Part shown: piece by piece, positions 1 to 64,000 of the stretch | Layout of the letters: every line of letters starts with the position of its first letter | Position numbering within the stretch: position 1 is the first letter of the stretch | From: an uncultured Gammaproteobacteria bacterium | Lineage (GTDB): Bacteria; Patescibacteriota; Microgenomatia; Woykebacterales; RBG-16-39-9b | Direction of reading: 5' to 3' | Length of the DNA: 64,000 bases | Assembly: GCA_964360785.1 (NCBI GenBank) | Contig: CAYHXX010000001.1 | Span: forward strand, 73,334 to 137,333 | Made by a program: the position numbers and the translations under genes | The notes under the pieces: model-generated | Database searches by the model: none | What the model was told of the DNA's origin: nothing | What the model saw: only the letters and a program-made list of their open reading frames with translations

Positions 1-519
1 ACGGATGAGGCCTCTTACTAGCTTCTGAGGATCTTCTTCATAAAGTACGGAGCACTGGTGTTTGTGGGCTATCTCAGTAATTTCTTTAATCTCATCTGCA
101 ATTCCTCCACTATTTACCAAAACCCCGAGTGGTTTTTTGTCTTCAAAAGCTACCGTGAACTCATTGAGGGTACCAATACGTCCGCAGACGACGATCACGG
201 CATCGGCACTCCGAGTCAGTATTAGGTTTCTCCCCGCATAACCAAATCCGGTATAAACTATCAAGTCCATGTAGCGAGTTGGGAGTTGGTAACGCTTGAT
301 GTGGTCTTCGTAGGTTGCAGCTGGGGAAAAGCCAATACTAACCCCATCGAGTTTCTTCGCACCTTTGGCCGCATAGAACGGAATCCCTGTGGTCGCCCCA
401 GAAACCAGAATAGCGCCACTGCGAGCGATCTCCTTGCCAATTTGTTCGGCTTTTTCTATTGTTTCGTCATTCAGACAGTCCCCAGTGGCTGCCCCACTCA
501 CGCAGATTTTGTAACTCAT
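1..519 (-). CDS. TIGR00725/LOG-like Rossmann-fold nucleotide-binding protein (C-terminus cut by window edge)
   Basis: Own translation of the minus strand from ATG at 519: MSYKICVSGAATGDC...GAILVSGATTGIPFYAAKGAK...VVCGRIGTLNEF. The Gly-rich Rossmann motifs are typical of the LOG/DprA-like TIGR00725 family. Its ATG overlaps the upstream gene stop (ATGA). Confidence 0.5.
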   Translation of the reverse strand, partial: MSYKICVSGAATGDCLNDETIEKAEQIGKEIARSGAILVSGATTGIPFYAAKGAKKLDGVSIGFSPAATYEDHIKRYQLPTRYMDLIVYTGFGYAGRNLILTRSADAVIVVCGRIGTLNEFTVAFEDKKPLGVLVNSGGIADEIKEITEIAHKHQCSVLYEEDPQKLVRGLIR

Positions 520-1658
520 TTAATCCCAATTAAAGGTAGTAAAAAATAATTATTTTGTTCTTTCACCTCACCTGCTTTTTTGATAGTTGTATCGTAATCT
601 TTCGCAAGATCTTTGTAGGATGACAGTGCTTTATTGTTTTGCCAAAAGTTTAGTTCGTGAATTGAAGTTTGTACCCCGAGGCTCTTGGTTTCGCTCACAA
701 AAGTAGCTAGTGCAGTTAATAGGTTTCCTGGATTGCTCACAGAATCAGTTTTCACAGTTTTGAAAAAATTAATAAGTAAATCAAAAACTGTAACTACATC
801 CTTATTAAGATCGTCCATTTCTGCCGGCAGTTCCTTTTTATCGTAGTTGGCAAACACATTTCTGATCTTGGTTAGGTCAGTAACTGAATTGTCGATATCA
901 TTTACCGATGTGATTGTATTTGAAATATTGTAAAGTTCGATTGCAGCATCGCTGACAGAAACATAGTATTTTGCAGTTTTGTCTGTTTCACTCAAATAAA
1001 GATCTGTCTTTTTGGTTGTTTCTTCAACATCTTTTTTGAGTAAATCTGCTCCTGAAGGTACACTACTTGTTTTCAAATGTAGCAACTTCTTCTTCAGTAG
1101 ATCTTGGGCAAGTTCTGACTTGTCAGAAATGTTTTCCGCGAGTTTTCTTTGCTGCCGAACGGCCTTGTTTGGATCGTTTTCCGGAATACTAAACCCTTTG
1201 ACCTGACTACTTCTCTCGAGCACTTCTCTTATACTTTTGAGTAGTAGCAAGGAATTTCCAGAAAGTGAGTTGGTTGCAGCAGAAGTGTTGGCAGCGAGTA
1301 CTCCAGAGTCTATTTCCGAAAGGCTTGTGTCATCCGAAGCGTTACTAGCAGTCAATGACTGGTAAAGTAGATCTAGCGATTCGTTTACGTTTTTGATTCT
1401 TGTATCTAGGGTTTCGAGTGTTTCCGCAGCGTTTGCTGCATACATCACATTTCTAGTACGTGGGATAACAATAAAACCTAAAAGTAGGACTGCTGCTAAA
1501 GAAAATATAGACAGGACAGCAACTGCAATAGGTGTCTTCTGGTTTAAATCAGTTTGGTTACTTGTTGGCACCTTTAGATTTCCAGCTGCATGGTCTGGAT
1601 GGATAAGGACCTGATTTTGAAACGTTGATTGAATTTTGGGCAAGTCAGAGGATTGCAT
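516..1658 (-). CDS. hypothetical membrane-anchored protein (N-terminal TM helix, Ser/Thr/Asn-rich extracellular region)
   Basis: 380-aa ORF with one hydrophobic helix (IAVAVLSIFSLAAVLLLGFIVI). It is translationally coupled (ATGA) to the downstream gene. Confidence 0.5.
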   Translation of the reverse strand: MQSSDLPKIQSTFQNQVLIHPDHAAGNLKVPTSNQTDLNQKTPIAVAVLSIFSLAAVLLLGFIVIPRTRNVMYAANAAETLETLDTRIKNVNESLDLLYQSLTASNASDDTSLSEIDSGVLAANTSAATNSLSGNSLLLLKSIREVLERSSQVKGFSIPENDPNKAVRQQRKLAENISDKSELAQDLLKKKLLHLKTSSVPSGADLLKKDVEETTKKTDLYLSETDKTAKYYVSVSDAAIELYNISNTITSVNDIDNSVTDLTKIRNVFANYDKKELPAEMDDLNKDVVTVFDLLINFFKTVKTDSVSNPGNLLTALATFVSETKSLGVQTSIHELNFWQNNKALSSYKDLAKDYDTTIKKAGEVKEQNNYFLLPLIGIK

Positions 1659-1760
1659 CTAGTAACTTCAATTTTCTCATACTTAGCTTGAACCTGTCAA
1701 AGGAAAAATGAAAGAAGGCAGTTCTAGGTCGCCTTCGATACCTTTCTCTTCTGCTTTCCC

Positions 1761-2483
1761 TTACCGCAACTGCCGTAGTTCTGTCCGGCATTCTCGGCAG
1801 AAGATCACTCCAACCCTTTCTTCCTCCTGGAGTTGTTCGATCCAGGTTTTGCGGTCGACTCCTTGACGCATGCAGCAAGCAGCGTTGGTGCAGTGCGTGC
1901 CCAGACTCTGCTCCACATTCCAGCCGCGGGCCGGTAGGCCTAGGACATGGCCGAACTCATGACTGGTACAACGTTGAATCAGCCGCAATCGTAGTTGCCG
2001 GTCAATCCCGGGCCGAAGGCGCGAGACGGATTCAACGTAGCCGAGTTTTGGCCATGCAGCCCCGAAGACGAAGTTGGTGTTTCCGGTGGAGCAGTCTCGG
2101 TCGAGCAGCATTACGTCGTAGTGCGGACGCTGTTGTTGGTAGGGCTCATTGGCCAAGTAGACCAGTACTTGATTGGCGTTTACTTGAGCCCCGAGGCCGA
2201 TGTCCCTTTTCGGATTGAACATCGATCGATCCTGGTACCAATCAGGACTCCCATAGTCTCCGTCCGCGATCGGCAACGAGCCGAAGACCAAGACTTGCCA
2301 GTCGAGTTCCCCTGCTCTTAGCACGTCGTGGACTCCTTCGACTGCTGCGTGTCCCTCATCACCATCGACGCCGCTGGTCCAGCTGACATAGATGGGTTTG
2401 CGTGGGAACTCACGCTTGCGTCGCTCGCTTTCGACCGTCCGGATTACCGGGGTTGGTCTGATCCGTACGATTGGTGTTGCCAT
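1761..2483 (-). CDS. archaemetzincin-like zinc metalloprotease (peptidase M54-like)
   Basis: HEFGHVLGL followed by C-x4-C-C-M and a distal CRECR pair, matching the archaemetzincin HExxHxxG...CX4CXM...CXXC pattern. NFVFGAAW precedes it. The gene sits in a high-GC (about 60%) segment with a GGGTGGGAGA SD before the ATG. Confidence 0.5.
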   Translation of the reverse strand: MATPIVRIRPTPVIRTVESERRKREFPRKPIYVSWTSGVDGDEGHAAVEGVHDVLRAGELDWQVLVFGSLPIADGDYGSPDWYQDRSMFNPKRDIGLGAQVNANQVLVYLANEPYQQQRPHYDVMLLDRDCSTGNTNFVFGAAWPKLGYVESVSRLRPGIDRQLRLRLIQRCTSHEFGHVLGLPARGWNVEQSLGTHCTNAACCMRQGVDRKTWIEQLQEEERVGVIFCRECRTELRQLR

Positions 2484-2697
2484 TCTCCCACCCTCTTGGT
2501 CTCGACCTTACGGTCGGCTACTTCCCCTATCTTCTGATTAAATCAATACTCTTCCAGTACCATCTTCTTCCAGTCAGCCAGCGCCATCTGGGTAGAAAAG
2601 GAAATTGGCGTACGTGACGGACATGCCAGTACCTGTACATGGATCATCCCCTCCACTGAAGGGGAATTATAACTCACCTAGCAATAATATTGATTCG

Positions 2698-3240
2698 CTA
2701 AGAACTTTTCCAGGGTTGGTCGGGGTGTCCCGCTGATTGGTTTTCGACTCGGGCGAGGACAAAAAACAGGTCGGAGAGCCGGTTGAGGTATTTTTTTATT
2801 TCGGGATTCACATCTTCCAAATGTGTAAGTTTTCTTTCAGTTCGTCTTGTGACGCTACGTGAAAGGTGAAAATAAGCAGCTGCACGGGAACCTCCAGGTA
2901 ATATAAATTGGTTTAGTTTTGGTAACACGTTTTCGAACCGATCAATATATTTTTCAATTTCCACAACGTCAGAGTCCTTCAAATTGAAAGAAGCAGTGCT
3001 ATCACCTGCTTTCTCTGGGTTGGCCAGTTCGGCTCCGATCTCAAATAACTTATTTTGTATCTGCTGGACGATTTGTTTTATTTCTTCGCTCCCCGTCTCA
3101 GAAGCGCAGACTCCTAGAGTCGCATTTATTTCGTCGACACTACCGATCACCTCTATTCGCGGATCTGACTTTTTGACCCTTTTGCCCCCAAATAAAGAGG
3201 TTTCCCCGCTATCGCCAGTCTTAGTGTAAATTTTTACCAT
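2698..3240 (-). CDS. ATP:cob(I)alamin adenosyltransferase, PduO type
   Basis: N-terminus MVKIYTKTGDSGETSLFGGKRV is the hallmark of PduO/MMAB-type adenosyltransferases; length 180 aa. Confidence 0.8.
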   Translation of the reverse strand: MVKIYTKTGDSGETSLFGGKRVKKSDPRIEVIGSVDEINATLGVCASETGSEEIKQIVQQIQNKLFEIGAELANPEKAGDSTASFNLKDSDVVEIEKYIDRFENVLPKLNQFILPGGSRAAAYFHLSRSVTRRTERKLTHLEDVNPEIKKYLNRLSDLFFVLARVENQSAGHPDQPWKSS

Positions 3241-3243
3241 TTA

Positions 3244-4110
3244 TTAAATTTCGCTAAAATAATTGTAAACTAACCTTGCGCTATTTTGTATTGAGGTAAA
3301 GCGTGTTTCCCAAGGGGAACCTTTGGTGTCATTAGTAAAAATAGTTAAGATAAAAGGATTTTTGGGATGGATAACGATTGCAGCATCATGCACCCCACCC
3401 TGAAAGGTTCCAGTTTTGTGATAAAAATTTACTCCAGAGGGAACAGCCGGTGAAATACGGTTCTCAGTTTCGGTATTTTGCATGTAGGAAAAGAAAAGCT
3501 TGCGGTGCTCTTCTGTCAAAATCTCACCTTTGTAGAGTTTTAATAACAACTCGTTTTCACCTTTGGCGGACATCAAGTTTCCCCAAATCTTGACGTTGGT
3601 CAGTCCCAGTTGATCCGAGACTTCTTGCTGGTGGTCAAAGCTTTGTAGCTGGTTGAAATATTCCCAGGAGTTGTTGTTGCTTTGATTGATCATCTGTTGC
3701 AGGTTATACTCCACCGTCTTCGAGAGAGAATACTTCCCTGCTTCAATATCCCTAAAAGCAGTGGTGGCCACCACAGTTTTCATGACCGAAGCAGCGTGAA
3801 ATTGTTCAAGTTCGGCTATTCCAAAGGACTCATTGTTGTTGATGTCAAAAATAGCTATCCCAAATTTTTCATTTACAACTAGTTGAGTTTGGATTGTTGC
3901 CAGCAGCTGCGTCTTCTTTTCTTCTCTCAATTTTTTTGCAAGAGCTGCAGCTTCCGCAGTAGCCTTCTCGTTCTTATCATTTTTTTCCAGAACGGTTTCC
4001 TTTGAGATCACTTCTTGTAGGTTATTTAACAAGCTGTTGTGTGGTAGCAAAATCAGAAAGCCCAGCGCAAAAAGGAGTATTACTAGTTTATAGCGTTTCT
4101 TTATTTTCAT
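3244..4110 (-). CDS. class A beta-lactamase-like serine hydrolase (secreted)
   Basis: Signal/TM N-terminus, an SxxK motif (ASVMK) and a KTG motif (HKTGT). It lies 3 nt from the adenosyltransferase gene. Confidence 0.55.
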   Translation of the reverse strand: MKIKKRYKLVILLFALGFLILLPHNSLLNNLQEVISKETVLEKNDKNEKATAEAAALAKKLREEKKTQLLATIQTQLVVNEKFGIAIFDINNNESFGIAELEQFHAASVMKTVVATTAFRDIEAGKYSLSKTVEYNLQQMINQSNNNSWEYFNQLQSFDHQQEVSDQLGLTNVKIWGNLMSAKGENELLLKLYKGEILTEEHRKLFFSYMQNTETENRISPAVPSGVNFYHKTGTFQGGVHDAAIVIHPKNPFILTIFTNDTKGSPWETRFTSIQNSARLVYNYFSEI

Positions 4111-4115
4111 AACAG

Positions 4116-4712
4116 TTAGTTAAATTTGAAAGATTTGACTATATCGAGAGCAGAAGTGTAAGTGTCTTTGTCAGTAGCTCTGATCCAAAAAGTTGTTAGT
4201 GTTGTTTTTGTAGTCGCTGGTAGCACTAGCACACTAAAGTATCCGCCTGTATTATACGCATACTCTGTCATTTCGATTTCCTTGCCATTTACTTTGATTC
4301 TTACTTTATTTGTAGCAGAAATGCTGTTCTTCTGTTCTTGGCTGAGGCTGTAAGGTTGTTCAACTCGCAGCCAGATCTCAACAGAATTGGCCTCGTTTTG
4401 AATTAAAACACCCGGGGTACCAGATTGTCTTTCCTCAGCCTTCCAACTCTCTGGAAAAATAATGGAGTATTTTTCATTAGGACTTTCAAAAGTAGTTTTT
4501 CCGGCAGCAGTTTTGGTAGTCGCTTTACCGCCGACAGCTGTTTCTAATGAATTGCTCTCCATCCGGCCAAAAAAGTAACCGCCACCAAAGAATAATCCCA
4601 CAAAAACCAAAAGGACGATAAGGATTGTCACTGTTAAGCTAAATTTGCTTACCGAAATTTGGGGAGAAGGGATTTCGACAACCTTCTCATTGTGTTCAAA
4701 AGTAACCTCCAT
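4116..4712 (-). CDS. hypothetical membrane-anchored protein
   Basis: 198-aa ORF with a single TM helix (LTVTILIVLLVFVGLFFGGGYFF). It is the first gene of a three-gene minus-strand run. Confidence 0.5.
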   Translation of the reverse strand: MEVTFEHNEKVVEIPSPQISVSKFSLTVTILIVLLVFVGLFFGGGYFFGRMESNSLETAVGGKATTKTAAGKTTFESPNEKYSIIFPESWKAEERQSGTPGVLIQNEANSVEIWLRVEQPYSLSQEQKNSISATNKVRIKVNGKEIEMTEYAYNTGGYFSVLVLPATTKTTLTTFWIRATDKDTYTSALDIVKSFKFN

Positions 4713-4769
4713 ATAACTGAAATGATACAGGGCTTGAACAAATGTGTAAAGTTTGGGAAGATTAACTAG

Positions 4770-5300
4770 ATGTCCAAAGAAATATTGTTAAATGAAACGA
4801 ACCTTAGTCTAGTTACGATCCTAATAATTGCAGTACTCACTTGGGTGGCGCTTCAAATCTTTACCAAAGCCTTGGTTGATCGGATTACAGTCGGGACTCC
4901 GAGAGGAAGACGATTTCACACACTGAGTAATGTTTTTAAAGCTTTTGTCTCGGCGTTGATCTTAGCTTTCTCAGTCTTTGAAACACTTAAGGTTTTGGGT
5001 TTTGATCTAGCTCCTTTTTTGGCAAGTGCTGGAGTAATCGCCTTGGCGATTGGGTTTGGTTCGCAAGCCTTGGTCAAAGATATTGTCAGCGGATTCTTTT
5101 TGCTGGCCGAGGATCAGTTTTCTGAAGGTGATGATGTCGAGATAGCGGGAAAACGTGGTATAGTTGAGAGGATGAACATAAGGACAGTTTATCTACGTGA
5201 TAAGGATGGGATACTGCACCTGGTACCCAACGGTGCCATCAGTGTTGTATCCAATTTTTCCAGACAGAAAAAGACAATTAAAGAGAAAGGGCCCCGATGA
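4770..5300 (+). CDS. small-conductance mechanosensitive channel (MscS family)
   Basis: TM helices followed by GFGSQALVKDIVSGFFLLAEDQFSEGDDVEI, the conserved MscS pore/beta-domain region. Confidence 0.75.
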   Translation: MSKEILLNETNLSLVTILIIAVLTWVALQIFTKALVDRITVGTPRGRRFHTLSNVFKAFVSALILAFSVFETLKVLGFDLAPFLASAGVIALAIGFGSQALVKDIVSGFFLLAEDQFSEGDDVEIAGKRGIVERMNIRTVYLRDKDGILHLVPNGAISVVSNFSRQKKTIKEKGPR

Positions 5301-5707
5301 AAAAAATACTTTTAGTGGAAGATGATGTGTTTATTCGAGATATCTATGGACGGGAGTTGAAAAAAGGAGATTATCAGGTAGATATTGCTGAGGATGGTGA
5401 ATCAGGGGTTGCCAAATCAACATCTGTAAAGTACGACATCCTCCTGCTTGATATCATGCTCCCAAAAAAGACTGGGATTGATGTCTTGCGTGAACTTCGT
5501 GCTGCACCAGCACCATATAAAGACACTCCAGTTTACCTCCTGACCAATCTCGGTCAAGGGTCGATCATCAAACAAGCTGTCGATATCGGTGCTCAAGGGT
5601 ATCTTCTCAAAGCCCGTTTCTTACCTTCACAGGTTCTTGAAACAGTCGACCGTTTCTTTCGTGAAGGCCCAATGAAGATCGATCTTAAAGAATTTGGTTT
5701 GGAATAA
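5297..5707 (+). CDS. stand-alone response-regulator receiver domain (CheY-like)
   Basis: MKKILLVEDD...ILLLDIMLPKKTGIDVL...LLK carries the phospho-acceptor and conserved Lys pattern. No output domain. ATGA overlap with the MscS gene. Confidence 0.8.
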   Translation: MKKILLVEDDVFIRDIYGRELKKGDYQVDIAEDGESGVAKSTSVKYDILLLDIMLPKKTGIDVLRELRAAPAPYKDTPVYLLTNLGQGSIIKQAVDIGAQGYLLKARFLPSQVLETVDRFFREGPMKIDLKEFGLE

Positions 5708-5709
5708 AT

Positions 5710-5940
5710 TTAGTTGCCGGTTGTTCGGTAAAGAGTAAAAATTGACGAAAAAGTTATCAGGTAGAAAATAATAGTTAACACCCCAAAAACCACTAAACCA
5801 ATAATCCAGATCTTGGTTTTCTTCTTTTTAATAGAACTAAACAGGTAGCCACTCAAAAAGAAAATCGCCAGAAAAAGAAAAACTCCGCTAAGGAACGAAA
5901 AGTTTCTAATAAAACCAAGTAAGGTAGAAATATCAACCAC
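5710..5940 (-). CDS. small hypothetical membrane protein (GTG start)
   Basis: 76-aa ORF with two hydrophobic helices. Start-codon context is weak. Confidence 0.3.
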   Translation of the reverse strand: MVDISTLLGFIRNFSFLSGVFLFLAIFFLSGYLFSSIKKKKTKIWIIGLVVFGVLTIIFYLITFSSIFTLYRTTGN

Positions 5941-6020
5941 CCCCTAATTGTATGGCTTTTAATGGGGCTACGCTACACAGTTATACAACTATAGGTTGAC
6001 AGTTTCGTAGAAATTACTGA

Positions 6021-6068
6021 ATGCTATAACCTATAGCATTTGACTTTTGAAGCTAAATATGCTACACT
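6021..6068 (+). promoter_or_regulatory. sigma70-like promoter (TTGACT-17-TACACT) preceded by the perfect palindrome ATGCTATAaccTATAGCAT
   Basis: TTGACT at 6040-6045, a 17-nt spacer, TACACT at 6063-6068. The 8-bp inverted repeat at 6021-6039 abuts the -35. It is an AT-rich element in front of a high-GC gene. Confidence 0.45.
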
Positions 6069-6133
6069 GGTTTCAGTAAAAAGGCAGTCGTGTGACTGTT
6101 CTTTTTTGTACTCTACAAGGAAAGGAGTTTGCC

Positions 6134-6928
6134 ATGCCCGCCCGTGGCAAAAGACCACCAAACCCACCCAGTGCTTGCCGTCACAACAAGGCAGCTGGAC
6201 CGCTCGCCGTTGGTCTCTACCTCGCGATGTTGGTTCTGCTGATGGTTGGTGCCTCGATGTATTTCAGGTACCACACAGAGTGGCAGCGATACCAGCAGCT
6301 GCGGAACTTCTTCGGGGCCCTCGCCCAGAATAACGCGGAGGCCTCCGTCGGAGTTCCAGTTGAAGAAAGCCCTCAGGCTATCTTCAATATAACTCCTGAG
6401 TGTCGTGAGCAGTGGGACAACTACATGGAAGGCCACACTTTCTTGTACGAACCGCAGCGGTTCGGGCATCGGGAGTTTGGACTTCCAGACATCTCGTTCA
6501 CGGAGGACGAGAAGAACTGGTTCGAGGCCTTGGGTTGCAGCGAGTCGAAGTATCACCACTTCGATCCGGATAACAATCCATACGCGGCCACAGATCACGA
6601 AGGACGACCTTTGATCACCTCAGGGGCCGGCTGTGTCAGCATCTACCAAGGGTGCAACCTCAGCATTTGTCCTAAGGAGCTGTGGAGCGAGCTCAAGACC
6701 AACATCTGGTGCGGAGCCAAGCTCTTCCGTCAGCTGTTGGACCAGTTCCCAGGCGATATGGACATGGTCCTCGCCTGTTACAAGGACGCCGTGGTGAAAA
6801 TCGATACGGATGGGGATGGCTATAAGGAAACCTACGTCTATGACCAGGTGACCGGAAATGTCATCCCCGACCCCGAACTCGATTGGCAAGTCCAGACGGT
6901 TAGGGATTTGGTAACAAAAGTTCCGTAG
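6134..6928 (+). CDS. lytic transglycosylase-like protein (SLT domain) with N-terminal TM helix
   Basis: ES...SGAGCVSIYQ and ACYKDA resemble the SLT catalytic Glu-Ser, GLMQ and AYNAG motifs. The likely start is MPARGKR after the RBS AAGGAAAGGAG; the ORF track began it at an upstream ATG at 6092. The segment is about 58% GC. Confidence 0.45.
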   Translation: MPARGKRPPNPPSACRHNKAAGPLAVGLYLAMLVLLMVGASMYFRYHTEWQRYQQLRNFFGALAQNNAEASVGVPVEESPQAIFNITPECREQWDNYMEGHTFLYEPQRFGHREFGLPDISFTEDEKNWFEALGCSESKYHHFDPDNNPYAATDHEGRPLITSGAGCVSIYQGCNLSICPKELWSELKTNIWCGAKLFRQLLDQFPGDMDMVLACYKDAVVKIDTDGDGYKETYVYDQVTGNVIPDPELDWQVQTVRDLVTKVP

Positions 6929-6942
6929 TAGTACAGCGTCGG

Positions 6943-6976
6943 GTGTGGTGAGAATAAAGCGAATCATTCGCTCTCA
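6943..6976. terminator. nested hairpin (GGTGAGA..GCGAAT c ATTCGC..TCTCACC) between convergent genes
   Basis: 7-bp outer and 6-bp inner inverted repeats seen directly. No strong U-tract, so function as a terminator is uncertain. Confidence 0.35.
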
Positions 6977-7027
6977 CCCGCCCGGCGTCTCTGTTTCTAA
7001 TACTCTTTTTACTCCAAATTTATTTTC

Positions 7028-7858
7028 CTAAGTTGTAGTCGGCGTCGATTCTGGTGTTGGAGCAGCAGGTGCTAGTTCAGGTGCTGGTTCTGGTGCTGGT
7101 TCTGGTGTTTGAGTCGGTTCTGGTACCGCCGCTACAGGTGCTGGAGCGACTGGTGCCGCAGCAACAGGGGCTGGGGCTACTATGCTACCCGAGAGTTTTC
7201 GGTATGCAAAAGCATAAGCTATCATAATAACAGGGATTGCAACAAACAAACCAACTAGTAGCGCTAGTGCCCCAGCAATTGCAATCAGTCCGGAAACTAC
7301 TCCTAAGAAAACTAGATTCCACCAATTTCCTTTGGTAATTTCATAGCTAGACTTGATTGCATCGATTGGCCCAGCTTTCTTGTCAACCACAACATAGGTT
7401 GTCATACTAAGTTTTACTGCTAAGTAGATTCCCGGAATTATAAAAAATAAAAATCCAGCCAAGACTATTAAACCTTCTAAAATTGAAGCTCCAATATATT
7501 TAAGAGCCAATGGATACTGTTGGTACAAATCTTTAAGGTCACCTTTTTTGCCGTCAACAAAATCAAGAAAAATTTTCATCATGCCAATTGAAATCAGAAG
7601 ACTGATGATTGTAGATATGACATTAAGTAAGGTAACTATAGCTGGATTACCAGCAAAAACCCCTTCTTTGGTTTGTTGATATTGGGTACTTCCAACGTTA
7701 ACGTAAACATTCGTTTCTCCAGTAAGCCAAGACACCAGAAAACTAACTCCAAATTGAAAGATACCTAAAATCACGACAAGAATAATAAAAAAGCCCACAT
7801 TTTTCTTGAATGTTTCCCAACCAAATGCTAAAGCTTCTGAAATAGAAAAAGTATTCAT
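7028..7858 (-). CDS. polytopic membrane protein with Pro/Ala-rich C-terminal tail
   Basis: Several TM helices and a C-terminus APAPVAAAPVAPAPVAAVPEPTQTPEPAPEPAPELAPAAP, encoded by tandem GGTGCTGGTTCT units. Confidence 0.55.
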   Translation of the reverse strand: MNTFSISEALAFGWETFKKNVGFFIILVVILGIFQFGVSFLVSWLTGETNVYVNVGSTQYQQTKEGVFAGNPAIVTLLNVISTIISLLISIGMMKIFLDFVDGKKGDLKDLYQQYPLALKYIGASILEGLIVLAGFLFFIIPGIYLAVKLSMTTYVVVDKKAGPIDAIKSSYEITKGNWWNLVFLGVVSGLIAIAGALALLVGLFVAIPVIMIAYAFAYRKLSGSIVAPAPVAAAPVAPAPVAAVPEPTQTPEPAPEPAPELAPAAPTPESTPTTT

Positions 7859-7951
7859 TTGAATAAATTCCTCCTTTAATATAAGTCTGAGCTGTTTATG
7901 AGTGGCCTGTCAAGAGAAATTCTGCATTATAAGATACTTTTTGTTCATGAT

Positions 7952-9175
7952 TTACTCGTAACGAAGTGCGTCGATTGGGTGTTTTCGTGATGCACCAATT
8001 GCGGGAATAATCCCAAAGATAATACCCACAAAACCAGAAAACCCTAGTGCCAAAAGCAAAACCGTTGGTTCAAGTTTGATTGGAATTGGAGAATTTTCTG
8101 GAATCAAAGTTACAATTGTGGAAAAGATAGCGATGGCAAGTAGACCACCAACCAGAGTTAGTATCATACTTTCAATCAGAAATTGCAGTAGGATGGCTCC
8201 TTGAGTAGCACCGACAGCCTTGCGGATTCCAATTTCCCGTGTTCTTTCGCTGACCGAAACGAGCATAATATTCATAATTCCAATCCCACCGACAAGAAGT
8301 GAAATTGCCGCAAGTGCACCAAGCAGCGCCGTTACTGTATCTAGAATTCCTCCAGTAACTTGAAGCAAATCTTCCTGGCTCAACACTGTAAAGTCTTCTT
8401 CTCCCTTGTGGGTTTTGAGCATAACTTGTTTTACTTCCTTTTTAATTTTATCTACGGAGTCAGCATCCGGAGCTTGCATCGCGATTCGGAAAACTGATTT
8501 TGTGTTGGTTAGCTCCCAGCCAGTGTGTATTGGCATCATGATAACGTCATTAAAGTCCGGGCCACCGAGGTTGGAGGCAGTTTCAACAGTGTTAAAAATA
8601 CCGACAACTGTAAATTCAGTTGAGCGAATTTCCAAAGTTTCTCCCAGCGGGTCGGAACTACCAAAAAGTTTGCTAACTGTTTTTGGACCAATCACCACAT
8701 TTTTTGCCTTTAAATCATCATCAGCGCTTGTTAGTAGTCGACCTCGGTTTAAACTAAGATTGAATATTTCTTCAAATCCACTAGAGCCGGCCAAAATAGA
8801 AGCCGTATCAGAAGTTTTGTTGCCAACACGAGAGGTTCCGGAGAGCAAAAGTGCGACAGAAATCTTTTTGGCATCTTTGACATCGCGTTTAATAGCGAGA
8901 AAATCCTCTTCGGTTAGGGTGCTTTGGCCAAACTGGGCGGTCAAGTTTGTACCACCATCTTCACTAAATTGTCTTCCGGGAGTGACGGCTACCAGATTTG
9001 TCCCGAGATCGGTGATAGAAGTCTCAACCTCGGAACGTACCCCGAATGCTAGAGAAAGCAAACTGGAAATCGTCAGAATGCCAATAACTATTCCCAACAT
9101 TGAAAGAAAGCTACGAGCCTTCTTTGAAAGCAATGATGCAATGGCCATTCTGATGCTGTCGACTAATAAGTTCAT
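7952..9175 (-). CDS. ABC transporter permease, MacB/FtsX-like
   Basis: N-terminal TM helix, a large periplasmic domain and a C-terminal FtsX-type four-helix region. The start overlaps the ATPase gene end by 4 nt. Confidence 0.85.
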   Translation of the reverse strand: MNLLVDSIRMAIASLLSKKARSFLSMLGIVIGILTISSLLSLAFGVRSEVETSITDLGTNLVAVTPGRQFSEDGGTNLTAQFGQSTLTEEDFLAIKRDVKDAKKISVALLLSGTSRVGNKTSDTASILAGSSGFEEIFNLSLNRGRLLTSADDDLKAKNVVIGPKTVSKLFGSSDPLGETLEIRSTEFTVVGIFNTVETASNLGGPDFNDVIMMPIHTGWELTNTKSVFRIAMQAPDADSVDKIKKEVKQVMLKTHKGEEDFTVLSQEDLLQVTGGILDTVTALLGALAAISLLVGGIGIMNIMLVSVSERTREIGIRKAVGATQGAILLQFLIESMILTLVGGLLAIAIFSTIVTLIPENSPIPIKLEPTVLLLALGFSGFVGIIFGIIPAIGASRKHPIDALRYE

Positions 9176-9828
9176 ACTAGCCTCCCATCATTCAACTTAA
9201 TAATCCGATCAGTTTTTTCGGCCAAGGAGTTGTCATGCGTGACGAGTATTACTGTTTTTCCTTTTGAATTTAATTCTTTCAGAAGCTGAAAAATAGCTTC
9301 TCCCGTTTTGCTGTCAAGGTTACCGGTTGGTTCATCAGCCAAAATAATTTCCGGATCGTTAACCAAAGCTCTAGCAATCGAAACCCGTTGTTGTTCCCCA
9401 CCGGAGAGTTGGTTCGGTTTGTTACCTAGTTTTTCTTTAAGCCCAACTTCGGAAAGAAGTTCAACTGCTTTTAATTTCCGGTTAACTTTCTTGTGTGTAT
9501 AAATCAAAGGCAAGATTACGTTGTTTAGACTATTAGTTCCTTGCAAAAGATTGAAGAATTGAAAGACAAAACCAACCTTTTCATTCCGATATCTAGCTAG
9601 TTGCTTGCCGTTTAATTCACCTAAGTTTTGCTCATCGACAACTATCGTTCCACTTGTTGGCTGATCAAGACCGCCAATTAGGTGCATGAGAGTTGATTTC
9701 CCACTTCCCGAGGGGCCAAGAATGGCAACGAACTCACCTTTCTGGATTTTGAGAGAAATATTTTCAAGGGCTGTGAAAGTAGTTTCGCCGGTTTTGTAAG
9801 TTTTGTGTAGGTTGGAAATTGTGATCAT
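9172..9828 (-). CDS. ABC transporter ATP-binding protein (MacB/LolD-type)
   Basis: Walker [10 protein letters not shown], signature [15 protein letters not shown] and Walker [12 protein letters not shown]. Confidence 0.9.
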
Positions 9829-9896
9829 GAAAGGTTATTTTAGGGGTTGGAGACAGTTTATTCAAGGAAAGAAATTAACTTTCTTTTAAAATAGTG

Positions 9897-9924
9897 AAGG
9901 GAAGCGCGCAGCAGATGACGCTTC
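9897..9924 (-). terminator. hairpin GGGAAGCG-N12-CGCTTCCC followed by a U-rich tract on the minus strand
   Basis: Perfect 8-bp inverted repeat immediately downstream of mini-peptide C. Confidence 0.45.
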
Positions 9925-9949
9925 CCTTAGACCAACAGTGTTGTGACCT

Positions 9950-10069
9950 CTATCCCCCGGTGTAGTCGTTCTCCCGTTCGAATCCTTCTTCCAGGCCAGC
10001 GATGATGAGTACAATCGCTGCTGTGGTTACAGCGACCGCCAGTGCGCTGACGACAAGTACCTTTCTCAC
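9950..10069 (-). CDS. single-TM mini-peptide C (39 aa, GTG start)
   Basis: AGGAGG (10076-10081) lies 6 nt before the GTG. Product VRKVLVVSALAVAVTTAAIVLIIAGLEEGFERENDYTGG has a basic N-terminus, one TM helix and an acidic tail. Confidence 0.45.
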   Translation of the reverse strand: MRKVLVVSALAVAVTTAAIVLIIAGLEEGFERENDYTGG

Positions 10070-10098
10070 GCAGCACCTCCTAGGTGATTGCGATTCGT

Positions 10099-10203
10099 TT
10101 ACTCGACGTACCTCTCGGGATGTGGGTCGATTGTGTCTCCCAGACATTCCAGGAAACCCCAGACTGCTAGCAAGATTGCCGCGGCGATGACGACCTTCTT
10201 CAT
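10099..10203 (-). CDS. single-TM mini-peptide B (34 aa)
   Basis: AAGGAGGTACCGACATG: a strong SD, and the ATG overlaps the stop of peptide A (ATGA). Product MKKVVIAAAILLAVWGFLECLGDTIDPHPERYVE. Confidence 0.5.
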   Translation of the reverse strand: MKKVVIAAAILLAVWGFLECLGDTIDPHPERYVE

Positions 10204-10346
10204 GTCGGTACCTCCTTGTAACCGATGTCTCCCGTTTTTCCGTCGGCGCAGAGAATGACTTCCGTACCATCCGGAGGAGCGTTGGCTATTTCGTAGATGA
10301 GCCAACCCAGACAGACGCCTGCTAGAACGAGCAATAGCTTGAGCAA
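10200..10346 (-). CDS. single-TM mini-peptide A (48 aa, TTG start)
   Basis: GGGAGGGG lies 6 nt upstream of the TTG. Product MLKLLLVLAGVCLGWLIYEIANAPPDGTEVILCADGKTGDIGYKEVPT. An upstream in-frame ATG exists, but the SD then falls inside the ORF. Confidence 0.4.
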   Translation of the reverse strand: MLKLLLVLAGVCLGWLIYEIANAPPDGTEVILCADGKTGDIGYKEVPT

Positions 10347-10362
10347 CTGATTCCCCTCCCTA

Positions 10363-10446
10363 CTAGTGCGCTGCAACCGCAACGGCTCCGATGATGACGA
10401 TTCCGTAGTAGATTGCCAAGGCGATCCAACCCTGCCTTGTTATCAT
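10363..10446 (-). CDS. single-TM mini-peptide D (27 aa)
   Basis: GGAGCCGCTCACATG. Product MITRQGWIALAIYYGIVIIGAVAVAAH. Alternatively it is the C-terminus of a 116-aa ORF (10363..10713) that reads through an AT-rich promoter-like stretch and a perfect hairpin. Confidence 0.4.
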   Translation of the reverse strand: MITRQGWIALAIYYGIVIIGAVAVAAH

Positions 10447-10550
10447 GTGAGCGGCTCCTTCCGCTGCTAGGACAATGAAAAGTGCGAGATAAGATAATTG
10501 TACGCTTTTTGTTTTGTTTACAAAAGTATTGCTTGGGGAAAAATGGGTGG

Positions 10551-10597
10551 TCGGGAGACGGCACTGAGTTAACAGCAATCCGTCTCCCGTATGGAAT
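10551..10597. repeat. perfect 9-bp inverted repeat GGGAGACGG-N18-CCGTCTCCC
   Basis: Seen directly. On the minus strand it is followed 10 nt later by UUUUU, so it may act as a terminator or attenuator for the transcript coming from the 10852-10880 promoter. Confidence 0.4.
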
Positions 10598-10851
10598 CCC
10601 GTGAGACTAAGCAGCCGGTACCGCCTCAGGAGCTCTTGCTCATCTGCAAGGGAGTGGTATTTCACTTTTCGACTCCACGCTCGCCGAAACATGAGCGCTT
10701 CATTGTCTCCCACCTATGCTACGCCTCAAGCAGATACCTCACCAAGACCAACGGTAAGGATTCGAACCTTACTAAGCCACTCTCGTGACTTGTCCACAGT
10801 TTGAGCCAGGTTTGCTCGCTCTGTCGTTGTTTCCACGTTTGCAATTATAGT

Positions 10852-10880
10852 TATTTAGTTTGTTTTGTCAAGGAATTTAA
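10852..10880 (-). promoter_or_regulatory. sigma70-like promoter on the minus strand (TTGACA-16-TATAAT)
   Basis: The reverse complement of 10852-10880 reads TTGACAAAACAAACTAAATAACTATAAT, an AT-rich element inside a high-GC block. Confidence 0.45.
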
Positions 10881-10931
10881 TTAGAAAAGTTGTGGCATCT
10901 CTCTCCTTCCTCCTTTGAGATGCCATTCACC

Positions 10932-11744
10932 TTAAAGTCCTGCAGCAGCATCTACAAGACCGTGTTGGTTCGCTCTGCGCCAGAACCCGTGTTCTCCGGT
11001 GCGAATCAGGAGAAGATGAGCGAGCATCTCGTCCGAAGGCACCATGCACCCGGCGTAAGTTCGACGGTAGTAACCGAGTGGGTGCAGGCACATCGCGGCC
11101 AGGAATTGGGTTGCCTCGACTCCCCTCTCCACCTTCCATTCGCGGTAGGCGACGGTGGGTCGGCTAGCGCGAATCAGATAGCGCACCCCGCTCTTACCGA
11201 CCTCGACGAAAGAGTTGGTCAGAGTCAACTGACGTTTCTGCTCTCGACTCAGTTGGGACAGCAACCCCTTGCGAGCTTTCTTCTCCGCCCGACTGCTGGC
11301 AGTCTTCCAGACGACTTTGTCGGTGCGCATCAACAAGTCGTAACTGTGGTCCCAGCGGTGTAGGACGAAGTGGAGATATTCTCCAGTGACAGTGCGGTAG
11401 ACCAGGACCATGACGTCTGGATAGGGCATCCAAACGTTGATCACTGACCAGCGAACATCTTCGTCGATCAATGCCTTCCATTTGGCAAGGAAGCGATCCC
11501 AGTACTCTCCGCTCATTGCGCCAAAGTTGAAGTTCCGCATTTGGAGATCGTCTTCATCACCTTCCGCGACGTTGGGGTGGAAGTTGATGTCGAAGAGGTC
11601 GCGCAGCCTTCCGTCAGCGTTGCCGACGAGTTGGTAACCCTTGATCAACTTCGGTACACCGTAACCGTTTTTGCCAGTCAGTGCCTCTCGTAACTGCTCG
11701 TGTTCTGGCAGGTCGAGCTTGAGCATTCTTTGCTGCGGTGGCAT
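10932..11744 (-). CDS. hypothetical protein (270 aa, Trp-rich, no recognisable family)
   Basis: The ATG is preceded by GGAGGCTAAG, which overlaps the stop of the upstream 97-aa gene. About 58% GC. A hairpin (GGCATCTC..GAGATGCC) lies just downstream. Confidence 0.5.
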   Translation of the reverse strand: MPPQQRMLKLDLPEHEQLREALTGKNGYGVPKLIKGYQLVGNADGRLRDLFDINFHPNVAEGDEDDLQMRNFNFGAMSGEYWDRFLAKWKALIDEDVRWSVINVWMPYPDVMVLVYRTVTGEYLHFVLHRWDHSYDLLMRTDKVVWKTASSRAEKKARKGLLSQLSREQKRQLTLTNSFVEVGKSGVRYLIRASRPTVAYREWKVERGVEATQFLAAMCLHPLGYYRRTYAGCMVPSDEMLAHLLLIRTGEHGFWRRANQHGLVDAAAGL

Positions 11745-11745
11745 C

Positions 11746-12039
11746 TTAGCCTCCAGCAGTTGGCGGTACGATATTCACCGAAGCTCCATTGGCGGGGATG
11801 CGGAAGGTTTGCCGACCGCGCCGCGTTTCGTTCTTGCGAACGATCAGCTCGTCGTTCTTGAGGTCGTAGCCGGTGACGCGGAAATCGTTGCCACCAGCAG
11901 CAACGAAGATTGCTGCTCCGTCACGTAGATTTTCCTTGATGAGAGTTGCGACTTCGACCCGACCCTCTTTCGTGCTGGTGTCGATCTTGCGACGTCGGTC
12001 ACCCTCGCGCACGTTCAGCTGGATGATCTCGATAGACAT
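11746..12039 (-). CDS. hypothetical protein (97 aa)
   Basis: Start MSIEIIQLNV is preceded by GGGAGG 8 nt upstream. An extended -10 (TGTTATAAT) lies further upstream at about 12095-12110. Confidence 0.45.
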   Translation of the reverse strand: MSIEIIQLNVREGDRRRKIDTSTKEGRVEVATLIKENLRDGAAIFVAAGGNDFRVTGYDLKNDELIVRKNETRRGRQTFRIPANGASVNIVPPTAGG

Positions 12040-12255
12040 GGACGAATACCTCCCTGCTTTCACCTGCCTCTCCTTTCAAGGCGGGCTATCTATTATGGGA
12101 CATTATAACACAAAAAGGTTTTAGCTCATCAGAGAAAATTTTGTAGCCGTCGGATCCGTATCGACACGGAAAGGTGTTGGCTTATCGAAGTTTTACCGAA
12201 ACGCAAGGACCTATAGCTATTGACAAGGTACTATTTGGGTGCTAAAATATTTGCA

Positions 12256-12951
12256 ATGTTAAATAAGATCTTAGCTATAGGTTTTACTTTAGTCGCAGCA
12301 TCCTTTATTGCTGCTAGTCCGACGTTTGCAAAAAGCAATAACTCCAATCATTCACAAGATAAACCAACTAAATCCGAGATTGTTTTTGACCTTCCTGACA
12401 GTGGAGATAACCTCCACCCTTCAGGCAAAGATCGTAGTGTAGAGCCTGGCCGCTCACTGACTCAGGGGAAGTCCAAGTCTGATCCTGATGACAATAATAA
12501 AGGTCCAGAACGCTCAAACGGAAAATCTGATAAACCGGGAAGCGTTGGTGGTGTGGATAAATTTGATCAAGATGGCAACAACGGTTGTGGTAATGATGAT
12601 GATTTTGAAGACGACAATGAAGGTTGGTGTGGTCACAAGCCAAAGAAAGACCACGAAGAAAAATGCGAGAAAGATTGTTCACACGACAAAGATAAAGATC
12701 ACGATAAAGACGACGACAAAAATTGCGGCAAGGGTGGTTCAGACAAGGAAAAACCCAAGCCTCTAGTAGTAATTACTGAACCCAAAACTAGTTCTACTCC
12801 ACAAACTGGTAGCGTGTTGGGAATTTCCCAGCTTCCAAATACCGCCAACGAATCTGATTCTGATTTTAGCTTCATTTGGCTCGCCTTGGCGATAATTTCT
12901 ACTGGTGCGGGGTTGAACTTAGTTGCCCGCAAGTATGAAAAACTTTCCTGA
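12256..12951 (+). CDS. secreted Asp/Lys-rich, Cys-containing surface protein with an LPxTG-like (LPNTA) cell-wall sorting signal
   Basis: Signal peptide MLNKILAIGFTLVAASFIAASPTFA|K. A highly charged D/K/H region carries spaced Cys (CGND..WCGHK..KCEKDCSHDKDKDHDKDDDKNCGKGG). The C-terminus has LPNTA, a hydrophobic stretch and RKYEK. The ORF track started at a TTG at 12220, but that TTG is the TTGACA of a TTGACA-17-TAAAAT promoter. Confidence 0.55.
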   Translation: MLNKILAIGFTLVAASFIAASPTFAKSNNSNHSQDKPTKSEIVFDLPDSGDNLHPSGKDRSVEPGRSLTQGKSKSDPDDNNKGPERSNGKSDKPGSVGGVDKFDQDGNNGCGNDDDFEDDNEGWCGHKPKKDHEEKCEKDCSHDKDKDHDKDDDKNCGKGGSDKEKPKPLVVITEPKTSSTPQTGSVLGISQLPNTANESDSDFSFIWLALAIISTGAGLNLVARKYEKLS

Positions 12952-13082
12952 AAAAATTAGTCTAAATATTTCTGATCTTTTTTACGGCGCAATTGGCGCG
13001 TTTGTTGGTACAATGTCTGGTGTTGCCCTGACAAGCTTTGTCCTCTATCTCATTCTTTCTCACGTCTCTGTTTTGAAATAAA

Positions 13083-13112
13083 TAAAAAATCCCGCTGGGC
13101 CGTGCGCGGGAT
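13083..13112 (-). terminator. rho-independent terminator (ATCCCGC-N10-GCGGGAT + U tract) after the M23 peptidase gene
   Basis: Minus-sense AATCCCGCGCACGGCCCAGCGGGATTTTTTATTTATTT. A-rich on the other side, so it may also serve the convergent plus-strand gene. Confidence 0.6.
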
Positions 13113-13676
13113 TCATGGCAAGTAATCGATCGGGTTTACTCTCACTCCATTGTCGATGACTTCGAAGTGCAGGTGTATTCCTGTGCTATAGCCGGTTGAA
13201 CCAGCGATAGCGATCATTTCTCCTTGTTTGACCTGTTCTCCTTGAAAAACCTTTATCTCTGCAAGATGTGCATAAAGAGTTTCTACACCTTCCAGGCTCA
13301 TTATCACCAAGTAGTTTCCGTACGAGCAACACGGGTTTCCTCCAGCGAAGACAACTTCTCCTTCGGTCGCTGCCTTGACTTGTAGTTCTTCAGTACCTAA
13401 CTGTCGAAAACCCAAATCAATATCAATTCCTAACGGGTGTCCTGGGCCATAGTATGCAGCAATTGGCCCCTCAATCGGCCAAGCTAAACTTTGCCTAGAT
13501 GTCTGGATTGTCGGTGTTATATCTTTTCTTTCCGGTTGGTATATTGATACGTCCTTTGACGAATGAACAGGAATAACTCCGAAACCGACGAGCAAAACGA
13601 GGCCGGGAACGAATTCAGTCAGGACGCCAAGAAAAAACTTGGCCGAACGTTCGTTGCGTAGCCGTTTCATGACCAC
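13113..13676 (-). CDS. M23 family metallopeptidase (LytM domain)
   Basis: GIDIDL...GEVVFAG...YGNYLVI...HLAEI...GSTGYSTGIHLHFEV, the full M23 motif set. N-terminal TM anchor. Confidence 0.8.
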   Translation of the reverse strand: MVMKRLRNERSAKFFLGVLTEFVPGLVLLVGFGVIPVHSSKDVSIYQPERKDITPTIQTSRQSLAWPIEGPIAAYYGPGHPLGIDIDLGFRQLGTEELQVKAATEGEVVFAGGNPCCSYGNYLVIMSLEGVETLYAHLAEIKVFQGEQVKQGEMIAIAGSTGYSTGIHLHFEVIDNGVRVNPIDYLP

Positions 13677-13699
13677 TTCCTTTCACGGGAAGGATTTTA

Positions 13700-14212
13700 C
13701 TATGGAAAAGTTATTCTGTCACCTACTTTAAGATTATTTTCTTTGAAAAAGCCGGCGTTTACTTCCAGAACATTTGTGACAACTTGGGGTGAAGAGAAAG
13801 TTGGAATGTCTTCCATGGTTGGAATAGGAGCATTTTCCTCAACTCCCACGATGATCCCATCAGCGATCCAAATAATATCAATTGGAAATCTCATACCCCT
13901 CATCCAGAAACTAGCAACTTGTTTTTTGTCCAAAACAAAATACATCCCAGAACCTTCCTCGAGTGAATTACGATAAGACAGCCCAGTAACTATTGCTGCC
14001 TGTGTGTCAGCGATCTCCACGTTTATAACCTTATCCCCTACCTCCAGTTTCTTTTTTTCTAAAGTATTGGAGGTGCTACTTGCAGTCTTATTAAATGTTT
14101 GGGTATTGGAGTTGGAACTGTTTTCTCTAAAACTTAAGTAAATCGCGATTAAAATTACAGACAGCAAGAAAGCTATAACCACGATTTTCTCTTTTGGATG
14201 CAGCAGATGCAT
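13700..14212 (-). CDS. DUF192/COG1430 family protein
   Basis: GLSYR...GMYFVL...ASFWMRGMRFPIDIIWIADGIIVGV matches the DUF192 signature (GLM.R...FWM.N...PLDI.F.D). Confidence 0.6.
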   Translation of the reverse strand: MHLLHPKEKIVVIAFLLSVILIAIYLSFRENSSNSNTQTFNKTASSTSNTLEKKKLEVGDKVINVEIADTQAAIVTGLSYRNSLEEGSGMYFVLDKKQVASFWMRGMRFPIDIIWIADGIIVGVEENAPIPTMEDIPTFSSPQVVTNVLEVNAGFFKENNLKVGDRITFP

Positions 14213-14287
14213 GTATATATTGTACTGTCAAGTTGCGACTTTTGGCAAAGTTTCTGTATAATCCAAAAGTTCTTGAAGGGAGTGGTC

Positions 14288-15223
14288 ATGGACAAGCTTG
14301 CCATCATCACCGACGGCAGTCTAACCCCAGCGTCAGCTGTTCAACCAGACCGAATCGTTCCGTTTTCCATTAGCTACAAGGATCCAGAAACAGATTACTG
14401 GGAAGTTTTGAATGGCGAAGGAATGACGGTTGCGGAGTTCTTGGACATTCAAAGTAGGTCTAAAGATCTACCAAAAACGTCCTTAGTTCGCTACGAGGAG
14501 TTTCTACCTGTCCTAACCGAACTGATCGAAACGGGTGTAAACCGAATCGTAATTCTAACGGTACCTGAAGGTAAGAGCGGAACCTATCTCGAGGCGAAGA
14601 GAGCAAAAGAAGAGATTGAGAGAACGAATCCGGACGTTAAGATAGCGGTTATTGATACAGGAACGACGGCTGGTGGTGTTGAATACCTGATAGAAGTCTT
14701 TGACCAACTTCGTGCTGAAGGAATGTCGTTTACCGATATTCTTGGATGTCTCGAAGAGGAAAAACAGAAGATTATTCTTTTCCTAGGACTAGACTCCATT
14801 CGTTACATCGGAGCGAGTGGCAGAATTCCCTCACTTTCAGAGAAGAACTGGAAAGCGACACTTGGGCAGATCTCGAAGGTTGTTGTTGCCAGAGTTGTAT
14901 CACTCGTTGGACACTCACCGAAAGTGTTTATCACATTCCGTCATGGAAAAGAGCATATCAATCCACACGTTTCATTCTTACAGCTGAAGCCGATTGTCGA
15001 AAAGATTTGTAGTGAGATAGTCGATGAGATTGCTTCCGGTAAACGCTTGAGGAAGGTCTACCTTTTCTGTCCAGGTGCACCAACGGAAGGAGATCTGGTG
15101 AAACAAGTAATCCAGAATCTGGATGGAGGGATCGAACTTTACGTGAGATCAGACGAGTCGATATCGCTGGCCCTGTACACAACGGCCGGGCCGAAGTTCG
15201 TCGCGGTTTTCTGCGTTTTCTAG
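14288..15223 (+). CDS. DegV family fatty-acid-binding protein
   Basis: MDKLAIITDGSLTP and KSGTYLEA resemble the DegV N-terminus and SGTYQ motif. GGAG RBS before the ATG at 14288; the ORF track began it at an upstream ATG at 14198. About 50% GC. Confidence 0.6.
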   Translation: MDKLAIITDGSLTPASAVQPDRIVPFSISYKDPETDYWEVLNGEGMTVAEFLDIQSRSKDLPKTSLVRYEEFLPVLTELIETGVNRIVILTVPEGKSGTYLEAKRAKEEIERTNPDVKIAVIDTGTTAGGVEYLIEVFDQLRAEGMSFTDILGCLEEEKQKIILFLGLDSIRYIGASGRIPSLSEKNWKATLGQISKVVVARVVSLVGHSPKVFITFRHGKEHINPHVSFLQLKPIVEKICSEIVDEIASGKRLRKVYLFCPGAPTEGDLVKQVIQNLDGGIELYVRSDESISLALYTTAGPKFVAVFCVF

Positions 15224-15267
15224 TAGGACGAGGTCATGACATAAATGAGGGAAGAGAGATGAAACAT

Positions 15268-15300
15268 AAAAGCCGCTTTCGAGTACTCGGGGCGGTTTTT
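15268..15300 (+). terminator. probable terminator hairpin + T tract after the DegV gene
   Basis: AGCCGCTTTCGAGTACTCGGGGCGGTTTTTCTTTTT, an imperfect stem followed by a T-run. Confidence 0.4.
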
Positions 15301-15307
15301 CTTTTTG

Positions 15308-15632
15308 AAAAAAAGACGAAGGTGGAAAGAAATATCCACTCTAAGACCGGAGGAGACCAATCCAGAGCGTTGTCTTCCCAGCGAGGTTGGGTTTTCTCGC
15401 TCAGAACTATGGCTGTTCCACCTTCGTGCGAATGATCTCAAGTACGGGTCCTTCGACGGGCGACTCCTTGGGTATTCTCGTCTGTTCCTACCTACAGCGG
15501 GCACTCCACTCTAGAGTCGTTTGCTCGCTGTCCCCTTGGCGTTAACCCTTACTCACCTCCGCTTGACTGGAGTGCTGGTCGCCAGGATCGGTTGCGTCTC
15601 CCCTACTTCCGATTCATCGAAGGACCCGTGGG
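15308..15632 (-). ncRNA. rnpB: candidate RNase P RNA (rnpB)
   Basis: The minus-sense sequence contains GGGGAGACG, GGUUAACGCCAAGGGGACAGCGAGCAAACGACUC and, about 129 nt later, GAGCGAGAAAACCCAA. These resemble the conserved bacterial RNase P RNA motifs ACAGARAGCAAACC and GAGCRAGAAACCCAAA in the correct order and spacing. An upstream TTGCGC-17-TATAGT promoter sits on the same strand, and there is no credible ORF. Ends are approximate and the P1/P4 pairings were not resolved by eye. Confidence 0.45.
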
Positions 15633-15801
15633 AAAACTATAGAACTTTTGTAGCTTTGGCGCAAGTGAATATTATTCGGTTAAATTTTCGGTTTGTTACA
15701 GATTGATAGGATTGACAATTTCGTCTATGTTTCGGATTATTAGAGTGTCAAGTTACAAGTTTCACGTATCAAGAATTTTACAAATTTGAAAACGCTGACA
15801 C

Positions 15802-17004
15802 ATGCCACACACTACTTCGAAACGCTCTTCCTGGATGCATCTGGACATGGACTGTTTCTTTGCATCTGTCGAAATCAAACTAAACCCTTCACTCAAAGGT
15901 AAACCTGTATTAGTTGGTGGTGTTAATCCCCAAGGAAAAAATGTTCCTCGCGGAGTGATCGCGACGGCTTCCTATGAAGCCCGGAAGTTTGGTTGCAAAT
16001 CGGGAATGCCGCTTTATCAAGCTTTGAGACTGTGCCCAAACGCTGTCGTGGTCGGTGGGCACTATGAGGACTACATTGCGTGTTCTGACCAAGTCATGGA
16101 GATTTGTGCTCGCTACGCTCCGCGAGTTAAGCAGATCGGTATTGACGAAGCTTTCTTGGATTTTTCTAACACTGAGATTCTGTATTCCGATCTGAAAATA
16201 GTTGCTGAACAGATCCGTGCGGATATAAAAAAAGAGCTTGGTATCACTGCTTCGATTGGACTAGCGGCTACTAAAGTTTGTGCCAAAGTCGCCTCAGATT
16301 TTCATAAACCAGATGGTTTTACCTATGTTTCAGAAGGTTCTGAGAAGAGTTTTCTCGCTCCCCTACCACTGCGGGATTTACCCGGAATTGGACATAAGAT
16401 GGAAGAGTATTTCCATCGCTTGGGTGTCAAAACTCTGGGAGAATTAGCAGCAGTTCATTTTAAAAATATTGAAAATTGGGGCAAGTTTGCGGTCAATTTG
16501 TGGGAAGCTGCCAATGGAGTTGACAACATTTGGTTTACCCCGCACGTTGAAGTTAAATCTATCTCTCGTAGCGAAACTTTTTATCGTGATACACCTGACG
16601 AAGACTTTATCCTGGCGATGCTACGCAAACTGACTGAAAGTGTGGGAACTGAAGCTCGCACTGCGGGTTATCAGGGACGCACAGTTCACGTCACGATCCG
16701 TTACAAAGATTTTCGGACACTTAGTCGCCAGCGAGTTCTTACTTCCCCGACAAATGTGACCAAAGAAATCTATGATTTGGGTGAAACTCTGCTCAAAGAA
16801 CTTTGGGACTCTCGGACACCGTTGCGGTTGGTCGGAATTGGCTTAACCCAGTTTGGGGAAACGATTCAGCAATCTTTGTTTGGCAGAGAGCATGACAAAA
16901 GATTGGAGTTGGAGAAAAGAATAGATACGCTCAAGGAAAGGTTTGGCAAAGAAGCAGTTAAACCCTTATTCCTTCTTTACCTAAATTCCAGTGTCAGACA
17001 CTGA
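15802..17004 (+). CDS. dinB: DNA polymerase IV (Y-family, DinB)
   Basis: HLDMDCFFASVE is the catalytic DMD motif. Thumb and little-finger region conserved. The start could instead be the internal ATG at 15835. Confidence 0.85.
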   Translation: MPHTTSKRSSWMHLDMDCFFASVEIKLNPSLKGKPVLVGGVNPQGKNVPRGVIATASYEARKFGCKSGMPLYQALRLCPNAVVVGGHYEDYIACSDQVMEICARYAPRVKQIGIDEAFLDFSNTEILYSDLKIVAEQIRADIKKELGITASIGLAATKVCAKVASDFHKPDGFTYVSEGSEKSFLAPLPLRDLPGIGHKMEEYFHRLGVKTLGELAAVHFKNIENWGKFAVNLWEAANGVDNIWFTPHVEVKSISRSETFYRDTPDEDFILAMLRKLTESVGTEARTAGYQGRTVHVTIRYKDFRTLSRQRVLTSPTNVTKEIYDLGETLLKELWDSRTPLRLVGIGLTQFGETIQQSLFGREHDKRLELEKRIDTLKERFGKEAVKPLFLLYLNSSVRH

Positions 17005-17067
17005 AAACTATAGACATTTTAATCCAACAGCATCTTCTGCAGACTGATGTCTTTTTGGTAGTTAATT

Positions 17068-17595
17068 CTAGAATTGACAAATTCTTTGTAATCTTCCACT
17101 GGACCTTTTTTCGAGAAATAAGCAAGTTAACCTCTCATCAACGAAACTCATTTCCTCTATTCCTAAGTAGTGTCTATAACTAGTCCAAGGATATTCCTCT
17201 GGTTTCTTTACTAAGCCTGCACTACTCGGATTCAAATGAATGTAACGGCTAAGATGAACCAAATATTCATCAGTTGTTACATCAACATGCTTAAAGCGAG
17301 CTTCAAACAGATGCCCGGTTCGGTGATAACGCAGGTTAAAATAGTTTGCGTAGGCTGTAGTCAAAGTTTGCATGAATCTAGAAAGTGATAGATCAGAGTC
17401 TTGTCTTACAAGTAAGTGTATGTGATTGGGCATAAGAACAAAGGCTAGAATGCGGATCAAGAATTTATGGGAGTATTTACTTAGGTTAAAGGTAAACCTT
17501 ATAAAATCCCCATCATCAATAAAAAGATTCTGGTGATTAGCCCGACTGGTTAAATGGTAAATTGAATTTCTAAGGAAAATTCTTGGGGGTCTCAT
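17068..17595 (-). CDS. HUH tyrosine transposase, IS200-like/RAYT (COG1943)
   Basis: HUH motif VLMPNHIHLLV and catalytic-Tyr helix SRYIHLNP. About 175 aa. The ORF track's GTG start at 17610 overlaps a REP copy, so the ATG at 17595 is preferred. Confidence 0.8.
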   Translation of the reverse strand: MRPPRIFLRNSIYHLTSRANHQNLFIDDGDFIRFTFNLSKYSHKFLIRILAFVLMPNHIHLLVRQDSDLSLSRFMQTLTTAYANYFNLRYHRTGHLFEARFKHVDVTTDEYLVHLSRYIHLNPSSAGLVKKPEEYPWTSYRHYLGIEEMSFVDERLTCLFLEKRSSGRLQRICQF

Positions 17596-17675
17596 ACCTG
17601 TGTCTGACACTTAATACTATAAACATATTAGCTTTAAAAGTGCTTGTCAATACAGGTTAAACTAGTATTATTTAG

Positions 17676-17691
17676 TGTCTGACACTGGTTA
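17676..17691. repeat. REP-like palindrome CAGTGTCTGACACTGG (five copies in the window)
   Basis: Copies at 16989-17004 (inverted), 17597-17611, 17676-17691, 21693-21706 (degenerate AGTGTCTGGCACTG) and 23357-23372. All were found by reading the sequence. Confidence 0.7.
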
Positions 17692-17702
17692 GTTGAAAAA
17701 AG

Positions 17703-17740
17703 GTGCCGGCAAAGCTTTGGGGGCAGTGCCGGCGTGGATA
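17703..17740 (-). terminator. terminator after the SAM decarboxylase gene (GCCGGC-N17-GCCGGC + UUUUUU on minus sense)
   Basis: Minus-sense CGCCGGCACTGCCCCCAAAGCTTTGCCGGCACCTTTTTTCAA. Confidence 0.5.
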
Positions 17741-17777
17741 GGTACGGCCAAGTGGTTGTTCTGTTTATCGTCGTCCA

Positions 17778-18200
17778 TCAGCTTCCTACTGTCGCCGCTA
17801 CTTCTATCCGCTCGTCTCGGTTGAGCGGGATGCTCTGCGCGACGTCGTGCGGGTACTCCAGACCGCGCTCAAGCTTGTGAGTACGAGTATCCTGCAGCTC
17901 GAAAGCATCAACGATTCGCTCGATTGCGGGAAGCTCGTCGAAGCCCTTGCAGCTGAAGATGTCGACCCACACCTGTCTGTGCTCTGGGAACGTGTGGACG
18001 GCGATGTGGCTCTCGGCGATGAGCACAAAGCCAGACACGCCCCAGTCATCTGGGTTGTCTCCACGGTATTCGAAGACATGTGGCTCCGAGATCTTCGTCA
18101 TCCCGATCTCTGTCGGGTAGCGGTCGAGCAGGTTGCGGACCCGTTCTTCGCTACCGAGCAAAGCCGCGTTTCCGCCAAACCCATCGATCGTTACGTGCAT
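17778..18200 (-). CDS. speH: S-adenosylmethionine decarboxylase proenzyme (SpeH/class 1b)
   Basis: FVLIAESHIAVHTFPE is the self-processing Glu-Ser site region of pyruvoyl SAM decarboxylases. 140 aa, about 58% GC, SD GGAGGGACGAC before the ATG. Confidence 0.75.
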   Translation of the reverse strand: MHVTIDGFGGNAALLGSEERVRNLLDRYPTEIGMTKISEPHVFEYRGDNPDDWGVSGFVLIAESHIAVHTFPEHRQVWVDIFSCKGFDELPAIERIVDAFELQDTRTHKLERGLEYPHDVAQSIPLNRDERIEVAATVGS

Positions 18201-18280
18201 GTCGTCCCTCCTTCCAGGGTTGATCCTTTTGGCCGTAAAGGGAATTAAAAACGTTTATGAAATGCTTGTCAAGAGGAGTT

Positions 18281-18859
18281 TCAGATTTGCAAGCTAGAAC
18301 CAGCTAAAATTGTGTCCTTTATTTTCGAAAACCAAGGATATTTTAGTGAAGTTATTGCTTTGATTTCCTTGCGATAAATTTCATGGAAGTTACTATTTCC
18401 CGCTTCGATTTCCTCGAAACATTTGGAAAGCAAGGACAAGCTGTCGGCAAGTTTTACAACCTGGGATTCGATGGACTCACGCTTTTGTTCTTCATGCCAG
18501 AGGTCGATCAGATCCTTGGAAATTTCTTTTGGGAGGTCCTCAAACATCAGTCCGATTGTTTCCTCGTTTACTTCTCGGATTGCGCTAGCGATTTTTTCGT
18601 TGAAATGTTTGAATGGGTTAAGGATGTCACCAGAGAAACCTTCTTCCGAGTCGTGGATCAGAGCCATTGAAATAGCTTTTTTGGTATCAACTCCTACTTT
18701 CTTTTTTTCCAGCAACCAGCAAATTAGTTGGGTAAAATGAGCGACGTAAAAAGAATGCTCAGCCACGGATTCGGGAAAAAGAAGCGGGCGGTTGTTGAAC
18801 CTCTTTACATGGGCAAGATTGCGATTGAGAAAGTAATTAAAAAGCGCCATCCGCAACAT
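18281..18859 (-). CDS. HD-domain phosphohydrolase (YfbR-like 5'-deoxynucleotidase family)
   Basis: SVAEHSFYVAH...LIHDSEEGFSGDI carries the H..HD metal-binding pattern. Start placed at MLRMALFNYF; the ORF track's longer 18281..18952 form has an Ala/Pro-rich N-terminus that is probably spurious. Confidence 0.65.
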   Translation of the reverse strand: MLRMALFNYFLNRNLAHVKRFNNRPLLFPESVAEHSFYVAHFTQLICWLLEKKKVGVDTKKAISMALIHDSEEGFSGDILNPFKHFNEKIASAIREVNEETIGLMFEDLPKEISKDLIDLWHEEQKRESIESQVVKLADSLSLLSKCFEEIEAGNSNFHEIYRKEIKAITSLKYPWFSKIKDTILAGSSLQI

Positions 18860-18957
18860 CTTAATACCAATGCCTTTTTGTTGCAAACGGTTTTTGCTCC
18901 AGGTAGAATCAGTTTGCTCACTGGCAGGACTGGGCCAGGCTCGAGGTAACACGAGTC

Positions 18958-19941
18958 TTGATCGGTAAGGGCAGGGCTAGTACAAGGATGTGTACCTTGC
19001 CGAAGTCTCGAAAAGACGTATCGGTCAACTGTAATCAAGTAGATAGAAGGATAGAGAAATGGAACAAGCCAGCGGTACTGCAATTGGTACCTCAGACTAG
19101 TCTACTGACACTTGAGAGAGACCGTCCGAGATTGCCACCTTTGTACCTGACTGGGATCGAGAGAGTTAACAATTTGATGTACATCCCACCATTCAGTGTT
19201 TTGGATGCAAGGATCACACCGGTGCTTCCCAATCACTGGATGAGCCAGTTTGTTGGGATCCCTACCAAGGAAAAATATTGGGGAATTACCTATAAAGGTA
19301 GCAAACCTCATGTAAGAAACTATGATGTGGTAAATGGTCTAGGGTACGCAGAGAGAAGGTCTGAGCACATCTTGGCTGGCTATTCAGAAGAGTTGAAACA
19401 GCTTCGAGATTCTGCAAATGAGATACATCGTATGTCGGATCTGATGCTTGTCTCTAGGGGTAGACGAGCTATAGCACTCCAGCATGCACTACTAAGAATC
19501 CATCGAAGAGAGGAAGTTGTGCGCAATATCATTGCTAACAGAACTGTTAGGGACATCAACCTGCATTTTGCTTTCAATCGGGCAATCACTCGTTTGACAC
19601 AATTTGCGGCAACCCTGGAGCGTTGGTCGATAGCAATTCGCTACAATCCAAATCGAATACCAAACCGCTCGATCTTACAGATGCTTGGATGGATTGAACA
19701 TGAGATACCATACTTCGGGAGTAGAGAGATACAGCCAATTCTGATCCAGGTCAAGCTTGCAATCAGGATGTTTAGAAAAACACAAAAACCAAAAGATTTG
19801 GCTGCAAATACAGCCCTAGTGTTAACAGATAGCCTGAGTGGCTTGTTACTACTAGCTGTCGTAGAACTTCAGCGACAGGCAGATGCTGTGCCAGAAGAAG
19901 AAAAAGAAGCAGCAGCACTAATACGGTCAGGAAGAATTTAG
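18958..19941 (+). CDS. hypothetical protein (327 aa, Arg-rich, no recognisable family)
   Basis: Long ORF with a TTG (or internal ATG) start. About 47% GC. Followed by a (GA)n repeat and a terminator. Confidence 0.4.
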   Translation: MIGKGRASTRMCTLPKSRKDVSVNCNQVDRRIEKWNKPAVLQLVPQTSLLTLERDRPRLPPLYLTGIERVNNLMYIPPFSVLDARITPVLPNHWMSQFVGIPTKEKYWGITYKGSKPHVRNYDVVNGLGYAERRSEHILAGYSEELKQLRDSANEIHRMSDLMLVSRGRRAIALQHALLRIHRREEVVRNIIANRTVRDINLHFAFNRAITRLTQFAATLERWSIAIRYNPNRIPNRSILQMLGWIEHEIPYFGSREIQPILIQVKLAIRMFRKTQKPKDLAANTALVLTDSLSGLLLLAVVELQRQADAVPEEEKEAAALIRSGRI

Positions 19942-19959
19942 AGAGAGAGAGAGAGAGAG
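19941..19959. repeat. (GA)9.5 dinucleotide microsatellite immediately after the stop codon
   Basis: gagagagagagagagagag seen directly. Confidence 0.8.
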
Positions 19960-19961
19960 CA

Positions 19962-19995
19962 AAACCCTTACGCAAGTGAGGGTTTCTTATTTTCA
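19962..19995 (+). terminator. rho-independent terminator (AACCCT-N10-AGGGTT + T tract)
   Basis: AAAACCCTTACGCAAGTGAGGGTTTCTTATTTTCA. Confidence 0.55.
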
Positions 19996-20097
19996 TCCGC
20001 AAACGAAGGTACTTAGCTACCAGCTAAATAGTCGAAGACTATTGCTGGAGCGCAGGATGCGCAGTAGCTAATCTCTGGTAGGAGATATTAGTTACGA

Positions 20098-20178
20098 GTA
20101 GACTATAGATTCACTTCGTTCTCTGTAGTCTGTCGGAACAGACTATGGGTTGCATTTTAGCTTCAATTGTGCTATAAT
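20098..20178 (+). promoter_or_regulatory. operator-like repeats (TAGACTATAG; palindrome TAGTCTGTcggaACAGACTA) plus extended -10 promoter TGcTATAAT
   Basis: Perfect 8-bp inverted repeat at 20126-20145. A third AGACTAT half-site at 20098-20107. TGCTATAAT at 20170-20178. GGAGG SD 6 nt before the ATG at 20216. Confidence 0.45.
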
Positions 20179-20215
20179 AAATTTATTCGTAAGTTGCAGA
20201 GTTCAGGAGGATTGA

Positions 20216-20509
20216 ATGAATTGCGCTCTGTGCGGTGAGGAATTCGAACACCGTTACGGTTGCTGCAAGCTCTGCGGCAACGTGTTCTGTCGTAAGTGCT
20301 GGCCAGGCGGTGACTACTGCTCGGCTTGCAAAAAAGTGGTTGCCGGACGTGAAGTGATTCGTGTCCCAAAGCAGCCTACCAACTGCGAAGGTTGCGGAGG
20401 TGAGAAAGTCGACGATGTCTGCACGAAGTGCGGGCCTCACGACTCAGCTCGACTGACCAACCGTCGCAGACAGAACACAACGAAGAAGACCGCGACTCAC
20501 CCCCGGTGA
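20216..20509 (+). CDS. Cys-rich protein with six CxxC pairs (multiple zinc-ribbon-like motifs) and a basic C-terminal tail
   Basis: MNCALCGEE..CCKLCGNVFCRKCW..YCSACKK..NCEGCGG..VCTKCG, then RLTNRRRQNTTKK. About 58% GC. Strong RBS. Confidence 0.55.
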   Translation: MNCALCGEEFEHRYGCCKLCGNVFCRKCWPGGDYCSACKKVVAGREVIRVPKQPTNCEGCGGEKVDDVCTKCGPHDSARLTNRRRQNTTKKTATHPR

Positions 20510-20540
20510 CCATCGCGGCCTTTCTCTCTCCAAATATTTC

Positions 20541-21656
20541 CTAGTTAAAATTAAACAGTGCATCACTCGGGAAGTTGGGACAGCTCCAAGCAAGTGTTGC
20601 TTTCCCCACTCTGTATTTCCCTCTCATTTCTTTGGCTTTTCCAAGATCATAGCAATTGTGGACCCATTCGATATGAAGGTGTGAGCCATCCCCGGTTATC
20701 GGGCGAACATAACCAGAGTTACCAACTCGGCCAATTGCTTGTCCCTGTTCAACAATGTCTCCGATCTTAATCCCTGCTTCTCTAACCGATCCTTGCTGTA
20801 GGTGGAGATAATTTTGATTGCTGCCATCTTCAGTCTGAATGACGACAACATTAACTCGACTGAGCAGAGTTATATTGTTTCCTCCTGAGCCGAAACTATC
20901 CTCGATCCAGAGCACCATCCCTTTTTCGGAAGCGCAGATCTGCTCACCCTTCTTCATTCCAAAATCGAACGCTCTCCCGATATGGTGGTCTTCCCCTGGG
21001 TTAGTAGTAATTGGCGAACTCTGAAAACTGCACCACGGGTATTTGTAGTTTGGTGGGCTGTTGAAGGCTTGGGTTGTGTTGATCGAATCTCTAATAGTGT
21101 TTGGTTGTGGTTTGATGACTAGTTCCAGATAAAGATCGTTGTGGTCGCTATCTTTGTTGTCGTTATCCTCGATGTCAAAAGCCCAGTGCTCGTCTGAGTA
21201 TTTGGTAACCAAGACGCGCGCTGAAGTATGTGGGAAAGAGCTATTGCAGTCCCTCAGGAACTGGAAAGCGAAGACAATTTTTGTATCATCGTGGTACGGG
21301 CCGAGAACGATGGTTTCGCGAGTCTGTGGTAGGTGGTCAAAGATCACATCTGAACCAACTATGAAGGGTTCCTTTGTTGGTAGTGTGTAGGGAGGTACTG
21401 CTTTCGCATCTGGTTGTTGGAGATAAATCATCCCCTCATCGCAGCGGGCACTACCTTTCCAAGCGGTTACAATCAGAGTTGACTCTGCTTGCAGCACTAT
21501 GTCCTTGTCCGTGATCTGCTGTTGTCGATTCTCTGTTGCGTTCCCTAGAGAGCTTGCAAATGTCAGCATTGACACGACGAACCGTAGCAGCTCAAACACG
21601 GTTCCCACTCCTTCACTATGAAATTGGGAAAGAACGAGTCTAGTATCCAGGGACAC
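20541..21656 (-). CDS. secreted M23 family metallopeptidase with a large N-terminal domain
   Basis: The C-terminal half has HHIGRAFDFG...GGNNITL...YLHLQ...GNSGY...GSHLHIEW, the M23 motifs. N-terminal signal/TM segment. Confidence 0.75.
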   Translation of the reverse strand: MSLDTRLVLSQFHSEGVGTVFELLRFVVSMLTFASSLGNATENRQQQITDKDIVLQAESTLIVTAWKGSARCDEGMIYLQQPDAKAVPPYTLPTKEPFIVGSDVIFDHLPQTRETIVLGPYHDDTKIVFAFQFLRDCNSSFPHTSARVLVTKYSDEHWAFDIEDNDNKDSDHNDLYLELVIKPQPNTIRDSINTTQAFNSPPNYKYPWCSFQSSPITTNPGEDHHIGRAFDFGMKKGEQICASEKGMVLWIEDSFGSGGNNITLLSRVNVVVIQTEDGSNQNYLHLQQGSVREAGIKIGDIVEQGQAIGRVGNSGYVRPITGDGSHLHIEWVHNCYDLGKAKEMRGKYRVGKATLAWSCPNFPSDALFNFN

Positions 21657-21737
21657 CCCTCAAGAGTCAAGTATTAGTTGGGTTCGAATTTAAGTGTCTG
21701 GCACTGTGCCTAGGGTCTGATCCTAAAATAAGTGATT

Positions 21738-21760
21738 ACGTCGCACAATGGTTGTTTTTT
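21738..21760. repeat. direct repeat ACGTCGCACAAT-(TTG.TTTTTT), copy 1 (copy 2 at 22368-22390)
   Basis: An identical 12-mer plus a similar T-rich tail flank the 21793..22338 gene on both sides. Confidence 0.6.
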
Positions 21761-21792
21761 TGTTCTAATTTAGTTAAAGTTTATTAAGCAAT

Positions 21793-22338
21793 ATGGTTAG
21801 TGAAAAGCATAAAATAAGCAGAAAAGGGTTTTTATTGGCTATAATCTTCGGGCCAATATTTGGTCTTGCAATCACTTTTATCGTCATGGCGTTTTTAGGG
21901 GAAGTATTTCCAAATTACTATGAGGATTCTCTTGCATTTTCGTTATTGGGTGTACCACTTTCGTATTTGGCCGCTAGAATTATTTATGTAAATCAACTTT
22001 TAAACCCATATTTCTTTAGATATTTAATATACCTTAATGCTTATATAAGTTTCAAAAATAAGAGAGAAAAATATATAATTCTTTCAAATACGCATCAAGA
22101 TTTTGTCGGTAAATTTACTCTACTCATTGATGCTTTGAATCTAGCCTTTATTATCAGTTTTGGTAGTAATTTCATACTGAGTTTTATCTTAATAGGTATT
22201 TTCGGGAACGAAACCTTTTTAGTGTTATTTATTTTTACATTACCACTAATGATTTTATTGACTTGGCTCTTTTACATTAAACTTCTAAAAAACCCTTATC
22301 TCTTCTTAATTAAGAGGCTAACCCGAAGTCTTTTTTAG
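21793..22338 (+). CDS. hypothetical polytopic membrane protein (very AT-rich, about 30% GC)
   Basis: 181-aa ORF with about five hydrophobic helices. Flanked by direct repeats and REP copies. Confidence 0.5.
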   Translation: MVSEKHKISRKGFLLAIIFGPIFGLAITFIVMAFLGEVFPNYYEDSLAFSLLGVPLSYLAARIIYVNQLLNPYFFRYLIYLNAYISFKNKREKYIILSNTHQDFVGKFTLLIDALNLAFIISFGSNFILSFILIGIFGNETFLVLFIFTLPLMILLTWLFYIKLLKNPYLFLIKRLTRSLF

Positions 22339-22417
22339 CTTTAGTAAGCATAGAAACATACACTTCCACGTCGCACAATATTTGCTTTTTTAGCCTCCGT
22401 GCTGTTAAAATTTATAT

Positions 22418-23341
22418 ATGTCCCCACTGTCCAAACTTACTACTGATTTTCTCGAGCATCTTGAGGTTGAAAAAAATGCCTCGCAACTGACAATCCGTAA
22501 TTACGATCATTATCTGAAAAGATTTCTCGGTTTTGCTGGCGATATTGATCCAAAAGATATAAACCAAGAAATGGTGCGAAAATATCGAGTTTTCTTAGCC
22601 CGCTATATAGATGAGCGTTCTGGCCTTCCTTTGAAAAAAGTCACTCAAAACTATTTTGTGATTGCTCTGCGAGCTTTCCTGCGTTATTTAGCTAAAAATG
22701 ACGTGGAGACGCTAGCAGCTGAAAAAATTGAGCTTGGGGATCAGGATCCGCGGCCGATTAAAGTTCTGGATAATGATCAGCTCTCTCGCCTACTTTCATC
22801 TCCGGAGATTTCAAAAATTGATGGTGTGCGGGATAAGGCTATTTTGGAAACGCTTTTCTCGACTGGATTGCGGGTTAGCGAATTAACTAAATTAAACAGA
22901 GATAAAATTAACTTAGAACGACGAGAGTTTGGGATTGTGGGTAAAGGGGGAAAAGAACGAGTAGTTTTTATTTCTGATGCTGCGGCCGAGTGGATTGGCC
23001 GTTACCTGGCGCAGCGAGCTGATCGGTACAACCCATTGTTCATCCGTTACTCTGGTAAAGAAGATCCGGCCAAGGGTGGGGAAAAAATGCGTCTCACTCC
23101 CCGATCAATCGAAAGAATTCTTGAAAAATATGTCCGAAAAGCCCAAATACCAATCAAGGCTTCACCGCACACCTTGCGGCATTCCTTCGCTACGGACTTG
23201 TTAATAAATGGAGCTGATATCCGCAGTGTCCAAGAGATGCTCGGTCATGCCAATATTTCCACCACCCAGATCTATACTCATATTACAAATAGACATCTCA
23301 AAGATGTCCACAAAGCCTTTCACAGCGGCAACAAAGTTTAA
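22418..23341 (+). CDS. tyrosine site-specific recombinase, XerC/XerD family
   Basis: R...LRHSFATDLLINGADIRSVQEMLGHANISTTQIYTH is the catalytic R-H-R-Y region. N-terminal SAM-like domain. Confidence 0.85.
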   Translation: MSPLSKLTTDFLEHLEVEKNASQLTIRNYDHYLKRFLGFAGDIDPKDINQEMVRKYRVFLARYIDERSGLPLKKVTQNYFVIALRAFLRYLAKNDVETLAAEKIELGDQDPRPIKVLDNDQLSRLLSSPEISKIDGVRDKAILETLFSTGLRVSELTKLNRDKINLERREFGIVGKGGKERVVFISDAAAEWIGRYLAQRADRYNPLFIRYSGKEDPAKGGEKMRLTPRSIERILEKYVRKAQIPIKASPHTLRHSFATDLLINGADIRSVQEMLGHANISTTQIYTHITNRHLKDVHKAFHSGNKV

Positions 23342-23382
23342 CCTAAATTATAGTCTCAGTGTCTGACACTGGTTGGAAAAAG

Positions 23383-23417
23383 GAAAAAAGTTCCCGCCTT
23401 CAGAGTTCGTCCAAAGG
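23383..23417 (-). terminator. terminator (CCCGCCTT-N13-AAGGCGGG + U tract on minus sense)
   Basis: Minus-sense CCCGCCTTTGGACGAACTCTGAAGGCGGGAACTTTTTTCCTTTTT, downstream of the 23446..23667 gene. Confidence 0.55.
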
Positions 23418-23445
23418 CGGGGTGTGGTTTCTACGACAACTAGCG

Positions 23446-23667
23446 TTAGTTGGCGAAGACGACAATCGGTCGTGAGATTCCCAGCAGGATACACAGCTCT
23501 TTGTCGAATTCGTTGTCTGCAAGCTCGCCGGCGAAGAACCGTGAATACAGCTCTCTCACGGCTTGCTTGCGAGCGTGGGTGAGATTGCTGGTGTTGCCGA
23601 TGGCAGCGGCCACGCGACGGGGATCGTTGGACCTCCGAATCAGATCACGAAGTTGACGTGGATGCAC
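23446..23667 (-). CDS. hypothetical small protein (73 aa, GTG start)
   Basis: GGATGGAGG SD 7 nt before the GTG. About 58% GC. Own terminator. Confidence 0.45.
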   Translation of the reverse strand: MHPRQLRDLIRRSNDPRRVAAAIGNTSNLTHARKQAVRELYSRFFAGELADNEFDKELCILLGISRPIVVFAN

Positions 23668-23808
23668 TAATTGACCTCCATCCTAAATTTGCCCGAAGCT
23701 GAGATATTAACATAATTGAATAGGTTTTTCAAGTGTTGTAGTAGAAAGGCCCCCAATAATCAATGACTGATCTGGGAGCCTTATTTGAAGTAGCTCACTA
23801 TAGTTACT

Positions 23809-24066
23809 CTAACCTAGTTGTCTGATTACTGCGGTTGCGTAGTTGTATTGATCTCTCCAAGGATGGCCATTGGCACCAACAGCATATTTGTATCCCTCCC
23901 AGTTTTCGAATAATTTGCTTGCTGTAGCAGTGTCGATGATGTACGCCTCTTGGTATCTGGCAATTTCAGCACGTATCAGTTCATCAGCGGCACGCACATT
24001 GTCTCCAATTGTATCCTCCGGACGTGTATTGCAAATCAAAACTCTAAGAAGGCTGTTCTTAGTCAT
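23809..24066 (-). CDS. hypothetical small protein (85 aa)
   Basis: GTAAGGGAGGGATCATG is a strong SD. Start MTKNSLLRVL. The ORF track's longer 23809..24117 form starts at an upstream ATG. Confidence 0.45.
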   Translation of the reverse strand: MTKNSLLRVLICNTRPEDTIGDNVRAADELIRAEIARYQEAYIIDTATASKLFENWEGYKYAVGANGHPWRDQYNYATAVIRQLG

Positions 24067-24179
24067 GATCCCTCCCTTACTACAGAAAAGATACGGCGTA
24101 TTCAAAGAAATTGTCAATGTTTTTAAAAAGTAATTAAACTTTAACTAACGCAATTTGATTTGATCTGTTAATATCAACA

Positions 24180-25412
24180 ATGATGCTAGAAAAAGTCGAT
24201 CCTGAGCTTTCGCAGCTAATAAAAAAAGAAGAACTTCGCCAGAAAACTTCTCTTAATCTAGTGGCTTCCGAGAACTATGTTTCCAAAGCAGTTCGTGAGG
24301 CCTCTGGTTCGGTCCTAACCAACAAGTACGCTGAAGGATACCCCAAGAAGCGTTATTATGGCGGTACCCGCTTGATTGACGAAATTGAGCAGCTGGCGAT
24401 TGATCGCGCCAAGAAATTATTTGGTGCGGAACATATTAATGTCCAACCCTATTCTGGTACCAACCCAAATCTAGCGGTTTACTTTTCCGCAATGGAGCCA
24501 GGTGATACTGCTCTGGCAATGAATTTGCAGGCTGGTGGCCACCTTTCCCACGGCAGTCCGATGTCGATTTCGGGAAAAGTATTTCGCTTTGTACAATACG
24601 GTGTAAATCTTGAAACCGAACTTCTCGATTACGATGAGATTGAGTCAATTGCCAAAAAGGAAAAACCAAAACTGATCGTGGCTGGGGCATCTGCCTATTC
24701 CCGTTTGATTGATTACAAAAAATTCCGCGAAATTGCTGACAAAGTTGGTGCTTTACTTCTAGTAGATATGGCGCACATTGCTGGTTTGGTAGCTGCTGGA
24801 GTTATACCTTCTCCTATCCCCCATGCTCATTTTGTTACCACCTCTACCCATAAAACCTTAAGAGGACCTCGCGGCGGAATGATTCTTTGTAAGACCGAGT
24901 TTGCGGAAAGAGTTGATAAAATGCTTTTTCCCGGTATCCAAGGCGGACCGCTTGAGAATATTATCGCTGCCAAGGCAGTTGCCTTTGAGGAAGCTTCAAA
25001 GCCGGAGTTCAAAACCCACTCTCTTCAAATTATAAAGAACGCTAAAGTTCTAGCAGATGAACTTGCGAAGGAAGGGTTTAGGATTGTTTCTGGCGGAACC
25101 GATAATCATTTATTGAATATTGATTTTGGTAGTGAAGGTCTGACTGGGAGAGAAGCTGAAGCGATTTTGGAATCAGTTAATATTATCGTTAATCGTGAGG
25201 TTGTCCCACGCGACACGCGTAAACCTTATATTGCCTCCGGAATTCGACTCGGAACCTCGGTTGTTACTACCAGAGATATGGGACCAGACCAAATGAAACA
25301 AATAGCAGAATTGGTTGCCAGAGCTCTGAAACTGGGGGTAGATTCTGACAAACAAGAACAAATCATTTACGAAGTGACACAACTAACCTCTCACTTTGTC
25401 TTGCCCGACTAG
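24180..25412 (+). CDS. glyA: serine hydroxymethyltransferase
   Basis: [11 protein letters not shown]...[13 protein letters not shown]...[14 protein letters not shown] covers the PLP-Lys region. 410 aa. Confidence 0.95.
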
Positions 25413-25474
25413 GGACTAACTTGCAGTCAAATAAAAAATCAATTATGCTTAATTTATAGCCAAATTTAAATAAA

Positions 25475-27760
25475 ATGATATCACCTGCTCCAGCTTCAGA
25501 AATTTTTGACTTTACATTCAATTATTTTTCCCTACTTTCACTCCTTGGTACTTCCGTTAATTTGATTCTCATCTATCTAGTGCTTTCTCGCGGCGTACAA
25601 AGTAGTGCCAATAAATGGTTCACCTTATTTTTATCTTTGCTGGCTCTTTGGGGAGTGGGTGAATTTTTTGGTAGGCTAAGCGGAAATCCAGCTGCTTCTT
25701 CTTTCTGGAGTTCCGTAAGTTCTCCGGGTTTTGTCTTCATGAGTCCAATATTTTTCCTTTTCACCCTAACTTATATTGGAAAAGATAATTTTATGGAAGG
25801 TTTCGGAAGAAGACTGTTGGTTTTTGGCTCTGGGCTTTTGATGCTGTTTTTGATTTGGAATACTAACCTTATCGTTGATCATTCATTGATTGATGTTATC
25901 AAATTACCTTGGGGTTGGAGTGGGCCAACTGCCGCTTACTTTACTTTTTTTGTCATCTGGCTTGAAGTTTTTTTTGTCGTGTCACTTTACCTATTAATAA
26001 AATATTTCCTAAAGCTTAAGAATCCTTTAAAAAAGAAACAGACCCAGTTGATGATTATTGCTTTGTTGATCCCTTTAGTAATTGGGACTCTTACTGACGC
26101 TCTCTTTCCAATAATCAAAGTTAATTTTCCGGGAACTGCAGTACTTTTTACTTCAGTAATGGGAGTAATCACGACGTATGCAATTTTGAGATACAAACTT
26201 TTTGCTATTAACCCTGCAGTTCACTTTGCAAATATTGTCAAAACGATGAATGAAGCCTTGATAGTTTGTGATAGTAGTAACTCGATTCAATTTACAAATG
26301 ATGCTGTCTTACGTCTGTTTGGATTCAATCCAGAATCCCTGCAAGGTCGTAAAATACAAACACTTTTACAAAAGTCAGAAGAGCAGAATATATTTGAGAC
26401 TGGTTTTCTTGCAAAAATAAACAATAAGGAACTTGTTACGGATTTGGAAATTAATCTTTCTAGCTCAACAGGCGAGGAGATTCCGGTTAACCTTTCCGGG
26501 TCACCTCTCTTTGATGAAACAAACTCACTAACTGGATATGTTATCGTCGCTTCCGACATTCGCGAAATTCGTAAGCTTGTTTACAACTTGGTTGCAGAGA
26601 GAAATAAACTCTCTGTCACCCTTTCAGGAATTACCGAAGGTGTCTTTGTAGTTGATAAAAGTGGGGTTATTTCTTTCTTTAATGAAGCTGCCGAGAAAAT
26701 ATTTGAGACCAAAGCGTCTGCAGTTATTGGTAAGAAAGCTGATGATGTGCTGCATATTACGGATCAAGAAGGCCCTGTAAAAGTGGAGTACTTTTTCCCC
26801 CAAGAAAAACTTTCAAAAGATATGGTTACTTATAGTCGTAACGGTGTTAAGATTCAGACTGCGGCAGGGATAATCAACTACGCAAACCTAATTGCTGCCA
26901 ATATTGTTGAGGGAGAAAGTATCAACCTCGGAGCGATTGTTACCTTGCACGATGTTTCCCAAGAAAAGGAACTGGAAGAAATGAAGCTGGACTTTGTTTC
27001 AATGGCAGCCCATGAGCTGCGTACACCATTGACTTCGATCAGAGGTTACCTATCTGTTTTACAAGAAGAAATTGGTAAGAAACTCTCAGAAGATCAATAT
27101 TCGTTCCTAGAGAAAGCATTTATTTCCTCGACACAACTAGCCGCTCTGGTTGAGAACCTACTTTCTGTTTCACGTATCGAGCGCGGGTCTTTGCAAATCC
27201 AATCTCAAGTAACACAGTGGGAAAATATCTTGGAAGAAGCCTACAACAATTTCCTGCCGCAAGCCAAGGAGCGTCAAGTTTCTCTAACCTATGTTAAGCC
27301 AACAAAAAAACTGCCGTTTGTTTCAGTTGATAAATTCCGAATTGGTGAAGTTGTTTCAAACCTAATCAGTAACGCTTTGAACTATACACCTTCGGGTGGT
27401 GCTGTTGAGGTGAGTACGGAGACTAGTGGTCAAGAAGTAATCACTCACGTAAAAGATACCGGACCCGGTATACCGCCGTCAGCATTACCAAAACTGTTTA
27501 CCAAATTCTTCCGCGTTTCGGGGGTATTGGAGCAGGGTTCGAAGGGAACAGGTCTCGGGCTTTATATTTCCAAAGCTATCGTTGATATGCACAAAGGTCG
27601 AATTTGGGTGGAATCTGAAATCGGTAAGGGTAGCATCTTCAACTTTACAGTTCCTGTTTCAAATGATCAGAATCTACCAGCGAAACCTTACATGCAGAAG
27701 GGCCAGAGAATGTTCTTACGCAAATCTGACGTTCCAAGTAGTCCGGAAAAAACTTCCTAA
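25475..27760 (+). CDS. sensor histidine kinase with multi-TM N-terminal domain, PAS domains, HisKA and HATPase_c
   Basis: About seven hydrophobic helices. H-box [18 protein letters not shown] and G boxes ([11 protein letters not shown].., [13 protein letters not shown]). Confidence 0.85.
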
Positions 27761-30276
27761 GGCTTCTTTTTGGTAGTGGTTTTTGGTACTTCTCTTTCTT
27801 CTTTGGGTTCTTTTTTGATGGTGGTTACAGCGGAAACCTTATCGTCTTTATTGGCCAGTCTGATCAAAATAACACCTTGGGTCTGACGGGTAAGGAGTGG
27901 AACGTCTTTTATCGGAAGCTTAATGACCTGACCATTCTTTGAAGTTATCAAAAGATCTTGGTCGTTTGGTTCTATTACAATGGCCGACATTACTTGTCCG
28001 TTTCTTGAAGTTACCTCAGCTGCCTTAACTCCAGAACCAGCCCTTCCTTGCAGCGGCCAATCCGAGAGCTTGCTTTTCTTTCCAAACCCCTTCTCGGTCA
28101 CAATCAGTAACTCTCCACCTTCTGGAGCTTTGTGGGCACAAATAAGCTCATCATCTTTCATTCGAATTCCCATCACACCTGAGGTAGCTCTTCCCATCGG
28201 GCGAACATCTTTTTCAGAAAACCTAATCGATTGCCCCTTTCTGGTTGCCAAAATGATTTGATCCGCTCCACTAGTGAGTGAAACAAAATTTAGCGAATCA
28301 CCGGCTGCCAAGTTGATAGAAATAATACCGGTGCGGCGAATATTCGCAAAATCGACTAATGGGGTTTTTTTAACAATTCCCTTCTTTGTCGCCATAAAGA
28401 TGTTGCCCTCAGAAACACTTTTTGAAACGTTGAAAAGCGAAGTGACTTGTTCTCCTGGTTCAATATTAATCAAGTTGATTATAGCTTGACCTTTAGCAAT
28501 GCGCGTACCCTCTGGTAGTTCCCAAACTTTTAGTTGAAAAACCTTACCCTTATTCGTGAAAAACATCATGTTGTCATGGGTATTGGCGAGAAAAATTTTG
28601 GCGATACTATCCTCTTCTTTTAAAGTTGCTCCACTAACACCTTTTCCGCCTCTTAGTTGGGTTCGGAAGGTATCGATTGGGCTTCTTTTGATATACCCAG
28701 TTTCAGTTACTGTCACGATTACGTTCTCCGCAGGTATCAGGTCTTCCTCAGAGAATTCGCCGATGGCTTGTTTGTAAACTCGAGTTCTTCTTTCATCCCC
28801 ATATTTTTCCTTAAGTTCTTTTAGTTCAGTTTCAATAACGCCCAAAATCTTTTTTGGAGAAGCAAGGAGTTCTTCCAGATGGCGGATAGTTTTTAAAATT
28901 TCGTTATACTCGTCTTCAATCTTCTTTCTCTCAAGTGCTGCCAATCGACGAAGCTGCATATCCAAAATCGCTTGGGATTGGATTTCCGAGAGCTTGAAAC
29001 GTTCCATCAAATTATTCTTGGCGACCTCGGCATCTGCAGATTCACGAATTGTTTTGATAACTGCGTCCAGATGATCAAGCGCAATTTTCAAACCCTCGAG
29101 AATATGGGCGCGTGCTTTTGCTTGGTCAAGCTCAAACTGGGTTCGACGAGTGACAACATCTTGTCTGTGACGAATGTACTCAGTTAGAACCTGTTTCAGT
29201 GTTAGTGTCTGTGGCGCCCCGTCAACCAGAGCCACCGTGTTAACGTTGAAAGACATCTGCATGCTGGTGTGTTTGTAGAGTTGGTTGAGAATATTTTTTG
29301 GTCGGGCATCGCGCTTGAGTTCGACCACCATGCGCATACCTGAACGATCAGATTCGTCGCGGAGATCTGAGATACCTTCTAGTTTTTTGTCCTTTACGAG
29401 CTGAGCAATGCGAGAGATAAGTTGGGATTTGTTGACTTGATATGGGATTTCGGTAACGACTATTTTAAACTTGCCGCCTCGATCTTCCTCAATTTCAGCC
29501 TTGGCGCGCATTACTACCCGACCTTTTCCGGTAGCATAGGCATTGGTAATTTCAGTGATATCAAATATAGCCCCGCCAGTTGGGAAATCTGGCCCTTTGA
29601 TAAACTGCATCAAATCCTCCAGGGATGCTTCGGGATTGTTTATCAAATGGATAATGCCGTCACAGACCTCGTTGAGGTTGTGTGGTGGGATGTTGGTGGC
29701 CATTCCAACTGCAATTCCACTACCCCCCGAGAGTAATAAGTTTGGAAGCTTTCCCGGAAGATAAACCGGCTCTTTCCTGGTTGCGTCAAAATTGTCAACC
29801 CATTCAACTGTGTTTTTATCAATATCAGAAAGCAGTTCGTCGGCAATTTTTGCTAATCTCGCCTCGGTATACCGCATGGCTGCCGGCGGGTCACCATCGA
29901 CACTTCCGAAATTTCCCTGACCATCGACAAGTGGGTAACGCATTGCAAAATCCTGAGCGAGACGGACCATAGCGTCGTATACCGGACCGTCGCCATGTGG
30001 GTGGTATTTTCCAAGAACTTCTCCGACAACAGTAGCGCTTTTTCGATATTTTGCGCTGTGTGTGAGCCCAATTTCATTCATTGCGTAAAGAATTCTCCGA
30101 TGCACTGGCTTGAGACCATCCCGAACATCTGGCAAGGCTCGGGCTACAATGACCGACATCGCGTAGTTGAGATAGCTTGTTTGCATCTCTTCTACGATCT
30201 TTACATCTTTTAGTTTCCCGATTGAATTCTCGGTAAATTCCTCACTATTTACTTGTTCGTTCTCATTTTCTGCCAT
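27757..30276 (-). CDS. gyrA: DNA gyrase subunit A
   Basis: [29 protein letters not shown] with the active-site Tyr region. Six-bladed C-terminal domain. 839 aa. Confidence 0.95.
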
Positions 30277-30279
30277 AGT

Positions 30280-32340
<2,061 letters not shown>

Positions 32341-32392
32341 TTAGGATTGAAAAACAAGTCCCTAGTATATTAACAAACTCTACTAGATTCGA

Positions 32393-33028
32393 TCAAGTTT
32401 CATTTGGTGATTCTAGCGTCGCGATCAATGCTAGGAGTTTTTTGTTCACAGAAAAGTTCTCTGCTTTTTTTAGTTTTAGTAAAGTTTTGTTGTAACGGTG
32501 CAATTTTTTGAGTTTGGTTTTATCGACGTTTGTTTCAGTAGCAGCGATGGCTAGTTTATTCTCCCAAAAGCTTATCTGTTTCTCCAGGGTGGTTTTCTCA
32601 GTTAGTTCCAGTTTTTTGCTAAAGCTCAGATTGTCTAGTTCCAGCTTTGTAAGCTCCGTTTTCTTAGTTCCTTCGTCCAACCTTAGTTCTAGACAACGCG
32701 AAGCTATAGTAGAGAGCACACTATCCGTATTTGGCGCAGTCAAAATCAACTGTGCCTTACTTGATGGTTCTTCGAGGGTCTTCAGTAAGGAATTTTGAGC
32801 TTCAACTGTGAGATTTTGTGCTTCAAGTACCACTATGGAGCTCAATTTACTTTGGAAAGGCTGCTTATTGGCTTTTTGAATTATTTGTTTTGCTACTTCG
32901 ATTCCTCTTTCCTCATCTGTATTAACTAGCGTTATATCAAAAAGATCGCTTTGTTCTGCCGCCAGCTCGAGGGCTTTCTCGGAGCGATATTTTGGATTCC
33001 TACCTGTTATAATGGTTGAAGTAGCCAT
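32393..33028 (-). CDS. holB: short DNA polymerase III delta'-like clamp-loader subunit (HolB-like, 211 aa)
   Basis: SLLKTLEEP...LILTAPNTDSVLSTIASRC matches the delta'/DnaX sensor region. No Walker A. Unusually short. Confidence 0.5.
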   Translation of the reverse strand: MATSTIITGRNPKYRSEKALELAAEQSDLFDITLVNTDEERGIEVAKQIIQKANKQPFQSKLSSIVVLEAQNLTVEAQNSLLKTLEEPSSKAQLILTAPNTDSVLSTIASRCLELRLDEGTKKTELTKLELDNLSFSKKLELTEKTTLEKQISFWENKLAIAATETNVDKTKLKKLHRYNKTLLKLKKAENFSVNKKLLALIATLESPNET

Positions 33029-33064
33029 AGATTAAGCTATTTTACCTAAAAGTTCGTTGACAGC

Positions 33065-33095
33065 ACAAGTTGTTCCATACTATATTTAAGAGTAG
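33065..33095 (+). promoter_or_regulatory. sigma70-like promoter for the pilus operon (TTGACA-18-TATATT)
   Basis: TTGACAGCACAAGTTGTTCCATACTATATT, upstream of pilB and divergent from holB. Confidence 0.45.
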
Positions 33096-33121
33096 CTAAA
33101 TATTACTTAGCGCTTGCCCAA

Positions 33122-34888
33122 ATGGAAGTTGCCAACAAAAGCATCGAAGACGTACTCTTCGAACAAAAAAAGATAACTGCCGATAACCGCTCGCTTATTA
33201 AGCTTGAATCTGTTAACACCGGCAAAACCTCTGAAGATATCATCAAAGAGCACAACTTTGTTTCCTCTGAAGATTTGGTGGCTGCAAAGGGACAACTCCT
33301 CGGTATTCCATTTTTCAACCCGGTCTCAAAACCAATCACAAGTGAAGTCCTTTCTCTTATTCCAGAACCAGTGGCACGCCGTTACGTTTTGATACCATTT
33401 GAACTCTCATCAGATGGTGTTTTGTCAGTAGCCATGTCGGATCCCCTTGATTTACAGGTAGTAGAGTTTGTCGAGAGGAAATCGGCAAAAAGAGTAAAAA
33501 CTTTCATATCCTCACCTAACCTAATCAATGCAGCAATTGCGGATCAATATGCCCAAAGTTTGACCACAACGGTGTCGGCAGCAGTTGAGGAGGCCTCGCC
33601 AGTCGAGGTCAAGGAAGCGCTTAAGGATCTTGATAAAGTTGAAGAAGTTATCAAAGAAGCTCCGGTTGCAAAAATTGTTTCAACACTGCTGGAGTATGCA
33701 ATGAAAGGTCGAGCCTCAGATATTCATATTGAGCCTCTAGAAGAGAAAACTCGGGTTCGCTACCGCATCGACGGTGTGTTGCAGGAACGTGTTGTCCTAC
33801 CCAAAAAAGTTCACGACGCCCTTGTTTCGAGAATAAAAATCCTTTCAAATTTGAAAATTGACGAAAAACGTATTCCCCAAGACGGAAGATTTAGTTTTAA
33901 AATTGGTGATCAAGCTGTAGATTTGCGTATCTCTACCTTGCCTACTGTCCATGGCGAAAAGATTGTCATGCGGCTTTTGCCAAAAGCAGGGTCTGCGCCA
34001 ACACTTACCGATCTGGGTCTGCGGGGTATGGGATTGAAAGTATTTGAAACCAATATTACCCGTCCAAATGGTATTATTTTGATCACAGGACCGACTGGGT
34101 CAGGAAAAACTACCACACTATTTGCTGCTCTTTCAAAAATTAACTCTCCAAAGGTGAATATTGTTACTTTGGAGGACCCCGTCGAATATCAAATTCCAGG
34201 AGTCAATCAGGTTCAAATAAATCCCGTAGCTGGTTTGACCTTTGCCTCTGGTCTTCGCAGTTTCCTGCGACAAGATCCGAATATTATCATGGTTGGAGAG
34301 ATTCGTGATTCGGAAACCGCTGGTCTGGCTATTCAAGCTGCTTTGACGGGACACTTGGTCTTTTCGACTTTGCATACCAGCTCGTCTGCTGGAGCACTCC
34401 CGCGGCTTTTGGATATGGGAGCCGAAACATTCTTGCTAGCTTCTTCAATCAACGCTGTTGTTGCTCAGCGCGTTGTTCGTAAGATTTGTGACCACTGTAA
34501 AGAGGACTATGACCCACCCGAAATTGTCGTACAAAATATCAAGACAGTTTTGGGAAACCTTGCAAACCAAGCGACAGAAAAGAAACTAGATCCGGCCGAG
34601 TCGAAAGATGTAACTGAACTTTCAGAAAACAAAAAGTTCAAGCTGTACAAAGGCAAAGGTTGTGATCAATGTGGCGATTCCGGCTACCGAGGCCGAATGG
34701 GTGTCTATGAAGTTCTGAATATTACAGAAAAGATCGGGAAGTTGATTCTTGAACGCTCTCCTAGTAACAATATAGAAAAGCAAGCAATTGACGATGGGAT
34801 GATAACTATGAAACAGGACGGTTACTTGAAAGCAATGGAAGGTTTTACGACAGTTGAAGAAGTATTGCGGGTAGCTCAGGACTCTTAA
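33122..34888 (+). CDS. pilB: type IV pilus assembly ATPase PilB (GspE family)
   Basis: N-terminal GSPII_E_N domains. Walker A GPTGSGKTTT, Asp/His boxes and a tetracysteine motif (CDHC...CDQC). Confidence 0.9.
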   Translation: MEVANKSIEDVLFEQKKITADNRSLIKLESVNTGKTSEDIIKEHNFVSSEDLVAAKGQLLGIPFFNPVSKPITSEVLSLIPEPVARRYVLIPFELSSDGVLSVAMSDPLDLQVVEFVERKSAKRVKTFISSPNLINAAIADQYAQSLTTTVSAAVEEASPVEVKEALKDLDKVEEVIKEAPVAKIVSTLLEYAMKGRASDIHIEPLEEKTRVRYRIDGVLQERVVLPKKVHDALVSRIKILSNLKIDEKRIPQDGRFSFKIGDQAVDLRISTLPTVHGEKIVMRLLPKAGSAPTLTDLGLRGMGLKVFETNITRPNGIILITGPTGSGKTTTLFAALSKINSPKVNIVTLEDPVEYQIPGVNQVQINPVAGLTFASGLRSFLRQDPNIIMVGEIRDSETAGLAIQAALTGHLVFSTLHTSSSAGALPRLLDMGAETFLLASSINAVVAQRVVRKICDHCKEDYDPPEIVVQNIKTVLGNLANQATEKKLDPAESKDVTELSENKKFKLYKGKGCDQCGDSGYRGRMGVYEVLNITEKIGKLILERSPSNNIEKQAIDDGMITMKQDGYLKAMEGFTTVEEVLRVAQDS

Positions 34889-34890
34889 GT

Positions 34891-34955
34891 TTGTGTCAAG
34901 TGTCACGTTTCATGTGTCACGGACTACTTGATACTTGTAACATGACACGTGTAAC
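34891..34955. promoter_or_regulatory. cluster of TGTGTCA(C) half-sites (3 direct + 1 inverted) and an ACACGTGT palindrome between pilB and pilT
   Basis: ttgtgtcaAGTGTCACgtttcATGTGTCACgg...catGACACGTGTaac. The half-sites resemble the REP core GTGTC/GACAC. Confidence 0.4.
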
Positions 34956-34975
34956 TTAAACCGGAGGTTTAAACA

Positions 34976-36055
34976 ATGGAAATTCAAGAAATATTAGAAG
35001 AAGCATTGCGTCGAGGGGCATCAGACGTCCATCTGATGGTCGGTACCTACCCGACTCTACGTATTAACGGCGAGCTGATACCGCTTTCAAAAGCGGGTAA
35101 TCCAAATCCTGAATATATTGAAAAGTTAGTTTTTGGTCTTACCACACCGGAACAAAAAGAACTGCTTCTGACAAATAAAGAGCTAGATTTCTCCTTTGCC
35201 CTTGGTGAGTTAGCTCGATTTCGTGTCAATGCCTTCTACCAGAAAGGGTATGTTTCTGCTTCCTTGCGTTTGATTCCAGCAAAAATCCCTTCACTCGAGG
35301 AGCTACATTTACCGAAAGTTTTTAGTAATTTTTCTAAACTTCGTCAAGGACTCATTCTTTTGACTGGGCCAACTGGGCATGGAAAGTCCACAACAATCGC
35401 CTCGATCATCAATGCTATTAACGAAACCCGCGGAGTTCACGTCGTGACGGTTGAGGACCCAATCGAGTATGTCTACCCATCTCGAAAATCTCTCATCGCC
35501 CAAAGAGAAATGCACCTTGATACTCACAGTTGGGAAATTGCCCTACGCTCAGTCTTACGTGAAGACCCGGATGTCGTACTCATTGGAGAAATGCGTGACT
35601 ACGAAACGATTGAGGCTTGTCTGACAATTGCTGAGACTGGACATTTGGTATTTGCAACTTTGCATACGAACTCCGCTTCCCAATCAGTCGATCGTATTGT
35701 CGGTGTTTTCCCGGAGAACCAACAAGCCCAGATTCAAATGCAACTTTCAAATACTATGGAGGCAATTGTTTCGCAAAGACTTCTCCCCGCAGTCAAAGGT
35801 GGACGTTATCCGGCAACTGAGGTGCTGCTGGCAACAGGAGCTGTTCGCAACGTTATCCGTGAGGGAAAAACTCATTTGCTGGACAATATCATTCAGACTT
35901 CAACTGGTGTGGGTATGAATACTATGGAAAATTCGCTTGCTGGGATGGTCAAAGATGGTCGTGTCAGCCTCGATACTGCTCTTAGCTATAGTCTCAAACC
36001 AGATGATCTACTGCGAGAGGTCAAGCGTTCAGGAGGAGCGACCCAAGAGAAGTAA
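34976..36055 (+). CDS. pilT: twitching-motility ATPase PilT
   Basis: ASDVHLMVG...LLTGPTGHGKSTT...GEMRD. 359 aa. GGAGG SD. Confidence 0.9.
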   Translation: MEIQEILEEALRRGASDVHLMVGTYPTLRINGELIPLSKAGNPNPEYIEKLVFGLTTPEQKELLLTNKELDFSFALGELARFRVNAFYQKGYVSASLRLIPAKIPSLEELHLPKVFSNFSKLRQGLILLTGPTGHGKSTTIASIINAINETRGVHVVTVEDPIEYVYPSRKSLIAQREMHLDTHSWEIALRSVLREDPDVVLIGEMRDYETIEACLTIAETGHLVFATLHTNSASQSVDRIVGVFPENQQAQIQMQLSNTMEAIVSQRLLPAVKGGRYPATEVLLATGAVRNVIREGKTHLLDNIIQTSTGVGMNTMENSLAGMVKDGRVSLDTALSYSLKPDDLLREVKRSGGATQEK

Positions 36056-36064
36056 GGTAAACCT

Positions 36065-37264
36065 ATGCAACAATTCAACTATATAGTCAAGGATAAAACC
36101 GGAATAACCCGTAAAGGTTTGATCGAAGCAAACGACGAACGGGCTGCTTCCGCTATTTTGCACGAGCGTGGTTATGTCGTCATCAAAGTTGACGCCAAAA
36201 AGAAGGAACTTACTTTTGGACTGGGTGGTGTAGGGATTGGTCCGATTGCCAATTTTACCAGGCAACTGGCGACCATGATCAGCTCGGGACTACCCCTGAC
36301 AGAGTCTCTAGTTGTTTTGCAGAAACAGACAGATAATAAAAAGCTTCAGGAAGTAATTCAACAATTAGGTGATGATATTCAGGGAGGCAGTACTTTTGCT
36401 GCTTGTCTATCCAAGCATCCCAAAGAGTTCTCGATTGCTTATATCAATATTGTTAAGGCTGGGGAATCCTCCGGTACCTTGGACAAAGTCCTTAATAAAC
36501 TTGCCGAAACTCTCGAGAAACAGCGAGAATTTCAGTCAAAGGTTAAGGGCGCTTTTGTTTACCCGGCGATTGTTATGGTGGCAATGGCAATGGTAATGGG
36601 TGTCATATTGATATTTGTTATTCCAAAACTATCCGAGCTTTATACTCAACTAAACATCACTCTACCTTTACCAACAATTATTATGATTGGGCTCTCCAAC
36701 TTTACGGTACGGTTTTGGTGGTTAATGATCATAGCTGGCTTCGCAGCTTCGGTCGCGCTACGGCGTTACCGGGCCACCGAAGCTGGTGCTCTCGTGGTTG
36801 ATAATTTAATATTAAAAATCCCAATTATGGGAAGGCTCAATCGTGATAGTTCTCTGACTGAGTTTACCCGGACTCTCAGTTCTTTGATCACTGCCGGGGT
36901 ACCGATTCTTGAGGGATTGAAGATTTCCGGAGATGTCGCAACCAACGCAATTCACCGTCAAGCAATAGTACACGCGATTGCCCTTGTAGAAAAAGGAACC
37001 CCACTTTCCAAAGCTTTAGGTCAGGAAGATGTTTTCCCGGCAATTATTCCGCAAATGGTAGCTGTCGGTGAGGAAACAGGGAAAATTGATGATGTTCTCG
37101 CCAAGGTCTCCAACTACTTTGAGCTTGAAGTCGACCATCAGGTAAAGAATCTTACCGCCAGCTTAGAACCAATCATTATGATTGTACTTGGGGTCATGGT
37201 CGCTTTGTTGGTTATCTCAGTTATCTTGCCGATTTACTCAATGACCTCGGCTTTTGGAAACTAG
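36065..37264 (+). CDS. pilC: type IV pilus platform protein PilC (GspF family)
   Basis: Two GspF repeats with three TM helices. 399 aa. Confidence 0.9.
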   Translation: MQQFNYIVKDKTGITRKGLIEANDERAASAILHERGYVVIKVDAKKKELTFGLGGVGIGPIANFTRQLATMISSGLPLTESLVVLQKQTDNKKLQEVIQQLGDDIQGGSTFAACLSKHPKEFSIAYINIVKAGESSGTLDKVLNKLAETLEKQREFQSKVKGAFVYPAIVMVAMAMVMGVILIFVIPKLSELYTQLNITLPLPTIIMIGLSNFTVRFWWLMIIAGFAASVALRRYRATEAGALVVDNLILKIPIMGRLNRDSSLTEFTRTLSSLITAGVPILEGLKISGDVATNAIHRQAIVHAIALVEKGTPLSKALGQEDVFPAIIPQMVAVGEETGKIDDVLAKVSNYFELEVDHQVKNLTASLEPIIMIVLGVMVALLVISVILPIYSMTSAFGN

Positions 37265-37276
37265 ATAAATACTCTC

Positions 37277-37873
37277 ATGAAGCTCCCTAAATTGCTCTCC
37301 GTACTAGTTATCTGTTTTGTGGCTGTGGTTATCTCTGTTTTTCTTCTCAACCCATCTGACCGAGCAAAACAAACAAGGGATCAACAGAGAATCACTGATT
37401 TGGAGCAGTTGAAGAAAGCACTGGATTATTTTCTCACCAAAAACGCGAAAACAAGTTCTGACACTGAGAAAATTCTCTGTACTGATTGCGATCTGGCTAG
37501 AGACGTGTTTTCTTATAGAAAGCTCGAATTGGCAGGGATAGAAACTAAAGAGCGCCACGGAAGATACGTTAATGGTACCGGTTGGATACCAATAGATTTC
37601 TCTGCCAATATGAGGATCGGTGAGACTCCCCTCTCGTTGCTTCCAATTGACCCGTTGGAAAAAGGTTATAGTATTAGAAAAACATTTCCAATTGTTAGTT
37701 TGTTTTCTACTAACAATGAAGACTACATTTATACTTTTCGGCCAGCAAAAAATGGTAAATACAAGCTCACTGCAAAGTTGGAGAGCAAAACCGGCCTTGA
37801 GAAAGCCAAAGACGATGGTGGTACATTGGACGATCGTTTTGAAATTGGTTCCGATTTAGACTTAAAACCTTGA
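37277..37873 (+). CDS. pilin-like protein with a non-canonical N-terminus
   Basis: Has the post-TM motif RDQQRITDLEQLKKALDYF shared by GspG-like pilins and a C-terminal DP...Y.Y pattern, but lacks the GFTLIE prepilin site. Confidence 0.45.
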   Translation: MKLPKLLSVLVICFVAVVISVFLLNPSDRAKQTRDQQRITDLEQLKKALDYFLTKNAKTSSDTEKILCTDCDLARDVFSYRKLELAGIETKERHGRYVNGTGWIPIDFSANMRIGETPLSLLPIDPLEKGYSIRKTFPIVSLFSTNNEDYIYTFRPAKNGKYKLTAKLESKTGLEKAKDDGGTLDDRFEIGSDLDLKP

Positions 37874-38706
37874 TGATTACATTTTATTCAACAGTTTTCT
37901 TTATTTTTGGTGCTTGTATTGGCTCTTTTCTGAACGTTGTGATATTGCGTACCCATGAGAAAAAGACTCTCGATGGGCGTTCCCGTTGCCCACATTGCAA
38001 ACATGAGCTACAAACCCTTGATCTTATCCCGATATTTAGTTACCTTGCGCTGCAGGGTAAATGCCGCTACTGCAAACACAAACTTTCAATTCAGTACCCG
38101 CTGATTGAGCTAACCACAGCGATCTTGTTTACAATTGCTTTTCTCGTTTGGGGTCAGACCCTGACAGAAGAGGGTCTGACCCCAGTAAGTTTAATTGCCT
38201 TTTTATTTTCCTTATTCTTAATCTCAGTTCTGATTGTAGTTACAGTTTATGACCTGCGCTGGGGATTGATTCCTGACAAAATAGTGGTTCCCGCTTCCCT
38301 TACTGCAGTCTTTTACACCTTATTTAAATTTGGTTGGTTATTGTTTACAGATCCCAACCGTATGACCACATTGATTGATCTTGGAGTTTATTTGCTGCTA
38401 GTATTAGGAGTAGGTGGTTTCTTTGCTACCCTGATTGTTGGCACCAAAGGAAAAGGTATGGGTGGTGGCGATCTGAAGTTGTCGGTCTTTATTGCCCTTG
38501 CCTTGGGTTTTCCTCTGACGATCATAGCCTTACTTCTAGCTTTCTTGACAGGGGCCGTAGCCTCAGTTATACTTTTACTATCAGGCAAAAAAGGATTTAA
38601 GAGTCAGATACCATTTGGTCCTTTCTTAGCCCTTGGTGCCCTACTATCAATGATATTGGGCACAAACCTCTGGAGTGCGTACTTGCAAATGTTAGGGTTT
38701 AATTGA
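37870..38706 (+). CDS. pilD: prepilin peptidase PilD (A24 family)
   Basis: N-terminal zinc-binding CPHCKHEL...CRYCKH and catalytic Asp regions (VYDLRWG..., GGGDLKL). Confidence 0.85.
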   Translation: MMITFYSTVFFIFGACIGSFLNVVILRTHEKKTLDGRSRCPHCKHELQTLDLIPIFSYLALQGKCRYCKHKLSIQYPLIELTTAILFTIAFLVWGQTLTEEGLTPVSLIAFLFSLFLISVLIVVTVYDLRWGLIPDKIVVPASLTAVFYTLFKFGWLLFTDPNRMTTLIDLGVYLLLVLGVGGFFATLIVGTKGKGMGGGDLKLSVFIALALGFPLTIIALLLAFLTGAVASVILLLSGKKGFKSQIPFGPFLALGALLSMILGTNLWSAYLQMLGFN

Positions 38707-38836
38707 TAAACTTATCTAAGTAAATGAATTACTCTGCCCGAGTACAGCAAATAAATTTTTTTTCAAAAAACAAAACTAAAAATTCTAGTGATCAGCAAAT
38801 AGTATCTTTATTTGCTTTGAAGGGGGGTGAGAACGT

Positions 38837-39283
38837 ATGATCGATCGACTTCGCTCTCACCTCAAGTCTGAAAAAGGGTTTACCCTTATCGAACTTTTGG
38901 TCGTAATTGCGATTATCGCTATTCTTGTGGTTATCGTCGTTGTAGCTATCAACCCAGTTGAAAGACTTCGGGAAGCTTCAGACCGACGGGCAGCAGCCAA
39001 CACTCGTTCAGCTGGTACCTTAATCAGCACATGTATTACTCGTGCTTTGTCTGGAGCAGGTGCAACTGCGACACTGACTGACTGTGAGTCTATTAATGCT
39101 GTAAATGCTGTTGGAGAGGGTAACTGGCCAGCAACAGCTTCCTATGCTGATGACAATGTAGCAGGTACTCCACCGACCAACATTTGTGCAATCGAGCAAG
39201 GACGTGCAGCTAGATTCTACAGATATCAAAGTGTAACTGGAGAGGTAGATGCCACTGCAACTAGTTTAACTGACTGTCCTTAG
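38837..39283 (+). CDS. type IV pilin (major pilin candidate 1)
   Basis: Prepilin signal ...SEKG|FTLIELLVVIAIIAIL with Glu+5. Cys pair in the C-terminal domain. Confidence 0.8.
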   Translation: MIDRLRSHLKSEKGFTLIELLVVIAIIAILVVIVVVAINPVERLREASDRRAAANTRSAGTLISTCITRALSGAGATATLTDCESINAVNAVGEGNWPATASYADDNVAGTPPTNICAIEQGRAARFYRYQSVTGEVDATATSLTDCP

Positions 39284-39348
39284 AGTCTTTGTAGGTAACA
39301 CCCAGATTAATTGTAATAACTTATAAAATTGTTGCAATTAATTTAAAA

Positions 39349-39816
39349 TTGAAACTAATAAAACAAAGCAGAGGTTTTACTTTAATAGAGTTATTGATTG
39401 TCATTGCGATTATTGCAATTCTAGTAATAATTGTAGTTATAGCCGTAGATCCGGTAAGGATCTTGAGAGAGGCAAACGACAGGCGTAATAGTGCCAATGT
39501 CAGGTCTGCCGGGAGTTTGATAAGTACTTGTATTGCAGCTGAGTTAAGTGAAGAAAATGACCCATTTACTGTAAGTAGCTGTGCAAGTACTTCCGGAGCT
39601 GGGAGTGCTTTGAGTAGTTACGGAACAGTACCACCGACAACAGGTGACGCTGCAATTACTATCGAAGCCGCTACAGATTCAAACTTAAATGGTAAAGTTC
39701 AAATCTGTGCTTATTCAGATAATCCGGGTGGGAACGGCAATATTCGCTGGCAAAATAGCACAGGAGGAATTGAGCTTCCAGCTGCAAATCCAGCCCTAAC
39801 TTGTCCGGATATTTAA
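39349..39816 (+). CDS. type IV pilin (major pilin candidate 2, TTG start)
   Basis: MKLIKQSRG|FTLIELLIVIAIIAILV. A paralogue of the upstream pilin with the shared SAGSLISTCI segment. Confidence 0.7.
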   Translation: MKLIKQSRGFTLIELLIVIAIIAILVIIVVIAVDPVRILREANDRRNSANVRSAGSLISTCIAAELSEENDPFTVSSCASTSGAGSALSSYGTVPPTTGDAAITIEAATDSNLNGKVQICAYSDNPGGNGNIRWQNSTGGIELPAANPALTCPDI

Positions 39817-39829
39817 ATAAGGAGATTTT

Positions 39830-40309
39830 ATGATAAAAATTAATAAAAAAGGTTTCACTTTAATAGAGCTACTTATAGTTATTGCTATTATCGGGGTTTT
39901 GGTTACTATAGTGGTGATCGCCATAAACCCAGCCCGTTTGATTCAAGATGCTCGAGATTCAACAAGACGTTCTGATTTGCAGCAAGTAAAAGCTTCGTTG
40001 CAGCTGTACTACAACGATTGCAAAACATATCCTCCAACTACTGCGTTTAATACACTTTTAAACGCGGGTTCTGAGATGGGCGGTACCGCCGATGCCGATG
40101 GCGTTGACGATGATGTGGCCACGACTTGTGATAATAACCAGACTTACATGAGACAATTACCTGATGACCCGGGGTTTGTCTATACACTTCTTGTGGGTGC
40201 CCAGAACTATACTCTGACGGCTGTATTAGCCAACCCAAACGATGACGATGCCGATACTATAACAAAATGTTCTCCGGCCGAAGGGAATTTTGCTGTCTGC
40301 AATGACTAA
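39830..40309 (+). CDS. GspG-like pseudopilin
   Basis: KKG|FTLIELLIVIAIIGVL, then ARDSTRRSDLQQVKASLQLYY. Confidence 0.75.
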   Translation: MIKINKKGFTLIELLIVIAIIGVLVTIVVIAINPARLIQDARDSTRRSDLQQVKASLQLYYNDCKTYPPTTAFNTLLNAGSEMGGTADADGVDDDVATTCDNNQTYMRQLPDDPGFVYTLLVGAQNYTLTAVLANPNDDDADTITKCSPAEGNFAVCND

Positions 40310-40823
40310 ACTGCTTTTTTCTCAAAAAGGTATCAGCGCTATTTCGGTGATTATTTTTCTGGCTGTAGTGGCAGCGGTTCTAGCAGGCTACTCCTACTAC
40401 AACCCAAGTTTTAGTCTTTCCAAATACAGTCCCCTGAATTATTTCCGGATGAAGCAAGATGATAGCAGGATTGCGGATCTGAAATCTCTGCAATCTGCTG
40501 TGGTGAAATATTACGATGAAAACAACGAAATGCCGGCTAAAGACGGGTGGTGCGGTCGGATCTCTGGCGTACTGCACCCGGAGTTTAGGGATGCTGTCGA
40601 AAATTATTTTCCCAACGCTGAGCCACCACAAGATCCGCTGCGGCCAAACTCGCCCAAAGACTATTTTTATTATCGAGTTGATCGCAGCCACTATGTCCTG
40701 ATGGCGGTTTTGGAAATACCACGGGACCAGGGTTTGTCAAAAGAACAGTACAACTTTACCGGCTGCCACGACTGGCCCGGAGACGGTTTATACAACTACC
40801 AAATCAGCAACCTAGATAACTGA
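40290..40823 (+). CDS. pilin-like protein (degenerate prepilin site)
   Basis: QKG|ISAISVIIFLAVVA, then DDSRIADLKSLQSAVVKYY. Confidence 0.5.
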   Translation: MLSAMTKLLFSQKGISAISVIIFLAVVAAVLAGYSYYNPSFSLSKYSPLNYFRMKQDDSRIADLKSLQSAVVKYYDENNEMPAKDGWCGRISGVLHPEFRDAVENYFPNAEPPQDPLRPNSPKDYFYYRVDRSHYVLMAVLEIPRDQGLSKEQYNFTGCHDWPGDGLYNYQISNLDN

Positions 40824-40831
40824 TACTCTAC

Positions 40832-41413
40832 TTGCTTGTTTTCGGAGTATTTAATATCATTAAATCAATGTTTCCTGCCGACAACAATTTCAAATCTTTT
40901 CAATTAAGAAATCAAAGCGGTCAAGGAATTATTGAGATTGTAGTTGTCCTTGGGCTAGCTGCAATACTCATACTTTCTTTGGTAGCACTCTCAGTTCGCT
41001 CCAACCGCTCGGCCAACTTCTCCAGAGCCGAAGATCAGGCAGCTAGATTTGCGCAGGAAGGTATGGAGTATATCCGAAATATGCGTGACTACAATACCGC
41101 GACCATCACCCTAGCGAGTTGTAGCCCTTCAACTGCTTGGACTTGTATTTTTGATGAGGATTTTTCCGGTGATAAATCAGCTGAACTTACTTCAAGTACT
41201 TCTCTTGATTTCGATTCAGGCTTAGTTGAAGAAGTACTAGCTGGTGGTCGTACCTTTGAGCGTCGAGTTACAGTTCGTGATGATGGTACTGATAACCCTT
41301 GTAATCCGTCTGGGGTAGATTCGGACAAAATTAAACAATTTACTGTTGAGGTTAGTTGGACTGATACTTCTGGACCTCATGCTTCTACTACAAACTCTTG
41401 TCTGACGAAATGA
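40832..41413 (+). CDS. minor pilin (prepilin-type N-terminal domain)
   Basis: NQSG|QGIIEIVVVLGLAAILI with Glu at +5. The start may be the internal ATG at 40868 (MFPADNNF...). Confidence 0.55.
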   Translation: MLVFGVFNIIKSMFPADNNFKSFQLRNQSGQGIIEIVVVLGLAAILILSLVALSVRSNRSANFSRAEDQAARFAQEGMEYIRNMRDYNTATITLASCSPSTAWTCIFDEDFSGDKSAELTSSTSLDFDSGLVEEVLAGGRTFERRVTVRDDGTDNPCNPSGVDSDKIKQFTVEVSWTDTSGPHASTTNSCLTK

Positions 41414-41961
41414 AAAAAAATTATTGGTCTAGAACAAAAAATTCAAACGGATTCACCCTCATTGAGGTGCTTGTGACAGTGGCAGTTACCGGTATTTTGA
41501 CAGTTATGGCTTCGGTTATTTTCATAAACACAGTCAGAAACTCAAAAAAAGCGGAAGTTACAGCCGAAGCTCGACAAAACGCAGCCTTGGTGATCGATCG
41601 TTTGCAAAAAGATGCGCGTGGAGCTAGCTCTATGTCCACAAACGCTAGTGGAAAAATCCTTACCATTGAAAACGGCTCCAATATTATACGTTGGACTTGC
41701 ATTGATCCTACCGCTACCACTAACGGTTCAATCAGTCGGGAGGTAAACAGTTCGGGGCCACTTACGGTTACAAATAAAGACACTGTAGATGGGATTAGTG
41801 TTTTGGACACCTGTGTTTTCAGTCCAATCAACACTGGCAACGTTGAACTGGTAACAGTAGAATTTACGATTACTGAAGGAGTGGGAGTACTGTCAGGACC
41901 GCAAGAGTATCAGGTACAGTTACCGTTTAGTACCTCTGTGTCTAAGAGGCCGCTAGATTAG
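41398..41961 (+). CDS. minor pilin, PilW/PulJ-like
   Basis: SNG|FTLIEVLVTVAVTGILT prepilin cleavage/methylation motif. Confidence 0.7.
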   Translation: MSDEMKKNYWSRTKNSNGFTLIEVLVTVAVTGILTVMASVIFINTVRNSKKAEVTAEARQNAALVIDRLQKDARGASSMSTNASGKILTIENGSNIIRWTCIDPTATTNGSISREVNSSGPLTVTNKDTVDGISVLDTCVFSPINTGNVELVTVEFTITEGVGVLSGPQEYQVQLPFSTSVSKRPLD

Positions 41962-42034
41962 ACTTGACGAAGTTTGGGCTTTAGATTTACACTAAATATA
42001 GCATTAGCTATTTATCGACTAACTCTAAATACAA

Positions 42035-42973
42035 ATGTTTCTGCCTAGATACCTAAAAAGCAACGAATCCGGACAGGTTTTGGTAATTTTCCTTTTGGTT
42101 TTGGTTATTGGCTTGGCCTTGGTCCTTTCAATTGCCTCTCGTACAGTCACCGATATCCGGCAAACTACAACTTCAGATGAAAGTAATCGTGCATACTACG
42201 CTGCTGAGTCTGGAGTCGAAGACGCTTTGAAGAAAATTGAGGATGATTTTAATTTTGATACCGATGGTGATGGAAACCCAGATGCTTATAATCTTGATTT
42301 CGCATCTGTAAATCGCACAAATGCAGATGTAGACGTGATCCCTTTAAGAGCAGATCCTGGAGTAATTCTAGATTTTCTTAATTACGCTAAAGATGATGTC
42401 GCCCAAATAAACCTCATGGCAGATTTTAATACATTGGCACCAGGTGGTGCAGTAGGAATCGTTCCAGGAGATACAATAATACTTCATTACGGAACGCCGG
42501 GTAGTCCAACCACACCAGCTATTGAGGTGTCTTTTGTTACCTATAATGGGTCTGCTTGGGGAATCCGTAAAATGACGTTTGACCCAATTCTTGGCCGTAG
42601 TAGTGGTTTTTGTGGGGGAGGAGGAGTTTCAGTACCAGCAGTACAAGGTGTACACAAAGCCTATGATTTTTCAGCCCAAATCAGACTTAATGATACCGCT
42701 CTATCCAACCCTTCTTGTGCCAGTAATGAGGCTGTGACAGTCAATCCTGTTATCGCACGAGTAAGATTTCTGTATGGAGACTCTTCTTTAGGAGTTGAAG
42801 TGGTAGGAAAGGCTTTGCCACAACAAGGTCAGAAAATTACATCAACTGGTGAGACCCCTTCCGGTGTAACACGAAAGCTTGAGGTAAACCGCTTCTACCC
42901 CACCCTCCCTGCTATCTTTGATTATGTTCTGTACAATGGTTCCTCTGGGGATCTCTGCAAAGGGAGCTGTTAG
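42035..42973 (+). CDS. PilX-like minor pilin
   Basis: N-terminal TM helix, then NRAYYAAESGVE, which resembles the PilX_N motif AFYAAEAG. Confidence 0.55.
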   Translation: MFLPRYLKSNESGQVLVIFLLVLVIGLALVLSIASRTVTDIRQTTTSDESNRAYYAAESGVEDALKKIEDDFNFDTDGDGNPDAYNLDFASVNRTNADVDVIPLRADPGVILDFLNYAKDDVAQINLMADFNTLAPGGAVGIVPGDTIILHYGTPGSPTTPAIEVSFVTYNGSAWGIRKMTFDPILGRSSGFCGGGGVSVPAVQGVHKAYDFSAQIRLNDTALSNPSCASNEAVTVNPVIARVRFLYGDSSLGVEVVGKALPQQGQKITSTGETPSGVTRKLEVNRFYPTLPAIFDYVLYNGSSGDLCKGSC

Positions 42974-43031
42974 CAGCCTCCAAAAAACTCTTGCCTTGAA
43001 TTTATTTTGTGTGCTAAACTGATATACAGAC

Positions 43032-44069
43032 ATGCCTGCCATCAATCATTTCGGTCTTGATATTGGAACTCACAGTATCAAACTCGTTCAACTAACCGGC
43101 TCAACACAAGCGGCTTCGTTTGTGACAGCTGGACAGTTCCAAACTCCACCCCAAGCACTACTTTCCGAATCCGACGAAGATCTACAGCAGCTCGCAACTG
43201 CCATAAAAAATTTGGTAAAAGAAGCTAAAGTTACTACAAATCGTGTAGTCGCTTCTCTTCCGGAATCACAGATATTTACTCGGGTGGTGGAGATGCCGCA
43301 GCTTTCGAAACAAGAAATGCAGACTGCAATCGACTACGAGGCCGAGCAGTATGTTCCTCTTCCGATGACCGAAGTTACTCTGACCTGGCAAGTTCTCTCT
43401 TCCAGAGTGGGAGCTGATAAGAAGACTACGATGGAAGTACTCCTGGTAGCCGCCCCAAAAAACTTGATAAATAAGTATCTTAAAATTTTGAAAATGGCTG
43501 ATTTAAATCCAGTTTCAGTCGAAACCGAAACTACTGCAGCCGTACGTGCGCTTGTGCAACGTGTCGAAGGTTCACCAACGACAATGCTCGTAAGTTTAGG
43601 AGCCTCAACCACTGACCTCACCGTTGTCACCGACAACCAAATTAGTTTTACACGTTCCATTGCAACCGGAGGTGTGGCTTTGGCACGTTCGGTCGCAAAT
43701 GACTTGGGTTTTGAACTTGACCAGGCAGTTGAATACATGAAAACCTATGGGCTAGACTCGACACAGCTTGAGGGTAAGGTTACCGCGGCTATCAAACCAG
43801 TATTTGATGTGATCGTCAATGAAATTCGTCGCGCTCTCGCTTTTTATCAAAGTAAACATCCCGACAAACCCGTCAAAAGAGTTGTTTTGACCGGAGGTAC
43901 TTCAAAATTACCTGGGGTTGTGATTTATTTGGCTGAGGCTCTTGGGCTTGAGGTACAAATAGGTAATCCTTGGGATGGTATTGCCTTACCTCAACAAATT
44001 TCAAAGAAATTAATTGATGAAGGTACTACCTACGGAGTTGCCGTAGGACTAGCTTTAAAACAAGTATAA
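43032..44069 (+). CDS. pilM: type IV pilus assembly protein PilM (actin-like ATPase fold)
   Basis: GLDIGTHSIKLVQL...VLTGGTSKLPG, the actin/FtsA-like phosphate motifs. 345 aa. Confidence 0.85.
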   Translation: MPAINHFGLDIGTHSIKLVQLTGSTQAASFVTAGQFQTPPQALLSESDEDLQQLATAIKNLVKEAKVTTNRVVASLPESQIFTRVVEMPQLSKQEMQTAIDYEAEQYVPLPMTEVTLTWQVLSSRVGADKKTTMEVLLVAAPKNLINKYLKILKMADLNPVSVETETTAAVRALVQRVEGSPTTMLVSLGASTTDLTVVTDNQISFTRSIATGGVALARSVANDLGFELDQAVEYMKTYGLDSTQLEGKVTAAIKPVFDVIVNEIRRALAFYQSKHPDKPVKRVVLTGGTSKLPGVVIYLAEALGLEVQIGNPWDGIALPQQISKKLIDEGTTYGVAVGLALKQV

Positions 44070-44071
44070 AA

Positions 44072-44701
44072 ATGGAAAACACAAAACCAGATCAACCAAA
44101 ACCGCAAACGATTCAAGCCCAGCCCGTATCCGCAGGAATAAATCTTTTACCAGACGTTGCTGAAAGAGAGATAAAATCCGGAGTCTACAAGCGCAAGGCA
44201 AATATTATTTCTCTTGTTTTACTAGGAGTCATCGGTGTTGTTATAGTCGGAATCTTGATATTTCAGGGTAGTTTGGCACTTCAGGCTAATTCAATTAAAA
44301 ATAAGACTGCCGAAGCCGAAGATCGAATTCGCCAGAAACAAGCACTCGAAATAAAGGCTTTGGCAACCAAAGAAAAGCTTGATAAAATTAAACAGCTTCT
44401 GACCTCAACAATACCTTCATCTGCATTCATTAGTGAAATAACTAAAGACTCGGCAACAACCCAACCAATCGTTTTGACCAACCTAACGATTTCACAAAAT
44501 GGCGAGGCGTTTGTTGACGGTACCGCGGTGAATTCAGAGGTGTTCAAGCAGTGGGTTGCCAATCTCACCTCCGAAGCTTCGCAAGAATTCTTTGACAAAT
44601 TGAACGCAGTTTCCTTTACTGGTAATCCAACAGAGGGCTATAAATTTTCCTTCAAACTCAGTTTCTTGAAAAAAGGAGTCTACAGTTTTAATGAAAAATA
44701 A
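44072..44701 (+). CDS. pilN: PilN-like pilus assembly protein
   Basis: INLLPDVAEREIK plus a single TM helix and a coiled region, directly downstream of pilM. Confidence 0.65.
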   Translation: MENTKPDQPKPQTIQAQPVSAGINLLPDVAEREIKSGVYKRKANIISLVLLGVIGVVIVGILIFQGSLALQANSIKNKTAEAEDRIRQKQALEIKALATKEKLDKIKQLLTSTIPSSAFISEITKDSATTQPIVLTNLTISQNGEAFVDGTAVNSEVFKQWVANLTSEASQEFFDKLNAVSFTGNPTEGYKFSFKLSFLKKGVYSFNEK

Positions 44702-45449
44702 CTTCTCTGAAAATATAAAATTATATTTTGTCCCCATCGTTAGCCTTTTAGTAGTTGGTTTTCTTGTCCCGACTGTAATTATTCCGCAAGTAAAGCAGAT
44801 TAAGGAAAATTGGAAAATTGTTAGTCAAAACAGTAAGCGTTTGGACGCTTTAGAAGCAAAAGCGAAGGCCTTGGAGCAGCTTGAAGGTGCACAAGCAGAG
44901 CTTGATAAGAATCTCGCAACCGCAGAATCTGCCTTGCCGATAGAAAAAGATGTTGCTCGTTTGGTACGCGGGGTACAAAATTTGGCAGTGGCAAACGGTT
45001 TGGAGGTTAGTAAAGTGGAAATAAAGCCAGGTAAAACCGCAACTGAGTCCGCAACTCCAGTTGCAGCCGAGGCGACCACAACGAAAAATTCGAAAGTTTC
45101 CGTCGGTAGTACTAGTAAGACAGAATTGGTCTTTGAACTGGCCTTAAAAGGCAATTTAGCAGCTTTTCAAAGCTTTATGAAATCTATTGAAAGTACCAAA
45201 AGATTGCTTATTTTGAACTCATTCAAATCTACCTTAGGATCTGGCCCGGACTATTCTTTTAGTGTGACAATAAATGCACCTTTTGGTGCTTTACCCAAAA
45301 TCTCAGAGGATCAGCTTGCAGCTGCGGTTGCAGAACTTTCTCAGAACAATAAAAAACTATTAAAAGATTTGGAAAGCTCAATTTTCAAGGACGTTACAAA
45401 TGATCCCCTACCTACTGGACCCACTGGTGTAACCGATCCGTTCAAGTAG
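44691..45449 (+). CDS. pilO: PilO-like pilus assembly protein
   Basis: N-terminal TM helix and coiled coil. Position after pilMN. 11-nt overlap with pilN. Confidence 0.6.
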   Translation: MKNNFSENIKLYFVPIVSLLVVGFLVPTVIIPQVKQIKENWKIVSQNSKRLDALEAKAKALEQLEGAQAELDKNLATAESALPIEKDVARLVRGVQNLAVANGLEVSKVEIKPGKTATESATPVAAEATTTKNSKVSVGSTSKTELVFELALKGNLAAFQSFMKSIESTKRLLILNSFKSTLGSGPDYSFSVTINAPFGALPKISEDQLAAAVAELSQNNKKLLKDLESSIFKDVTNDPLPTGPTGVTDPFK

Positions 45450-45451
45450 GG

Positions 45452-46150
45452 CTAATTTCTCGTAAGTAAATCCGGTCGTAGTTTCTTGGTTTTCTCCAGA
45501 GCCTTACCTAGTCTCCATTTATTGATTTCTGCATGATTGCCGGAGCGCAACTCATCTGGGACATTTTCACCTTCAAATTCGGCAGGCCTAGTATATTGCG
45601 GATACTCTAACAGAGTTTGCTTTTTCCCCTCAATTTCTTGTTTTGAAAAAGATTCAAAGTCGAGTGACTCTTGTGCACCAATTACGCCTGGTACCAGGCG
45701 TGAAATTGTTTCCAGGATTACCAGGCAGGCTACTTCCCCACCGTTTAACACATAATCCCCAATTGAAATCTCCAAGTCCACATACTTGTCCTTAAATCGC
45801 TGGTCTACGCCTTCGTATCTCCCAGCTATCAGCAACAAGTTTTCCTGTTTACTTAATTTGTTGGCCAAGGCCTGGTCAAATTTTACTCCTGTTGGGTCAG
45901 TCAGGATAACTAGACTGTTTGTTTTTTTTATCTTCTTTACAGCTTGGGCCAGAACATCAGGTTTAAGCACCATCCCGGCTCCGCCGCCATAAGGTGTATC
46001 GTCGACTTGTTTGTGGGGTAAGTCAGAAAAGTCACGCAGATTGTGAGTTTCTACAGAGATTTTGCCAGTTTCAATCGCTTTGGCCACAATACTTTCTTTT
46101 AAAGGAGAACTGAAGAAGTCAGGAAAAAGGGTGAGAATGTCAAATTGCAT
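45452..46150 (-). CDS. trmD: tRNA (guanine37-N1)-methyltransferase
   Basis: MQFDILTLFP...TPYGGGAGMV...GRYEGVDQR. Confidence 0.9.
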   Translation of the reverse strand: MQFDILTLFPDFFSSPLKESIVAKAIETGKISVETHNLRDFSDLPHKQVDDTPYGGGAGMVLKPDVLAQAVKKIKKTNSLVILTDPTGVKFDQALANKLSKQENLLLIAGRYEGVDQRFKDKYVDLEISIGDYVLNGGEVACLVILETISRLVPGVIGAQESLDFESFSKQEIEGKKQTLLEYPQYTRPAEFEGENVPDELRSGNHAEINKWRLGKALEKTKKLRPDLLTRN

Positions 46151-46189
46151 TTGTTTCTATGAAATCAAAATTCATTGTTCTAACAGTTT

Positions 46190-46432
46190 TTAGGCTCGAT
46201 CTTCATCTAGAAGAAGGTTGACCCGCTTATTTTCCAAAATAGCCTTTGTCCGCAGAAGATTTCTTATAGATTTTATTACTTTTCCCCCTTTACCGATTAC
46301 TAGGCCCATGTCTTCAGGTGAGACTCGGAGTTCAAGAACAATTTCGCCTTCTTGACCTACCGAATCAGCAATGGAGATCTCATCTGGGTGTTTAACAATA
46401 TTTTTAACAATGACTGTCAGCAAGTCCTTCAT
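46190..46432 (-). CDS. KH-domain RNA-binding protein (UPF0109/YlqC-like)
   Basis: VIGKGGKVIKSIRNLL is the GXXG KH loop. It sits in the conserved rpsP-KH-trmD context. Confidence 0.75.
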   Translation of the reverse strand: MKDLLTVIVKNIVKHPDEISIADSVGQEGEIVLELRVSPEDMGLVIGKGGKVIKSIRNLLRTKAILENKRVNLLLDEDRA

Positions 46433-46665
46433 TATGAGGTTTGGTTTGCGAGCTTAAATACAGTTTCGGTTGGCTGTGCGCCTTTAGAGATCCAAAAATC
46501 GTACTTTTCCTTATTCAGAACAACTGTCCTTGGTTTGACAGTCTCATCGAGCGTACCGATGACCTCGAGAAAGCGACCATTGCGGGCTCTTTGTTGATCG
46601 GCAACTATAATTCGGTATTTACGTTGGTTCGTACTGCCAACTCGCGATAATCTAATTTTGACCAT
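46432..46665 (-). CDS. rpsP: 30S ribosomal protein S16
   Basis: MVKIRLSRVGSTNQRKYRIIVAD. Confidence 0.9.
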   Translation of the reverse strand: MVKIRLSRVGSTNQRKYRIIVADQQRARNGRFLEVIGTLDETVKPRTVVLNKEKYDFWISKGAQPTETVFKLANQTS

Positions 46666-46707
46666 AAAAATTATTTCTGGATCAAATTCCAGCTTCAGGA
46701 AGGGATT

Positions 46708-47397
46708 CTATACTATCTTGTCAAAGTTTTCAAGGGCAGCGGAGGCTGCTTCTTGTTCAGCCTGCTGTTTGCTCTTACCTTTGCCTTTACCAACCTGTTT
46801 GTCTGAAATAAAAACTCCTACTTCAAATGTTCGATCGTGGTCAGGGCCAATTTCCTCCAAGACTTTGTACGTCGGAGTAACGTTCAATTTATCTTGAGAC
46901 TGTTCTTGGAAAGCACTCTTGAAATCCTTGTACGAACCTGTAGTGATAATCGCTGGTAGCAAGGGTATTAATTGTTCATGGATCAGTTCTGACGCCTTCG
47001 GTAAACCCAGATCAAGATAAATCGCACCTAGCAGAGCTTCTAGAGTGTTTGCAAGCAGGTACTGTCTCTCACGTCCTCCTGTGGCTTCCTCACCTTTAGA
47101 GAGAAGTAAATATTTGCCCAACTCTAACTTGCCACCAACTTCCGAGAGTGTTCTAGCATTTACAATACTTGAGCGAAAGTTGGTTAAATCTCCTTCGGGT
47201 CGGTTCGGATACTTGAGAAAAAGATATTCTGAAACAACAAACCCAAGCACTGAGTCTCCGAGAAATTCTAGACGCTCATTGTGAGGTATTTTTTCCTCCG
47301 GGTGCTCGTTTAGATAAGAACGGTGAATAAAAGCCGATTTTAGTAGATTCTTATCTTTAAAATTTAGTTTTAGTGATTTTTCTAGTTCTTCTAACAA
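46708..47397 (-). CDS. rnc: ribonuclease III
   Basis: ERLEFLGDSVLGFVVSEYLF RNase III signature plus a C-terminal dsRBD. Confidence 0.9.
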   Translation of the reverse strand: MLEELEKSLKLNFKDKNLLKSAFIHRSYLNEHPEEKIPHNERLEFLGDSVLGFVVSEYLFLKYPNRPEGDLTNFRSSIVNARTLSEVGGKLELGKYLLLSKGEEATGGRERQYLLANTLEALLGAIYLDLGLPKASELIHEQLIPLLPAIITTGSYKDFKSAFQEQSQDKLNVTPTYKVLEEIGPDHDRTFEVGVFISDKQVGKGKGKSKQQAEQEAASAALENFDKIV

Positions 47398-47465
47398 GTA
47401 TTTTAGTTGATTGGGCGCTTACGAATAGTGACTACAAAAGTTAACACCACTCACAAGAGACCAAA

Positions 47466-47705
47466 TTAAACTTCTCCTATTGATTCAGAAACATACTCGA
47501 CTATATCTCCGACTTTAATAAATTTCTGGCTGTCTTGCGCAGGAATTGCAATTTTAAACTCATCTTCTAGTGAAACAACTAAGTCTGCAAGGCTAAGTGG
47601 GTCTGAGTTCAAGTCATCCTTAAGATGGGCTTCGTTGTTAATCTCATTTTCTGCCACTCCTAAATATTTTGAAACTATCTTTGCGACTTTTTCTTCGACA
47701 TTCAT
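47466..47705 (-). CDS. acpP: acyl carrier protein
   Basis: 79 aa. LNSDPLSLADLVVSLEDEF matches the ACP phosphopantetheine-Ser helix region. Confidence 0.7.
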   Translation of the reverse strand: MNVEEKVAKIVSKYLGVAENEINNEAHLKDDLNSDPLSLADLVVSLEDEFKIAIPAQDSQKFIKVGDIVEYVSESIGEV

Positions 47706-48190
47706 TTTTTCTCTGCACTTTCTTTTGTTTTTGTTTCCTTGGCAAATTCGGGCATTAACTCTTTAACAACTGTTCCCAAAACACCATTGATAAATTTACT
47801 AGAATTCTCACCTCCGAATTGTTTAGCTAGCTCAACACCCTCATCAATCGCTACTTTTGGTGGTACATTGCGAGCAATGTAAAGTTCAAAGATTGCAATG
47901 CGTAATATTTCCAGATCTATTTTTGCGATTTGTACCAGTGGCCACTCAGGAGCCGCTTTTTCAATAATTTTGTCGATTGTATCTAAATTGTTTGTTGTAC
48001 CCTTGAGTATGAAACTAACCAACTCCGAGTCGATTTCTTTTTTTGTACCCGCATTTTCCTCGTCGGCAATATCGAGTACCAGATCTCTTTCGGCAATAGT
48101 CTCAATATCAATTGAGTTGAAACTCCACTCAAAGAGAGCTTGAAGAGCGACAATTCTTGCTTCGTGTCTTTTATCGTTAATTTTCTTCAT
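47702..48190 (-). CDS. nusB: transcription antitermination factor NusB
   Basis: RHEARIVALQALFEWSF. Position next to rpmF and acpP. Confidence 0.8.
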   Translation of the reverse strand: MKKINDKRHEARIVALQALFEWSFNSIDIETIAERDLVLDIADEENAGTKKEIDSELVSFILKGTTNNLDTIDKIIEKAAPEWPLVQIAKIDLEILRIAIFELYIARNVPPKVAIDEGVELAKQFGGENSSKFINGVLGTVVKELMPEFAKETKTKESAEKK

Positions 48191-48211
48191 TGAAGCAGAT
48201 TATTAGTAAAG

Positions 48212-48436
48212 TTACTTGCCTTCGCCCGTATCTGCTACTTTTGTAACTTTAGTTTTTATCTTAGGTGCTACGATTACGGCGCCTTTGTAGGTTCCGCAGT
48301 TTTTGCAAACCTCGTGTGGTATCTTTAAACTCCCACAGTTTTCACACTTAGCTAAAGCCCTTGCTTTAAGTTGTATGCTTGCTCGTCGCTTGCCTTGACG
48401 TTCAGACGAATGACGGCGTTTTGGTAATGGAGTCAT
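48212..48436 (-). CDS. rpmF: 50S ribosomal protein L32 (with C-terminal extension)
   Basis: KRRHSSERQGKRRA and a CxxC...CxxC zinc ribbon. Confidence 0.85.
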   Translation of the reverse strand: MTPLPKRRHSSERQGKRRASIQLKARALAKCENCGSLKIPHEVCKNCGTYKGAVIVAPKIKTKVTKVADTGEGK

Positions 48437-48480
48437 AAATAAACTAGTCCTATTCTTAACAAGAATTTCTTAATTTACCT

Positions 48481-48510
48481 ATTATATTGAATTCAAAGCT
48501 AGACTGTCAA
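48481..48510 (-). promoter_or_regulatory. sigma70-like promoter for rpmF (TTGACA-18-TATAAT) with the leader palindrome ATTCTTaacAAGAAT
   Basis: Reverse complement of 48481-48510 is TTGACAGTCTAGCTTTGAATTCAATATAAT. A 6-bp inverted repeat in the leader at 48452-48466. Confidence 0.55.
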
Positions 48511-48515
48511 CAAAT

Positions 48516-50534
48516 TCAATCATTTGAAGAATTTGATTTTTCTGGAAACCAGGTGCGCACCAATTGCGTGGGATTGGTTAATAACTTCTTTTCTAAAGCT
48601 AAATCAGCAGCCGCGCGAGAGCGTTCGATTAATTCTAGGTTCAGGAAATCAGCGGTTTTGAGATCTATCTGACCGTGTTGAAGGGTACCGAAAACGTCAC
48701 CCGGACCCCGCATTTTCATATCGAGTTCTGCCAAATCTAGCCCATTGGTGTACTTCTCCAAGTATTTCAATCGTTCCAGCGTCCGCTCTGAAGTTGTTTG
48801 GGTAAATAGCAAACAGAAGCTTTCTTGCCCCACTCTCCCGACTCTTCCTCGAAGCTGATGGAGCGAAGCGAGCCCAAAACGCTCGGCGGCCTCAATTATG
48901 ATGATGTTTGCTTCCGGTATATCAATTCCAACCTCGACAACTGGTGTAGTTACCAGAATTTGTATTTTTTTGTCTCTAAACTGCTTTATTGCCTCATCTT
49001 TCTCGCTCGATTTAAGTTTGCCATGAAGTAAGGCTATTTTTAAATGGGGAAATACTTCTTTACTGAGTCTTTCGTATTCTTCGGTAGCACTTTTAACCGA
49101 AAGAAGCGACTCTGAAGTGTTGATCAACGGGCAAACAACAAAAGCTTGTCCACCCTTCAGGACTTCCTTCTGAATAAATTCATAGGCTCTTTTTCGTTTT
49201 ATTTGAGGAACAAGATAGGTTCTCACCTTTTTCCTGCCAAATGGAAGTTCTTCCAAGGTCGAGATATCAAGTTTTCCGTAGATGGTCAAGGCTAGTGTAC
49301 GTGGTATTGGGGTTGCGGTCATGGTAAGAAAATGCGCTTTCTTACCTTTTTCACGCAAGAGTTGTCTCTGATTTACACCAAACCGTTGTTGCTCGTCCAC
49401 GACAATCAAACCAAGGTTTGAAAAGTTAACAGTCTTTCCCAAAAGAGCGTGGGTACCCACGGCTAGATCGAAGTTTAATTCCTTCAATTTCGAAGTACTA
49501 GTGACTAGTTTTAGACTTAATTTATTCTTAAATATGCTCTCTAAAGTGTTGAAGTGTTGTTTTGCCAATATTTCAGTTGGTGCCATCAACGCTCCCTGAA
49601 AACCGTTTTTCACGGCGCAAAACAGGGCAAAGGCGCTGACGATTGTCTTACCGCTACCAACCTCACCTTGCAGCAGTCTGTTCATGGGGTTTTGCCCTCG
49701 TAAGTCACTACTAATTTCGGTTATCGCTTTTTTCTGTGAAACTGTCAGTTCAAAGGATAGTAAACTAGAAAATTCATCGATAATTGTTTTGTCAAACTTC
49801 CAGCCTCGTCTGAAGGCAATTTCCTTAGGTTTAGTTAGTTGATTTCTAATCCGCAGGAAAAAAAGTTCTTCAAAAGCAAATCTTTCCCTTGACTTGCCAA
49901 GTTTTTCGCTGGTGGTTGGAAAATGGATCTCCTGAAAAGCTGACTTGGAATCGATCAAATGCTCTGCCTTCAAAACTTCTGCCGGTAAATCTTCCTGGAA
50001 ATCCAAATTCGTATCTTTAAGAATCAGGTTAATTTTGCTTCTGATCCACCTGCTCGATACACCTCCCGATTCCGAGTAAATTGGTATTAACCTGGCTGTA
50101 TGTACGGCTTCTTTCCCTTGTGAAAAAGCTTCAAATTTTGGGTTAAGAAAGGTTAATTTGCGATTAAAAATGCTTACTTTGCCGGAAAAATTAAAAACCT
50201 GGTTTATCTTCAGTACAGACATGAGATATTCTTGATTAAACCAGACCGCTTCAATGCTACCCGTCGAATCGTTTAGCACGGCTTTTACAAGAGTTTTACC
50301 GGTTCTGGTACGGATTTTTGTAATCTGCCAAACTTGGGCTGTAATGGTAACAGTCTGTCCCTGCGTAAGATTTACAATTCTACGAGTATCAGAAAGGTCT
50401 TCGTACCTGAAAGGGAAATAGAAAAGCAAATCTCTGATCGTGAATATACCTAAGGAATTCAATTTGTTCCGGTAAACCAAACCAATTCCGGGTACAGAAG
50501 CTAAAGGGGAAGTTGGTAATAGTCTAGCTGACAT
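48516..50534 (-). CDS. recG: ATP-dependent DNA helicase RecG
   Basis: Wedge domain plus helicase motifs GEVGSGKT, DEQQRFG. 672 aa. Confidence 0.9.
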   Translation of the reverse strand: MSARLLPTSPLASVPGIGLVYRNKLNSLGIFTIRDLLFYFPFRYEDLSDTRRIVNLTQGQTVTITAQVWQITKIRTRTGKTLVKAVLNDSTGSIEAVWFNQEYLMSVLKINQVFNFSGKVSIFNRKLTFLNPKFEAFSQGKEAVHTARLIPIYSESGGVSSRWIRSKINLILKDTNLDFQEDLPAEVLKAEHLIDSKSAFQEIHFPTTSEKLGKSRERFAFEELFFLRIRNQLTKPKEIAFRRGWKFDKTIIDEFSSLLSFELTVSQKKAITEISSDLRGQNPMNRLLQGEVGSGKTIVSAFALFCAVKNGFQGALMAPTEILAKQHFNTLESIFKNKLSLKLVTSTSKLKELNFDLAVGTHALLGKTVNFSNLGLIVVDEQQRFGVNQRQLLREKGKKAHFLTMTATPIPRTLALTIYGKLDISTLEELPFGRKKVRTYLVPQIKRKRAYEFIQKEVLKGGQAFVVCPLINTSESLLSVKSATEEYERLSKEVFPHLKIALLHGKLKSSEKDEAIKQFRDKKIQILVTTPVVEVGIDIPEANIIIIEAAERFGLASLHQLRGRVGRVGQESFCLLFTQTTSERTLERLKYLEKYTNGLDLAELDMKMRGPGDVFGTLQHGQIDLKTADFLNLELIERSRAAADLALEKKLLTNPTQLVRTWFPEKSNSSND

Positions 50535-50634
50535 TCAAAAGCATGATTACAAATGGGGCGACTATCAAGGATAGTATCATTACTATGGTAACTATTATCC
50601 AAACAAAACGAGCTTTCTTGGAGAGATTCATTAG

Positions 50635-51834
50635 TTAGCTAAATTTTAATCTAATATAGTTTCTTTTTCCAGCTCTTATTATTACTGATTCTTTATTGGT
50701 TGTGAATTCTTCCTTCGGGTCAAAAATTCTTTTACCGTCAAATTCTACCCCACCTTGTTCTGCCAATCTAATTGCCTGTGAATTACTTTCACAAAGACCT
50801 GTTTCTACCAAAAAGTAGAGGTACGGTTTTGGCATGAGGTTTTTCGAAAGTTCAACCTCCTTTATATTTGCGGGCAATTGCTTTTTTTGGACTACAAATT
50901 CAAACTGAGCTTGAGCCTTTGTGGCCTCGTCTTCGCCAGAATATAGTTTAGTTATTTCAAAGGCTAGTTTCTTTTTCAAATTTATTGGGTTTTCCTTTTC
51001 AGAATTCTTCCGAAGTCTTTTCAGCGTTTCTGCATCAAGATCTGTACACATTTCAAAATACTTCCAGATCAGTTCATCCTTTATCCCCATGATTTTGCCG
51101 AACATGTCTGCAGGAATCTCATCTATATCGATCGAGTTTCCAAAGGATTTGCTCATCTTTCGTCCGTCAGTACCCTCAAGAAGCGGCAGTGTAAGGACAA
51201 ACTTTTCTTTACCGTTTAACTCTCGTTGTAAGTCACGGCCGATGAGCATGTTAAAAGTCTGATCTGTGCCTCCGACTTCAAGATCAACATCCAGAGCGAC
51301 GCTATCATAACCTTGCATTACTGGGTAAAGAAATTCGTGTAGACCTATTGGTTTGTTGTTTTTCAATCTTTCTTGGAACATGTCACGTTCGAGAAGTTGT
51401 TGAATTGTAAAGTGGCCTGAGAGTTTGACTACTTCTTCAAAATTAAGCTTTGAAAGCCAAGTACTGTTATAAACGATTTCGGCTGGGTTTTTTCCTTTGA
51501 AACTTAGGATTTTCTCGGCTTGTCTCCTGTAGGATTTGGAATTTTCGAGAACTCGGTCTTTAGTTAATGGTTGTCTAGCAGAACTTCTATCTGTTGGGTC
51601 CCCGATCATTCCGGTGAAATCACCTATCAAAAGAATTATCCTGTGACCCAGATTTTGAAATTCGGCCAATTTGCGCAGGGCAATGGCGTTGCCCAAATGA
51701 ATTTTGGGGCTAGAAGGGTCAATTCCCAAATAAATTTTTAATTTTGTATCCGAGCTGAGTTTCTTGAGAAATGCTTCTTGGTTTGGGTAAATTGCTGAGA
51801 CATTTTTGGTTAACAGAGCATCAAAGAAATTCAT
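50635..51834 (-). CDS. tyrS: tyrosyl-tRNA synthetase
   Basis: HLGN (HIGH-like) and KMSKS motifs. C-terminal S4 domain. Confidence 0.9.
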   Translation of the reverse strand: MNFFDALLTKNVSAIYPNQEAFLKKLSSDTKLKIYLGIDPSSPKIHLGNAIALRKLAEFQNLGHRIILLIGDFTGMIGDPTDRSSARQPLTKDRVLENSKSYRRQAEKILSFKGKNPAEIVYNSTWLSKLNFEEVVKLSGHFTIQQLLERDMFQERLKNNKPIGLHEFLYPVMQGYDSVALDVDLEVGGTDQTFNMLIGRDLQRELNGKEKFVLTLPLLEGTDGRKMSKSFGNSIDIDEIPADMFGKIMGIKDELIWKYFEMCTDLDAETLKRLRKNSEKENPINLKKKLAFEITKLYSGEDEATKAQAQFEFVVQKKQLPANIKEVELSKNLMPKPYLYFLVETGLCESNSQAIRLAEQGGVEFDGKRIFDPKEEFTTNKESVIIRAGKRNYIRLKFS

Positions 51835-51907
51835 ACTTTTCGGATAAAGGGAAATTCAAGCTAAATTTATTTCATGATAATGATTTTTGTGGTAAAATAC
51901 AATCCTC

Positions 51908-54451
51908 ATGGCGTACTCAATTCTCCCACCACCACCAAGATATATCAGCCGACTCAAGTCACACCGGCGTTCAAAAAGGCGAAAAATTAAGATTGCCGGA
52001 GCTCTGCTTACAGCCGGCTTTATTTTCTTTATTGTCTCTATCGTTAGTACAGCAGTGGCTTTTGGTTATTTTGCCCGTGGCTTACCCTCTCCCAACGAGC
52101 TCACTAATCGTCAAACTTCACAAAGTACCCAAATCTTTGACCGCAATGGCACCCTACTTTACAACGTTTTTGATGAGCAGAATCGAACTTTAGTGAAGCT
52201 GGATAAGATTCCAAAAGATTTACAGCGCGCTACGATTGCTATTGAAGATAAGAATTTCTACGAACACGAGGGCTTTGATCTTACTGGAATCGCTCGATCT
52301 GCGCGTGAAATAGTAGTCGAGAAACAAGTCCAGGGTGGTTCGACTCTCACTCAACAGCTTGTAAAAAAGGCGCTCCTTTCCGATGAGCGCACCGTCACTC
52401 GAAAAATTAAAGAGCTTATTCTAGCAATTCAAATCGAAAGAAGGTATTCAAAAGACGAAATTCTGCAGATCTACCTCAACGAGATTCCTTACGGTGGTAC
52501 TGCTTGGGGCGTAGAAGCTGCCTCAAATCAATATTTCAACAAACATGTTTCCGAACTCTCCCTTACCGAATCTGTAGTGCTAGCGGGTTTACCTCAGCTT
52601 CCCTCAAAATACTCTCCGTTTGGACCCGATCCGGAAGCGTATATTAGCCGCTCTAAAGATGTGCTGCGCAGGATGCGTGAGGATGGTTATATCACCAAAG
52701 AGCAGGAAGAAAAATCGGTCAAGGAACTACCAACTCTTAAGTTTGCTGCATTCGGGCAGGGTATCAAAGCCCCGCACTTTTCTATCTATGTAAAAAAGAT
52801 CCTTGAAGAAAAATACGGTCAGGAGAAAGTTTTACAAGGAGGTTTGCAAGTAACTACAAGTTTGGATCTTAACTTGCAGAATTTGGCCCAAGATGTTGTC
52901 AATAAACAGATTACTTCAGAACAGAACAGAAAACTAAAAGTCAGCAATGGGGCGGCTGTCATCGAAGATACAAAGACCGGAGAAATTCTTGCTTTGGTTG
53001 GTTCAAAAGATTATTTTGCAACTGATATACCGGGTAATTTTGACGTCGCAACTCAAGGACTCCGACAACCTGGTTCCGCACTCAAACCTTTTAACTACCT
53101 GACTGGATTTAAAGAGGGTTACACACCCGCAACAATGTGGCTAGATGAAAAAACAGATTTTGGTGGTGGTTACGCTCCTGGAAACTATGACGATAAGACC
53201 CACGGTTCCTTGCAAACCCGCTACGCTTTGGCTAATTCCTACAACATCCCGGCGGTAAAACAGTTAGCAGTCGTAGGTTTGCCTGACATGCTTAAAACTC
53301 TCAAAGATTTTGGTATTACCACTTTGAACGAACCAAATAGATATGGCCTTTCACTTACCTTAGGAGGTGGTGCTATCAAACTGTATGAACTTACCAATGC
53401 TTATGCGATTTTAGGAAATGGTGGTAACTATGTTGAGCCGACCGCGATTCTTAAAATAACAGATTCCTCCGGTAAAGTCCTGTTTGAAAAAAAGCCTAAA
53501 GAACCTAAACAAGTTGCCGATCCGGCAAAGGTTTATCTGATCAACAGCATCCTTTCAGACAAAACCGCAAAATACCAGGCCTATGGTAGCTTTTGGGCCA
53601 ACCGTCTTAACTTCCAGGAAAATATCGGGGTTAAGACTGGTACAGCCGAATTGAAAACCGACAACTGGACTTTTGGTTACACCCCAACCTACACAGTTGG
53701 TATTTGGGTCGGGAACAATGACAACAAACCAATGCATCCATCTCTTGCTTCTGGTGTTACCGGTGCAGCCCCAATTTATCGAGAAATTATGGAAACTCTT
53801 CTCAAAGGAAAACCAATCGACAAGTTCGTAAAACCTTCGGGGATAGTTGAAATGGAGGTTGATGCACTCACTGGACAAAAAGCCAGCCCAAGTAGTGGTA
53901 GTAAAAGGATTGAAATTTTTGACAAGACAAATTTGCCACCAGAGGATGATATGCATGTCAAAGTCAGAGTTTGTGCACCAACAGGATTACTCGCAAATGC
54001 CTCTTGTGAGGCTGCTGGGCAAGCAGAAGATCGAGTCTACACAGTTCTTTATGATGCTTATACCAAGCAATTTCAGAATGGGGCAACAAAATGCGATCCT
54101 TGTCCGCCAACGCAAACTGACCCAGGTTCCTACACCATAACTGGGACAAATAAGCCGATAGTTGAAATCACAGTTCCAGCCAAGAATGCCGAGATTTCCA
54201 AAGGCAATAACATTGGTTTTACTGCAATTGTCACAGGCACTTCTGTACCAATAGACAAAGTTATATTTACTCTGCGGAATCTTGCAAGCCCACCAGGTAG
54301 CGAATCAACAAAAACAGTAAACTCTGGTACTTCGCCATTCTCGACTACTTTCAATATCAACTCACCTGGAAGCTATTCTATAAAAGCCAAAGCCCTTGAC
54401 GATTCTGGAAACGAAGGTGAGTCCTCCACAGTGACCTTTACTGTCATCTGA
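51908..54451 (+). CDS. bifunctional penicillin-binding protein 1A (glycosyltransferase + transpeptidase) with C-terminal Ig-like domain
   Basis: GT51 motifs (IAIEDKNFYEHEGFD, RKIKEL...). Transpeptidase SxxK and KTG. TGxTVNSG-type C-terminal repeat domain. Extended-10 promoter TGgTAAAAT at about 51884. Confidence 0.9.
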   Translation: MAYSILPPPPRYISRLKSHRRSKRRKIKIAGALLTAGFIFFIVSIVSTAVAFGYFARGLPSPNELTNRQTSQSTQIFDRNGTLLYNVFDEQNRTLVKLDKIPKDLQRATIAIEDKNFYEHEGFDLTGIARSAREIVVEKQVQGGSTLTQQLVKKALLSDERTVTRKIKELILAIQIERRYSKDEILQIYLNEIPYGGTAWGVEAASNQYFNKHVSELSLTESVVLAGLPQLPSKYSPFGPDPEAYISRSKDVLRRMREDGYITKEQEEKSVKELPTLKFAAFGQGIKAPHFSIYVKKILEEKYGQEKVLQGGLQVTTSLDLNLQNLAQDVVNKQITSEQNRKLKVSNGAAVIEDTKTGEILALVGSKDYFATDIPGNFDVATQGLRQPGSALKPFNYLTGFKEGYTPATMWLDEKTDFGGGYAPGNYDDKTHGSLQTRYALANSYNIPAVKQLAVVGLPDMLKTLKDFGITTLNEPNRYGLSLTLGGGAIKLYELTNAYAILGNGGNYVEPTAILKITDSSGKVLFEKKPKEPKQVADPAKVYLINSILSDKTAKYQAYGSFWANRLNFQENIGVKTGTAELKTDNWTFGYTPTYTVGIWVGNNDNKPMHPSLASGVTGAAPIYREIMETLLKGKPIDKFVKPSGIVEMEVDALTGQKASPSSGSKRIEIFDKTNLPPEDDMHVKVRVCAPTGLLANASCEAAGQAEDRVYTVLYDAYTKQFQNGATKCDPCPPTQTDPGSYTITGTNKPIVEITVPAKNAEISKGNNIGFTAIVTGTSVPIDKVIFTLRNLASPPGSESTKTVNSGTSPFSTTFNINSPGSYSIKAKALDDSGNEGESSTVTFTVI

Positions 54452-54529
54452 ACAAATTCGCCGCTTCTTTGTTGTAATTCCATGTAAAATATGTTAATCA
54501 GTTGTCTATTGCTGGGAGAAAGGGTCGAC

Positions 54530-54790
54530 ATGACTAGTCAAGAAAGGGACAAGAGAGATCTCGTTAGGGACTTGCAGAGAGCGATCCGCTCAAACGGCCT
54601 GGCCGGTTTTCGAGTGGAAGAAGCTCTTTCCAAGGGTCCAGTTCCTCGGATCCTGAACGACCTGCGCAGGTATCCGAACATCCCTAGCATCGTGGCACGG
54701 CAAACCATCTTCCGCGACACGTTCGCCGCGATGAAGATGGAGGAAGCAACAACAGCGAACACAGTCGGCCGGAGGCCAGTAGCCGTTTAG
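54530..54790 (+). CDS. hypothetical small protein (86 aa)
   Basis: GGGAGAAAGGG before the ATG. About 57% GC. No recognisable family. The ORF track's 54491 start is an upstream in-frame ATG. Confidence 0.4.
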   Translation: MTSQERDKRDLVRDLQRAIRSNGLAGFRVEEALSKGPVPRILNDLRRYPNIPSIVARQTIFRDTFAAMKMEEATTANTVGRRPVAV

Positions 54791-54853
54791 GGAGGTAGTC
54801 CAGGTGAAGGATGAACCTGGTACAAGCAAGTATTGCCCAGCAATCACCTAGCC

Positions 54854-54890
54854 GTCACGAAGGAATTTGTGGCGGCTACTCTTTTCTGAC
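54854..54890 (+). terminator. terminator hairpin (GCCGTCAC-N10-GTGGCGGC + T tract)
   Basis: Lies between the convergent 54530 gene and the pheT 3' end. A second hairpin CCAGGT-N9-ACCTGG sits at 54811-54831. Confidence 0.45.
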
Positions 54891-56864
54891 GCTAGCTTTA
54901 AATTTTGATTCGAGAAGTTTAGATATTTTCCGACGAACCTGTTCTACTTCTTTACTTTGCAGCGTTTTTTCAAGGTCCAGAAATTCTAAACTCAGAGTTA
55001 TTGAACGGCCTTTACTACTCCTAAATTCATCAGCTAGTTCAACCTTATAGACGAGTTTATCCAATCTGTAGAGCTGCTTTATTATATCGCCAACCAATGT
55101 TTTGTCAGCAATGAAAAACGAAATGTCTTCCTTGATGCTTGGGTATTTGGGTACTGGGGTATATTTGGACTCTTCTGGAATTTTCAAAAATTCGAAGTTC
55201 ACTTCAAGAGCAAAAATATCTTTTTCTTCAATTTTATTTAGCTCTAGTAATTGCTCGTCCAGTCTTCCGAGAACTCCGAATTGAGACCCTCGCAAACTTA
55301 AGGTTAGCTTCTGGGAGAAAATTTTGTCTTTCTCTGCTGCGGACTCAAGGACATTTAGATCAAGACTTTTCCATAATTCGTTTACAACACCCTTGAATTG
55401 TGCCAAAGACCCTTTGTAAATCAAAGCAAGTTTTAATGGTTGTTGTGGTAAATTGGTTGTCTTGTCAATGGTTTTTTCAAATGTCTTAGCGATCTCAAAA
55501 AAACCTAATTCTTCGTAACCTGGGTTTGCAGAGATTGCCTTGATTGCGTTGATCAGAAGAGTGGGTCGAAGATACTCAAAATCACTACTTGCAGGATTTT
55601 TTACCTTTAGACAGTTTTCTAAAGTATAGCCAAATTCTTGGCAATCCTCTTTGGAAATTAAAGTGTAGCCTGTAACCTCGTTAAATCCGTTTCGAAGTAA
55701 AAATCTTCTGACAAATTCTTCACTATCCTTTTCAAAAACCTCAGCTGTTTGTGGTAAGTCTCCTTTTGGAAGAGTTTTGGGTAGATTGTTATACCCAAAA
55801 AGCCTAGAGATCTCCTCGAGGATATCTTCTTCTATTTGAATATCGGTTCGAAAAGAAGGTATTTGAATTTCAAAGGCATCTTCTTTTACTTTTGAACTTC
55901 GTAGAATAAAGCCTGCGGAGGAGAGAATCTCATTAATCTGGGTATCTGTGAGTGAAATACCGATAACTTTGGGGATTAAGTTTTTATCAAAAGTAAGGAG
56001 TTTTTCTTCTACCTTTGGAGTAGAAGTAATCTTACTCGCGATTCTAGCATTAGCAAGTTCGAAAAAAAGCTTAACTGCTCGGTCAAGAGCAAAAGGGTGC
56101 ATGTTCGGGTCAAGTTTCTTCTCAAATCGATTTGACGCTTCAGTCCGTAGGTTTGTGGACATTGAGGTTTTACGTATAGTTTGGGGATCGTATATCGGAC
56201 ATATGAGTAGTATATCTTTGGTTTTTGCATCGATCTCACTGTTTTGCCCACCCATCAGTCCGGCGAGATCAATAATTTGTTTCTCGTCTTCAATAACGAT
56301 TGCTCCTCGTGGAAGCTTCCGTTCTTGCCCATCCAAGGTGATAAGGATTTCTCCCTCCAAGGCTCCGCGTAAAGTCAGTTGACCAGCTATTTTATTTGCA
56401 TCAAATGCGTGCATTGGTTGTCCAAGCTCTAGCATCACAAAGTTTGTGATATCAACGACATTATTGATAGAACGTACACCAGCTAGGTTCAAATAATCTT
56501 TCATCCAGGTTGGGGACTTGTCGAATTTCACCCCACTCAGACGAACAAGACTGTAGTACGGACAGAGCTTTCTATCCTTTACTCTGAAATCGACTTTACT
56601 AGAGACTACTTTCGGAGGAAGCAGTAGGTCTGTATCGGGGAGTTTAAACTCTGAGTGTTCAACGGCTGCTAGTTCTCTGGCCACGCCAACAATTGAAAGT
56701 GTGTCAGGTCTATTAGGAGTGATCTCCAATTCAAAGACTAGCTCCTTTCCAACTTTTTTTATCTGCTCAACCTTTGTTCCAGCAAGTAATAGTTTTTCTG
56801 CTATCTTTTCCGGCGAACTTTTTGTCGAAACGTATTCTTTTATCCAACTTAGAGGAGCTAACAT
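54876..56864 (-). CDS. pheT: phenylalanyl-tRNA synthetase beta subunit (short form)
   Basis: N-terminal tRNA-binding/B3-4 domain, B5 domain and catalytic-like C-terminus. 662 aa. Confidence 0.9.
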   Translation of the reverse strand: MLAPLSWIKEYVSTKSSPEKIAEKLLLAGTKVEQIKKVGKELVFELEITPNRPDTLSIVGVARELAAVEHSEFKLPDTDLLLPPKVVSSKVDFRVKDRKLCPYYSLVRLSGVKFDKSPTWMKDYLNLAGVRSINNVVDITNFVMLELGQPMHAFDANKIAGQLTLRGALEGEILITLDGQERKLPRGAIVIEDEKQIIDLAGLMGGQNSEIDAKTKDILLICPIYDPQTIRKTSMSTNLRTEASNRFEKKLDPNMHPFALDRAVKLFFELANARIASKITSTPKVEEKLLTFDKNLIPKVIGISLTDTQINEILSSAGFILRSSKVKEDAFEIQIPSFRTDIQIEEDILEEISRLFGYNNLPKTLPKGDLPQTAEVFEKDSEEFVRRFLLRNGFNEVTGYTLISKEDCQEFGYTLENCLKVKNPASSDFEYLRPTLLINAIKAISANPGYEELGFFEIAKTFEKTIDKTTNLPQQPLKLALIYKGSLAQFKGVVNELWKSLDLNVLESAAEKDKIFSQKLTLSLRGSQFGVLGRLDEQLLELNKIEEKDIFALEVNFEFLKIPEESKYTPVPKYPSIKEDISFFIADKTLVGDIIKQLYRLDKLVYKVELADEFRSSKGRSITLSLEFLDLEKTLQSKEVEQVRRKISKLLESKFKASVRKE

Positions 56865-56867
56865 AAT

Positions 56868-57863
56868 TTAAAATTGTTCCAAAAACCTCATATCATTTCC
56901 ATAAAAAAGTCTGATGTCCTCAATACCGTATTTAAGCATAGCTATGCGCTCTGGACCCATACCAAAAGCAAAACCAGTGTATTTCTTGGGATCAATGTTG
57001 CAATTTTTCAAGACCTCAGGATGGACCATCCCAGCACCCATGATTTCAAGCCATCTACCGCTTTTGTGAAGCACCTCAACCTCAATCGAAGGCTCGGTAT
57101 AAGGAAAGTGGTGACCGTAAATTCTAGTTTTTGTGTTTTTCCCAAACATCTTCTTTGCAAAAAACTCTAGAGTACCAAGTAAATCTGTCAGTTTAACGTT
57201 CTGATCCACCAACAAACCCTCGACTTGGTAAAAAGCTGGTAGATGAGTAGCGTCAATTTGTTCGACTCTGTACACCCTTCCAGGAAAGAGCATTCGAATC
57301 GGTGGTTTGTGAGTTTCCATGTAGCGAACCTGCATGGTTGATGTCTGAGTTCGCAGGAGTACTTCATCATCAATATAGTACGTTTGTTGTAAATCTCGGG
57401 CCGGGTGATCTTTGTGTAAGCGCAGTTTCTGAAAATTGTAGAGATCAAACTCGACTTCTGGTCCGTCTTGCCAGGCAAAACCAAGATAGTGAAAAATTTC
57501 CTTTATCTCGCTGATAACCTGCAAGGTTGGGTGTTCGTGGCCATAATCTGGCTGCCCGCCGGGTAGTGATAAATCCTCAGAAGAAAATTCATGTTTTTTA
57601 GGTGTTTGTGTTTTAGCCACCTCGAACTTGAACCCCGCTAGTTGACCCCCCACAAATTTTTTAAGTTTATTTAGGCTCGGGACTATCTTCCTTTTTTGCT
57701 CGTCCGGAAGTTTTGGTATTTCGGAAAAAAGACCTGTAATTTTACCCTGCTTTCGACCAATATATTCAACGCGGAGTTTTTCCAATTCTTCTGGTGAACC
57801 AACTTTTTTTAAGGAATCAACGAACGATTTTCGTAACTCCTCTATTTTAGCTTCGCTCAGCAT
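56868..57863 (-). CDS. pheS: phenylalanyl-tRNA synthetase alpha subunit
   Basis: Class II motifs (FPYTEPS, GAGMVHP, GFAFGMGPERIAM). Start placed at MLSEAKIEELRK; the ORF track's TTG at 57902 gives a hydrophobic, atypical N-terminus. Confidence 0.9.
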   Translation of the reverse strand: MLSEAKIEELRKSFVDSLKKVGSPEELEKLRVEYIGRKQGKITGLFSEIPKLPDEQKRKIVPSLNKLKKFVGGQLAGFKFEVAKTQTPKKHEFSSEDLSLPGGQPDYGHEHPTLQVISEIKEIFHYLGFAWQDGPEVEFDLYNFQKLRLHKDHPARDLQQTYYIDDEVLLRTQTSTMQVRYMETHKPPIRMLFPGRVYRVEQIDATHLPAFYQVEGLLVDQNVKLTDLLGTLEFFAKKMFGKNTKTRIYGHHFPYTEPSIEVEVLHKSGRWLEIMGAGMVHPEVLKNCNIDPKKYTGFAFGMGPERIAMLKYGIEDIRLFYGNDMRFLEQF

Positions 57864-57902
57864 TAACCAATAATAACAGAAAGTAGAGATTTCAAACAAC
57901 AA

Positions 57903-58102
57903 AGTACTAAGATTATTTTGTGATGGTTAATTGAAAAAAATACGAGGACGTGTTCTTGTTAGGAAACAAGAATAATCAGACTTGTTTTTGTTAGGAAACA
58001 AAAATCGACCCGGAGATGGGAAGCTCACGCCTGCCCTACATGAGCCTCCCACTTCAGAGTCGATTACAAAGAAAGTATAGCACAATAACTTCGTAAAGTC
58101 AA
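57903..58102 (-). promoter_or_regulatory. pheST leader: promoter TTGACT-17-TATACT (58074-58102), a long terminator-like hairpin + U tract (58003-58065), and two tandem GUU/AAC hairpins with UCCU loops (57981-58002, 57955-57970)
   Basis: All read directly from the minus sense. The U tract of the terminator is also the 5' arm of the next hairpin (UUUUUGUU-UCCU-AACAAAAA). No T-box consensus (AGGGUGGNACCGCG) found. Confidence 0.5.
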
Positions 58103-58175
58103 GACTATGGGGCTGGAGATATCAACTGCTATAAGATAGCGTATGTTATTAGCTTGTTTTATCAGTCCAAATTGC

Positions 58176-58508
58176 CTAGGAAATAATCTTTTTGAAAGAT
58201 TTTGGATCTGTCTCTGCTATGTCAGCAAGTATCTTTCGATCTAGCTCGACTTTACTCTTTTTCAAATTGGAAATGAATGTACTGTAGGAGAGTTCCTCAC
58301 CTAAAGCTGCATTGATTTTAGTGATCCAGAGAGTTCTTTTTTGTTGCTTTCTCTGTTTACGACCAGCATAAGCATAACTCCCAGCATGCATGACTGCCTC
58401 TTTCGCTGTGCGCACTAGTTTACTGCGTGCTCCAAAATAACCCTTGGCTGCCTTAAGGATTTTCTTGTGTTTTTGTCTTTTAGTTGTACCTTTTTTTACT
58501 CTAGACAT
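58176..58508 (-). CDS. rplT: 50S ribosomal protein L20
   Basis: MSRVKKGTTKRQKHKKILKAAKGYFGARSKL. Confidence 0.9.
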   Translation of the reverse strand: MSRVKKGTTKRQKHKKILKAAKGYFGARSKLVRTAKEAVMHAGSYAYAGRKQRKQQKRTLWITKINAALGEELSYSTFISNLKKSKVELDRKILADIAETDPKSFKKIIS

Positions 58509-58509
58509 G

Positions 58510-58701
58510 TTATTTCGTTAACAACTTTTTAATTTTATTACGATCAGCACTTGCGACTTCTTTTGGTTCAAGTTGTGAACGCAAGCGTCTTGCGGACTTG
58601 TGTTGCTTCAAATGGGAACTCAAACCACCTTTTCTCAAAATCTTTCCGGTAGAAGTGAGTCTGAATCTTTTTTTAACTGCTTTTTTTGTTTTTGCTTTCA
58701 T
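58510..58701 (-). CDS. rpmI: 50S ribosomal protein L35
   Basis: MKAKTKKAVKKRFRLTSTGKILR. Confidence 0.9.
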   Translation of the reverse strand: MKAKTKKAVKKRFRLTSTGKILRKGGLSSHLKQHKSARRLRSQLEPKEVASADRNKIKKLLTK

Positions 58702-58703
58702 AT

Positions 58704-59216
58704 CTATTTTCTTATTGGGTTGAATGCAAGGCTTAAATTGCGTCCAAACATTTTCGGAAACCCATCCGCTATCCCCGCTTCTGCAAGGTAGAGCTTTGCT
58801 TTTTCCAAGACTTCATATCCAAATTCCTTGTGCGCCATTTCCCGCCCGGAAAATTTCACAGTTAATTTTACCCTATCACCGTTTTCAAAAAATTCCTTTG
58901 CTCGTTTCAACCTATTTTCCAAATCATGAGGGCTAATCAACGGCCCAAGCCAAATTTCCTTTGTGTCGATCTGATGAGTGTTTTTTCGAGCAACTCTTTC
59001 CTTCTTGGCTTCTTCGTATTTAAATTTCTTAAAGTCTACTATTTTTACTACTGGAGGCTTCGCCGTAGGAGCTACCTCAACCAAATCCAGCTCTTGCTCC
59101 CGTGCCATCTTCAGCGCTTCTTCGATTCTAAGAACTCCGACCTGCTTACCAGCTTGATCCAATACTCGAACTTGCGGTACACGAATATTGTTGTTAACTT
59201 TGTAATACTTTCCGAT
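58704..59216 (-). CDS. infC: translation initiation factor IF-3 (non-AUG start likely)
   Basis: KVNNNIRVPQVRVLDQAGKQVGVL matches the IF3 N-domain (INGEIRAxEVRL). C-domain present. The reading frame is open back to an ATC at 59216 with no in-frame ATG upstream, consistent with the typical AUU/AUC infC start. Confidence 0.8.
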   Translation of the reverse strand: MGKYYKVNNNIRVPQVRVLDQAGKQVGVLRIEEALKMAREQELDLVEVAPTAKPPVVKIVDFKKFKYEEAKKERVARKNTHQIDTKEIWLGPLISPHDLENRLKRAKEFFENGDRVKLTVKFSGREMAHKEFGYEVLEKAKLYLAEAGIADGFPKMFGRNLSLAFNPIRK

Positions 59217-59259
59217 TGTTTTTCTCTTTCTAGGAGCGTTTCTTAAACTAACTCCTTAT

Positions 59260-59847
59260 TTATCTAAGCGCTTGTTCTATCTGATTTAGGCTAATCTCGC
59301 CTTCCCTAACCATATTATACTTTCCATCTTCAAAAACTAATATAGTTGAAGGTTTCTTAGCTTCAGGTTCAATATCGACAACGTAGTCTACCAGGCTCGC
59401 TAGGTTCTTGTCAATCTCGGTGAAAGTTCTTGCAGGTTGACCCCCTTGGAAATTTGCAGATGGTGCCAGCAGGGGCGTATCGAGCCCGCCTTGAAGCTGC
59501 TGGATAAACGGATGGGAAGAAACCCTCACCCCAAGGGTATCCCCTGGCCCTAGGAGGCTATCTGGGACCTGTTTTCGTACAGGTAAACAAAGGGTAAGAT
59601 GTCCTGGCCAAAAGGCCTCAGCGAGCTTTATAGCAGTTTGATTGAAGTTCACCCACTCATGTGCCTGATTTAAATCTTTCACCAGTACAGCAGTTGGCTT
59701 AGTTGCGTCCCTTTTCCTGATTGAGTACAATTTCTCAATCGAGTCCTCCTTATTAATTAGACAACCAATACCATAGACGGTTTCCGTAGGAAAGATTACA
59801 ATCCCACCAGAGTTTAGGACTCTCGCAGCTCTAGTTACTTGGTTCAT
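59260..59847 (-). CDS. tsaC: L-threonylcarbamoyladenylate synthase (TsaC/YrdC family)
   Basis: GGIVIFPTETVYGIG, the YrdC/Sua5 signature. 195 aa. Confidence 0.8.
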   Translation of the reverse strand: MNQVTRAARVLNSGGIVIFPTETVYGIGCLINKEDSIEKLYSIRKRDATKPTAVLVKDLNQAHEWVNFNQTAIKLAEAFWPGHLTLCLPVRKQVPDSLLGPGDTLGVRVSSHPFIQQLQGGLDTPLLAPSANFQGGQPARTFTEIDKNLASLVDYVVDIEPEAKKPSTILVFEDGKYNMVREGEISLNQIEQALR

Positions 59848-61598
59848 TTTTTATTTGGGAGAGACTGACTAGCCAAAATAAAAAGCTCTTCAAGAGACTG
59901 CATTCCCAGATCTTCCCTCTCAAGAGTTCTGACAGCTACCTTTTTCTGGGCTTGTTCTTTATCACCAATAATCAGCATGTAGGGAATTTTTTGCAGCTGC
60001 GCATCTCGTATCTTTGCCCCCATTGGTTCGCTTTTACCATCAATCTCGACACGAAGATTCTCTTCCAACAACTTTTCCCTAACCTCCTGTGCATACTCAA
60101 TATGTCGGTCTGCTATTGGAATTATTTCAAATTGTACCGGAGCGAGCCAAAAAGGCAATTTACCACCATAATGCTCGATTAGAAAGGCCATAATACGCTC
60201 AAACGCTCCAATTGATGATCTGTGAATCACTACGGGTTGTACTTCTTTGCCGTTCTCATCGACGTAAGTAAGTTCGAATTTTTTCGGTTGGACAAAATCG
60301 TACTGTACAGTAAAGGCGGTTTCCTCTTTGCCAAGAACGTTTTTCATCTGAATATCTATTTTTGGCCCATAAAAAGCCGCTTCGTTTTCCGCTTCGAAGT
60401 AGGGAGCTATTGTTTCTTCCAGCACCGTTCTTAGAAGATTTTCAGCCTCTTTCCATGCCTTGGGATCTTTATAGTATTTCTTAGAGTCGGTAGGGTCTCC
60501 TAACGAAAGGCGAAAACGATAGTCTTTGCCCTTTTCCAAACCAAGGGTTTTGTTAATGAAGTCAATGAGTTCTAAAACCTTTTTAACTTCTTCCTTTGCT
60601 TGTGCCTTAGTACAAAAAATATGAGCATCTGCTAGGGTAAACATTCTTACCCGCATCAAACCTGAGAGCTCGCCGCTTTTTTCATAACGAAACTGTGGAG
60701 AAAGTTCGGCATAGCGCAGCGGTAATTCGCGATAGCTGTGCGGTTCGGATTTATAAAGCATGAAGTGATGGGGACAAGTCATTGGCCGCAATATTAGCTC
60801 GTCGTTGTCGACCTTCATCGGTGGATACATCGTATCTTTGTAGTACGGGTAGTGCCCTGAAGTTCTGTACAAATCGACTTTTGCCAAAGATGGTGTGACA
60901 ACATGTTGATAACCGCGCTTTAGTTCCTCATCTACCACAAATCTTTCCAACACGCGACGAATTGTGGTTCCTTTGGGAGTCAACAAAGGTAATCCCTGAC
61001 CAACTAGGTCGGAAAAAACAAAAAGCCCTAGTTCCTTACCCAGCTTACGGTGGTCATTATCTTTGGATTTTTCCAGTTTATCAAGATAATCGTCTAGTTC
61101 AGCCTTTGTTTCCCAGGCAGTGCCGTAAACACGTGTAAGTGAAGGATTTTTTTCACTACCCTTCCAATAAGCGGCTGCCAAGGAAATCAATTTGAAAGCT
61201 TTAATGCCCGAGGTATTAGTAATATGTGGTCCGGTACAAAGATCGACAAAATCCCCAGTTTTATAAAACGAAACCTGTTTCTCCCCTTTTTCCTTCAGAT
61301 CAGATATAAGTTCTGTTTTGAAAGATTCGTTTGCCTGTTTCGAGAATTCGAGAGCTTTATCGATCTGCATTTCAATACGCTCATAATCAAGTTTTTTCTT
61401 GACTAAGTTACTCATTTCAGCTTCAATCTGTGGAAGTTCCTCGGAAGAAAGGGGGTTTTTTAAAGACAAATCATAGTAAAAGCCGTTCTCCACCACGGGT
61501 CCAATACCAAGCTTAGTTTCTGGGTAAAGTTTTTTAACTGCCGCAGCAAGTAGATGGGCGGTGGAATGTCGAAGTTGATCTAGTTTCTGTTCGCTCAT
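59844..61598 (-). CDS. thrS: threonyl-tRNA synthetase lacking the N-terminal TGS domain
   Basis: Starts at the editing domain (HSTAHLLAAAVKKLYPETKLGIGP). Class II catalytic core and anticodon-binding domain. 584 aa. Confidence 0.9.
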   Translation of the reverse strand: MSEQKLDQLRHSTAHLLAAAVKKLYPETKLGIGPVVENGFYYDLSLKNPLSSEELPQIEAEMSNLVKKKLDYERIEMQIDKALEFSKQANESFKTELISDLKEKGEKQVSFYKTGDFVDLCTGPHITNTSGIKAFKLISLAAAYWKGSEKNPSLTRVYGTAWETKAELDDYLDKLEKSKDNDHRKLGKELGLFVFSDLVGQGLPLLTPKGTTIRRVLERFVVDEELKRGYQHVVTPSLAKVDLYRTSGHYPYYKDTMYPPMKVDNDELILRPMTCPHHFMLYKSEPHSYRELPLRYAELSPQFRYEKSGELSGLMRVRMFTLADAHIFCTKAQAKEEVKKVLELIDFINKTLGLEKGKDYRFRLSLGDPTDSKKYYKDPKAWKEAENLLRTVLEETIAPYFEAENEAAFYGPKIDIQMKNVLGKEETAFTVQYDFVQPKKFELTYVDENGKEVQPVVIHRSSIGAFERIMAFLIEHYGGKLPFWLAPVQFEIIPIADRHIEYAQEVREKLLEENLRVEIDGKSEPMGAKIRDAQLQKIPYMLIIGDKEQAQKKVAVRTLEREDLGMQSLEELFILASQSLPNKK

Positions 61599-61837
61599 CT
61601 TGGAGAGGTGTTTTGGAGATAGTCGATAATATTTGAAATATACTGTCCAACAAAAGGCACGGTATTAAGTTGTCCCAGAATAAAAATTAGTAAACCAAAA
61701 ACGATGGTAGCGCCAATAGCACTTCCAACTCCAGCAAGTACCCCAGAAGCAAAGCTGTTAAATAAAACCTTTTTCTGGTTTACCTGTACATTTACATTGT
61801 CTTTTTCAGTCTCAATCTTGATAATGTGTTCAGACAT
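61595..61837 (-). CDS. small membrane protein (80 aa) translationally coupled to thrS
   Basis: Hydrophobic segment GVLAGVGSAIGATIVFGLLIFILG. Its stop overlaps the thrS ATG. Confidence 0.45.
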   Translation of the reverse strand: MSEHIIKIETEKDNVNVQVNQKKVLFNSFASGVLAGVGSAIGATIVFGLLIFILGQLNTVPFVGQYISNIIDYLQNTSPR

Positions 61838-62016
61838 TACTTTTCTCTAGTTGTCAGTCTTAAAAAGGTTGTGATCAGAAGTAAAGTTGCGGAAACAAAT
61901 ATAACTAAAACTAAACCAATATCTGAAAGGATATTCCAGTTTAGCATACGGTCAGTGCCAGCAAATAAAAGTAGCATGATTGCTAGGATATCGATATAAA
62001 TTAAAGTTCTGGACAT
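61837..62016 (-). CDS. small two-TM membrane protein (59 aa), not in the ORF track
   Basis: AAGGAGGCTGCCTAGATG is a strong SD. Product MSRTLIYIDILAIMLLLFAGTDRMLNWNILSDIGLVLVIFVSATLLLITTFLRLTTREK. Its TAA overlaps the next ATG (TAATG). Confidence 0.45.
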   Translation of the reverse strand: MSRTLIYIDILAIMLLLFAGTDRMLNWNILSDIGLVLVIFVSATLLLITTFLRLTTREK

Positions 62017-62050
62017 CTAGGCAGCCTCCTTAAGTAAATTCTAAAGTTTC

Positions 62051-62127
62051 TGGTGGACGGCACAGGGCTCGAACCTGTGACCTCCGCAATGTCAATGCGA
62101 CGCTCTAACCAACTGAGCTAGCCGTCC
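62051..62127 (-). tRNA. tRNA-Val (anticodon GAC), CCA encoded
   Basis: Folded by eye. Acceptor GGACGGC/GCCGUCC. D arm GCUC-AGUUGGUUA-GAGC. Anticodon arm UCGCA-UUGACAU-UGCGA. T arm ACAGG-UUCGAGC-CCUGU, then ACCA. Confidence 0.9.
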
Positions 62128-62207
62128 ATAAAAATTCACGAAGCGATCTACTTTGACCGAAGGTCAATGCATCCTAATCCAACTGACCTGCTTGTCGGTA
62201 GACAAGG

Positions 62208-62816
62208 CTAATTGTCCTTCTTGGATTTCTTCACCGTTCGCTCTTCCAATATCTTGTCAATTATACCATAGTTTTTAGCTTCAGCTGCGTTCATGAAGAA
62301 ATCTCGTTCAGTATCTTTCTCTACCTGGGTAGGTTTTTTACCGGTTTCTTTAGCAAGTATTTCATTCAAGCGTTTTTTCATTTTGAGCATTTCTTCAGCG
62401 TGGATTTGGATATCGGTTGCTTGTCCCTCTATCCCACCTAGTGGTTGGTGAATCATTATTTTTGAATTTGGCAAAACAATACGCTTGCCTTTTTTTCCTC
62501 CTGCCAGTAATACTGCGGCTCCAGAGGCGGCCATTCCGATACAAAAAGTGGAAACATCAGCCCTGATAAATTTCATAGTGTCGTAAATTGCTAGAGTTGA
62601 GTGGACATAGCCACCAGGTGAATTTATGTAAAAAGAAATATCAGCTTCAGAGTTTTCGTTGTCCAGAAAAAGAAGTTGAGCAATGATAATATTAGCAACA
62701 TCATCATTGATTGCCCCACCAAGAAAAATGATTCTTTCCTCGAGAAGGCGGCTGAAGATGTCGTAGGCACGCTCGCCATTTGGTTCGCGCTTAATAACCA
62801 TAGGTACCAAATCCAT
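62208..62816 (-). CDS. clpP: ATP-dependent Clp protease proteolytic subunit
   Basis: INSPGG (Ser), HQPLGG (His) and the catalytic Asp region. 202 aa. Confidence 0.95.
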
Positions 62817-62966
62817 ATATTAATTCTTTCCCCTATGGTTACAGACTTCGAAGAAGTATATAACCATCGGTACTAGATCCATAAGTTTGAGTATTGTAAC
62901 AAACTATATCAACCAAGCAAATAGCTACTTTATTCATATGAAGCGTTCCTTTATTCCGATAAAGAG

Positions 62967-63878
62967 CTATTTTATTTCAACACTTGAGGCAGAACCTGAA
63001 ATTTCAATTTGTATCCTATTTGTTACATTGCCATAATTTGCAGTTGTGTAGATATTCTCCTTTTGTGTAAACCTCTTTGAATCCAGCTTTATATCTTTGA
63101 CCAGAGAGTCTATTTTCAACTGTGCCTCCAAGTCTGTTGGTATCTTGAGACGAATTTGTGCTGCCGTAGCCTTGATATAAGTTTTTGTATTTGCAACTTT
63201 GTTGTAAGAAATATCAATTTGTGAAGCCCCAGAATCTATCTCCAATTGATAAACATTGAGTTGTTCCAAATCTAGAATAAAGACACCGGCGTTTCCTTTG
63301 ATAAAAAGATAGGTTGGTACCAAGGGAGAAAGGTTCAGTTCAACAGTGTTTCCCAAATTACCTGAAAACGGCAAGTATTTCTCTGGTTGAGTAAAAGTAT
63401 ACTTGGCCTCATCAAATTTTCTATCCTCGACGATTTCTGGTTTGGGAAGTAATTTTGAATACTTGACCGAGGTTTTAAGAATCCGATCAGAAGTTTTCTC
63501 TAGGGAAACAACTTTCAAGTTATTACTTGGTAAATCGAAAACAAACTCGGCTTTGGTTAGATTACCTAAGGGTTTATCAAATCTTAGTGTTTCAGTAGCC
63601 AGGGGGTTTCCAGTTAAAGGATTGAGAATCAATAATATCGGTAAAAGAAATATCAGACCAATCAAAAAGAATACCGTTTTTGGTGCTGAGTTTCTCCCCA
63701 GTAGTACTTCGATTCCAAACAAGATTAAAAGAATTGGCCAGAATTTCCAAATATTCTGCCAAATTTCCCAGGGGAGCACCCCAAAATTATTAAGTAAGAA
63801 AATTATTCCTAATATAATTATTAGAATTGGACCTAGTGAAATACTTTTTCTAGAACGTTTTGATTCTGATTCGTACAT
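62967..63878 (-). CDS. membrane protein with C-terminal beta-rich putative adhesin/toastrack-like domain (LiaF/DUF4097-like)
   Basis: Three N-terminal TM helices, then a repetitive beta-strand-rich region ending in repeated IxIxxGSGxxxI-type strands. The family call is tentative. Confidence 0.45.
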   Translation of the reverse strand: MYESESKRSRKSISLGPILIIILGIIFLLNNFGVLPWEIWQNIWKFWPILLILFGIEVLLGRNSAPKTVFFLIGLIFLLPILLILNPLTGNPLATETLRFDKPLGNLTKAEFVFDLPSNNLKVVSLEKTSDRILKTSVKYSKLLPKPEIVEDRKFDEAKYTFTQPEKYLPFSGNLGNTVELNLSPLVPTYLFIKGNAGVFILDLEQLNVYQLEIDSGASQIDISYNKVANTKTYIKATAAQIRLKIPTDLEAQLKIDSLVKDIKLDSKRFTQKENIYTTANYGNVTNRIQIEISGSASSVEIK

Positions 63879-63880
63879 TT

Positions 63881-64000
63881 TTAACCCAATTTTGAGGATT
63901 TATATTTGTTTGGATTATAAGCTCTTGCTCTGATAATTTCTATAGAACTAAGCTTGTGACGCTTTAACGTCCTTCTAAGCTCGGGAATTGTCGGTTTCTG
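63881..64000 (-). CDS. C-terminal fragment of an unidentified gene (window edge)
   Basis: Open frame ...TIPELRRTLKRHKLSSIEIIRARAYNPNKYKSSKLG, then a stop at 63881. Confidence 0.3.
   Translation of the reverse strand, partial: QKPTIPELRRTLKRHKLSSIEIIRARAYNPNKYKSSKLG

Follow-up and report, generated by a model that had tools for sequence, protein, structure and literature searches.

Why should an AT-rich bacterial genome carry isolated genes that are much richer in GC than the DNA on either side? The question is raised by a stretch of 64,000 nucleotides (the window) from a metagenome-assembled genome of Hainich groundwater. The source organism is a small groundwater member of the Saccharimonadia (Patescibacteria) with about 43% GC; the label "Gammaproteobacteria" on one related contig is a mislabelling. 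The window has a GC content of 0.428, and 53 ORFs form its backbone (GC 0.418, sd 0.031, max 0.471; GC3 0.379, sd 0.048, max 0.506), in which genes of ribosomal-protein size show the lowest GC3. Eight coding sequences (CDSs) stand above this backbone (GC 0.54-0.59, z 4.0-5.4; GC3 0.62-0.72, z 5.1-7.1; Table 1), which bears out the high-GC islets in AT-rich DNA described in the initial annotation. They make up about 6% of the window, lie mostly within a variable ~24-kb stretch of the chromosome, and shift up and down in GC at their start and stop codons. The compositional check suggested at that stage also revealed a foreign signature: the GC-normalised dinucleotide delta* (x1000) between islets and backbone is 140, compared to 40±14 (max 105) in size-matched backbone sets and 15 between the backbone and relatives. 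We consider it probable (roughly 0.7) that the islets are horizontally acquired CDSs from GC-rich pools, of varied source and age, at different stages of drift toward the composition of an AT-rich recipient.

Two segments listed earlier as islets have to be reassigned. The DegV gene, proposed as a mild islet, falls in the upper tail of the backbone distribution; it adjoins DUF192 in the relative L011 and is not present in the relative L027. The segment 9830-12100, regarded as one single-gene islet, is a composite of a phage-derived two-gene operon, a candidate RNA gene and tiny hydrophobic ORFs. For the GC-rich, ORF-poor gap at 15220-15800, neither an Rfam match nor a homologue beyond the same species was found.

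Table 1. Islets and other features of the window (positions counted from its first nucleotide; z values are for GC / GC3)
Feature	Position	Strand	Composition and remarks
Islet 1, 240-aa archaemetzincin-like zinc metalloprotease gene	1761-2483	-	GC 0.574, GC3 0.635 (z 5.0 / 5.4)
Islet 2, 264-aa protein	6134-6928	+	GC 0.553, GC3 0.683 (z 4.4 / 6.4)
Tail of the 9830-12100 segment	9830-10535	-	GC 0.50; very small hydrophobic ORFs preceded by strong SDs
Tail ORFs	10446-10363 (27 aa); 10346-10200 (48 aa); 9950-10270 (106 aa, doubtful)		
Candidate structured RNA, ~300 nt, unannotated	10536-10837	-	GC 0.533; conservation, own promoter/terminator
Consensus sigma-70 promoter of the RNA	10844-10871	-	TTGACA, 16-nt spacer, TATAAT (12/12 matches); conserved in L009
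Islet 3b, 270-aa gene	10932-11744	-	GC 0.560, GC3 0.672 (z 4.6 / 6.1)
Islet 3a, 105-aa gene, first of a two-gene operon	11746-12063	-	GC 0.566, GC3 0.642 (z 4.8 / 5.5)
DegV gene	14198-15223	+	z 1.3 / 2.1; inside the backbone distribution
SpeH, predicted 140-aa pyruvoyl-type S-adenosylmethionine decarboxylase	17778-18200	-	GC 0.586, GC3 0.716 (z 5.4 / 7.1)
Cys-rich 97-aa gene	20216-20509	+	GC 0.568, GC3 0.622 (z 4.8 / 5.1); zinc-ribbon-like CxxC pairs
73-aa orphan gene	23446-23667	-	GC 0.563, GC3 0.635 (z 4.7 / 5.4); SD GGATGGAGG
99-aa orphan gene between PBP1A and pheT	54491-54790	+	GC 0.543, GC3 0.620 (z 4.0 / 5.1)

A cellular donor can be named for SpeH. The protein matches Pfam PF02675 over profile positions 1-107 of 107 (E = 4e-26, 91.9 bits, cut-off 25), and the self-cleavage motif AESH can be read in LIAESHIAVHTFPE, with E63, S64 and H65 invariant in the alignment (A4); it is a member of AdoMet_dc, predicted to cleave itself to the pyruvoyl form. 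Among the first 600 pattern matches evaluated in a genome scan, 78 of the best 80 loci belong to Chloroflexota/Dehalococcoidia and none to Actinobacteria, with up to 86% amino acid identity to Chloroflexota copies. At the nucleotide level the gene is 78-81% identical to members of the closest clade (L015-L026), compared to 69-77% for Chloroflexota copies that are more distant; the homology is limited to the CDS (from 18200 to about 17800), and SpeH is nested in the Chloroflexota clade in 100% of NJ bootstraps. Copies of the donor clade have a GC3 of 0.85-0.90, in genomes of 0.65-0.70 GC, and lie among housekeeping genes of matching GC; the GC3 of the window copy is intermediate between donor-like (~0.87) and recipient (0.38) values. 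On sequence grounds the source is traced to a Chloroflexota/Dehalococcoidia-like chromosome of 65-70% GC, in agreement with the high-GC donor supposed in the initial annotation. No spermidine synthase partner was recognised among the annotated parts of the window (about half of the ORFs were scanned).

The SpeH copies of the window and of L027 are each closer to different Chloroflexota subgroups (86-87%) than to each other (77%), and they appear as sisters in 1.2% of NJ bootstraps (quartet patterns 4.2 vs 1.7 vs 0.1). The discrete phylogenetic signal resides in a handful of sites within one 10-residue block, and a strict fixed-site test of two donors had only 3 informative sites, for which reason the two-donor claim was downgraded: the Chloroflexota donor possibly acted twice at this locus. 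Dating SpeH against the backbone (DinB, XerC) by synonymous sites was attempted and abandoned as too weak (four-fold identity 0.52±0.07 vs 0.34-0.41).

The adjoining 105-aa and 270-aa genes have another source. The 270-aa protein has 19 homologues among 5.8 billion proteins and no fold match; its conserved C-terminal domain represents a family carried by high-GC phages. Two members (P0014, P0016) lie in phage-like contigs of GC 0.66 and 0.59 (L176 and L175, respectively), the family occurs in 41 IMG/VR contigs of median GC 0.61, and in the phage contig L194 a homologue of the 105-aa gene stands directly upstream of the family member, in the same abutting two-gene layout. Within the Saccharimonadia, 105-aa homologues precede the 270-aa homologue in L009, L012 and L014; the 270-aa gene occupies the same locus beside ABC/MacB in L011 and L012, is syntenic in L009, and shows its GC3 excess in all five lineages. 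High-GC phages carry the family to which the operon belongs, and the operon's entry preceded the divergence of at least five Saccharimonadia lineages. GC content and breadth of distribution, rather than a rooted tree, suggest that the 270-aa family passed from phages to Saccharimonadia. An interpretation of the islets as a prophage was rejected, since phage relatives were found only for the two-gene module; there is no contiguous set of structural, replication and lysis genes of a phage, the remaining islet proteins had no specific match in PHROG scans, and viral scans with islets 1 and 2 gave no matches. The earlier proposal of repeated single-gene gain from a high-GC donor holds for the foreign single CDSs and the SpeH donor, whereas the sources differ and one of the acquisitions is a two-gene module.

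Islet 1 contains the motif HEFGHVLGL...GTHC..C.M...C..C, i.e., an HExxHxxGxxH zinc site with four downstream cysteines, which is conserved in its homologue P0002. Against PDB profiles it matched the archaemetzincins 4axq and 3zvs (E = 2.8e-7, both motifs covered), which supports the predicted label "archaemetzincin-like" of the initial annotation; the match to Pfam M54 (PF07998; 13.3 bits, E = 0.084) missed the gathering cut-off of 24.4, and the protein is best described, from its sequence, as archaemetzincin-like and not as a curated M54 member. Only two homologues were found among 5.8e9 proteins, and the single distant one is a low-GC gene, so that high GC is not intrinsic to the family. The gene is absent at the syntenic junction in three relatives (L006, L009 and L011) and is a lineage-specific insertion, the only one among the islets; no convincing repeats flank it.

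The islet 2 protein combines a membrane helix in its N-terminal part with a C-terminal domain rich in Cys, and starts with the ATG at 6134 after GGAAAGGAG (the mechanical ORF begins with GTG at 6092). Its homologue P0004, at the same locus in Ca. Saccharimonadales GCA_035480955.1 (GC3 0.61 vs about 0.40 in the flanks), is about 70% (BLASTP) or 68% (tblastn) identical over the conserved C-terminal ~197 residues. The description of islet 2 as "SLT-like" is matched only by the NCBI name of P0004 (lytic transglycosylase domain-containing) and by a weak PHROG match to a transglycosylase (E = 0.003); there was no Pfam match even at E <= 10 and no PDB sequence match; the AF2 model (pLDDT 41) is unusable, being confident only for the helix at ~37-60 (numbered from GTG 6092). 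The Cys-rich gene gave only weak zf-RING_2/DZR matches, and at the equivalent position L027 carries a Cys-rich ORF with a similar CxxC...YGxCxxC..FC motif (GC3 0.54), which aligns weakly with it (32% identity over 50 residues). Neither the 73-aa nor the 99-aa gene has a family match; the former has no relative in any fetched locus, and the latter falls in a cluster of just 2 members. Composition is the sole argument for a foreign origin in five of the eight genes, which have two or fewer informative homologues; islet 2 and the Cys-rich, 73-aa and 99-aa genes probably had the same kind of origin, from unsampled donors.

Nearly all the islets had been said to carry their own AT-rich promoters and strong SDs. 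A strong SD precedes seven of the eight genes (none is obvious at the 99-aa gene), and the 120 nt upstream are AT-rich (GC 0.35-0.44) in six islet transcription units, but not at islet 1 (0.49) or at the 270-aa gene (0.58), which lies behind the 105-aa gene of the same operon. Promoter-like boxes are readable at five genes (islet 2, the 105-aa gene, SpeH, the Cys-rich gene and the 73-aa gene), but only the site of islet 2 was also found in a consensus scan. As to the GGTGGGAGA-N-ATG context said to be shared by two islets, GGTGGGAGA occurs 3 times (0.33 expected); one copy is the SD of islet 1 (GGGTGGGAGA, immediately before ATG), and a second lies inside the non-coding RNA and not at a protein start. 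Expression of the islets would come from the AT-rich local upstream DNA with its SDs and promoter-like boxes. They would have entered on DNA taken up from the environment or from a host, or through abortive infection by phages, and would then have been inserted illegitimately, given the lack of an integrase, a tRNA target and flanking repeats; no insertion signatures were found. A classical genomic island or integrative element was rejected for want of a tRNA target (the only tRNA in the window is at 62 kb) and of convincing repeats around islet 1; neither the XerC-like gene (22418-23341) nor the Y1 transposase (17068-17610) departs from the backbone in composition, and both are conserved in L027.

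The acquisitions were originally thought to be fairly recent. This does not hold for islet 2, the 105-aa/270-aa pair, SpeH and the Cys-rich gene, which are found at the same loci in relatives so diverged from the window that four-fold sites of the backbone are nearly saturated (0.21-0.41 observed vs 0.24-0.31 expected); being syntenic there, they are old acquisitions. The syntenic homologues are GC-rich compared to their own flanks (GC3 0.61 vs ~0.40 in L006, 0.64-0.68 vs ~0.43 in L009, 0.65 vs ~0.39 for SpeH in L027, 0.42 vs 0.32 in L012 and 0.43 vs 0.30 in L011), and the excess of the 270-aa gene over its own backbone goes from about +0.25 in closer relatives to about +0.11 in more distant ones. 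We infer that the GC excess decays slowly. In the amelioration model of Lawrence and Ochman, foreign genes reportedly begin at the composition of the donor and drift toward that of the recipient. The intermediate GC3 of SpeH and the smaller excess of the 270-aa gene in more diverged lineages resemble this classical course; unlike in simple neutral amelioration, the excess in islets 2 and 3 looks too large given their near-saturated neighbours.

A simple model of neutral decay would predict less residual excess than islets 2 and 3 show, and the decay may therefore be slowed or reset in some way. Whatever their origin, the islets might be kept GC-rich actively, through mRNA or codon selection, gene conversion biased toward GC, or recurrent replacement by homologous donor DNA, in which case slow neutral decay would be insufficient. 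The persistence of the excess at syntenic loci despite near-saturated backbone sites would fit this explanation, as would the affinities of the two SpeH copies to different Chloroflexota subgroups and the somewhat higher four-fold identities of SpeH (above) and islet 2 (0.46 vs 0.21-0.41 in neighbours). However, the SpeH difference amounts to only about 1.8 SE and its phylogenetic signal to a few clustered sites, the excess falls with divergence (to GC3 0.42-0.43 in L011 and L012), the islet 1 homologue is entirely low-GC, and GC-ending codons are not favoured, as the lowest GC3 is found in ribosomal-protein-sized genes. We regard active maintenance as doubtful, and prefer the view that the islets are acquired CDSs at different stages of drift. 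Conspicuous GC islets in a CPR genome can thus be old, which matters for methods that read atypical composition as recent transfer.

To our knowledge, hosts are unknown for almost all environmental Saccharimonadia. SpeH, with a nameable donor and possibly acquired repeatedly at one locus, provides a testable host candidate (Chloroflexota/Dehalococcoidia), in agreement with the co-occurrence, at the same site, of CPR MAGs with Chloroflexota as candidate hosts (10.1101/2025.05.30.656956). A more far-reaching and rather improbable proposal is a standing DNA conduit from Chloroflexota and their phages, in which Chloroflexota, and not Actinobacteria, would be the host, different Chloroflexota alleles would repeatedly have supplied or overwritten SpeH at its one locus, repeated conversion by host DNA would keep old islets GC-rich, and the phage-derived module would carry a hitherto undescribed ~300-nt RNA with a tRNA-like domain. 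A metagenome scan anchored on the MacB permease returned, among the matches listed, homologues at 31-39% identity and no new relatives, RNA copies or islet homologues, the patterns used (HKGEEDF, IGIMNIM) being generic.

Could the GC-rich patches be structured RNA genes rather than foreign protein genes? This holds for 10536-10837, which is about 90% identical to L009 at the nucleotide level, with indels of 2 and 5 nt that break the frame (the proteins encoded nearby share only 40-70% identity), and which has a promoter, a terminator and a tRNA-like domain; the ORF-like stretch in 9830-12100 is GC-rich because of this structured RNA gene, a cause different from that of the foreign CDSs. For the other islets it is very unlikely: they show a coding pattern (GC1 and GC3 both well above GC2) and are conserved at the amino acid level, with length-matched homologues, SDs and start codons, and Rfam finds nothing else in the window.

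Between the 270-aa gene and the RNA, the terminator hairpin of the former (10925-10893) is closely followed by the promoter of the latter. In the RNA itself, the 5' part forms a cloverleaf resembling a tRNA, whose T-arm (10771-10755) is perfect; a GGTGGGAGACAATG element lies at 10714-10701 and an intrinsic terminator at 10588-10539. The mechanical ORF 10363-10713 overlaps it and was rejected as a protein gene, its frame being broken by the two indels. Folding gave an MFE z of -2.06, and all nine stem substitutions preserve pairing (one pair is fully compensatory), in a fold predicted from the same sequences and a comparison of only two species-level copies. At default settings there was no Rfam or ARAGORN call; ARAGORN at -ps80 reported a sub-threshold tRNA-Ser(GGA)-like structure with a 3-bp anticodon stem and acceptor mismatches, and no tmRNA was called even at -ps70. 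A standard tRNA or tmRNA was rejected (no default call, no CCA, no credible anticodon arm), and a decayed phage tRNA is unsupported, as a tRNA occurs in only 1 of 43 phage loci. Exact-pattern viral scans and nhmmer on all 218 loci found no copies beyond L009/L010, and blastn against phages and plasmids gave one marginal 68-nt match (E = 6e-3). We propose 10536-10837 as a candidate new RNA family. The adjoining tail is 70% identical in nucleotides to L014 (1841-2425), where a 249-aa ORF stands in the place of the RNA.

Cultivated Saccharibacteria grow on Actinobacteria, and the initial annotation found recent host-to-symbiont transfer attractive, should this organism be an episymbiont of high-GC hosts such as Actinobacteria; with an actinobacterial source an islet GC of 54-59% would be compatible if the DNA were partly ameliorated. 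The taxonomy of best hits names no actinobacterial donor, either for SpeH (best 80 among the matches listed) or for the orphan islet proteins, whose 2-19 homologues among 5.8 billion proteins include none from the densely sampled Actinobacteria. A set of 50,697 cultured phages, with many actinophages among them, held no tblastn match to P0014, the 270-aa protein or the proteins of islets 1 and 2, the plasmid tblastn was empty, and most islets are older than the divergence of the relatives; such an origin is highly improbable. A chimera formed during assembly or binning, with high-GC reads placed in a low-GC contig, conceivable for a metagenome-assembled genome with a mislabelled related contig, can practically be dismissed, as the SpeH locus recurs with the same flanks in five independent assemblies, the islet proteins are encoded both by an NCBI contig of 497 kb and by separate ENA contigs, the islets are single CDSs flanked on either side by backbone genes and preceded by SDs of their own, and the same mosaic exists at syntenic loci in four other genomes. 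Acquisition of CDSs from GC-rich pools remains the preferred reading, the more interesting leads being the Chloroflexota donor and the unannotated RNA.

Compared with known systems, islet 1 shares with the archaemetzincins (M54; PDB 4axq, 3zvs and 2x7m) the HExxHxxGxxH site followed by four cysteines, the match spanning the catalytic half, but has in addition an N-terminal region of ~145 residues without any match. SpeH agrees with other AdoMet_dc proteins (PF02675) in its full-length Pfam match and conserved ES|H self-cleavage motif; it is chromosomal and native in Chloroflexota and a lone xenologue in this Saccharimonadia genome. Domains resembling tRNA occur in RNAs other than tRNA, e.g., the tRNA-like domain of tmRNA and the bacterial Y-RNA-like YrlA. 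The 5' third of the candidate RNA likewise takes the form of a cloverleaf, in which the T-arm is canonical (UUCGAAU loop), but no CCA follows the acceptor-like stem; unlike tmRNA and YrlA, the candidate RNA matches no Rfam model (the library includes tmRNA, YrlA and T-box), and it has a ~200-nt 3' domain whose SD-like element can pair with the 3' side of the terminator.

Gene transfer into aquifer Patescibacteria is already documented, and the islets are a clear further example. Single transferred genes, islands and prophages account there for up to 13% of genome length (PMC12455944, mSystems 2025); the transfers are mostly not recent (mean divergence 23.7%), with diverse donors, and most took place within Patescibacteria, Chloroflexota not being mentioned (PMC12455944). 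The islets resemble them in extent (about 6% of the window) and, for SpeH, in nucleotide divergence (19-22%), and differ in that the sole traceable cellular donor belongs to the Chloroflexota and one module is traced to high-GC phages. Furthermore, foreign DNA is more usually AT-rich, whereas the islets are strikingly GC-rich.

The GC content of the whole window is 42.8%, and its 53 backbone ORFs, which served as the reference set for the z-scores, have a GC of 0.418 (sd 0.031, maximum 0.471) and a third-codon-position GC (GC3) of 0.379 (sd 0.048, maximum 0.506). Eight outlier ORFs do not overlap with the backbone genes in either measure (GC 0.543-0.586, z 4.0-5.4; GC3 0.620-0.716, z 5.1-7.1), and GC steps up at their start codons and down at their stops. 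Karlin's dinucleotide delta* (x1000), used as a GC-normalised check, was 140 for islets versus backbone, compared with 40±14 (maximum 105, 300 draws) for size-matched backbone gene sets and 15 for the backbone versus two relatives. The z-scores, the steps at the CDS boundaries and delta* thus confirm the high-GC single-gene islets of the initial annotation; DegV, which had been listed as a mild islet, is not an outlier (z 1.3 for GC and 2.1 for GC3). Nearly every islet had also been credited with its own AT-rich -35/-10 and a strong SD. A strong SD is present in 7 of the 8 genes, -35/-10 boxes are readable for several, and in six transcription units the 120 nt 5' of the islet have a GC of 0.35-0.44; the exceptions, whose upstream DNA is not AT-rich, are islet 1 (0.49) and the 270-aa gene (0.58), which is transcribed behind its 105-aa partner.

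Coordinates of the features discussed (positions in the window unless L009 is named)
Feature	Position	Strand	Remark
Archaemetzincin-like outlier ORF (islet 1)	1761-2483	-	GC/GC3
Islet 2 outlier ORF	6134-6928	+	GC/GC3
270-aa outlier ORF	10932-11744	-	GC/GC3
105-aa outlier ORF	11746-12063	-	GC/GC3
SpeH outlier ORF	17778-18200	-	GC/GC3
Cys-rich outlier ORF	20216-20509	+	GC/GC3
73-aa outlier ORF	23446-23667	-	GC/GC3
99-aa outlier ORF	54491-54790	+	GC/GC3
Candidate RNA with promoter	10536-10871	-	
Candidate RNA with promoter, L009	10883-11222	+	
RNA promoter	10871-10844	-	TTGACA-N16-TATAAT, perfect
T-arm of the RNA's tRNA-like 5' cloverleaf	10771-10755	-	canonical (perfect)
RNA terminator	10588-10539	-	hairpin and T-run
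27-aa hydrophobic ORF	10446-10363	-	MITRQGWIALAIYYGIVIIGAVAVAAH; directly 3' of RNA terminator
48-aa hydrophobic ORF	10346-10200	-	begins LLKLLLVLAGVCLGW; 3' of RNA terminator
9-mer GGTGGGAGA	2484-2492	-	SD of islet 1
9-mer GGTGGGAGA	10706-10714	-	within RNA
9-mer GGTGGGAGA	51922-51930	-	antisense in 5' end of PBP1A gene
High-GC orphan ORF regions, L009	3264-3647, 4490-5171, 7876-8451, 11250-13337, 18818-20404		

An outlier in the opposite direction, a 181-aa multi-pass membrane protein gene at 21793-22338(+) flanked by an AT-rich intergenic region, holds the window minimum (GC 0.297, GC3 0.286). Between DegV and DinB, about 580 nt (15220-15800) reach a local GC of up to 0.59 with no convincing ORF (a 94-aa ORF there shows a non-coding GC1/2/3 pattern), no match in Rfam and no homologue beyond the same species. 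The 9-mer GGTGGGAGA occurs three times in the window against 0.33 expected; the sequences around the copies show no further similarity, and the threefold occurrence may be coincidence.

The backbone has the gene content of an ordinary bacterial chromosome (gyrA/gyrB, recG, pheT, PBP1A, a pilB-type ATPase, dinB and a MacB-type ABC pair). Among named relatives, the nearest is the ‘Candidatus Saccharimonadales bacterium’ MAG GCA_035480955.1 (L006), which is syntenic with window positions 500-9800; other syntenic relatives are GCA_030704665.1 (L009), GCA_025449635.1 (L011) and CAYIWY010000005.1 (L027). The last has the Y1 transposase and the local gene order in common with the window (XerC 88% and DinB 84% identical); it was deposited as ‘uncultured Gammaproteobacteria bacterium’, a bin label that, on sequence grounds, is probably wrong. 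The identical SpeH sequence is found in contigs from Hainich groundwater (well H52, 0.1-µm fraction) and in three further assemblies, and a 497-kb NCBI contig also carries islet proteins; given these several assemblies and the synteny, an assembly chimera is ruled out.

SpeH gives a full-length AdoMet_dc match (E = 4e-26) with the ES|H self-cleavage motif, and no close full-length relative was found among 1.84 billion cluster representatives (best 60% identical). In a scan of 185,579 species genomes, 78 of the best 80 SpeH loci belong to Chloroflexota/Dehalococcoidia or ‘Chloroflexia’ MAGs (amino acid identity as high as 86%), and one is L027; none of the 80 is from Actinobacteria and none is labelled Patescibacteria. 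At the nucleotide level, the closest Chloroflexota clade (L015-L026) is 78-81% identical to the window SpeH and more distant Chloroflexota copies 69-77%, the homology spanning from the ATG (18200) to about 17800 and ending about 20 nt before the stop codon. The donor-type genes have a GC3 of 0.85-0.90 in surrounding DNA of 0.65-0.70 GC, and the window SpeH (GC3 0.716) is intermediate between donor and recipient. Since the Chloroflexota copies are set among citrate synthase, cytidylate-kinase-like, plsY and S41 peptidase genes, SpeH is native there. All neighbor-joining bootstrap replicates (100%) nest the window and L027 sequences within the L015-L029 Chloroflexota clade; SpeH was horizontally transferred from a Chloroflexota-like donor. 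SpeH is adjoined by an IS200/Y1-type transposase gene (PF01797; 17068-17610(-)) of backbone composition; the transposase is also present near SpeH in L027, 59% conserved and in opposite orientation.

The SpeH neighborhood of L027 matches that of the window (p371, Cys-rich ORF, p327, SpeH, Y1 transposase, DinB), but the two SpeH sequences share only 77% identity and group as sisters in 1.2% of bootstraps, the nearest copies being L015/L016 for the window (86%) and L024-L026 for L027 (86-87%). Four-fold-site identity is 0.52±0.07 for SpeH, marginally higher than for DinB (0.41) and XerC (0.34). Just 3 sites show fixed differences between the two Chloroflexota subgroups. In the quartet patterns, an average of 4.2 sites favor separate affinities, 1.7 a sister pairing and 0.1 the third topology, and those favoring separate affinities are concentrated in one block (EPHVFEYRGD versus VPNVFEYAGV). 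As this site-by-site signal is thin, we go no further than suggesting two donor SpeH alleles or a conversion tract.

The stretch 9830-12100, initially taken as a single islet, proved to be a composite of a two-gene operon, an RNA and a tail with tiny ORFs. In the operon, the stop of the 105-aa gene abuts the start of the 270-aa gene. A search of 5.8 billion proteins gave 19 homologues of the 270-aa protein; the full-length ones share its locus next to the ABC/MacB pair in L011 and in locus L012, and have a syntenic position in L009. The homologues are always GC-enriched relative to their own backbone, with GC3 values of 0.66 in locus L014, 0.64 (versus ~0.43) in L009, 0.42 (versus 0.32) in L012 and 0.43 (versus 0.30) in L011. 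Two half-length relatives (P0016 and P0014) lie on phage-like contigs of uniform GC (0.59 and 0.66, respectively) with DUF5131, a P22-family protein, RtcB and an SbcCD-like pair as neighbors. In IMG/VR, an alignment-based scan picked up the C-terminal domain on 41 viral contigs (median GC 0.61), and on one of these, L194, a 117-aa homologue of the 105-aa partner abuts a member of the 270-aa family; the family is absent from the cultured phages searched. The phage-like contig L175, which has a family member, carries at 13058-14248 and in neighboring genes RtcB, a metallophosphatase and an AAA_23 (SbcCD-like) pair, and these RNA-repair/DNA-end-processing genes might hint at the functional neighborhood of the family.

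Downstream of the operon, 10536-10837(-) is a candidate for an unannotated RNA gene of about 300 nt. Its identity to L009 is ~90%, and indels of 2 and 5 nt disrupt all reading frames; the neighboring proteins, by comparison, are only 40-70% identical, and the synonymous sites of the two genomes are near-saturated. Substitutions in the predicted stems preserve pairing in 9 of 9 cases, one being compensatory. A mechanical reading of 10363-10713 as a protein ORF was rejected on the same ~90% nucleotide identity with frame-breaking indels, and GGTGGGAGACAATG, previously read as SD and start codon, is an element inside the RNA. Its SD-like GGUGGGAGAC is able to pair with the 3' side of the RNA's own terminator and is followed by a poorly conserved mini-ORF of 11-13 codons. 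Neither Rfam nor ARAGORN at default settings gave a match (a poor tRNA-Ser(GGA)-like call appeared only at a relaxed ARAGORN threshold), and beyond the window and L009 no copies were found in the fetched loci, the viral scans or by blastn against phages and plasmids. In the tail, the 27-aa and 48-aa ORFs have strong SDs and resemble type I toxin or holin-like peptides; the tail is kept in L014 (70% nucleotide identity), where a 249-aa ORF takes the place of the RNA.

Islet 1 is archaemetzincin-like: its profile matches 4axq/3zvs (E = 2.8e-7) across HExxHxxGxxH and Cys4, although it scores below the Pfam M54 cut-off. The whole protein collection (5.8 billion) contains two homologues of islet 1; the one distant homologue is a gene of low GC, as is its contig. 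The Cob_adeno_trans junction lacks islet 1 in L006 (56-nt spacer), L009 and L011, and flanking repeats were looked for and not found. Islet 2 starts at ATG 6134 (264 aa, matching its database twin P0003); its one non-identical homologue occupies the same locus of L006, with a GC3 of 0.61 versus ~0.40, and across the conserved C-terminal ~197 residues the two are ~70% identical by BLASTP and 68% by tblastn. L027 has a counterpart of the Cys-rich gene in the same place (GC3 0.54; weak pairwise alignment, 32% over 50 residues), and the 73-aa and 99-aa genes are orphans with no family match in the searches run. No viral, phage or plasmid relatives of these five genes turned up in the viral scans or in tblastn against cultured phages and plasmids. 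Small high-GC orphan ORFs (GC3 0.51-0.75) are far more numerous in the syntenic variable region of L009 than in the window, so the mosaic characterizes the clade, and the DUF192/M23-to-Cob_adeno_trans region is a hot spot for such genes.

At four-fold sites the backbones of the window and L006, L009, L011 and L027 are 0.21-0.41 identical, versus 0.24-0.31 expected at saturation; being near saturation, they indicate that the islets shared at syntenic loci with these relatives are old, and only islet 1 is younger than these splits. More GC excess has been retained than simple neutral decay would predict, with wide uncertainty, which raises active maintenance of the high GC as a rival explanation, one that we consider unlikely.

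The initial interpretation is thus partly supported: the islets are of foreign, high-GC origin, without the proposed actinobacterial donor; the acquisitions are mostly not recent, and not all of the GC-rich segments are protein genes. HGT islets are expected in CPR genomes: in aquifer Patescibacteria, single genes, islands and prophages make up to 13% of genome length and are mostly not recent (PMC12455944), and Chloroflexota are not mentioned in that study. In a preprint on the Hainich virome, Chloroflexota are one of the phyla reported to co-occur with CPR MAGs as candidate hosts (10.1101/2025.05.30.656956). Because such transfer is documented and Chloroflexota go unmentioned, the islets represent a clear, well-resolved case of a known phenomenon in which the named donor is new.

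Follow-up and report, generated by a model that had tools for sequence, protein, structure and literature searches.

Four micro-protein genes lie close together on the minus strand of a 64-kb window (the whole stretch of DNA analysed, 64,000 nucleotides) from a groundwater Patescibacteria lineage. We read them as four genuine genes in one short operon, carried as exchangeable cargo and encoding N-in/C-out accessory micro-proteins of the cell envelope, and give this reading as a whole a probability of about 55%. The products belong with the generic class of small membrane proteins (≤100 aa, bitopic), in that one TM helix and, for pep2-4, conservation as protein were found and translation is what we infer.

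Both strands of the window were scanned with uniform criteria (an SD site, a start codon, 20-70 aa and a 17-residue Kyte-Doolittle mean of ≥1.9). Eight ORFs passed, and four of the eight form the pep1-pep4 array (Table 1). Among 2000 dinucleotide shuffles of positions 9930-10500, no passing ORF was seen in 1993, one was seen in seven and two or more were never seen; the observed clustering, four against at most one per shuffle, is far beyond chance. All four consecutive minus-strand mini-ORFs listed in a preliminary description of this DNA (27, 48, 34 and 39 aa) were found at those sizes, and the strong SD it placed before each was read directly from the sequence, at spacings of 6-8. It had counted two ATGA junctions. 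Only one exists, formed by the pep2 stop and the pep3 ATG (10203-10200), so that the description of the genes as translationally coupled holds at this overlap (-4 nt) and not at the remaining junctions, where the gaps are 16 nt (pep1-pep2) and 29 nt (pep3-pep4). Equally, the common architecture it proposed stands for the single hydrophobic helix, present in all four peptides (27-48 aa; 17-residue Kyte-Doolittle mean 2.4-2.6), and fails for the tail, as pep1 is one hydrophobic helix without a tail.

Table 1 Features of the mini-ORF array, the neighbouring RNA candidate and the flanking phage-related genes.
Feature	Position	Strand	Details
pep1	10363-10446	-	27 aa, ATG start; sequence MITRQGWIALAIYYGIVIIGAVAVAAH
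pep1 SD	10460-10455	-	AAGGAG; spacing 8
pep2	10200-10346	-	48 aa, TTG start
pep2 SD		-	GGGAGGGG; spacing 8
pep3	10099-10203	-	34 aa, ATG start; MKK, TM helix, acidic tail (..DTIDPHPERYVE)
pep3 SD		-	AAGGAGG; spacing 7
pep4	9950-10069	-	39 aa, GTG start; MRK, 23-residue TM helix, acidic tail (EEGFERENDYTGG)
pep4 SD		-	AGGAGG; spacing 6
Putative promoter of the mini-ORF operon	10497-10515	-	Conserved block AAAACAAAAAGCGTACAAT; -10 TACAAT at 10502-10497
Intrinsic terminator of the mini-ORF operon	9887-9928	-	Stem AAGGGAAGCG / CGCTTCCCTT (9928-9919, 9906-9897), then TTCACTATTTT
Structured RNA candidate, unclassified	10545-10837	-	~290 nt; neighbouring cargo
RNA 5' domain	10829-10825 / 10753-10749	-	Acceptor-like stem; tRNA-like cloverleaf
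RNA GNRA hairpin	10791-10774	-	In 5' domain
RNA T-arm	10772-10754	-	GGTTCGAATCC; in 5' domain
RNA 3' hairpin	10589-10552	-	
RNA promoter	10844-10871	-	TTGACA-16-TATAAT; 12/12 consensus match; conserved in L001
Terminator of the 97-aa + 270-aa operon	10885-10924	-	GGCATCTC..GAGATGCC, then ACAACTTTT; upstream edge of variable slot
270-aa protein	10932-11744	-	Island anchor; C-terminal domain (~residues 150-270) widespread in phage contigs
97-aa protein	11746-12039	-	Constant upstream partner of 270-aa gene

Each peptide begins with a basic N-terminus of 1-3 residues followed by a helix of ~20 residues; the helices are uniformly hydrophobic, and the peptides are net acidic instead of cationic and amphipathic. 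The tails of pep2-4 are polar, contain Tyr and Pro and carry a net charge of -3 to -4; the whole-peptide charge of these three is about -2 to -3. In pep2 an N-terminal TM helix (residues 2-22) precedes a 28-residue acidic tail. An AF2 single-sequence model of this peptide gave the same helix at a pLDDT of ~90 and strands at 28-34 and 41-47 at a pLDDT of 60-68, and the tail is predicted to form a small beta-hairpin.

The pattern of change between relatives identifies pep2, pep3 and pep4 as real protein-coding genes. The starts and SD sites of pep2-4 and the ATGA overlap are retained in a sister strain (L003) and on a third contig (L053), and the start codons TTG, ATG and GTG are all conserved. 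In both, pep2 is 77-80% identical at the amino-acid level and keeps its TTG start and the overlap; dN/dS is 0.19, differences at the three codon positions number 7/3/16 and permutation gave P≤0.001 in all three pairs. The L003 orthologue of pep3 is likewise 34 aa long and 68% identical (dN/dS 0.46; codon-position differences 9/2/12), and both other frames hit stops. For pep4 (dN/dS 0.26), the L003 orthologue is 50 aa long, with a conserved N-terminus and TM helix, a longer tail and a poor SD-to-start spacing of only ~1 nt owing to a 5-nt deletion. Support for pep3 and for pep4 comes in each case from one informative relative, at a permutation P of about 0.04 apiece. Over the whole comparison with L003 and L053 the codon-position differences were 23/14/42, third positions being dominant, and with the three ORFs combined amino-acid changes as few as those observed arose in 0 of 2000 permutations. 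By comparison, dN/dS of the neighbouring 270-aa gene against L003 is 0.18. The conservation of SD sites and ORFs, on which the preliminary description had made its case depend, is thus borne out for pep2-4, with a coding signature. The junctions were also seen again in independent assemblies of the same strain (L054 and L057).

The weakest of the four is pep1, a candidate gene by positional conservation, its sequences being too diverged for dN/dS. A syntenic 26-aa hydrophobic ORF in L053 keeps the SD region and the C-terminus and stop (..AAH*), and a 26-aa analogue is found in another relative, L001; L003 has no counterpart. A hairpin that would display the pep1 SD in its loop was considered and set aside as unproven: L053 keeps it with a compensatory change, but z was -0.6 against shuffles.

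The peptides and their relatives' versions had no family match in Pfam, NCBIfam, PHROGs or PADLOC; hits to SecE, PMP1, TrbK and SE2200 lay far below cut-offs, at chance level, and were discarded. Toxin, holin and bacteriocin families gave nothing even at E≤10 (Pfam, NCBIfam) or E≤1 (PHROGs, PADLOC). For pep2, a profile was run against 5.8 billion proteins and phmmer against 1.84 billion representatives, and JGI metagenomes and IMG/VR were scanned by back-translation; the peptide turned up in no strain beyond that of the window, L003 and L053. One further candidate, L056, proved to be an ABC-2 permease and a false positive. A profile search of the pep3/pep4 type recovered its own members only. 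The family is therefore tiny, known from 3-4 strains, and its function cannot be read from co-occurrence.

The signals around the array are those of a compact transcription unit of closely packed single-helix mini-protein genes, as had been proposed. For the promoter-like stretch upstream, what stands is a conserved block with a good -10; its -35 is weak (TTGTAA, 15-nt spacer), and a consensus promoter scan made no call at 10497-10515. The 19-nt block is identical in L003, where it lies 5' of the first cargo gene in otherwise diverged intergenic DNA, and L001 has an analogous TTGTTT-17-TAAAAT in the same relative place. The downstream hairpin terminator proved a strong fold spanning 9897-9928 (-17.7 kcal/mol, z = -4.6 against shuffles), and in L003 the stem is conserved and only the loop differs (-16.4 kcal/mol, z = -3.1). 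The hairpin noted on the far side is also present, with 9-10 bp at 10552-10589, and belongs to a separate conserved upstream RNA instead of to the operon. Likewise the GC-rich island is compositionally distinct, with the mini-ORFs at 54.5% and the whole island at 54-57% against 42.8% for the window, an excess of 12-14 percentage points where about 20% had been claimed.

The mini-ORF operon appears from its context to be swappable cargo in a GC-rich, phage-related accessory slot of this lineage. One edge of the slot is the terminator of the 97-aa + 270-aa operon, which is conserved in L003 and L001 and directly after which the cargo starts; the other is the promoter of a core MacB-type ABC operon (ABC_tran + MacB/FtsX). 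Looking for the array in related genomes, as had been suggested, gave pep2-4 in L003 and L053, other arrays in L001 and none in L004 or L005, which have the same flanking genes, including ABC/MacB. The cargo of L003 and L053 consists of a ~210-aa multi-pass membrane protein and then the mini-ORFs, whilst that of L001 comprises ~7 different SD-led single-helix mini-ORFs with ATGA and GTGA overlaps. The L001 array has no ABC neighbour and comes after the gene for a membrane protein resembling cation-efflux proteins (Pfam Cation_efflux, E = 1e-4, under the gathering score). An origin as an integron cassette or at an att site was dismissed on finding no recombinase and no attC-like repeats between the ORFs. 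Flanking repeats are limited to one, a stretch of 22 nt matching at 77% in the promoter regions of the ABC operon and the RNA.

The gene pair that anchors the island is of phage type. Homologues of the 270-aa protein occur in 30 IMG/VR contigs and in 14 genomes of many phyla, with no match in GenBank phages and none in Pfam, PHROG, PADLOC, NCBIfam or PDB, by sequence or fold; its model has a mean pLDDT of 66.6, and the best BFVD match is an unnamed viral protein (E = 3e-4). By tblastn, the Patescibacteria loci and most of the phage loci have a homologue of the 97-aa protein directly 5' of their 270-aa-type gene. No family match was found for the 97-aa protein in Pfam, NCBIfam, PHROG or PADLOC. 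Upstream of its gene is an extended -10 sequence, TGTTATAAT, at 12110-12102.

Between this pair and the mini-ORFs lies the RNA candidate. It is 88% identical to its counterpart in L001 (92% outside one variable hairpin), against 65% for the flanking genes, and a 2-nt indel or a stop interrupts every ORF across it. In the RNAalifold structure, calculated from two sequences (the window and L001), all in-stem changes are compatible with pairing. The RNA has no Rfam or ARAGORN match, and the region 9800-12250 gave nothing at E≤1 in these searches apart from two chance-level matches; the sole tRNA or known RNA found in the window is a tRNA-Val at 62051-62127. L003, L053, L004, L005 and the phage loci all lack the RNA candidate. 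In 589 kb of related loci, a covariance model built on the 5' domain matched the window and L001 and nothing else, and neither a 20-mer scan of JGI metagenomes nor a 25-mer scan of IMG/VR gave a match. The tRNA-like features of the YrlA and tmRNA families are the closest comparison for this two-sequence fold. Like YrlA (bacterial Y-RNA-like) and the tRNA-like domain of tmRNA, the candidate has a cloverleaf-like 5' domain with a canonical T-arm abutting an acceptor-like stem; unlike them it is much longer (~290 nt), with a large 3' domain, it goes unmatched in Rfam and by ARAGORN, and its neighbourhood contains no gene for Ro/TROVE or SmpB.

An RNA candidate with a strong promoter beside small membrane proteins raises the possibility of type I-like toxins that depolarise the membrane and stabilise the phage-derived island, with an antitoxin RNA that might be the ~290-nt neighbour. 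Type I loci are separately regulated monocistrons, and tandem copies repeat the whole unit. By the generic criteria for type I toxins (<70 aa, TM helix, polar or aromatic C-terminus; Fozo et al., PMC2887945) the peptides qualify in size (27-48 aa), in the TM helix and in the polar, Tyr-containing tails of pep2-4, though pep1 is tailless. Type I toxins linked to prophages are known (PMC12648545), and the peptides sit in a phage-related accessory island. The conserved RNA with its strong promoter is directly upstream of the mini-ORFs, and its T-loop is perfectly complementary over 12 nt to pep4 codons at 9976-9987.

This last match is absent from L001, and the predicted RNA-mRNA duplex energy (-183.5) equals that of shuffles (-183.2 ± 7). 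The RNA is missing in L003 and L053, which retain pep2-4, but 88-92% conserved in L001 despite entirely different mini-ORFs; since a base-pairing antitoxin must change with its target, this conservation counts against an antitoxin role. No convincing promoter-terminator pair was found antisense to the mini-ORFs, though an antitoxin might be encoded in trans elsewhere. There was no HMM match to Hok, Fst/Ldr, TisB, Ibs, ShoB, TxpA or BsrG (Pfam/NCBIfam at E≤10, PADLOC at E≤1). The array thus resembles type I toxins (Fst/Ldr, TisB, Hok, TxpA, BsrG, Zor) in size, TM helix and C-terminus, as well as in often going unannotated and in being sometimes tandem or prophage-borne (PMC2887945, PMC12648545). 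It differs from them as a polycistron of four different ORFs with strong SD sites, a start/stop overlap and acidic tails, with neither a detectable antisense RNA nor a repeated unit (no DNA-level repeats occur between the mini-ORF units). We regard the toxin explanation as unlikely, and the four strong, well-spaced SD sites, the polycistronic layout, the missing antisense signals and the purifying selection on the tails indicate that the mini-proteins are probably not poisons. The analogies drawn in the preliminary description, to type I toxins, to holin/antiholin modules and to leaderless bacteriocins or PSMs, are consequently left without support: the HMM search it called for (Hok/Fst/TisB/Ldr, holin and class II bacteriocin families) returned no match, no antisense RNA or endolysin was found and the peptides are net acidic.

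Could the peptides instead be secreted? They would then be precursors with Sec signal peptides, whose released acidic tails (5-28 aa) act as pheromone-like or antimicrobial peptides, perhaps exported by the MacB-type ABC transporter. The MKK/MRK n-region and the hydrophobic h-region do resemble a signal peptide, a D-P..Y pattern recurs in the tails of paralogues from the window, L003, L001 and L053, and in the window and L003 ABC_tran + MacB/FtsX follows directly downstream of the array. We nonetheless judge secretion quite unlikely. The hydrophobic stretches (15-23 residues) have no conserved AXA-type cleavage site, as judged by eye, and pep1 has no tail to release. No double-glycine leader is present, the peptides are net acidic and not cationic, and no bacteriocin HMM matched. 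Neither in the island nor beside it is there a gene for an RRNPP or histidine-kinase receptor. The ABC/MacB operon carries a promoter of its own and is separated from the mini-ORFs by a strong terminator; it is present in L004 and L005, where there are no mini-ORFs, and absent beside the L001 array. These are core genes and not a dedicated exporter, which also tells against the leaderless bacteriocin/PSM analogy. Phr/SHP pro-peptides, class II or leaderless bacteriocins and PSMs do share with the array a basic N-terminus and a hydrophobic stretch in short ORFs, which in some cases are arrayed or lie beside ABC exporters. The array differs in its TM-length helices and net acidic products and in having no receptor, leader motif, immunity gene or dedicated exporter.

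Given the same neighbourhood, the peptides could serve a membrane complex, the MacB-type ABC transporter or another, as small subunits or regulators in the way that AcrZ, KdpF or CydX do. Small proteins with one helix commonly tune larger membrane proteins by binding to them, and the two are often encoded side by side (PMC12648545). ABC_tran + MacB is next to the array in the window and L003, the L001 array follows the cation-efflux-like protein and the L003/L053 array follows the ~210-aa multi-pass protein. The partner would then vary from locus to locus; moreover, the transporter is intact and syntenic in the relatives without mini-ORFs, and the terminator and separate promoter stand between it and the array. 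This explanation, too, we hold to be rather improbable. Known small membrane proteins (MgrB, AcrZ, CydX, KdpF, UgtS) resemble the peptides in being <50 aa with a single TM helix, missed by annotation, under purifying selection and sometimes in small operons (PMC12648545), but have no sequence relationship to pep1-4. Instead of one small protein beside its target, four unrelated-looking micro-proteins here share one operon in exchangeable, phage-associated cargo.

A prophage-remnant cassette for lysis or superinfection, such as holin/antiholin, would suit the phage-related context and the small membrane products. It is very improbable: no holin or spanin HMM matched in Pfam or PHROGs, the island encodes no endolysin (an M23 peptidase at 13113-13676 is ~3 kb away, outside the GC-rich island), the tails are acidic and not basic, and the 44 phage or prophage loci with the 97+270 pair had no SD-led small TM ORF within ≤1.5 kb downstream (66 kb in all).

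There is hardly any chance that the region is untranslated or that the real genes are the annotated ORFs of 116 aa (10363-10713) and 106 aa (9950-10270), the frames picked by the NCBI and ENA gene calls (P0021, P0023), since the 116-aa frame traverses the conserved RNA, meets a stop after 31 codons and a 2-nt indel in L001 and has no underlying sequence in L003 and L053, the 106-aa frame crosses pep3 in a different frame from the conserved one and is without a counterpart in L003, and the codon-position pattern fits only the mini-ORF frames, the alternative frames containing stops. Conservation of the 116-aa read-through frame alone had been named beforehand as an outcome that would speak against the mini-ORFs; its loss in L001, L003 and L053 favours them. 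Only pep3 is in any public gene call (P0020). Two spurious ORFs thus replace four micro-protein genes, and the public proteome is wrong here.

Under our preferred reading, as an operon of envelope accessory micro-proteins, transcription would start at the conserved -10 box (10502-10497), possibly supplemented by read-through from the strong RNA promoter, and would end at the terminator (9897-9928). That the four peptides are made together in fixed proportions is suggested by the ATGA overlap and by how closely the genes are spaced. They would be bitopic, with the basic N-terminus in the cytoplasm and the acidic tails of pep2-4 outside, an orientation suggested by the positive-inside rule and by the pep2 tail, which resembles extracellular FG-GAP repeat units. 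As strain-specific factors of the envelope or surface, they may work by forming a small hetero-oligomer or by attaching to a larger membrane protein, and might, for example, modulate or block contact by a phage or a partner cell.

A bolder version, which we offer as a long shot, is that they represent a diversifying surface micro-protein family (MKK, TM helix, acidic D-P..Y tail) in which pep2 would be a single FG-GAP-like blade. Its members might build a minimal hetero-oligomeric surface structure with which episymbiotic Patescibacteria recognise or exclude partner cells or phages. A phage-derived cassette would carry this structure along with a new tRNA-like RNA, and strains would exchange the cassette at a single chromosomal slot.

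The genomes of Patescibacteria are tiny, and the cells rely on surface contact with their hosts. The locus answers no long-standing question, but a strain-variable slot of surface-facing mini-proteins beside phage-type genes is a plausible place for determinants of host or phage specificity, and it brings with it a conserved, uncharacterised RNA and an equally conserved and uncharacterised phage gene pair. The archaeal 'dark-matter islands', as reported by Makarova et al. (2014, PMC4158269), are similar as narrowly distributed, fast-turnover clusters of small membrane proteins beside virus-derived genes, with a composition distinct from the host genome; the present locus differs in lying in Patescibacteria, in a very small slot at a fixed chromosomal position. 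The content of this slot differs between strains from two wells of one aquifer.

Four consecutive mini-ORFs (pep1 to pep4) lie on the minus strand of the window, as the preliminary description had stated and with only small corrections to it. Each follows a strong Shine-Dalgarno (SD) site at 6-8 nt spacing (AAGGAG, GGGAGGGG, AAGGAGG and AGGAGG for pep1 to pep4, respectively). One of the two overlaps claimed earlier is present, an ATGA common to the pep2 stop and the pep3 start; the remaining gaps are 16 and 29 nt. The downstream hairpin is strong (-17.7 kcal/mol, z = -4.6), in agreement with the terminator proposed for it. The GC content is 54.5% in the mini-ORFs and 54-57% across the island, compared with 42.8% in the window; the island is GC-rich as described, although the excess of about 20% is not reached. 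We scanned both strands of the whole window for mini-ORFs with an SD, a start, 20-70 aa and a 17-residue hydropathy mean of at least 1.9, and pep1 to pep4 made up four of the eight found. Among 2000 dinucleotide shuffles of 9930-10500, 1993 contained no such mini-ORF, seven contained one and none contained more. A 5-bp hairpin of unremarkable folding energy (z = -0.6) presents the pep1 SD in its loop; a third contig (L053) keeps this hairpin through a compensatory change (AGCGG/CCGCT to AGCGA/TCGCT).

Features of the mini-ORF region and of related loci (window positions unless a locus is named)
Feature	Position	Strand	Remarks
pep1	10363-10446	-	ATG start, 27 aa, MITRQGWIALAIYYGIVIIGAVAVAAH
pep2	10200-10346	-	TTG start, 48 aa
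pep3	10099-10203	-	ATG start, 34 aa
pep4	9950-10069	-	GTG start, 39 aa
pep2 residues 20-48	10200-10290		FG-GAP-like
pep1 SD hairpin	10451-10465	-	L053: 739-754
Downstream hairpin	9897-9928
ABC/MacB promoter-like site	9865-9837
22-nt direct repeat (77%)	9856-9877; 10862-10883
106-aa frame	9950-10270	-	P0023
116-aa frame	10363-10713	-	P0021
RNA candidate	10545-10871	-	L001: 5890-6215
T-loop/pep4-tail complement	10756-10767; 9976-9987		12 nt
Anchor-pair terminator	10924-10885
Anchor pair (97 aa + 270 aa)	10932-12039	-
GC-rich island	~9900 to 12110
Other mini-ORF arrays, same slot	L001: 7655-8561; L053: 994-1234		SD-led, single-helix
Overlaps in these arrays	L001: 8048-8051, 8224-8227; L053: 994-997		ATGA, GTGA
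278-aa ORF	6092-6928	+	54.6% GC
59-aa ORF	61837-62016	-	AGGAGG SD

The proposed array also recurs in related genomes, for which we fetched contigs of the few close homologues of the neighbouring 270-aa protein. On L003, a 3-kb contig of a sister strain from Hainich groundwater well H51 (identity to the window 90% for the ABC ATPase and 77% for the 270-aa protein), pep2 (47 aa), pep3 (34 aa) and pep4 (50 aa) follow one another as in the window, with TTG/ATG/GTG starts, SD sites, ATGA overlap and terminator all retained. A third version of pep2 was found on L053, a 1.2-kb Logan contig, through a profile search of 5.8 billion proteins. Substitutions relative to these sequences fall mostly at third codon positions (positions 1/2/3: 7/3/16 in pep2, 9/2/12 in pep3 and 10/10/18 in pep4), with dN/dS of 0.19, 0.46 and 0.26, respectively, and 0.18 for the 270-aa gene. 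When the observed substitutions were re-placed at random and amino-acid changes counted, permutations with fewer changes than observed were rare for pep2 (P ≤ 0.001 in all three pairwise comparisons), for pep3 and pep4 (P about 0.04 each) and for pep2-4 combined (0/2000). Alternative frames of this region contain stops. From these comparisons, pep2-4 are very probably real genes. The case for pep1 is less strong. A syntenic 26-aa hydrophobic ORF in L053 shares its SD context and ending (..AAH, TAG), and the related locus L001 contains a 26-aa analogue; L003 has no counterpart, and the central part of the sequence has diverged too far for a coding test.

The public annotation of the source genome calls exactly two longer frames, of 116 and 106 aa, and only pep3 among the four peptides is called anywhere, on one Logan contig. 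The preliminary description had named conservation of the 116-aa read-through frame alone as one outcome that would speak against the mini-ORFs; this frame is broken in L001 by a stop after 31 codons and a 2-nt indel shift, and its DNA is absent from L003 and L053, which favours the mini-ORFs. Equally, L003 contains nothing that corresponds to the 106-aa frame, and both frames look like gene-caller artefacts. The 116-aa ORF traverses a conserved RNA. Independent assemblies of the same strain (L054, L057) contain the same DNA without differences, from the 270-aa gene up to and including the ABC start, so the island and its junctions are not an assembly artefact.

The window, which comes from a Patescibacteria genome, and the related locus L004 share the gene order DegV, DUF192, ..., 243-aa gene, [97 aa + 270 aa], ABC_tran, MacB/FtsX, DUF975, ..., response regulator and MscS, which L001 shares in part. 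The 97-aa + 270-aa anchor pair keeps its chromosomal place in the window and related Patescibacteria loci, and the slot between its terminator and the ABC promoter varies in content. The slot is empty in L004 (97 bp) and holds a 90-aa cytoplasmic-looking ORF in L005, a ~210-aa multi-pass membrane protein followed by pep2-4 in L003, and a ~290-nt RNA followed by pep1-4 in the window. L053 has a membrane protein of the L003 family (only 23% identical), a pep1-like ORF, pep2 and two different single-helix mini-ORFs. In L001 the RNA of the window recurs, together with a 156-aa ORF, a pep1-like ORF, a cation-efflux-like membrane protein of 254 aa and about six more single-helix mini-ORFs with SD sites, of which two are linked through ATGA or GTGA overlaps. 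Because the content differs from locus to locus, the mini-ORF operon is probably exchangeable cargo in a fixed slot. High GC content extends over both cargo and anchor pair in the window, L001 and L003 and is confined to the 98-aa gene in L004 and L005. Gene callers recover only some of the L001 and L053 array mini-ORFs. The 22-nt repeat, located in the ABC-operon and RNA promoter regions, brackets the RNA and mini-ORF cargo and may be a trace of cargo insertion or of promoter duplication.

No described family includes the peptides, which are known from three strains, with an analogous array in a fourth; they are most likely bitopic micro-proteins. Basic ends of membrane proteins stay on the cytoplasmic side (the positive-inside rule). 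Given N-terminal flanks of +1 to +2 and tails of -3 to -4 in pep2-4, we infer that the MKK/MRK ends are cytoplasmic and the acidic tails face outward. Peptides of the pep3/pep4 type in the window, L003, L001 and L053 follow a loose pattern (MKK, helix, acidic tail, often D-P and Y) and look like diverged paralogues, in a weak alignment of 34% mean column identity. The best-conserved member is pep2, modelled by single-sequence AF2 as a helix (2-22) and a beta-hairpin. Its tail (DGTEVILCADGKTGDIGY) is similar to the FG-GAP protein repeat unit (phmmer matches to P0028 and P0030 that stem from 5-6 repeated stretches); Pfam FG-GAP models gave no match to pep2 itself. Residues 20-48 resemble one FG-GAP beta-propeller repeat (DGTxxxLxxxGxxGDxGY), in repeated weak matches only. 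A single blade of this kind on a membrane anchor could oligomerise. Tight packing, and 4-nt overlaps that recur in three independent arrays, suggest that the peptides are produced together, and small membrane proteins expressed jointly and facing outward in this way would provide strain-specific envelope accessory factors. We give the joint reading, of real genes on exchangeable cargo with an envelope accessory role, a probability of roughly 0.55; that specific role, taken by itself, is a tentative and rather doubtful assignment. The array would represent unannotated small membrane-protein genes on mobile-element-derived cargo and not a new kind of system, its closest class being bacterial small membrane proteins (reviewed in PMC12648545).

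The closest alternative class is that of type I toxins, which we retain as a rival because the generic features of pep1-4 fit the protein criteria of Fozo et al. (PMC2887945). Against it, pep1-4 matched no toxin, holin, spanin, bacteriocin or defence HMM in Pfam, NCBIfam, PHROGs and PADLOC, and we found neither DNA-level repeats between the mini-ORF units nor a promoter-terminator pair antisense to them. Pairing of the upstream RNA with the mini-ORF mRNA was no better than that of shuffled RNA; this RNA is absent from L003 and L053, where pep2-4 persist, and conserved in L001 (88-92% identity; flanking genes 65%), whose mini-ORFs are entirely different, which together argue against a base-pairing antitoxin. 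The likeness to holins and bacteriocins is not supported either. The island has no endolysin, and the ABC/MacB operon, which follows a strong terminator and a promoter-like site of its own, also occurs in relatives that lack mini-ORFs. The original interpretation is partly supported.

Homology marks the anchor pair as a phage-type module: the C-terminal domain of the 270-aa protein has homologues on 30 IMG/VR contigs and, across many phyla, in prophage-like regions of 14 genomes, mostly with a 97-aa homologue just upstream. This uncharacterised two-gene module (more than 40 phage/prophage contigs, many phyla; L008, L010-L052) has invariant residues including Cys, His, Asp and Glu within the pattern C.HP(L)GYY..P.D(E)..E, and matched nothing in Pfam, PHROG, PADLOC, NCBIfam, PDB or GenBank phages, with no known fold assigned to it. 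Small TM ORFs downstream of the pair number 0 in 66 kb of phage loci, versus 0.05 per kb elsewhere, and the arrays are therefore specific to the Patescibacteria slot.

The ~290-nt RNA candidate is served by a separate promoter that matches the consensus at 12/12 positions. Its 5' domain adopts a tRNA-like cloverleaf fold, including a canonical T-arm (GGTTCGAATCC) and also a GNRA hairpin, and its 3' end is a 10-bp hairpin. It matched neither Rfam nor ARAGORN and is an apparent insertion relative to L003. A perfect 12-nt complement between its T-loop and pep4-tail codons, absent in L001, is probably due to chance. The greater novelty may lie in this tRNA-like RNA and in the phage gene pair rather than in the mini-ORFs themselves.

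Elsewhere in the window, DUF975 and the response regulator are separated by a second GC-rich segment, which may be a further variable slot. It encodes a 278-aa ORF for which we found neither a Pfam match nor a relative among the fetched loci; L004 carries a Band_7 gene at this place. A 59-aa ORF with hydrophobic helices adjoins tRNA-Val and may be another unannotated small membrane protein.

What the first reader, a model, noticed from the sequence alone, without database searches (positions are those of the whole stretch)
16989..17691. REP-like palindrome family with a RAYT/IS200-type transposase framed by inverted copies
The 16-mer CAGTGTCTGACACTGG, or its exact reverse complement, occurs at 16989, 17597, 17676, 21693 (degenerate) and 23357. 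The copies at 16989 and 17676 are perfect inverses of each other. They bracket a single HUH Y1 transposase gene (HIHLL, YIHLNP), the classic arrangement of REP-associated tyrosine transposases. A REP/RAYT system is unusual in a small streamlined genome. It also marks the insertion points of other accessory genes, such as the SAM decarboxylase beside it.
Basis: seen in the sequence. Interest (0 to 1): 0.6.

Follow-up and report, generated by a model that had tools for sequence, protein, structure and literature searches.

The report
RAYT-like transposase cassette behind dinB
A small single-gene cassette, a RAYT-like HUH tyrosine nuclease bracketed by its own short DNA palindromes, sits in the tail of the DNA polymerase IV gene of a groundwater Patescibacteria-type bacterium. 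It is a real but fairly ordinary member of a known, poorly studied class, here flipped in place and partly decayed.

Summary
The palindromes are real and far beyond chance. The core GTGTCWGACAC occurs exactly at 16991, 17600, 17675 and 23359, and a degenerate copy sits at 21689-21706. Three copies bracket one HUH/Y1 gene (17068-17595, minus strand).

By sequence, motifs (NHIH, F-E/Q, YIHLNP) and predicted fold, the protein is closest to E. coli TnpA-REP, not IS200. It matches the REP-less "TIRYT/TIRtron" branch (Quentin subclass 2.1, Bertels Group 1). There is no GTAG tag, and only two solo copies lie in 63 kb outside the cassette.

Relatives (33-77% identity) are each flanked by their own palindrome: 39 of 66 loci, against 2-3 in controls. 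Usually there are no further copies within 10-20 kb.

In at least five related lineages the cassette lies at the 3' end of dinB. In three of them the displaced native dinB tail (…MYLKN*) sits just beyond it. Two relatives have an empty site.

In this window the cassette is inverted exactly between its outer palindromes. The gene also carries a frameshift that replaces the last 37 residues.

The SAM decarboxylase is conserved in relatives and is not palindrome-linked. A genome-wide copy count could not be obtained.

The parts
15802..17004 (+). dinB (DNA polymerase IV) gene. Its last 5 codons and its TGA stop (..SSVRH*) are encoded by palindrome A.
   Evidence: Pfam IMS, IMS_C and IMS_HHH. C-termini of 30 homologs compared. 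Native tails in cassette-free relatives end ..LMYLK(K/N)*.
16988..17014 (-). Palindrome unit A: TATAGT-ttt-CAGTGTCTGACACTGG on the minus strand. It is the copy downstream of the Y1 gene and is now abutting dinB because of the inversion.
   Evidence: DNA hairpin -4.7 kcal/mol, z -2.5.
17019..17126 (-). Out-of-frame remnant of the conserved C-terminal tail of the Y1 protein (LAYFSKKGPVEDYKEFVNSRINYQKDISLQKMLLD*). The ancestral stop is at 17019-17021.
   Evidence: Three-frame translation compared with P0001, P0002, P0003 and P0005. The stretch 17000-17700 is identical in five other contigs, from five samples.
17068..17595 (-). HUH/Y1 gene as it now reads: 175 aa, with HUH = H58-I-H60 and catalytic Tyr in Y118-IHLNP. 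A frameshift after about residue 153 replaces the last 37 conserved residues.
   Evidence: AlphaFold model of the 74%-identical full-length relative P0002 (pLDDT 91) matches 4ER8 best.
17597..17621 (-). Palindrome unit B: TATAGT-atta-AGTGTCAGACACAGG on the minus strand, ending 1 nt before the ATG. It is a direct repeat of unit A.
   Evidence: A and B align over 37 nt in the same orientation. The same layout is seen in L127, L229, L226 and L227.
17622..17650 (-). Sigma-70-like promoter of the Y1 gene (TTGACA-17-TATGTT), lying between palindromes C and B.
   Evidence: A TTGACA/TTGACT box sits at the equivalent place in L127, L130, L134, L229 and L227. Consensus match only; function is inferred.
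17672..17688 (+). Palindrome C (TTAGTGTCTGACACTGG), the outer upstream copy. It is inverted relative to A and B. With B it forms a roughly 100-nt REPIN-like hairpin.
   Evidence: The stretch 17590-17696 folds at -18.1 kcal/mol, z -4.8.
17689..17703 (+). TTAGTTGAAAAAAGG: probable degenerate remnant of the displaced native dinB tail (..YLKN*). It is followed by the AdoMet_dc terminator hairpin.
   Evidence: Compared with the intact displaced tails in L227, L127 and L229, and with L226. The similarity in the window itself is weak.
21689..21706 (-). Degenerate solo copy D (CAGTGCCAGACACTTAAA), in the divergent intergenic region upstream of the M23 peptidase gene.
   Evidence: 2 mismatches to the 18-mer; 0.06 matches expected. 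Absent at the syntenic place in L127.
23349..23372 (+). Solo copy E (TATAGT-ct-CAGTGTCTGACACTGG), 15 nt after the stop of the xerC-like gene. Its flanks resemble the outer flanks of A and C.
   Evidence: Absent downstream of xerC in L127, L224 and L226.
38150..38183 (+). In-frame inverted doublet of the sister palindrome (GGGGTCAGACCCT-N8-AGGGTCTGACCCC) inside the prepilin peptidase gene. It encodes WGQTLTEEGLTP.
   Evidence: GGGTCWGACCC is the palindrome that flanks the dinB-site Y1 gene in L226.

Best explanation
Window 16988-17688 (701 bp) is a 'TIRtron'-type cassette. It holds one gene for a class-2 HUH/Y1 single-strand-DNA nuclease/transposase, a RAYT relative of the REP-less TIRYT branch (subclass 2.1, Group 1). 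The gene has its own promoter and is bracketed by copies of its cognate near-perfect palindrome.

Layout:
- Two copies, B and A, flank the ORF as direct repeats. Each has a conserved TAKAGT 3-5 nt from the hairpin foot. This resembles the left and right ends of IS200/IS605 elements.
- A third, inverted copy (C) pairs with B into a REPIN-like hairpin of about 100 nt.

Inferred mechanism, by analogy with TnpA-REP and IS608: the protein binds the palindromes as hairpins in single-stranded DNA. It cuts and rejoins nearby with its HUH-coordinated metal and its tyrosine. This would occasionally move the cassette or palindrome-only derivatives.

Shown history:
- The cassette entered the 3' end of dinB in an ancestor of this genus-level group.
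- It was co-inherited with dinB.
- In this genome it was inverted exactly between its outer palindromes.
- It acquired a frameshift that removes the conserved C-terminal tail.
- It left a few solo copies (D, E).
For: Protein class:
- Pfam Y1_Tnp.
- NCBIfam REP_Tyr_transpos 74 bits against IS200 22 bits.
- PDB sequence hit to 4ER8 only.
- Foldseek: 4ER8 at E 2.9e-8, TM 0.65/0.75 over 168 columns; IS200/IS608/ISDra2 at TM 0.44-0.47 over 110-130 columns.
- Motifs NHIH, F[EQ] and YIHLNP match the row for subclass 2.1 in Table 1 of PMC6006769.

Cognate palindromes:
- The same core flanks the 58-77% identical genes in L127, L130, L134 and L229.
- L226 and L227 use GGGTCWGACCC / GGGCCWGGCCC. These changes are mirror-symmetric and keep the palindrome.
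- In 39 of 66 loci the up- and downstream flanks share an exact repeat of at least 12 nt, against 2 of 66 shuffled and 3 of 39 shifted controls.
- The published TIRYT motif GGGGWSAS lies 37-106 nt upstream of the gene, in the forward orientation, in 21 of 63 relatives (mostly -50 to -90). It is 5.8-fold enriched in the flanks (PMC3733652).

Mobility and history:
- The cassette lies between rpmF and recG in L130, while that site is empty in L135 and in the window.
- It lies among pilin genes in L134.
- It lies after dinB in the window, L127, L226, L227 and L229. That site is empty in L224 and L222.
- Window 16982-17688 aligns inverted to L229 2088-1382 at 76% identity. The adjoining dinB aligns collinear at 74%.
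- The displaced native dinB tails lie downstream of the cassette.

Frameshift.

Solo copies absent from syntenic sites of relatives.
Against: - No activity is shown. Every mechanistic step (hairpin binding, cleavage sites, strand transfer) is by analogy.
- The protein lacks the C-terminal HTH domain and the roughly 238-aa length typical of subclass 2.1.
- The window's palindrome matches GGGGWSAS at only 6 of 8 positions.
- Single hairpins are weak as DNA (-2 to -5 kcal/mol). With a 1-nt centre, the palindromes could equally be duplex binding sites for a dimer.
- Genome-wide copy number is unknown, so a larger REP-like family cannot be excluded.
- The roughly 30-nt duplication of the dinB tail is not what a Y1 single-strand mechanism predicts.
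Confidence: 0.72

Rival explanations
1. Canonical REP/RAYT system. A domesticated, single-copy RAYT maintains an abundant genome-wide family of REP/REPIN sequences, of which the five copies here are a sample.
For: - RAYT-like sequence and fold.
- Inverted copies bracket the gene, and the B-C pair is REPIN-like.
- Solo copies D and E exist outside the cassette, and E lies at a gene 3' end.
- A sister-variant doublet lies inside pilD.
- L141 shows several dispersed copies of its own palindrome.
- The cassette co-diverges with dinB, which fits vertical inheritance.
Against: - There is no GT[AG]G tag at the hairpin foot.
- The W-Q/E motif used for tag recognition is replaced by F-E/Q (PMC6006769).
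- The score is below the NCBIfam equivalog cut-off (74.3 against 80).
- Only 2 solo copies lie in about 63 kb.
- Most relatives with 10-20 kb of flank have just the two bracketing copies.
- Bertels Group 1 flanking 16-mers average about 12 per replicon, against 57-140 for REP-associated groups (PMC5581495).
Confidence: 0.13
2. An ordinary autonomous IS200-type insertion sequence. A roughly 700-bp element with subterminal hairpins transposes as a unit, and the solo palindromes are MITE/PATE-like deletion derivatives.
For: - The unit is compact at 701 bp, the same size as IS200.
- Direct repeats A and B flank the ORF on one strand.
- The location differs between Woykebacteria-like genomes, with empty sites seen.
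- E carries sequence resembling both outer flanks of the cassette.
- The family profile hits the N-terminal half of ISDra2 TnpA at E 4e-6.
Against: - The Y motif is Y-x3-NP, not Y-x3-Q.
- The NCBIfam IS200 model scores 21.9 against a cut-off of 55.
- The fold and the C-terminal extension match TnpA-REP better.
- Every homolog looked up sits in one context per population. No second copy lies in 64 kb, and no tnpB partner is present.
- Nucleotide divergence of the cassette equals that of dinB (76% against 74%). This argues for long residence rather than recent transposition.
Confidence: 0.1
3. The palindromes are host regulatory sites (an operator for a dimeric regulator, or terminators) that happen to surround the gene and have nothing to do with the Y1 protein.
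For: - The palindromes are nearly perfect with a 1-nt centre, which suits a duplex dimer site.
- B overlaps the 5' end of the transcript, and C lies just upstream of the -35 box.
- E and A lie at gene 3' ends.
Against: - The palindrome travels with the Y1 gene to three different genomic contexts.
- It changes in step with the protein lineage.
- It is absent from cassette-free relatives L222 and L224 over 13 kb each.
- No T-run follows the hairpins.
Confidence: 0.03

Closest known systems
TIRYT / TIRtron (Di Nocera et al. 2013, PMC3733652), which equals TnpA-Y1 subclass 2.1 (Quentin et al. 2018, PMC6006769) and RAYT Group 1 (Bertels et al. 2017, PMC5581495)
   Same: - HuH NH[x]H, F-Q/E in place of W-Q/E, and the Y motif Y[IV]HLNP.
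- Low copy number.
- The gene is bracketed at a fixed distance by inverted repeats that are partly or wholly self-complementary.
- Many relatives carry the published GGGGWSAS motif, mostly 50-90 nt upstream of the gene.
- The repeats occasionally form small dispersed families.
   Different: - The protein is shorter (192 aa full length, 175 here) and has no C-terminal HTH/DnaA_C domain.
- The palindrome in this lineage is the variant AGTGTCAG.../GTGTCWGACAC.
- It is found in Patescibacteria-type genomes, which were not sampled in those surveys.
- It is resident in the dinB 3' end with a duplicated gene tail.
E. coli TnpA-REP (RAYT, PDB 4ER8) with REP/BIME (REPtron; subclass 2.2, Group 2)
   Same: - Best structural and only single-sequence PDB match.
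- The HUH and Y..NP catalytic core.
- A C-terminal extension beyond the IS200 core.
- The gene is flanked by inverted palindromes, some paired as doublets.
   Different: - 14% identity.
- No GTAG tag.
- The palindromes are short and nearly perfect, without bulges.
- No evidence of hundreds of copies.
- The cassette position varies between related genomes.
IS200/IS605 TnpA elements (IS200, IS608, ISDra2; subclass 1.1)
   Same: - HUH/Y1 fold.
- A unit of about 700 bp with hairpins near both ends on the same strand.
- Conserved bases 5' of the hairpin foot that could serve as guide sequences.
   Different: - The Y motif is not Y-x3-Q.
- It fails the IS200 NCBIfam model.
- There is an extra C-terminal region.
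- It is single-copy and co-diverges with the neighbouring host gene.
- There is no tnpB.

Membership tests
TnpA-Y1 class 2 (RAYT in the broad sense) | HUH motif plus catalytic Tyr in a Y-x3-NP motif | tested here: met
   H58-I-H60 and Y118-IHLNP are invariant in alignments A1 and A2. The class-2 signature is taken from PMC6006769.
TnpA-Y1 class 2 (RAYT in the broad sense) | Fold closest to TnpA-REP, including the C-terminal extension | tested here: met
   The model of P0002 (pLDDT 91) has 4ER8 as top hit, at E 2.9e-8 over 168 columns. IS200-type TnpAs come second with 110-130 columns.
TnpA-Y1 class 2 (RAYT in the broad sense) | NCBIfam NF047646 REP_Tyr_transpos at or above the curated cut-off (80 bits) | tested here: not met
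   74.3 bits. The frameshifted tail may cost some score. Full-length relatives were not scanned.
Canonical REP/RAYT (REPtron; subclasses 2.2, 2.4, 2.5; Groups 2 and 3) | 5' GT[AG]G tetranucleotide at the foot of the hairpin | tested here: not met
   The bases 5' of the stems are TAGTTTT, GTATTA, TATTT and TAGTCT in the window, with similar sequences in relatives.
Canonical REP/RAYT (REPtron; subclasses 2.2, 2.4, 2.5; Groups 2 and 3) | Abundant dispersed extragenic copies (tens to hundreds) of the flanking 16-mer | tested here: inconclusive
   Two solo copies lie in about 63 kb of the window. Most relatives have none within 10-20 kb.
Canonical REP/RAYT (REPtron; subclasses 2.2, 2.4, 2.5; Groups 2 and 3) | Conserved W-Q/E (W94, Q95 of E. 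coli TnpA-REP), linked to GTAG recognition | tested here: not met
   The aligned position reads L-F-E in the window and L-F-Q in relatives.
TIRYT / subclass 2.1 / Group 1 | Motif set NH[VYF]H, FQ (or W[EQ]) and Y[IV]HLNP | tested here: met
   NHIH, F-E (F-Q in most relatives) and YIHLNP, set against Table 1 of PMC6006769. Ile as the middle residue is a minor departure. The published HMMs were not available.
TIRYT / subclass 2.1 / Group 1 | Gene flanked by terminal inverted repeats, many carrying GGGGWSAS at a fixed distance | tested here: met
   Flank repeats in 39 of 66 loci. GGGGWSAS lies 37-106 nt upstream in the forward orientation in 21 of 63 relatives. The window's own repeat is the 6-of-8 variant AGTGTCAG at -85. 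The L226 repeat AGGGTCAG matches 7 of 8.
TIRYT / subclass 2.1 / Group 1 | C-terminal HTH-type domain (Bac_DnaA_C, HTH_23 or HTH_28), median length about 238 aa | tested here: not met
   Pfam finds only Y1_Tnp. The full-length form is 192 aa. A few more distant hits (P0070, P0095) do carry PF13384.
IS200/IS605 TnpA (subclass 1.1) | Y-x3-Q motif and NCBIfam NF033573 at or above 55 bits | tested here: not met
   The motif is YIHLNP. The score is 21.9 bits.
IS200/IS605 TnpA (subclass 1.1) | Several near-identical copies per genome | tested here: inconclusive
   One copy in 64 kb. Each homolog is found in one context.

The most novel reading that the evidence does not exclude
The cassette is a site-specific Y1 element that integrates into the clamp-binding tail of dinB and provides, or forces the retention of, a substitute tail. 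In this genome the frameshift at about residue 153 removes a tail equivalent to the autoinhibitory C-terminus of E. coli TnpA-REP, where the Delta152 truncation is hyperactive (PMC3479197). The resulting de-repressed nuclease would have caused the in-place inversion and the lineage-specific solo copies D and E. That would be a natural example of REP-like repeat birth in a minimal genome.
Probability: 0.12. Interest if true: 0.55.

Novelty: new member of a known kind. Interest (0 to 1): 0.33.

Why it matters
Subclass 2.1 / TIRYT proteins are the largest RAYT-like group. No activity has been shown for them, and one survey reported no associated repeats.

This locus and its relatives give a clean comparative series: filled, empty, inverted and frameshifted states at one site, and mirror-symmetric changes in the palindrome. 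Together these tie such proteins to short cognate palindromes. They also show the cassettes persisting and rearranging in very small Patescibacteria-type genomes.

The series offers defined substrates for a first biochemical test. Beyond that, it is an expected kind of selfish or semi-domesticated element.

Tried and rejected
- Genome-collection scan with the 15-mer CAGTGTCWGACACTG. The pattern was too short for 596 Gb.
- Look-up of P0007, the 101-aa call on the 497-kb NCBI contig, found nothing.
- Extending the window through edge genes gave about 1 kb or less of new sequence at either end.
- Rfam on the window, L127 and L224 gave only a tRNA and a sub-threshold chance hit.
- Palindromes as terminators: rejected, because no T-run follows them.
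- Exact insertion boundaries of solo copy E: not definable. The intergenic DNA after xerC does not align between the window, L127, L224 and L226.
- Independent insertions as the explanation for the opposite orientation in the window: set aside in favour of an in-place inversion. L229 aligns end to end with the inverted segment at the same identity as dinB.
- SAM decarboxylase as a palindrome-linked accessory insertion: rejected.
Full report
OBSERVATION. The palindrome family is real.
- The exact 16-mer CAGTGTCTGACACTGG occurs at 16988-17003 (minus strand) and 23357-23372 (plus strand).
- 17673-17688 differs at one base.
- The 11-nt core GTGTCWGACAC is exact at 16991, 17600, 17675 and 23359. 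It has one mismatch at 21694.
- Shuffles give 0.00 expected matches for the 16-mer and 1.08 for the core.
- The degenerate copy is significant as an 18-mer: 2 mismatches, against 0.06 expected matches at up to 3 mismatches.
- I label the copies A (16988), B (17597), C (17673), D (21689) and E (23356).
A and B are direct repeats over about 37 nt, each preceded on the minus strand by TATAGT. C is inverted to both. E shares about 55 nt with the C side.
- B and C together fold into a hairpin of about 100 nt (-18.1 kcal/mol, z -4.8). Single units fold only weakly.

THE GENE.
- ORF 17068-17595 (minus strand, 175 aa) is a Pfam Y1_Tnp protein with HIH and YIHLNP.
- NCBIfam scores it 74.3 bits on the REP-associated tyrosine transposase model (cut-off 80). 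It scores 21.9 on the IS200 model (cut-off 55).
- Alone, it hits only E. coli TnpA-REP (4ER8) in the PDB.
- A family profile hits the N-terminal half of ISDra2 TnpA and the whole core of 4ER8 at similar E-values.
- An AlphaFold model of the 74%-identical full-length relative P0002 (pLDDT 91) matches 4ER8 best, at E 2.9e-8 and TM 0.65/0.75 over 168 columns. IS200-type TnpAs follow at TM about 0.45 over 110-130 columns.
- Relatives are 192 aa long. The window's gene departs from them after about residue 153. The conserved tail LAYFSKKGPVEDYKEFVNSRINYQKDISLQKMLLD* is encoded in another frame, ending at 17019-17021.
- The stretch 17000-17700 is identical in five other contigs, from five samples, so the frameshift is real in the population.

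WHICH KNOWN CLASS.
- Quentin et al. 2018 (PMC6006769) divide TnpA-Y1 proteins by motifs. The set NH[VYF]H / FQ / Y[IV]HLNP defines part of subclass 2.1, which corresponds to Bertels Group 1. Here the motifs are NHIH, F-E (F-Q in relatives) and YIHLNP.
- Quentin et al. tentatively equate that subclass with the 'TIRYT' of Di Nocera et al. 2013 (PMC3733652). TIRYTs are RAYT-like genes flanked not by GTAG-tagged REPs but by inverted repeats. Many of these repeats share GGGGWSAS, some are self-complementary, and they only sometimes form moderately abundant families.
- Bertels et al. 2017 report about 12 genome-wide occurrences of flanking 16-mers for Group 1, against 57-140 for the REP-associated groups.
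- I tested the repeat association on 80 metagenome loci encoding relatives of 33-63% identity, plus three further loci obtained by protein look-up.
  - In 39 of 66 usable loci the upstream and downstream flanks share an exact repeat of at least 12 nt, usually a lineage-specific palindrome. The controls gave 2 of 66 (shuffled) and 3 of 39 (shifted).
  - GGGGWSAS lies 37-106 nt upstream of the gene, in the forward orientation, in 21 of 63 loci, mostly at -50 to -90. It is 5.8-fold enriched in the flanks.
- The window's palindrome is a variant (AGTGTCAG...) at -85.
- Features of canonical REP/RAYT are not met. There is no GT[AG]G tag, and the W-Q/E motif is missing.
- One feature of subclass 2.1 is also not met: the C-terminal HTH domain.

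THE CASSETTE IN RELATED GENOMES.
- The source is a Hainich groundwater population with Woykebacteria-like relatives.
- The same GTGTCWGACAC core flanks the 58-77% identical genes in L127/L138, L130, L134 and L229.
- L226 and L227 use GGGTCWGACCC and GGGCCWGGCCC. These are mirror-symmetric changes that keep the palindrome.
- Location varies.
  - Between rpmF and recG in L130. That spacer is 44 nt and empty in L135, and empty in the window.
  - Among pilin genes in L134.
  - Directly after dinB in the window, L127, L226, L227 and L229.
- Two equally close relatives lack it at the dinB site: L224 (dinB, then 590 nt, then AdoMet_dc) and L222 (a hydrolase instead).
- In most relatives with 10-20 kb of flank, only the bracketing copies exist. 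Extra copies were seen only in the window (D, E), L141 and L214.
- D and E are absent from the syntenic places in L127, L224 and L226.

INVERSION AND THE dinB TAIL.
- In the four other dinB-site lineages the Y1 gene runs in the same direction as dinB. Only in the window is it antisense.
- Window 15827-17005 aligns collinear with L229 204-1399 at 74% identity. Window 16982-17688 aligns inverted to L229 2088-1382 at 76% identity.
- The flipped segment therefore runs from outer palindrome to outer palindrome, and it has diverged as much as dinB itself (see also for L127).
- This points to an in-place inversion of a long-resident cassette.
- Cassette-free relatives end DinB with ..IPA(S/A)LMYLK(K/N)* followed by a terminator hairpin.
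- In L227, L127 and L229 that native end lies just downstream of the cassette (..SASLMYLKN*, MYLKN*, IYLKN*, each with its hairpin). The dinB ORF upstream carries a second, diverged copy of the tail (..PASSLYL*, ..LALLYLDPSVRQ.., ..PASLLYIPVSDTK*) and runs into the palindrome.
- In the window the tail is ..LFLLYLNSSVRH*, and its stop codon lies inside palindrome A.
- I infer that the tail is the beta-clamp-binding motif and had to be preserved. This was not tested. How a duplication of about 30 nt arose is unexplained.

MECHANISM.
- Shown: the anatomy, the association of palindrome with protein lineage, the variable location, the inversion and the frameshift.
- Inferred from TnpA-REP and IS608 biochemistry: the protein binds the palindromes as hairpins in single-stranded DNA and cuts and joins nearby. 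The conserved TAKAGT 3-5 nt from the foot of the two direct copies is a candidate specificity element.
- In E. coli TnpA-REP the C-terminal extension blocks the active site, and truncation at residue 152 raises cleavage activity (PMC3479197). The window's frameshift falls at the equivalent place. Whether that made the enzyme dead or de-repressed cannot be told from sequence.

- The SAM decarboxylase is GC-rich (0.59 against 0.43 for the window). It is equally GC-rich (0.53-0.54) and syntenic in L127, L222 and L224, with or without the cassette. It is not a palindrome-marked insertion.

LIMITS.
- My one genome scan used too short a pattern.
- The 497-kb source contig could not be fetched.

VERDICT. 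This is a real feature and a known kind: a RAYT-like TIRtron cassette. It is a new member from a Patescibacteria-type lineage, with a tidy local history. Interest is modest.

Noticed in passing
window 38150-38183, inside ORF 37870-38706 (+): The prepilin peptidase gene contains an in-frame inverted doublet, GGGGTCAGACCCT-N8-AGGGTCTGACCCC, encoding WGQTLTEEGLTP. This is the palindrome variant that flanks the Y1 gene in L226. Some homologs (P0252, P0255, P0262) keep WGQ..LTPV with a different loop, and others lack it. It looks like an old intragenic palindrome insertion in a variable loop.
   Followed up: partly
window 17019-17126 (-): The Y1 gene carries a frameshift: the last 37 conserved residues are encoded out of frame. 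It falls at the position equivalent to the hyperactive Delta152 truncation of E. coli TnpA-REP.
   Followed up: yes
L227 6620-6700; L127 10625-10690; L229 2095-2170: A displaced copy of the native dinB C-terminal codons (..SLMYLKN*) and the dinB terminator hairpin lie downstream of the Y1 cassette. A diverged second copy of the tail is fused to dinB upstream of the cassette. This is a duplication of about 30 nt that a Y1 mechanism does not predict.
   Followed up: partly
window 21738-21761 and 22368-22391; L127 16099-16151: A 24-nt motif, ACGTCGCACAATGGTTG(T/C)TTT, occurs twice 630 nt apart, each time upstream of a plus-strand ORF. It is conserved in the sister genome. It may be a promoter or regulatory box.
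   Followed up: no
window 17778-18200 (-): The S-adenosylmethionine decarboxylase gene has GC 0.59 against 0.43 for the window. The same excess (0.53-0.54) is seen in three related genomes, so this is an old, fixed acquisition or a compositional oddity. The gene is also more diverged (62-79% aa) than its neighbours.
   Followed up: partly
L127 11593-11833 and L222 8636-8878: A block of about 250 nt, 79% identical, lies within long ORF-free stretches next to AdoMet_dc (1.6 kb in L127). There is no Rfam match. It may be an undescribed non-coding RNA. It is absent from the window.
   Followed up: partly
window 15224-15801: A 580-nt stretch between the DegV-like gene and dinB has no convincing ORF and no Rfam match at gathering threshold.
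   Followed up: no
L069 150-270 (Acidobacteriaceae MAG, GC 0.60) and L111 1123-1160 (Planctomycetales MAG): The same palindrome CAGTGTCAGACACTG occurs as a tandem array of four units, spaced 31-33 nt apart and each followed by GGTTGGAAA-like sequence. It also occurs as a doublet 8 nt apart. Both are in unrelated phyla, with no Y1 gene within the 8 kb held.
   Followed up: partly
L141 2363/2399 and 9109, inside ORFs 577-3114 and 5016-9902: The palindrome that flanks the L141 Y1 gene (CAAGGCCNGGCCTTG) also occurs as inverted doublets inside the 3' parts of two large ORFs. It also occurs as a unit of about 60 nt just after the first ORF.
   Followed up: partly
L127 18386: A solo GGGTCAGGCCC unit lies here, with the flanks of the L227-type cassette (CTCTTAGTTC..GTAGG). 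The resident Y1 gene of this genome uses the GTGTC variant.
   Followed up: no
window 38875-39930: There are three tandem genes about 480-500 nt apart with a conserved type IV pilin N-terminal segment (repeat family D1).
   Followed up: no
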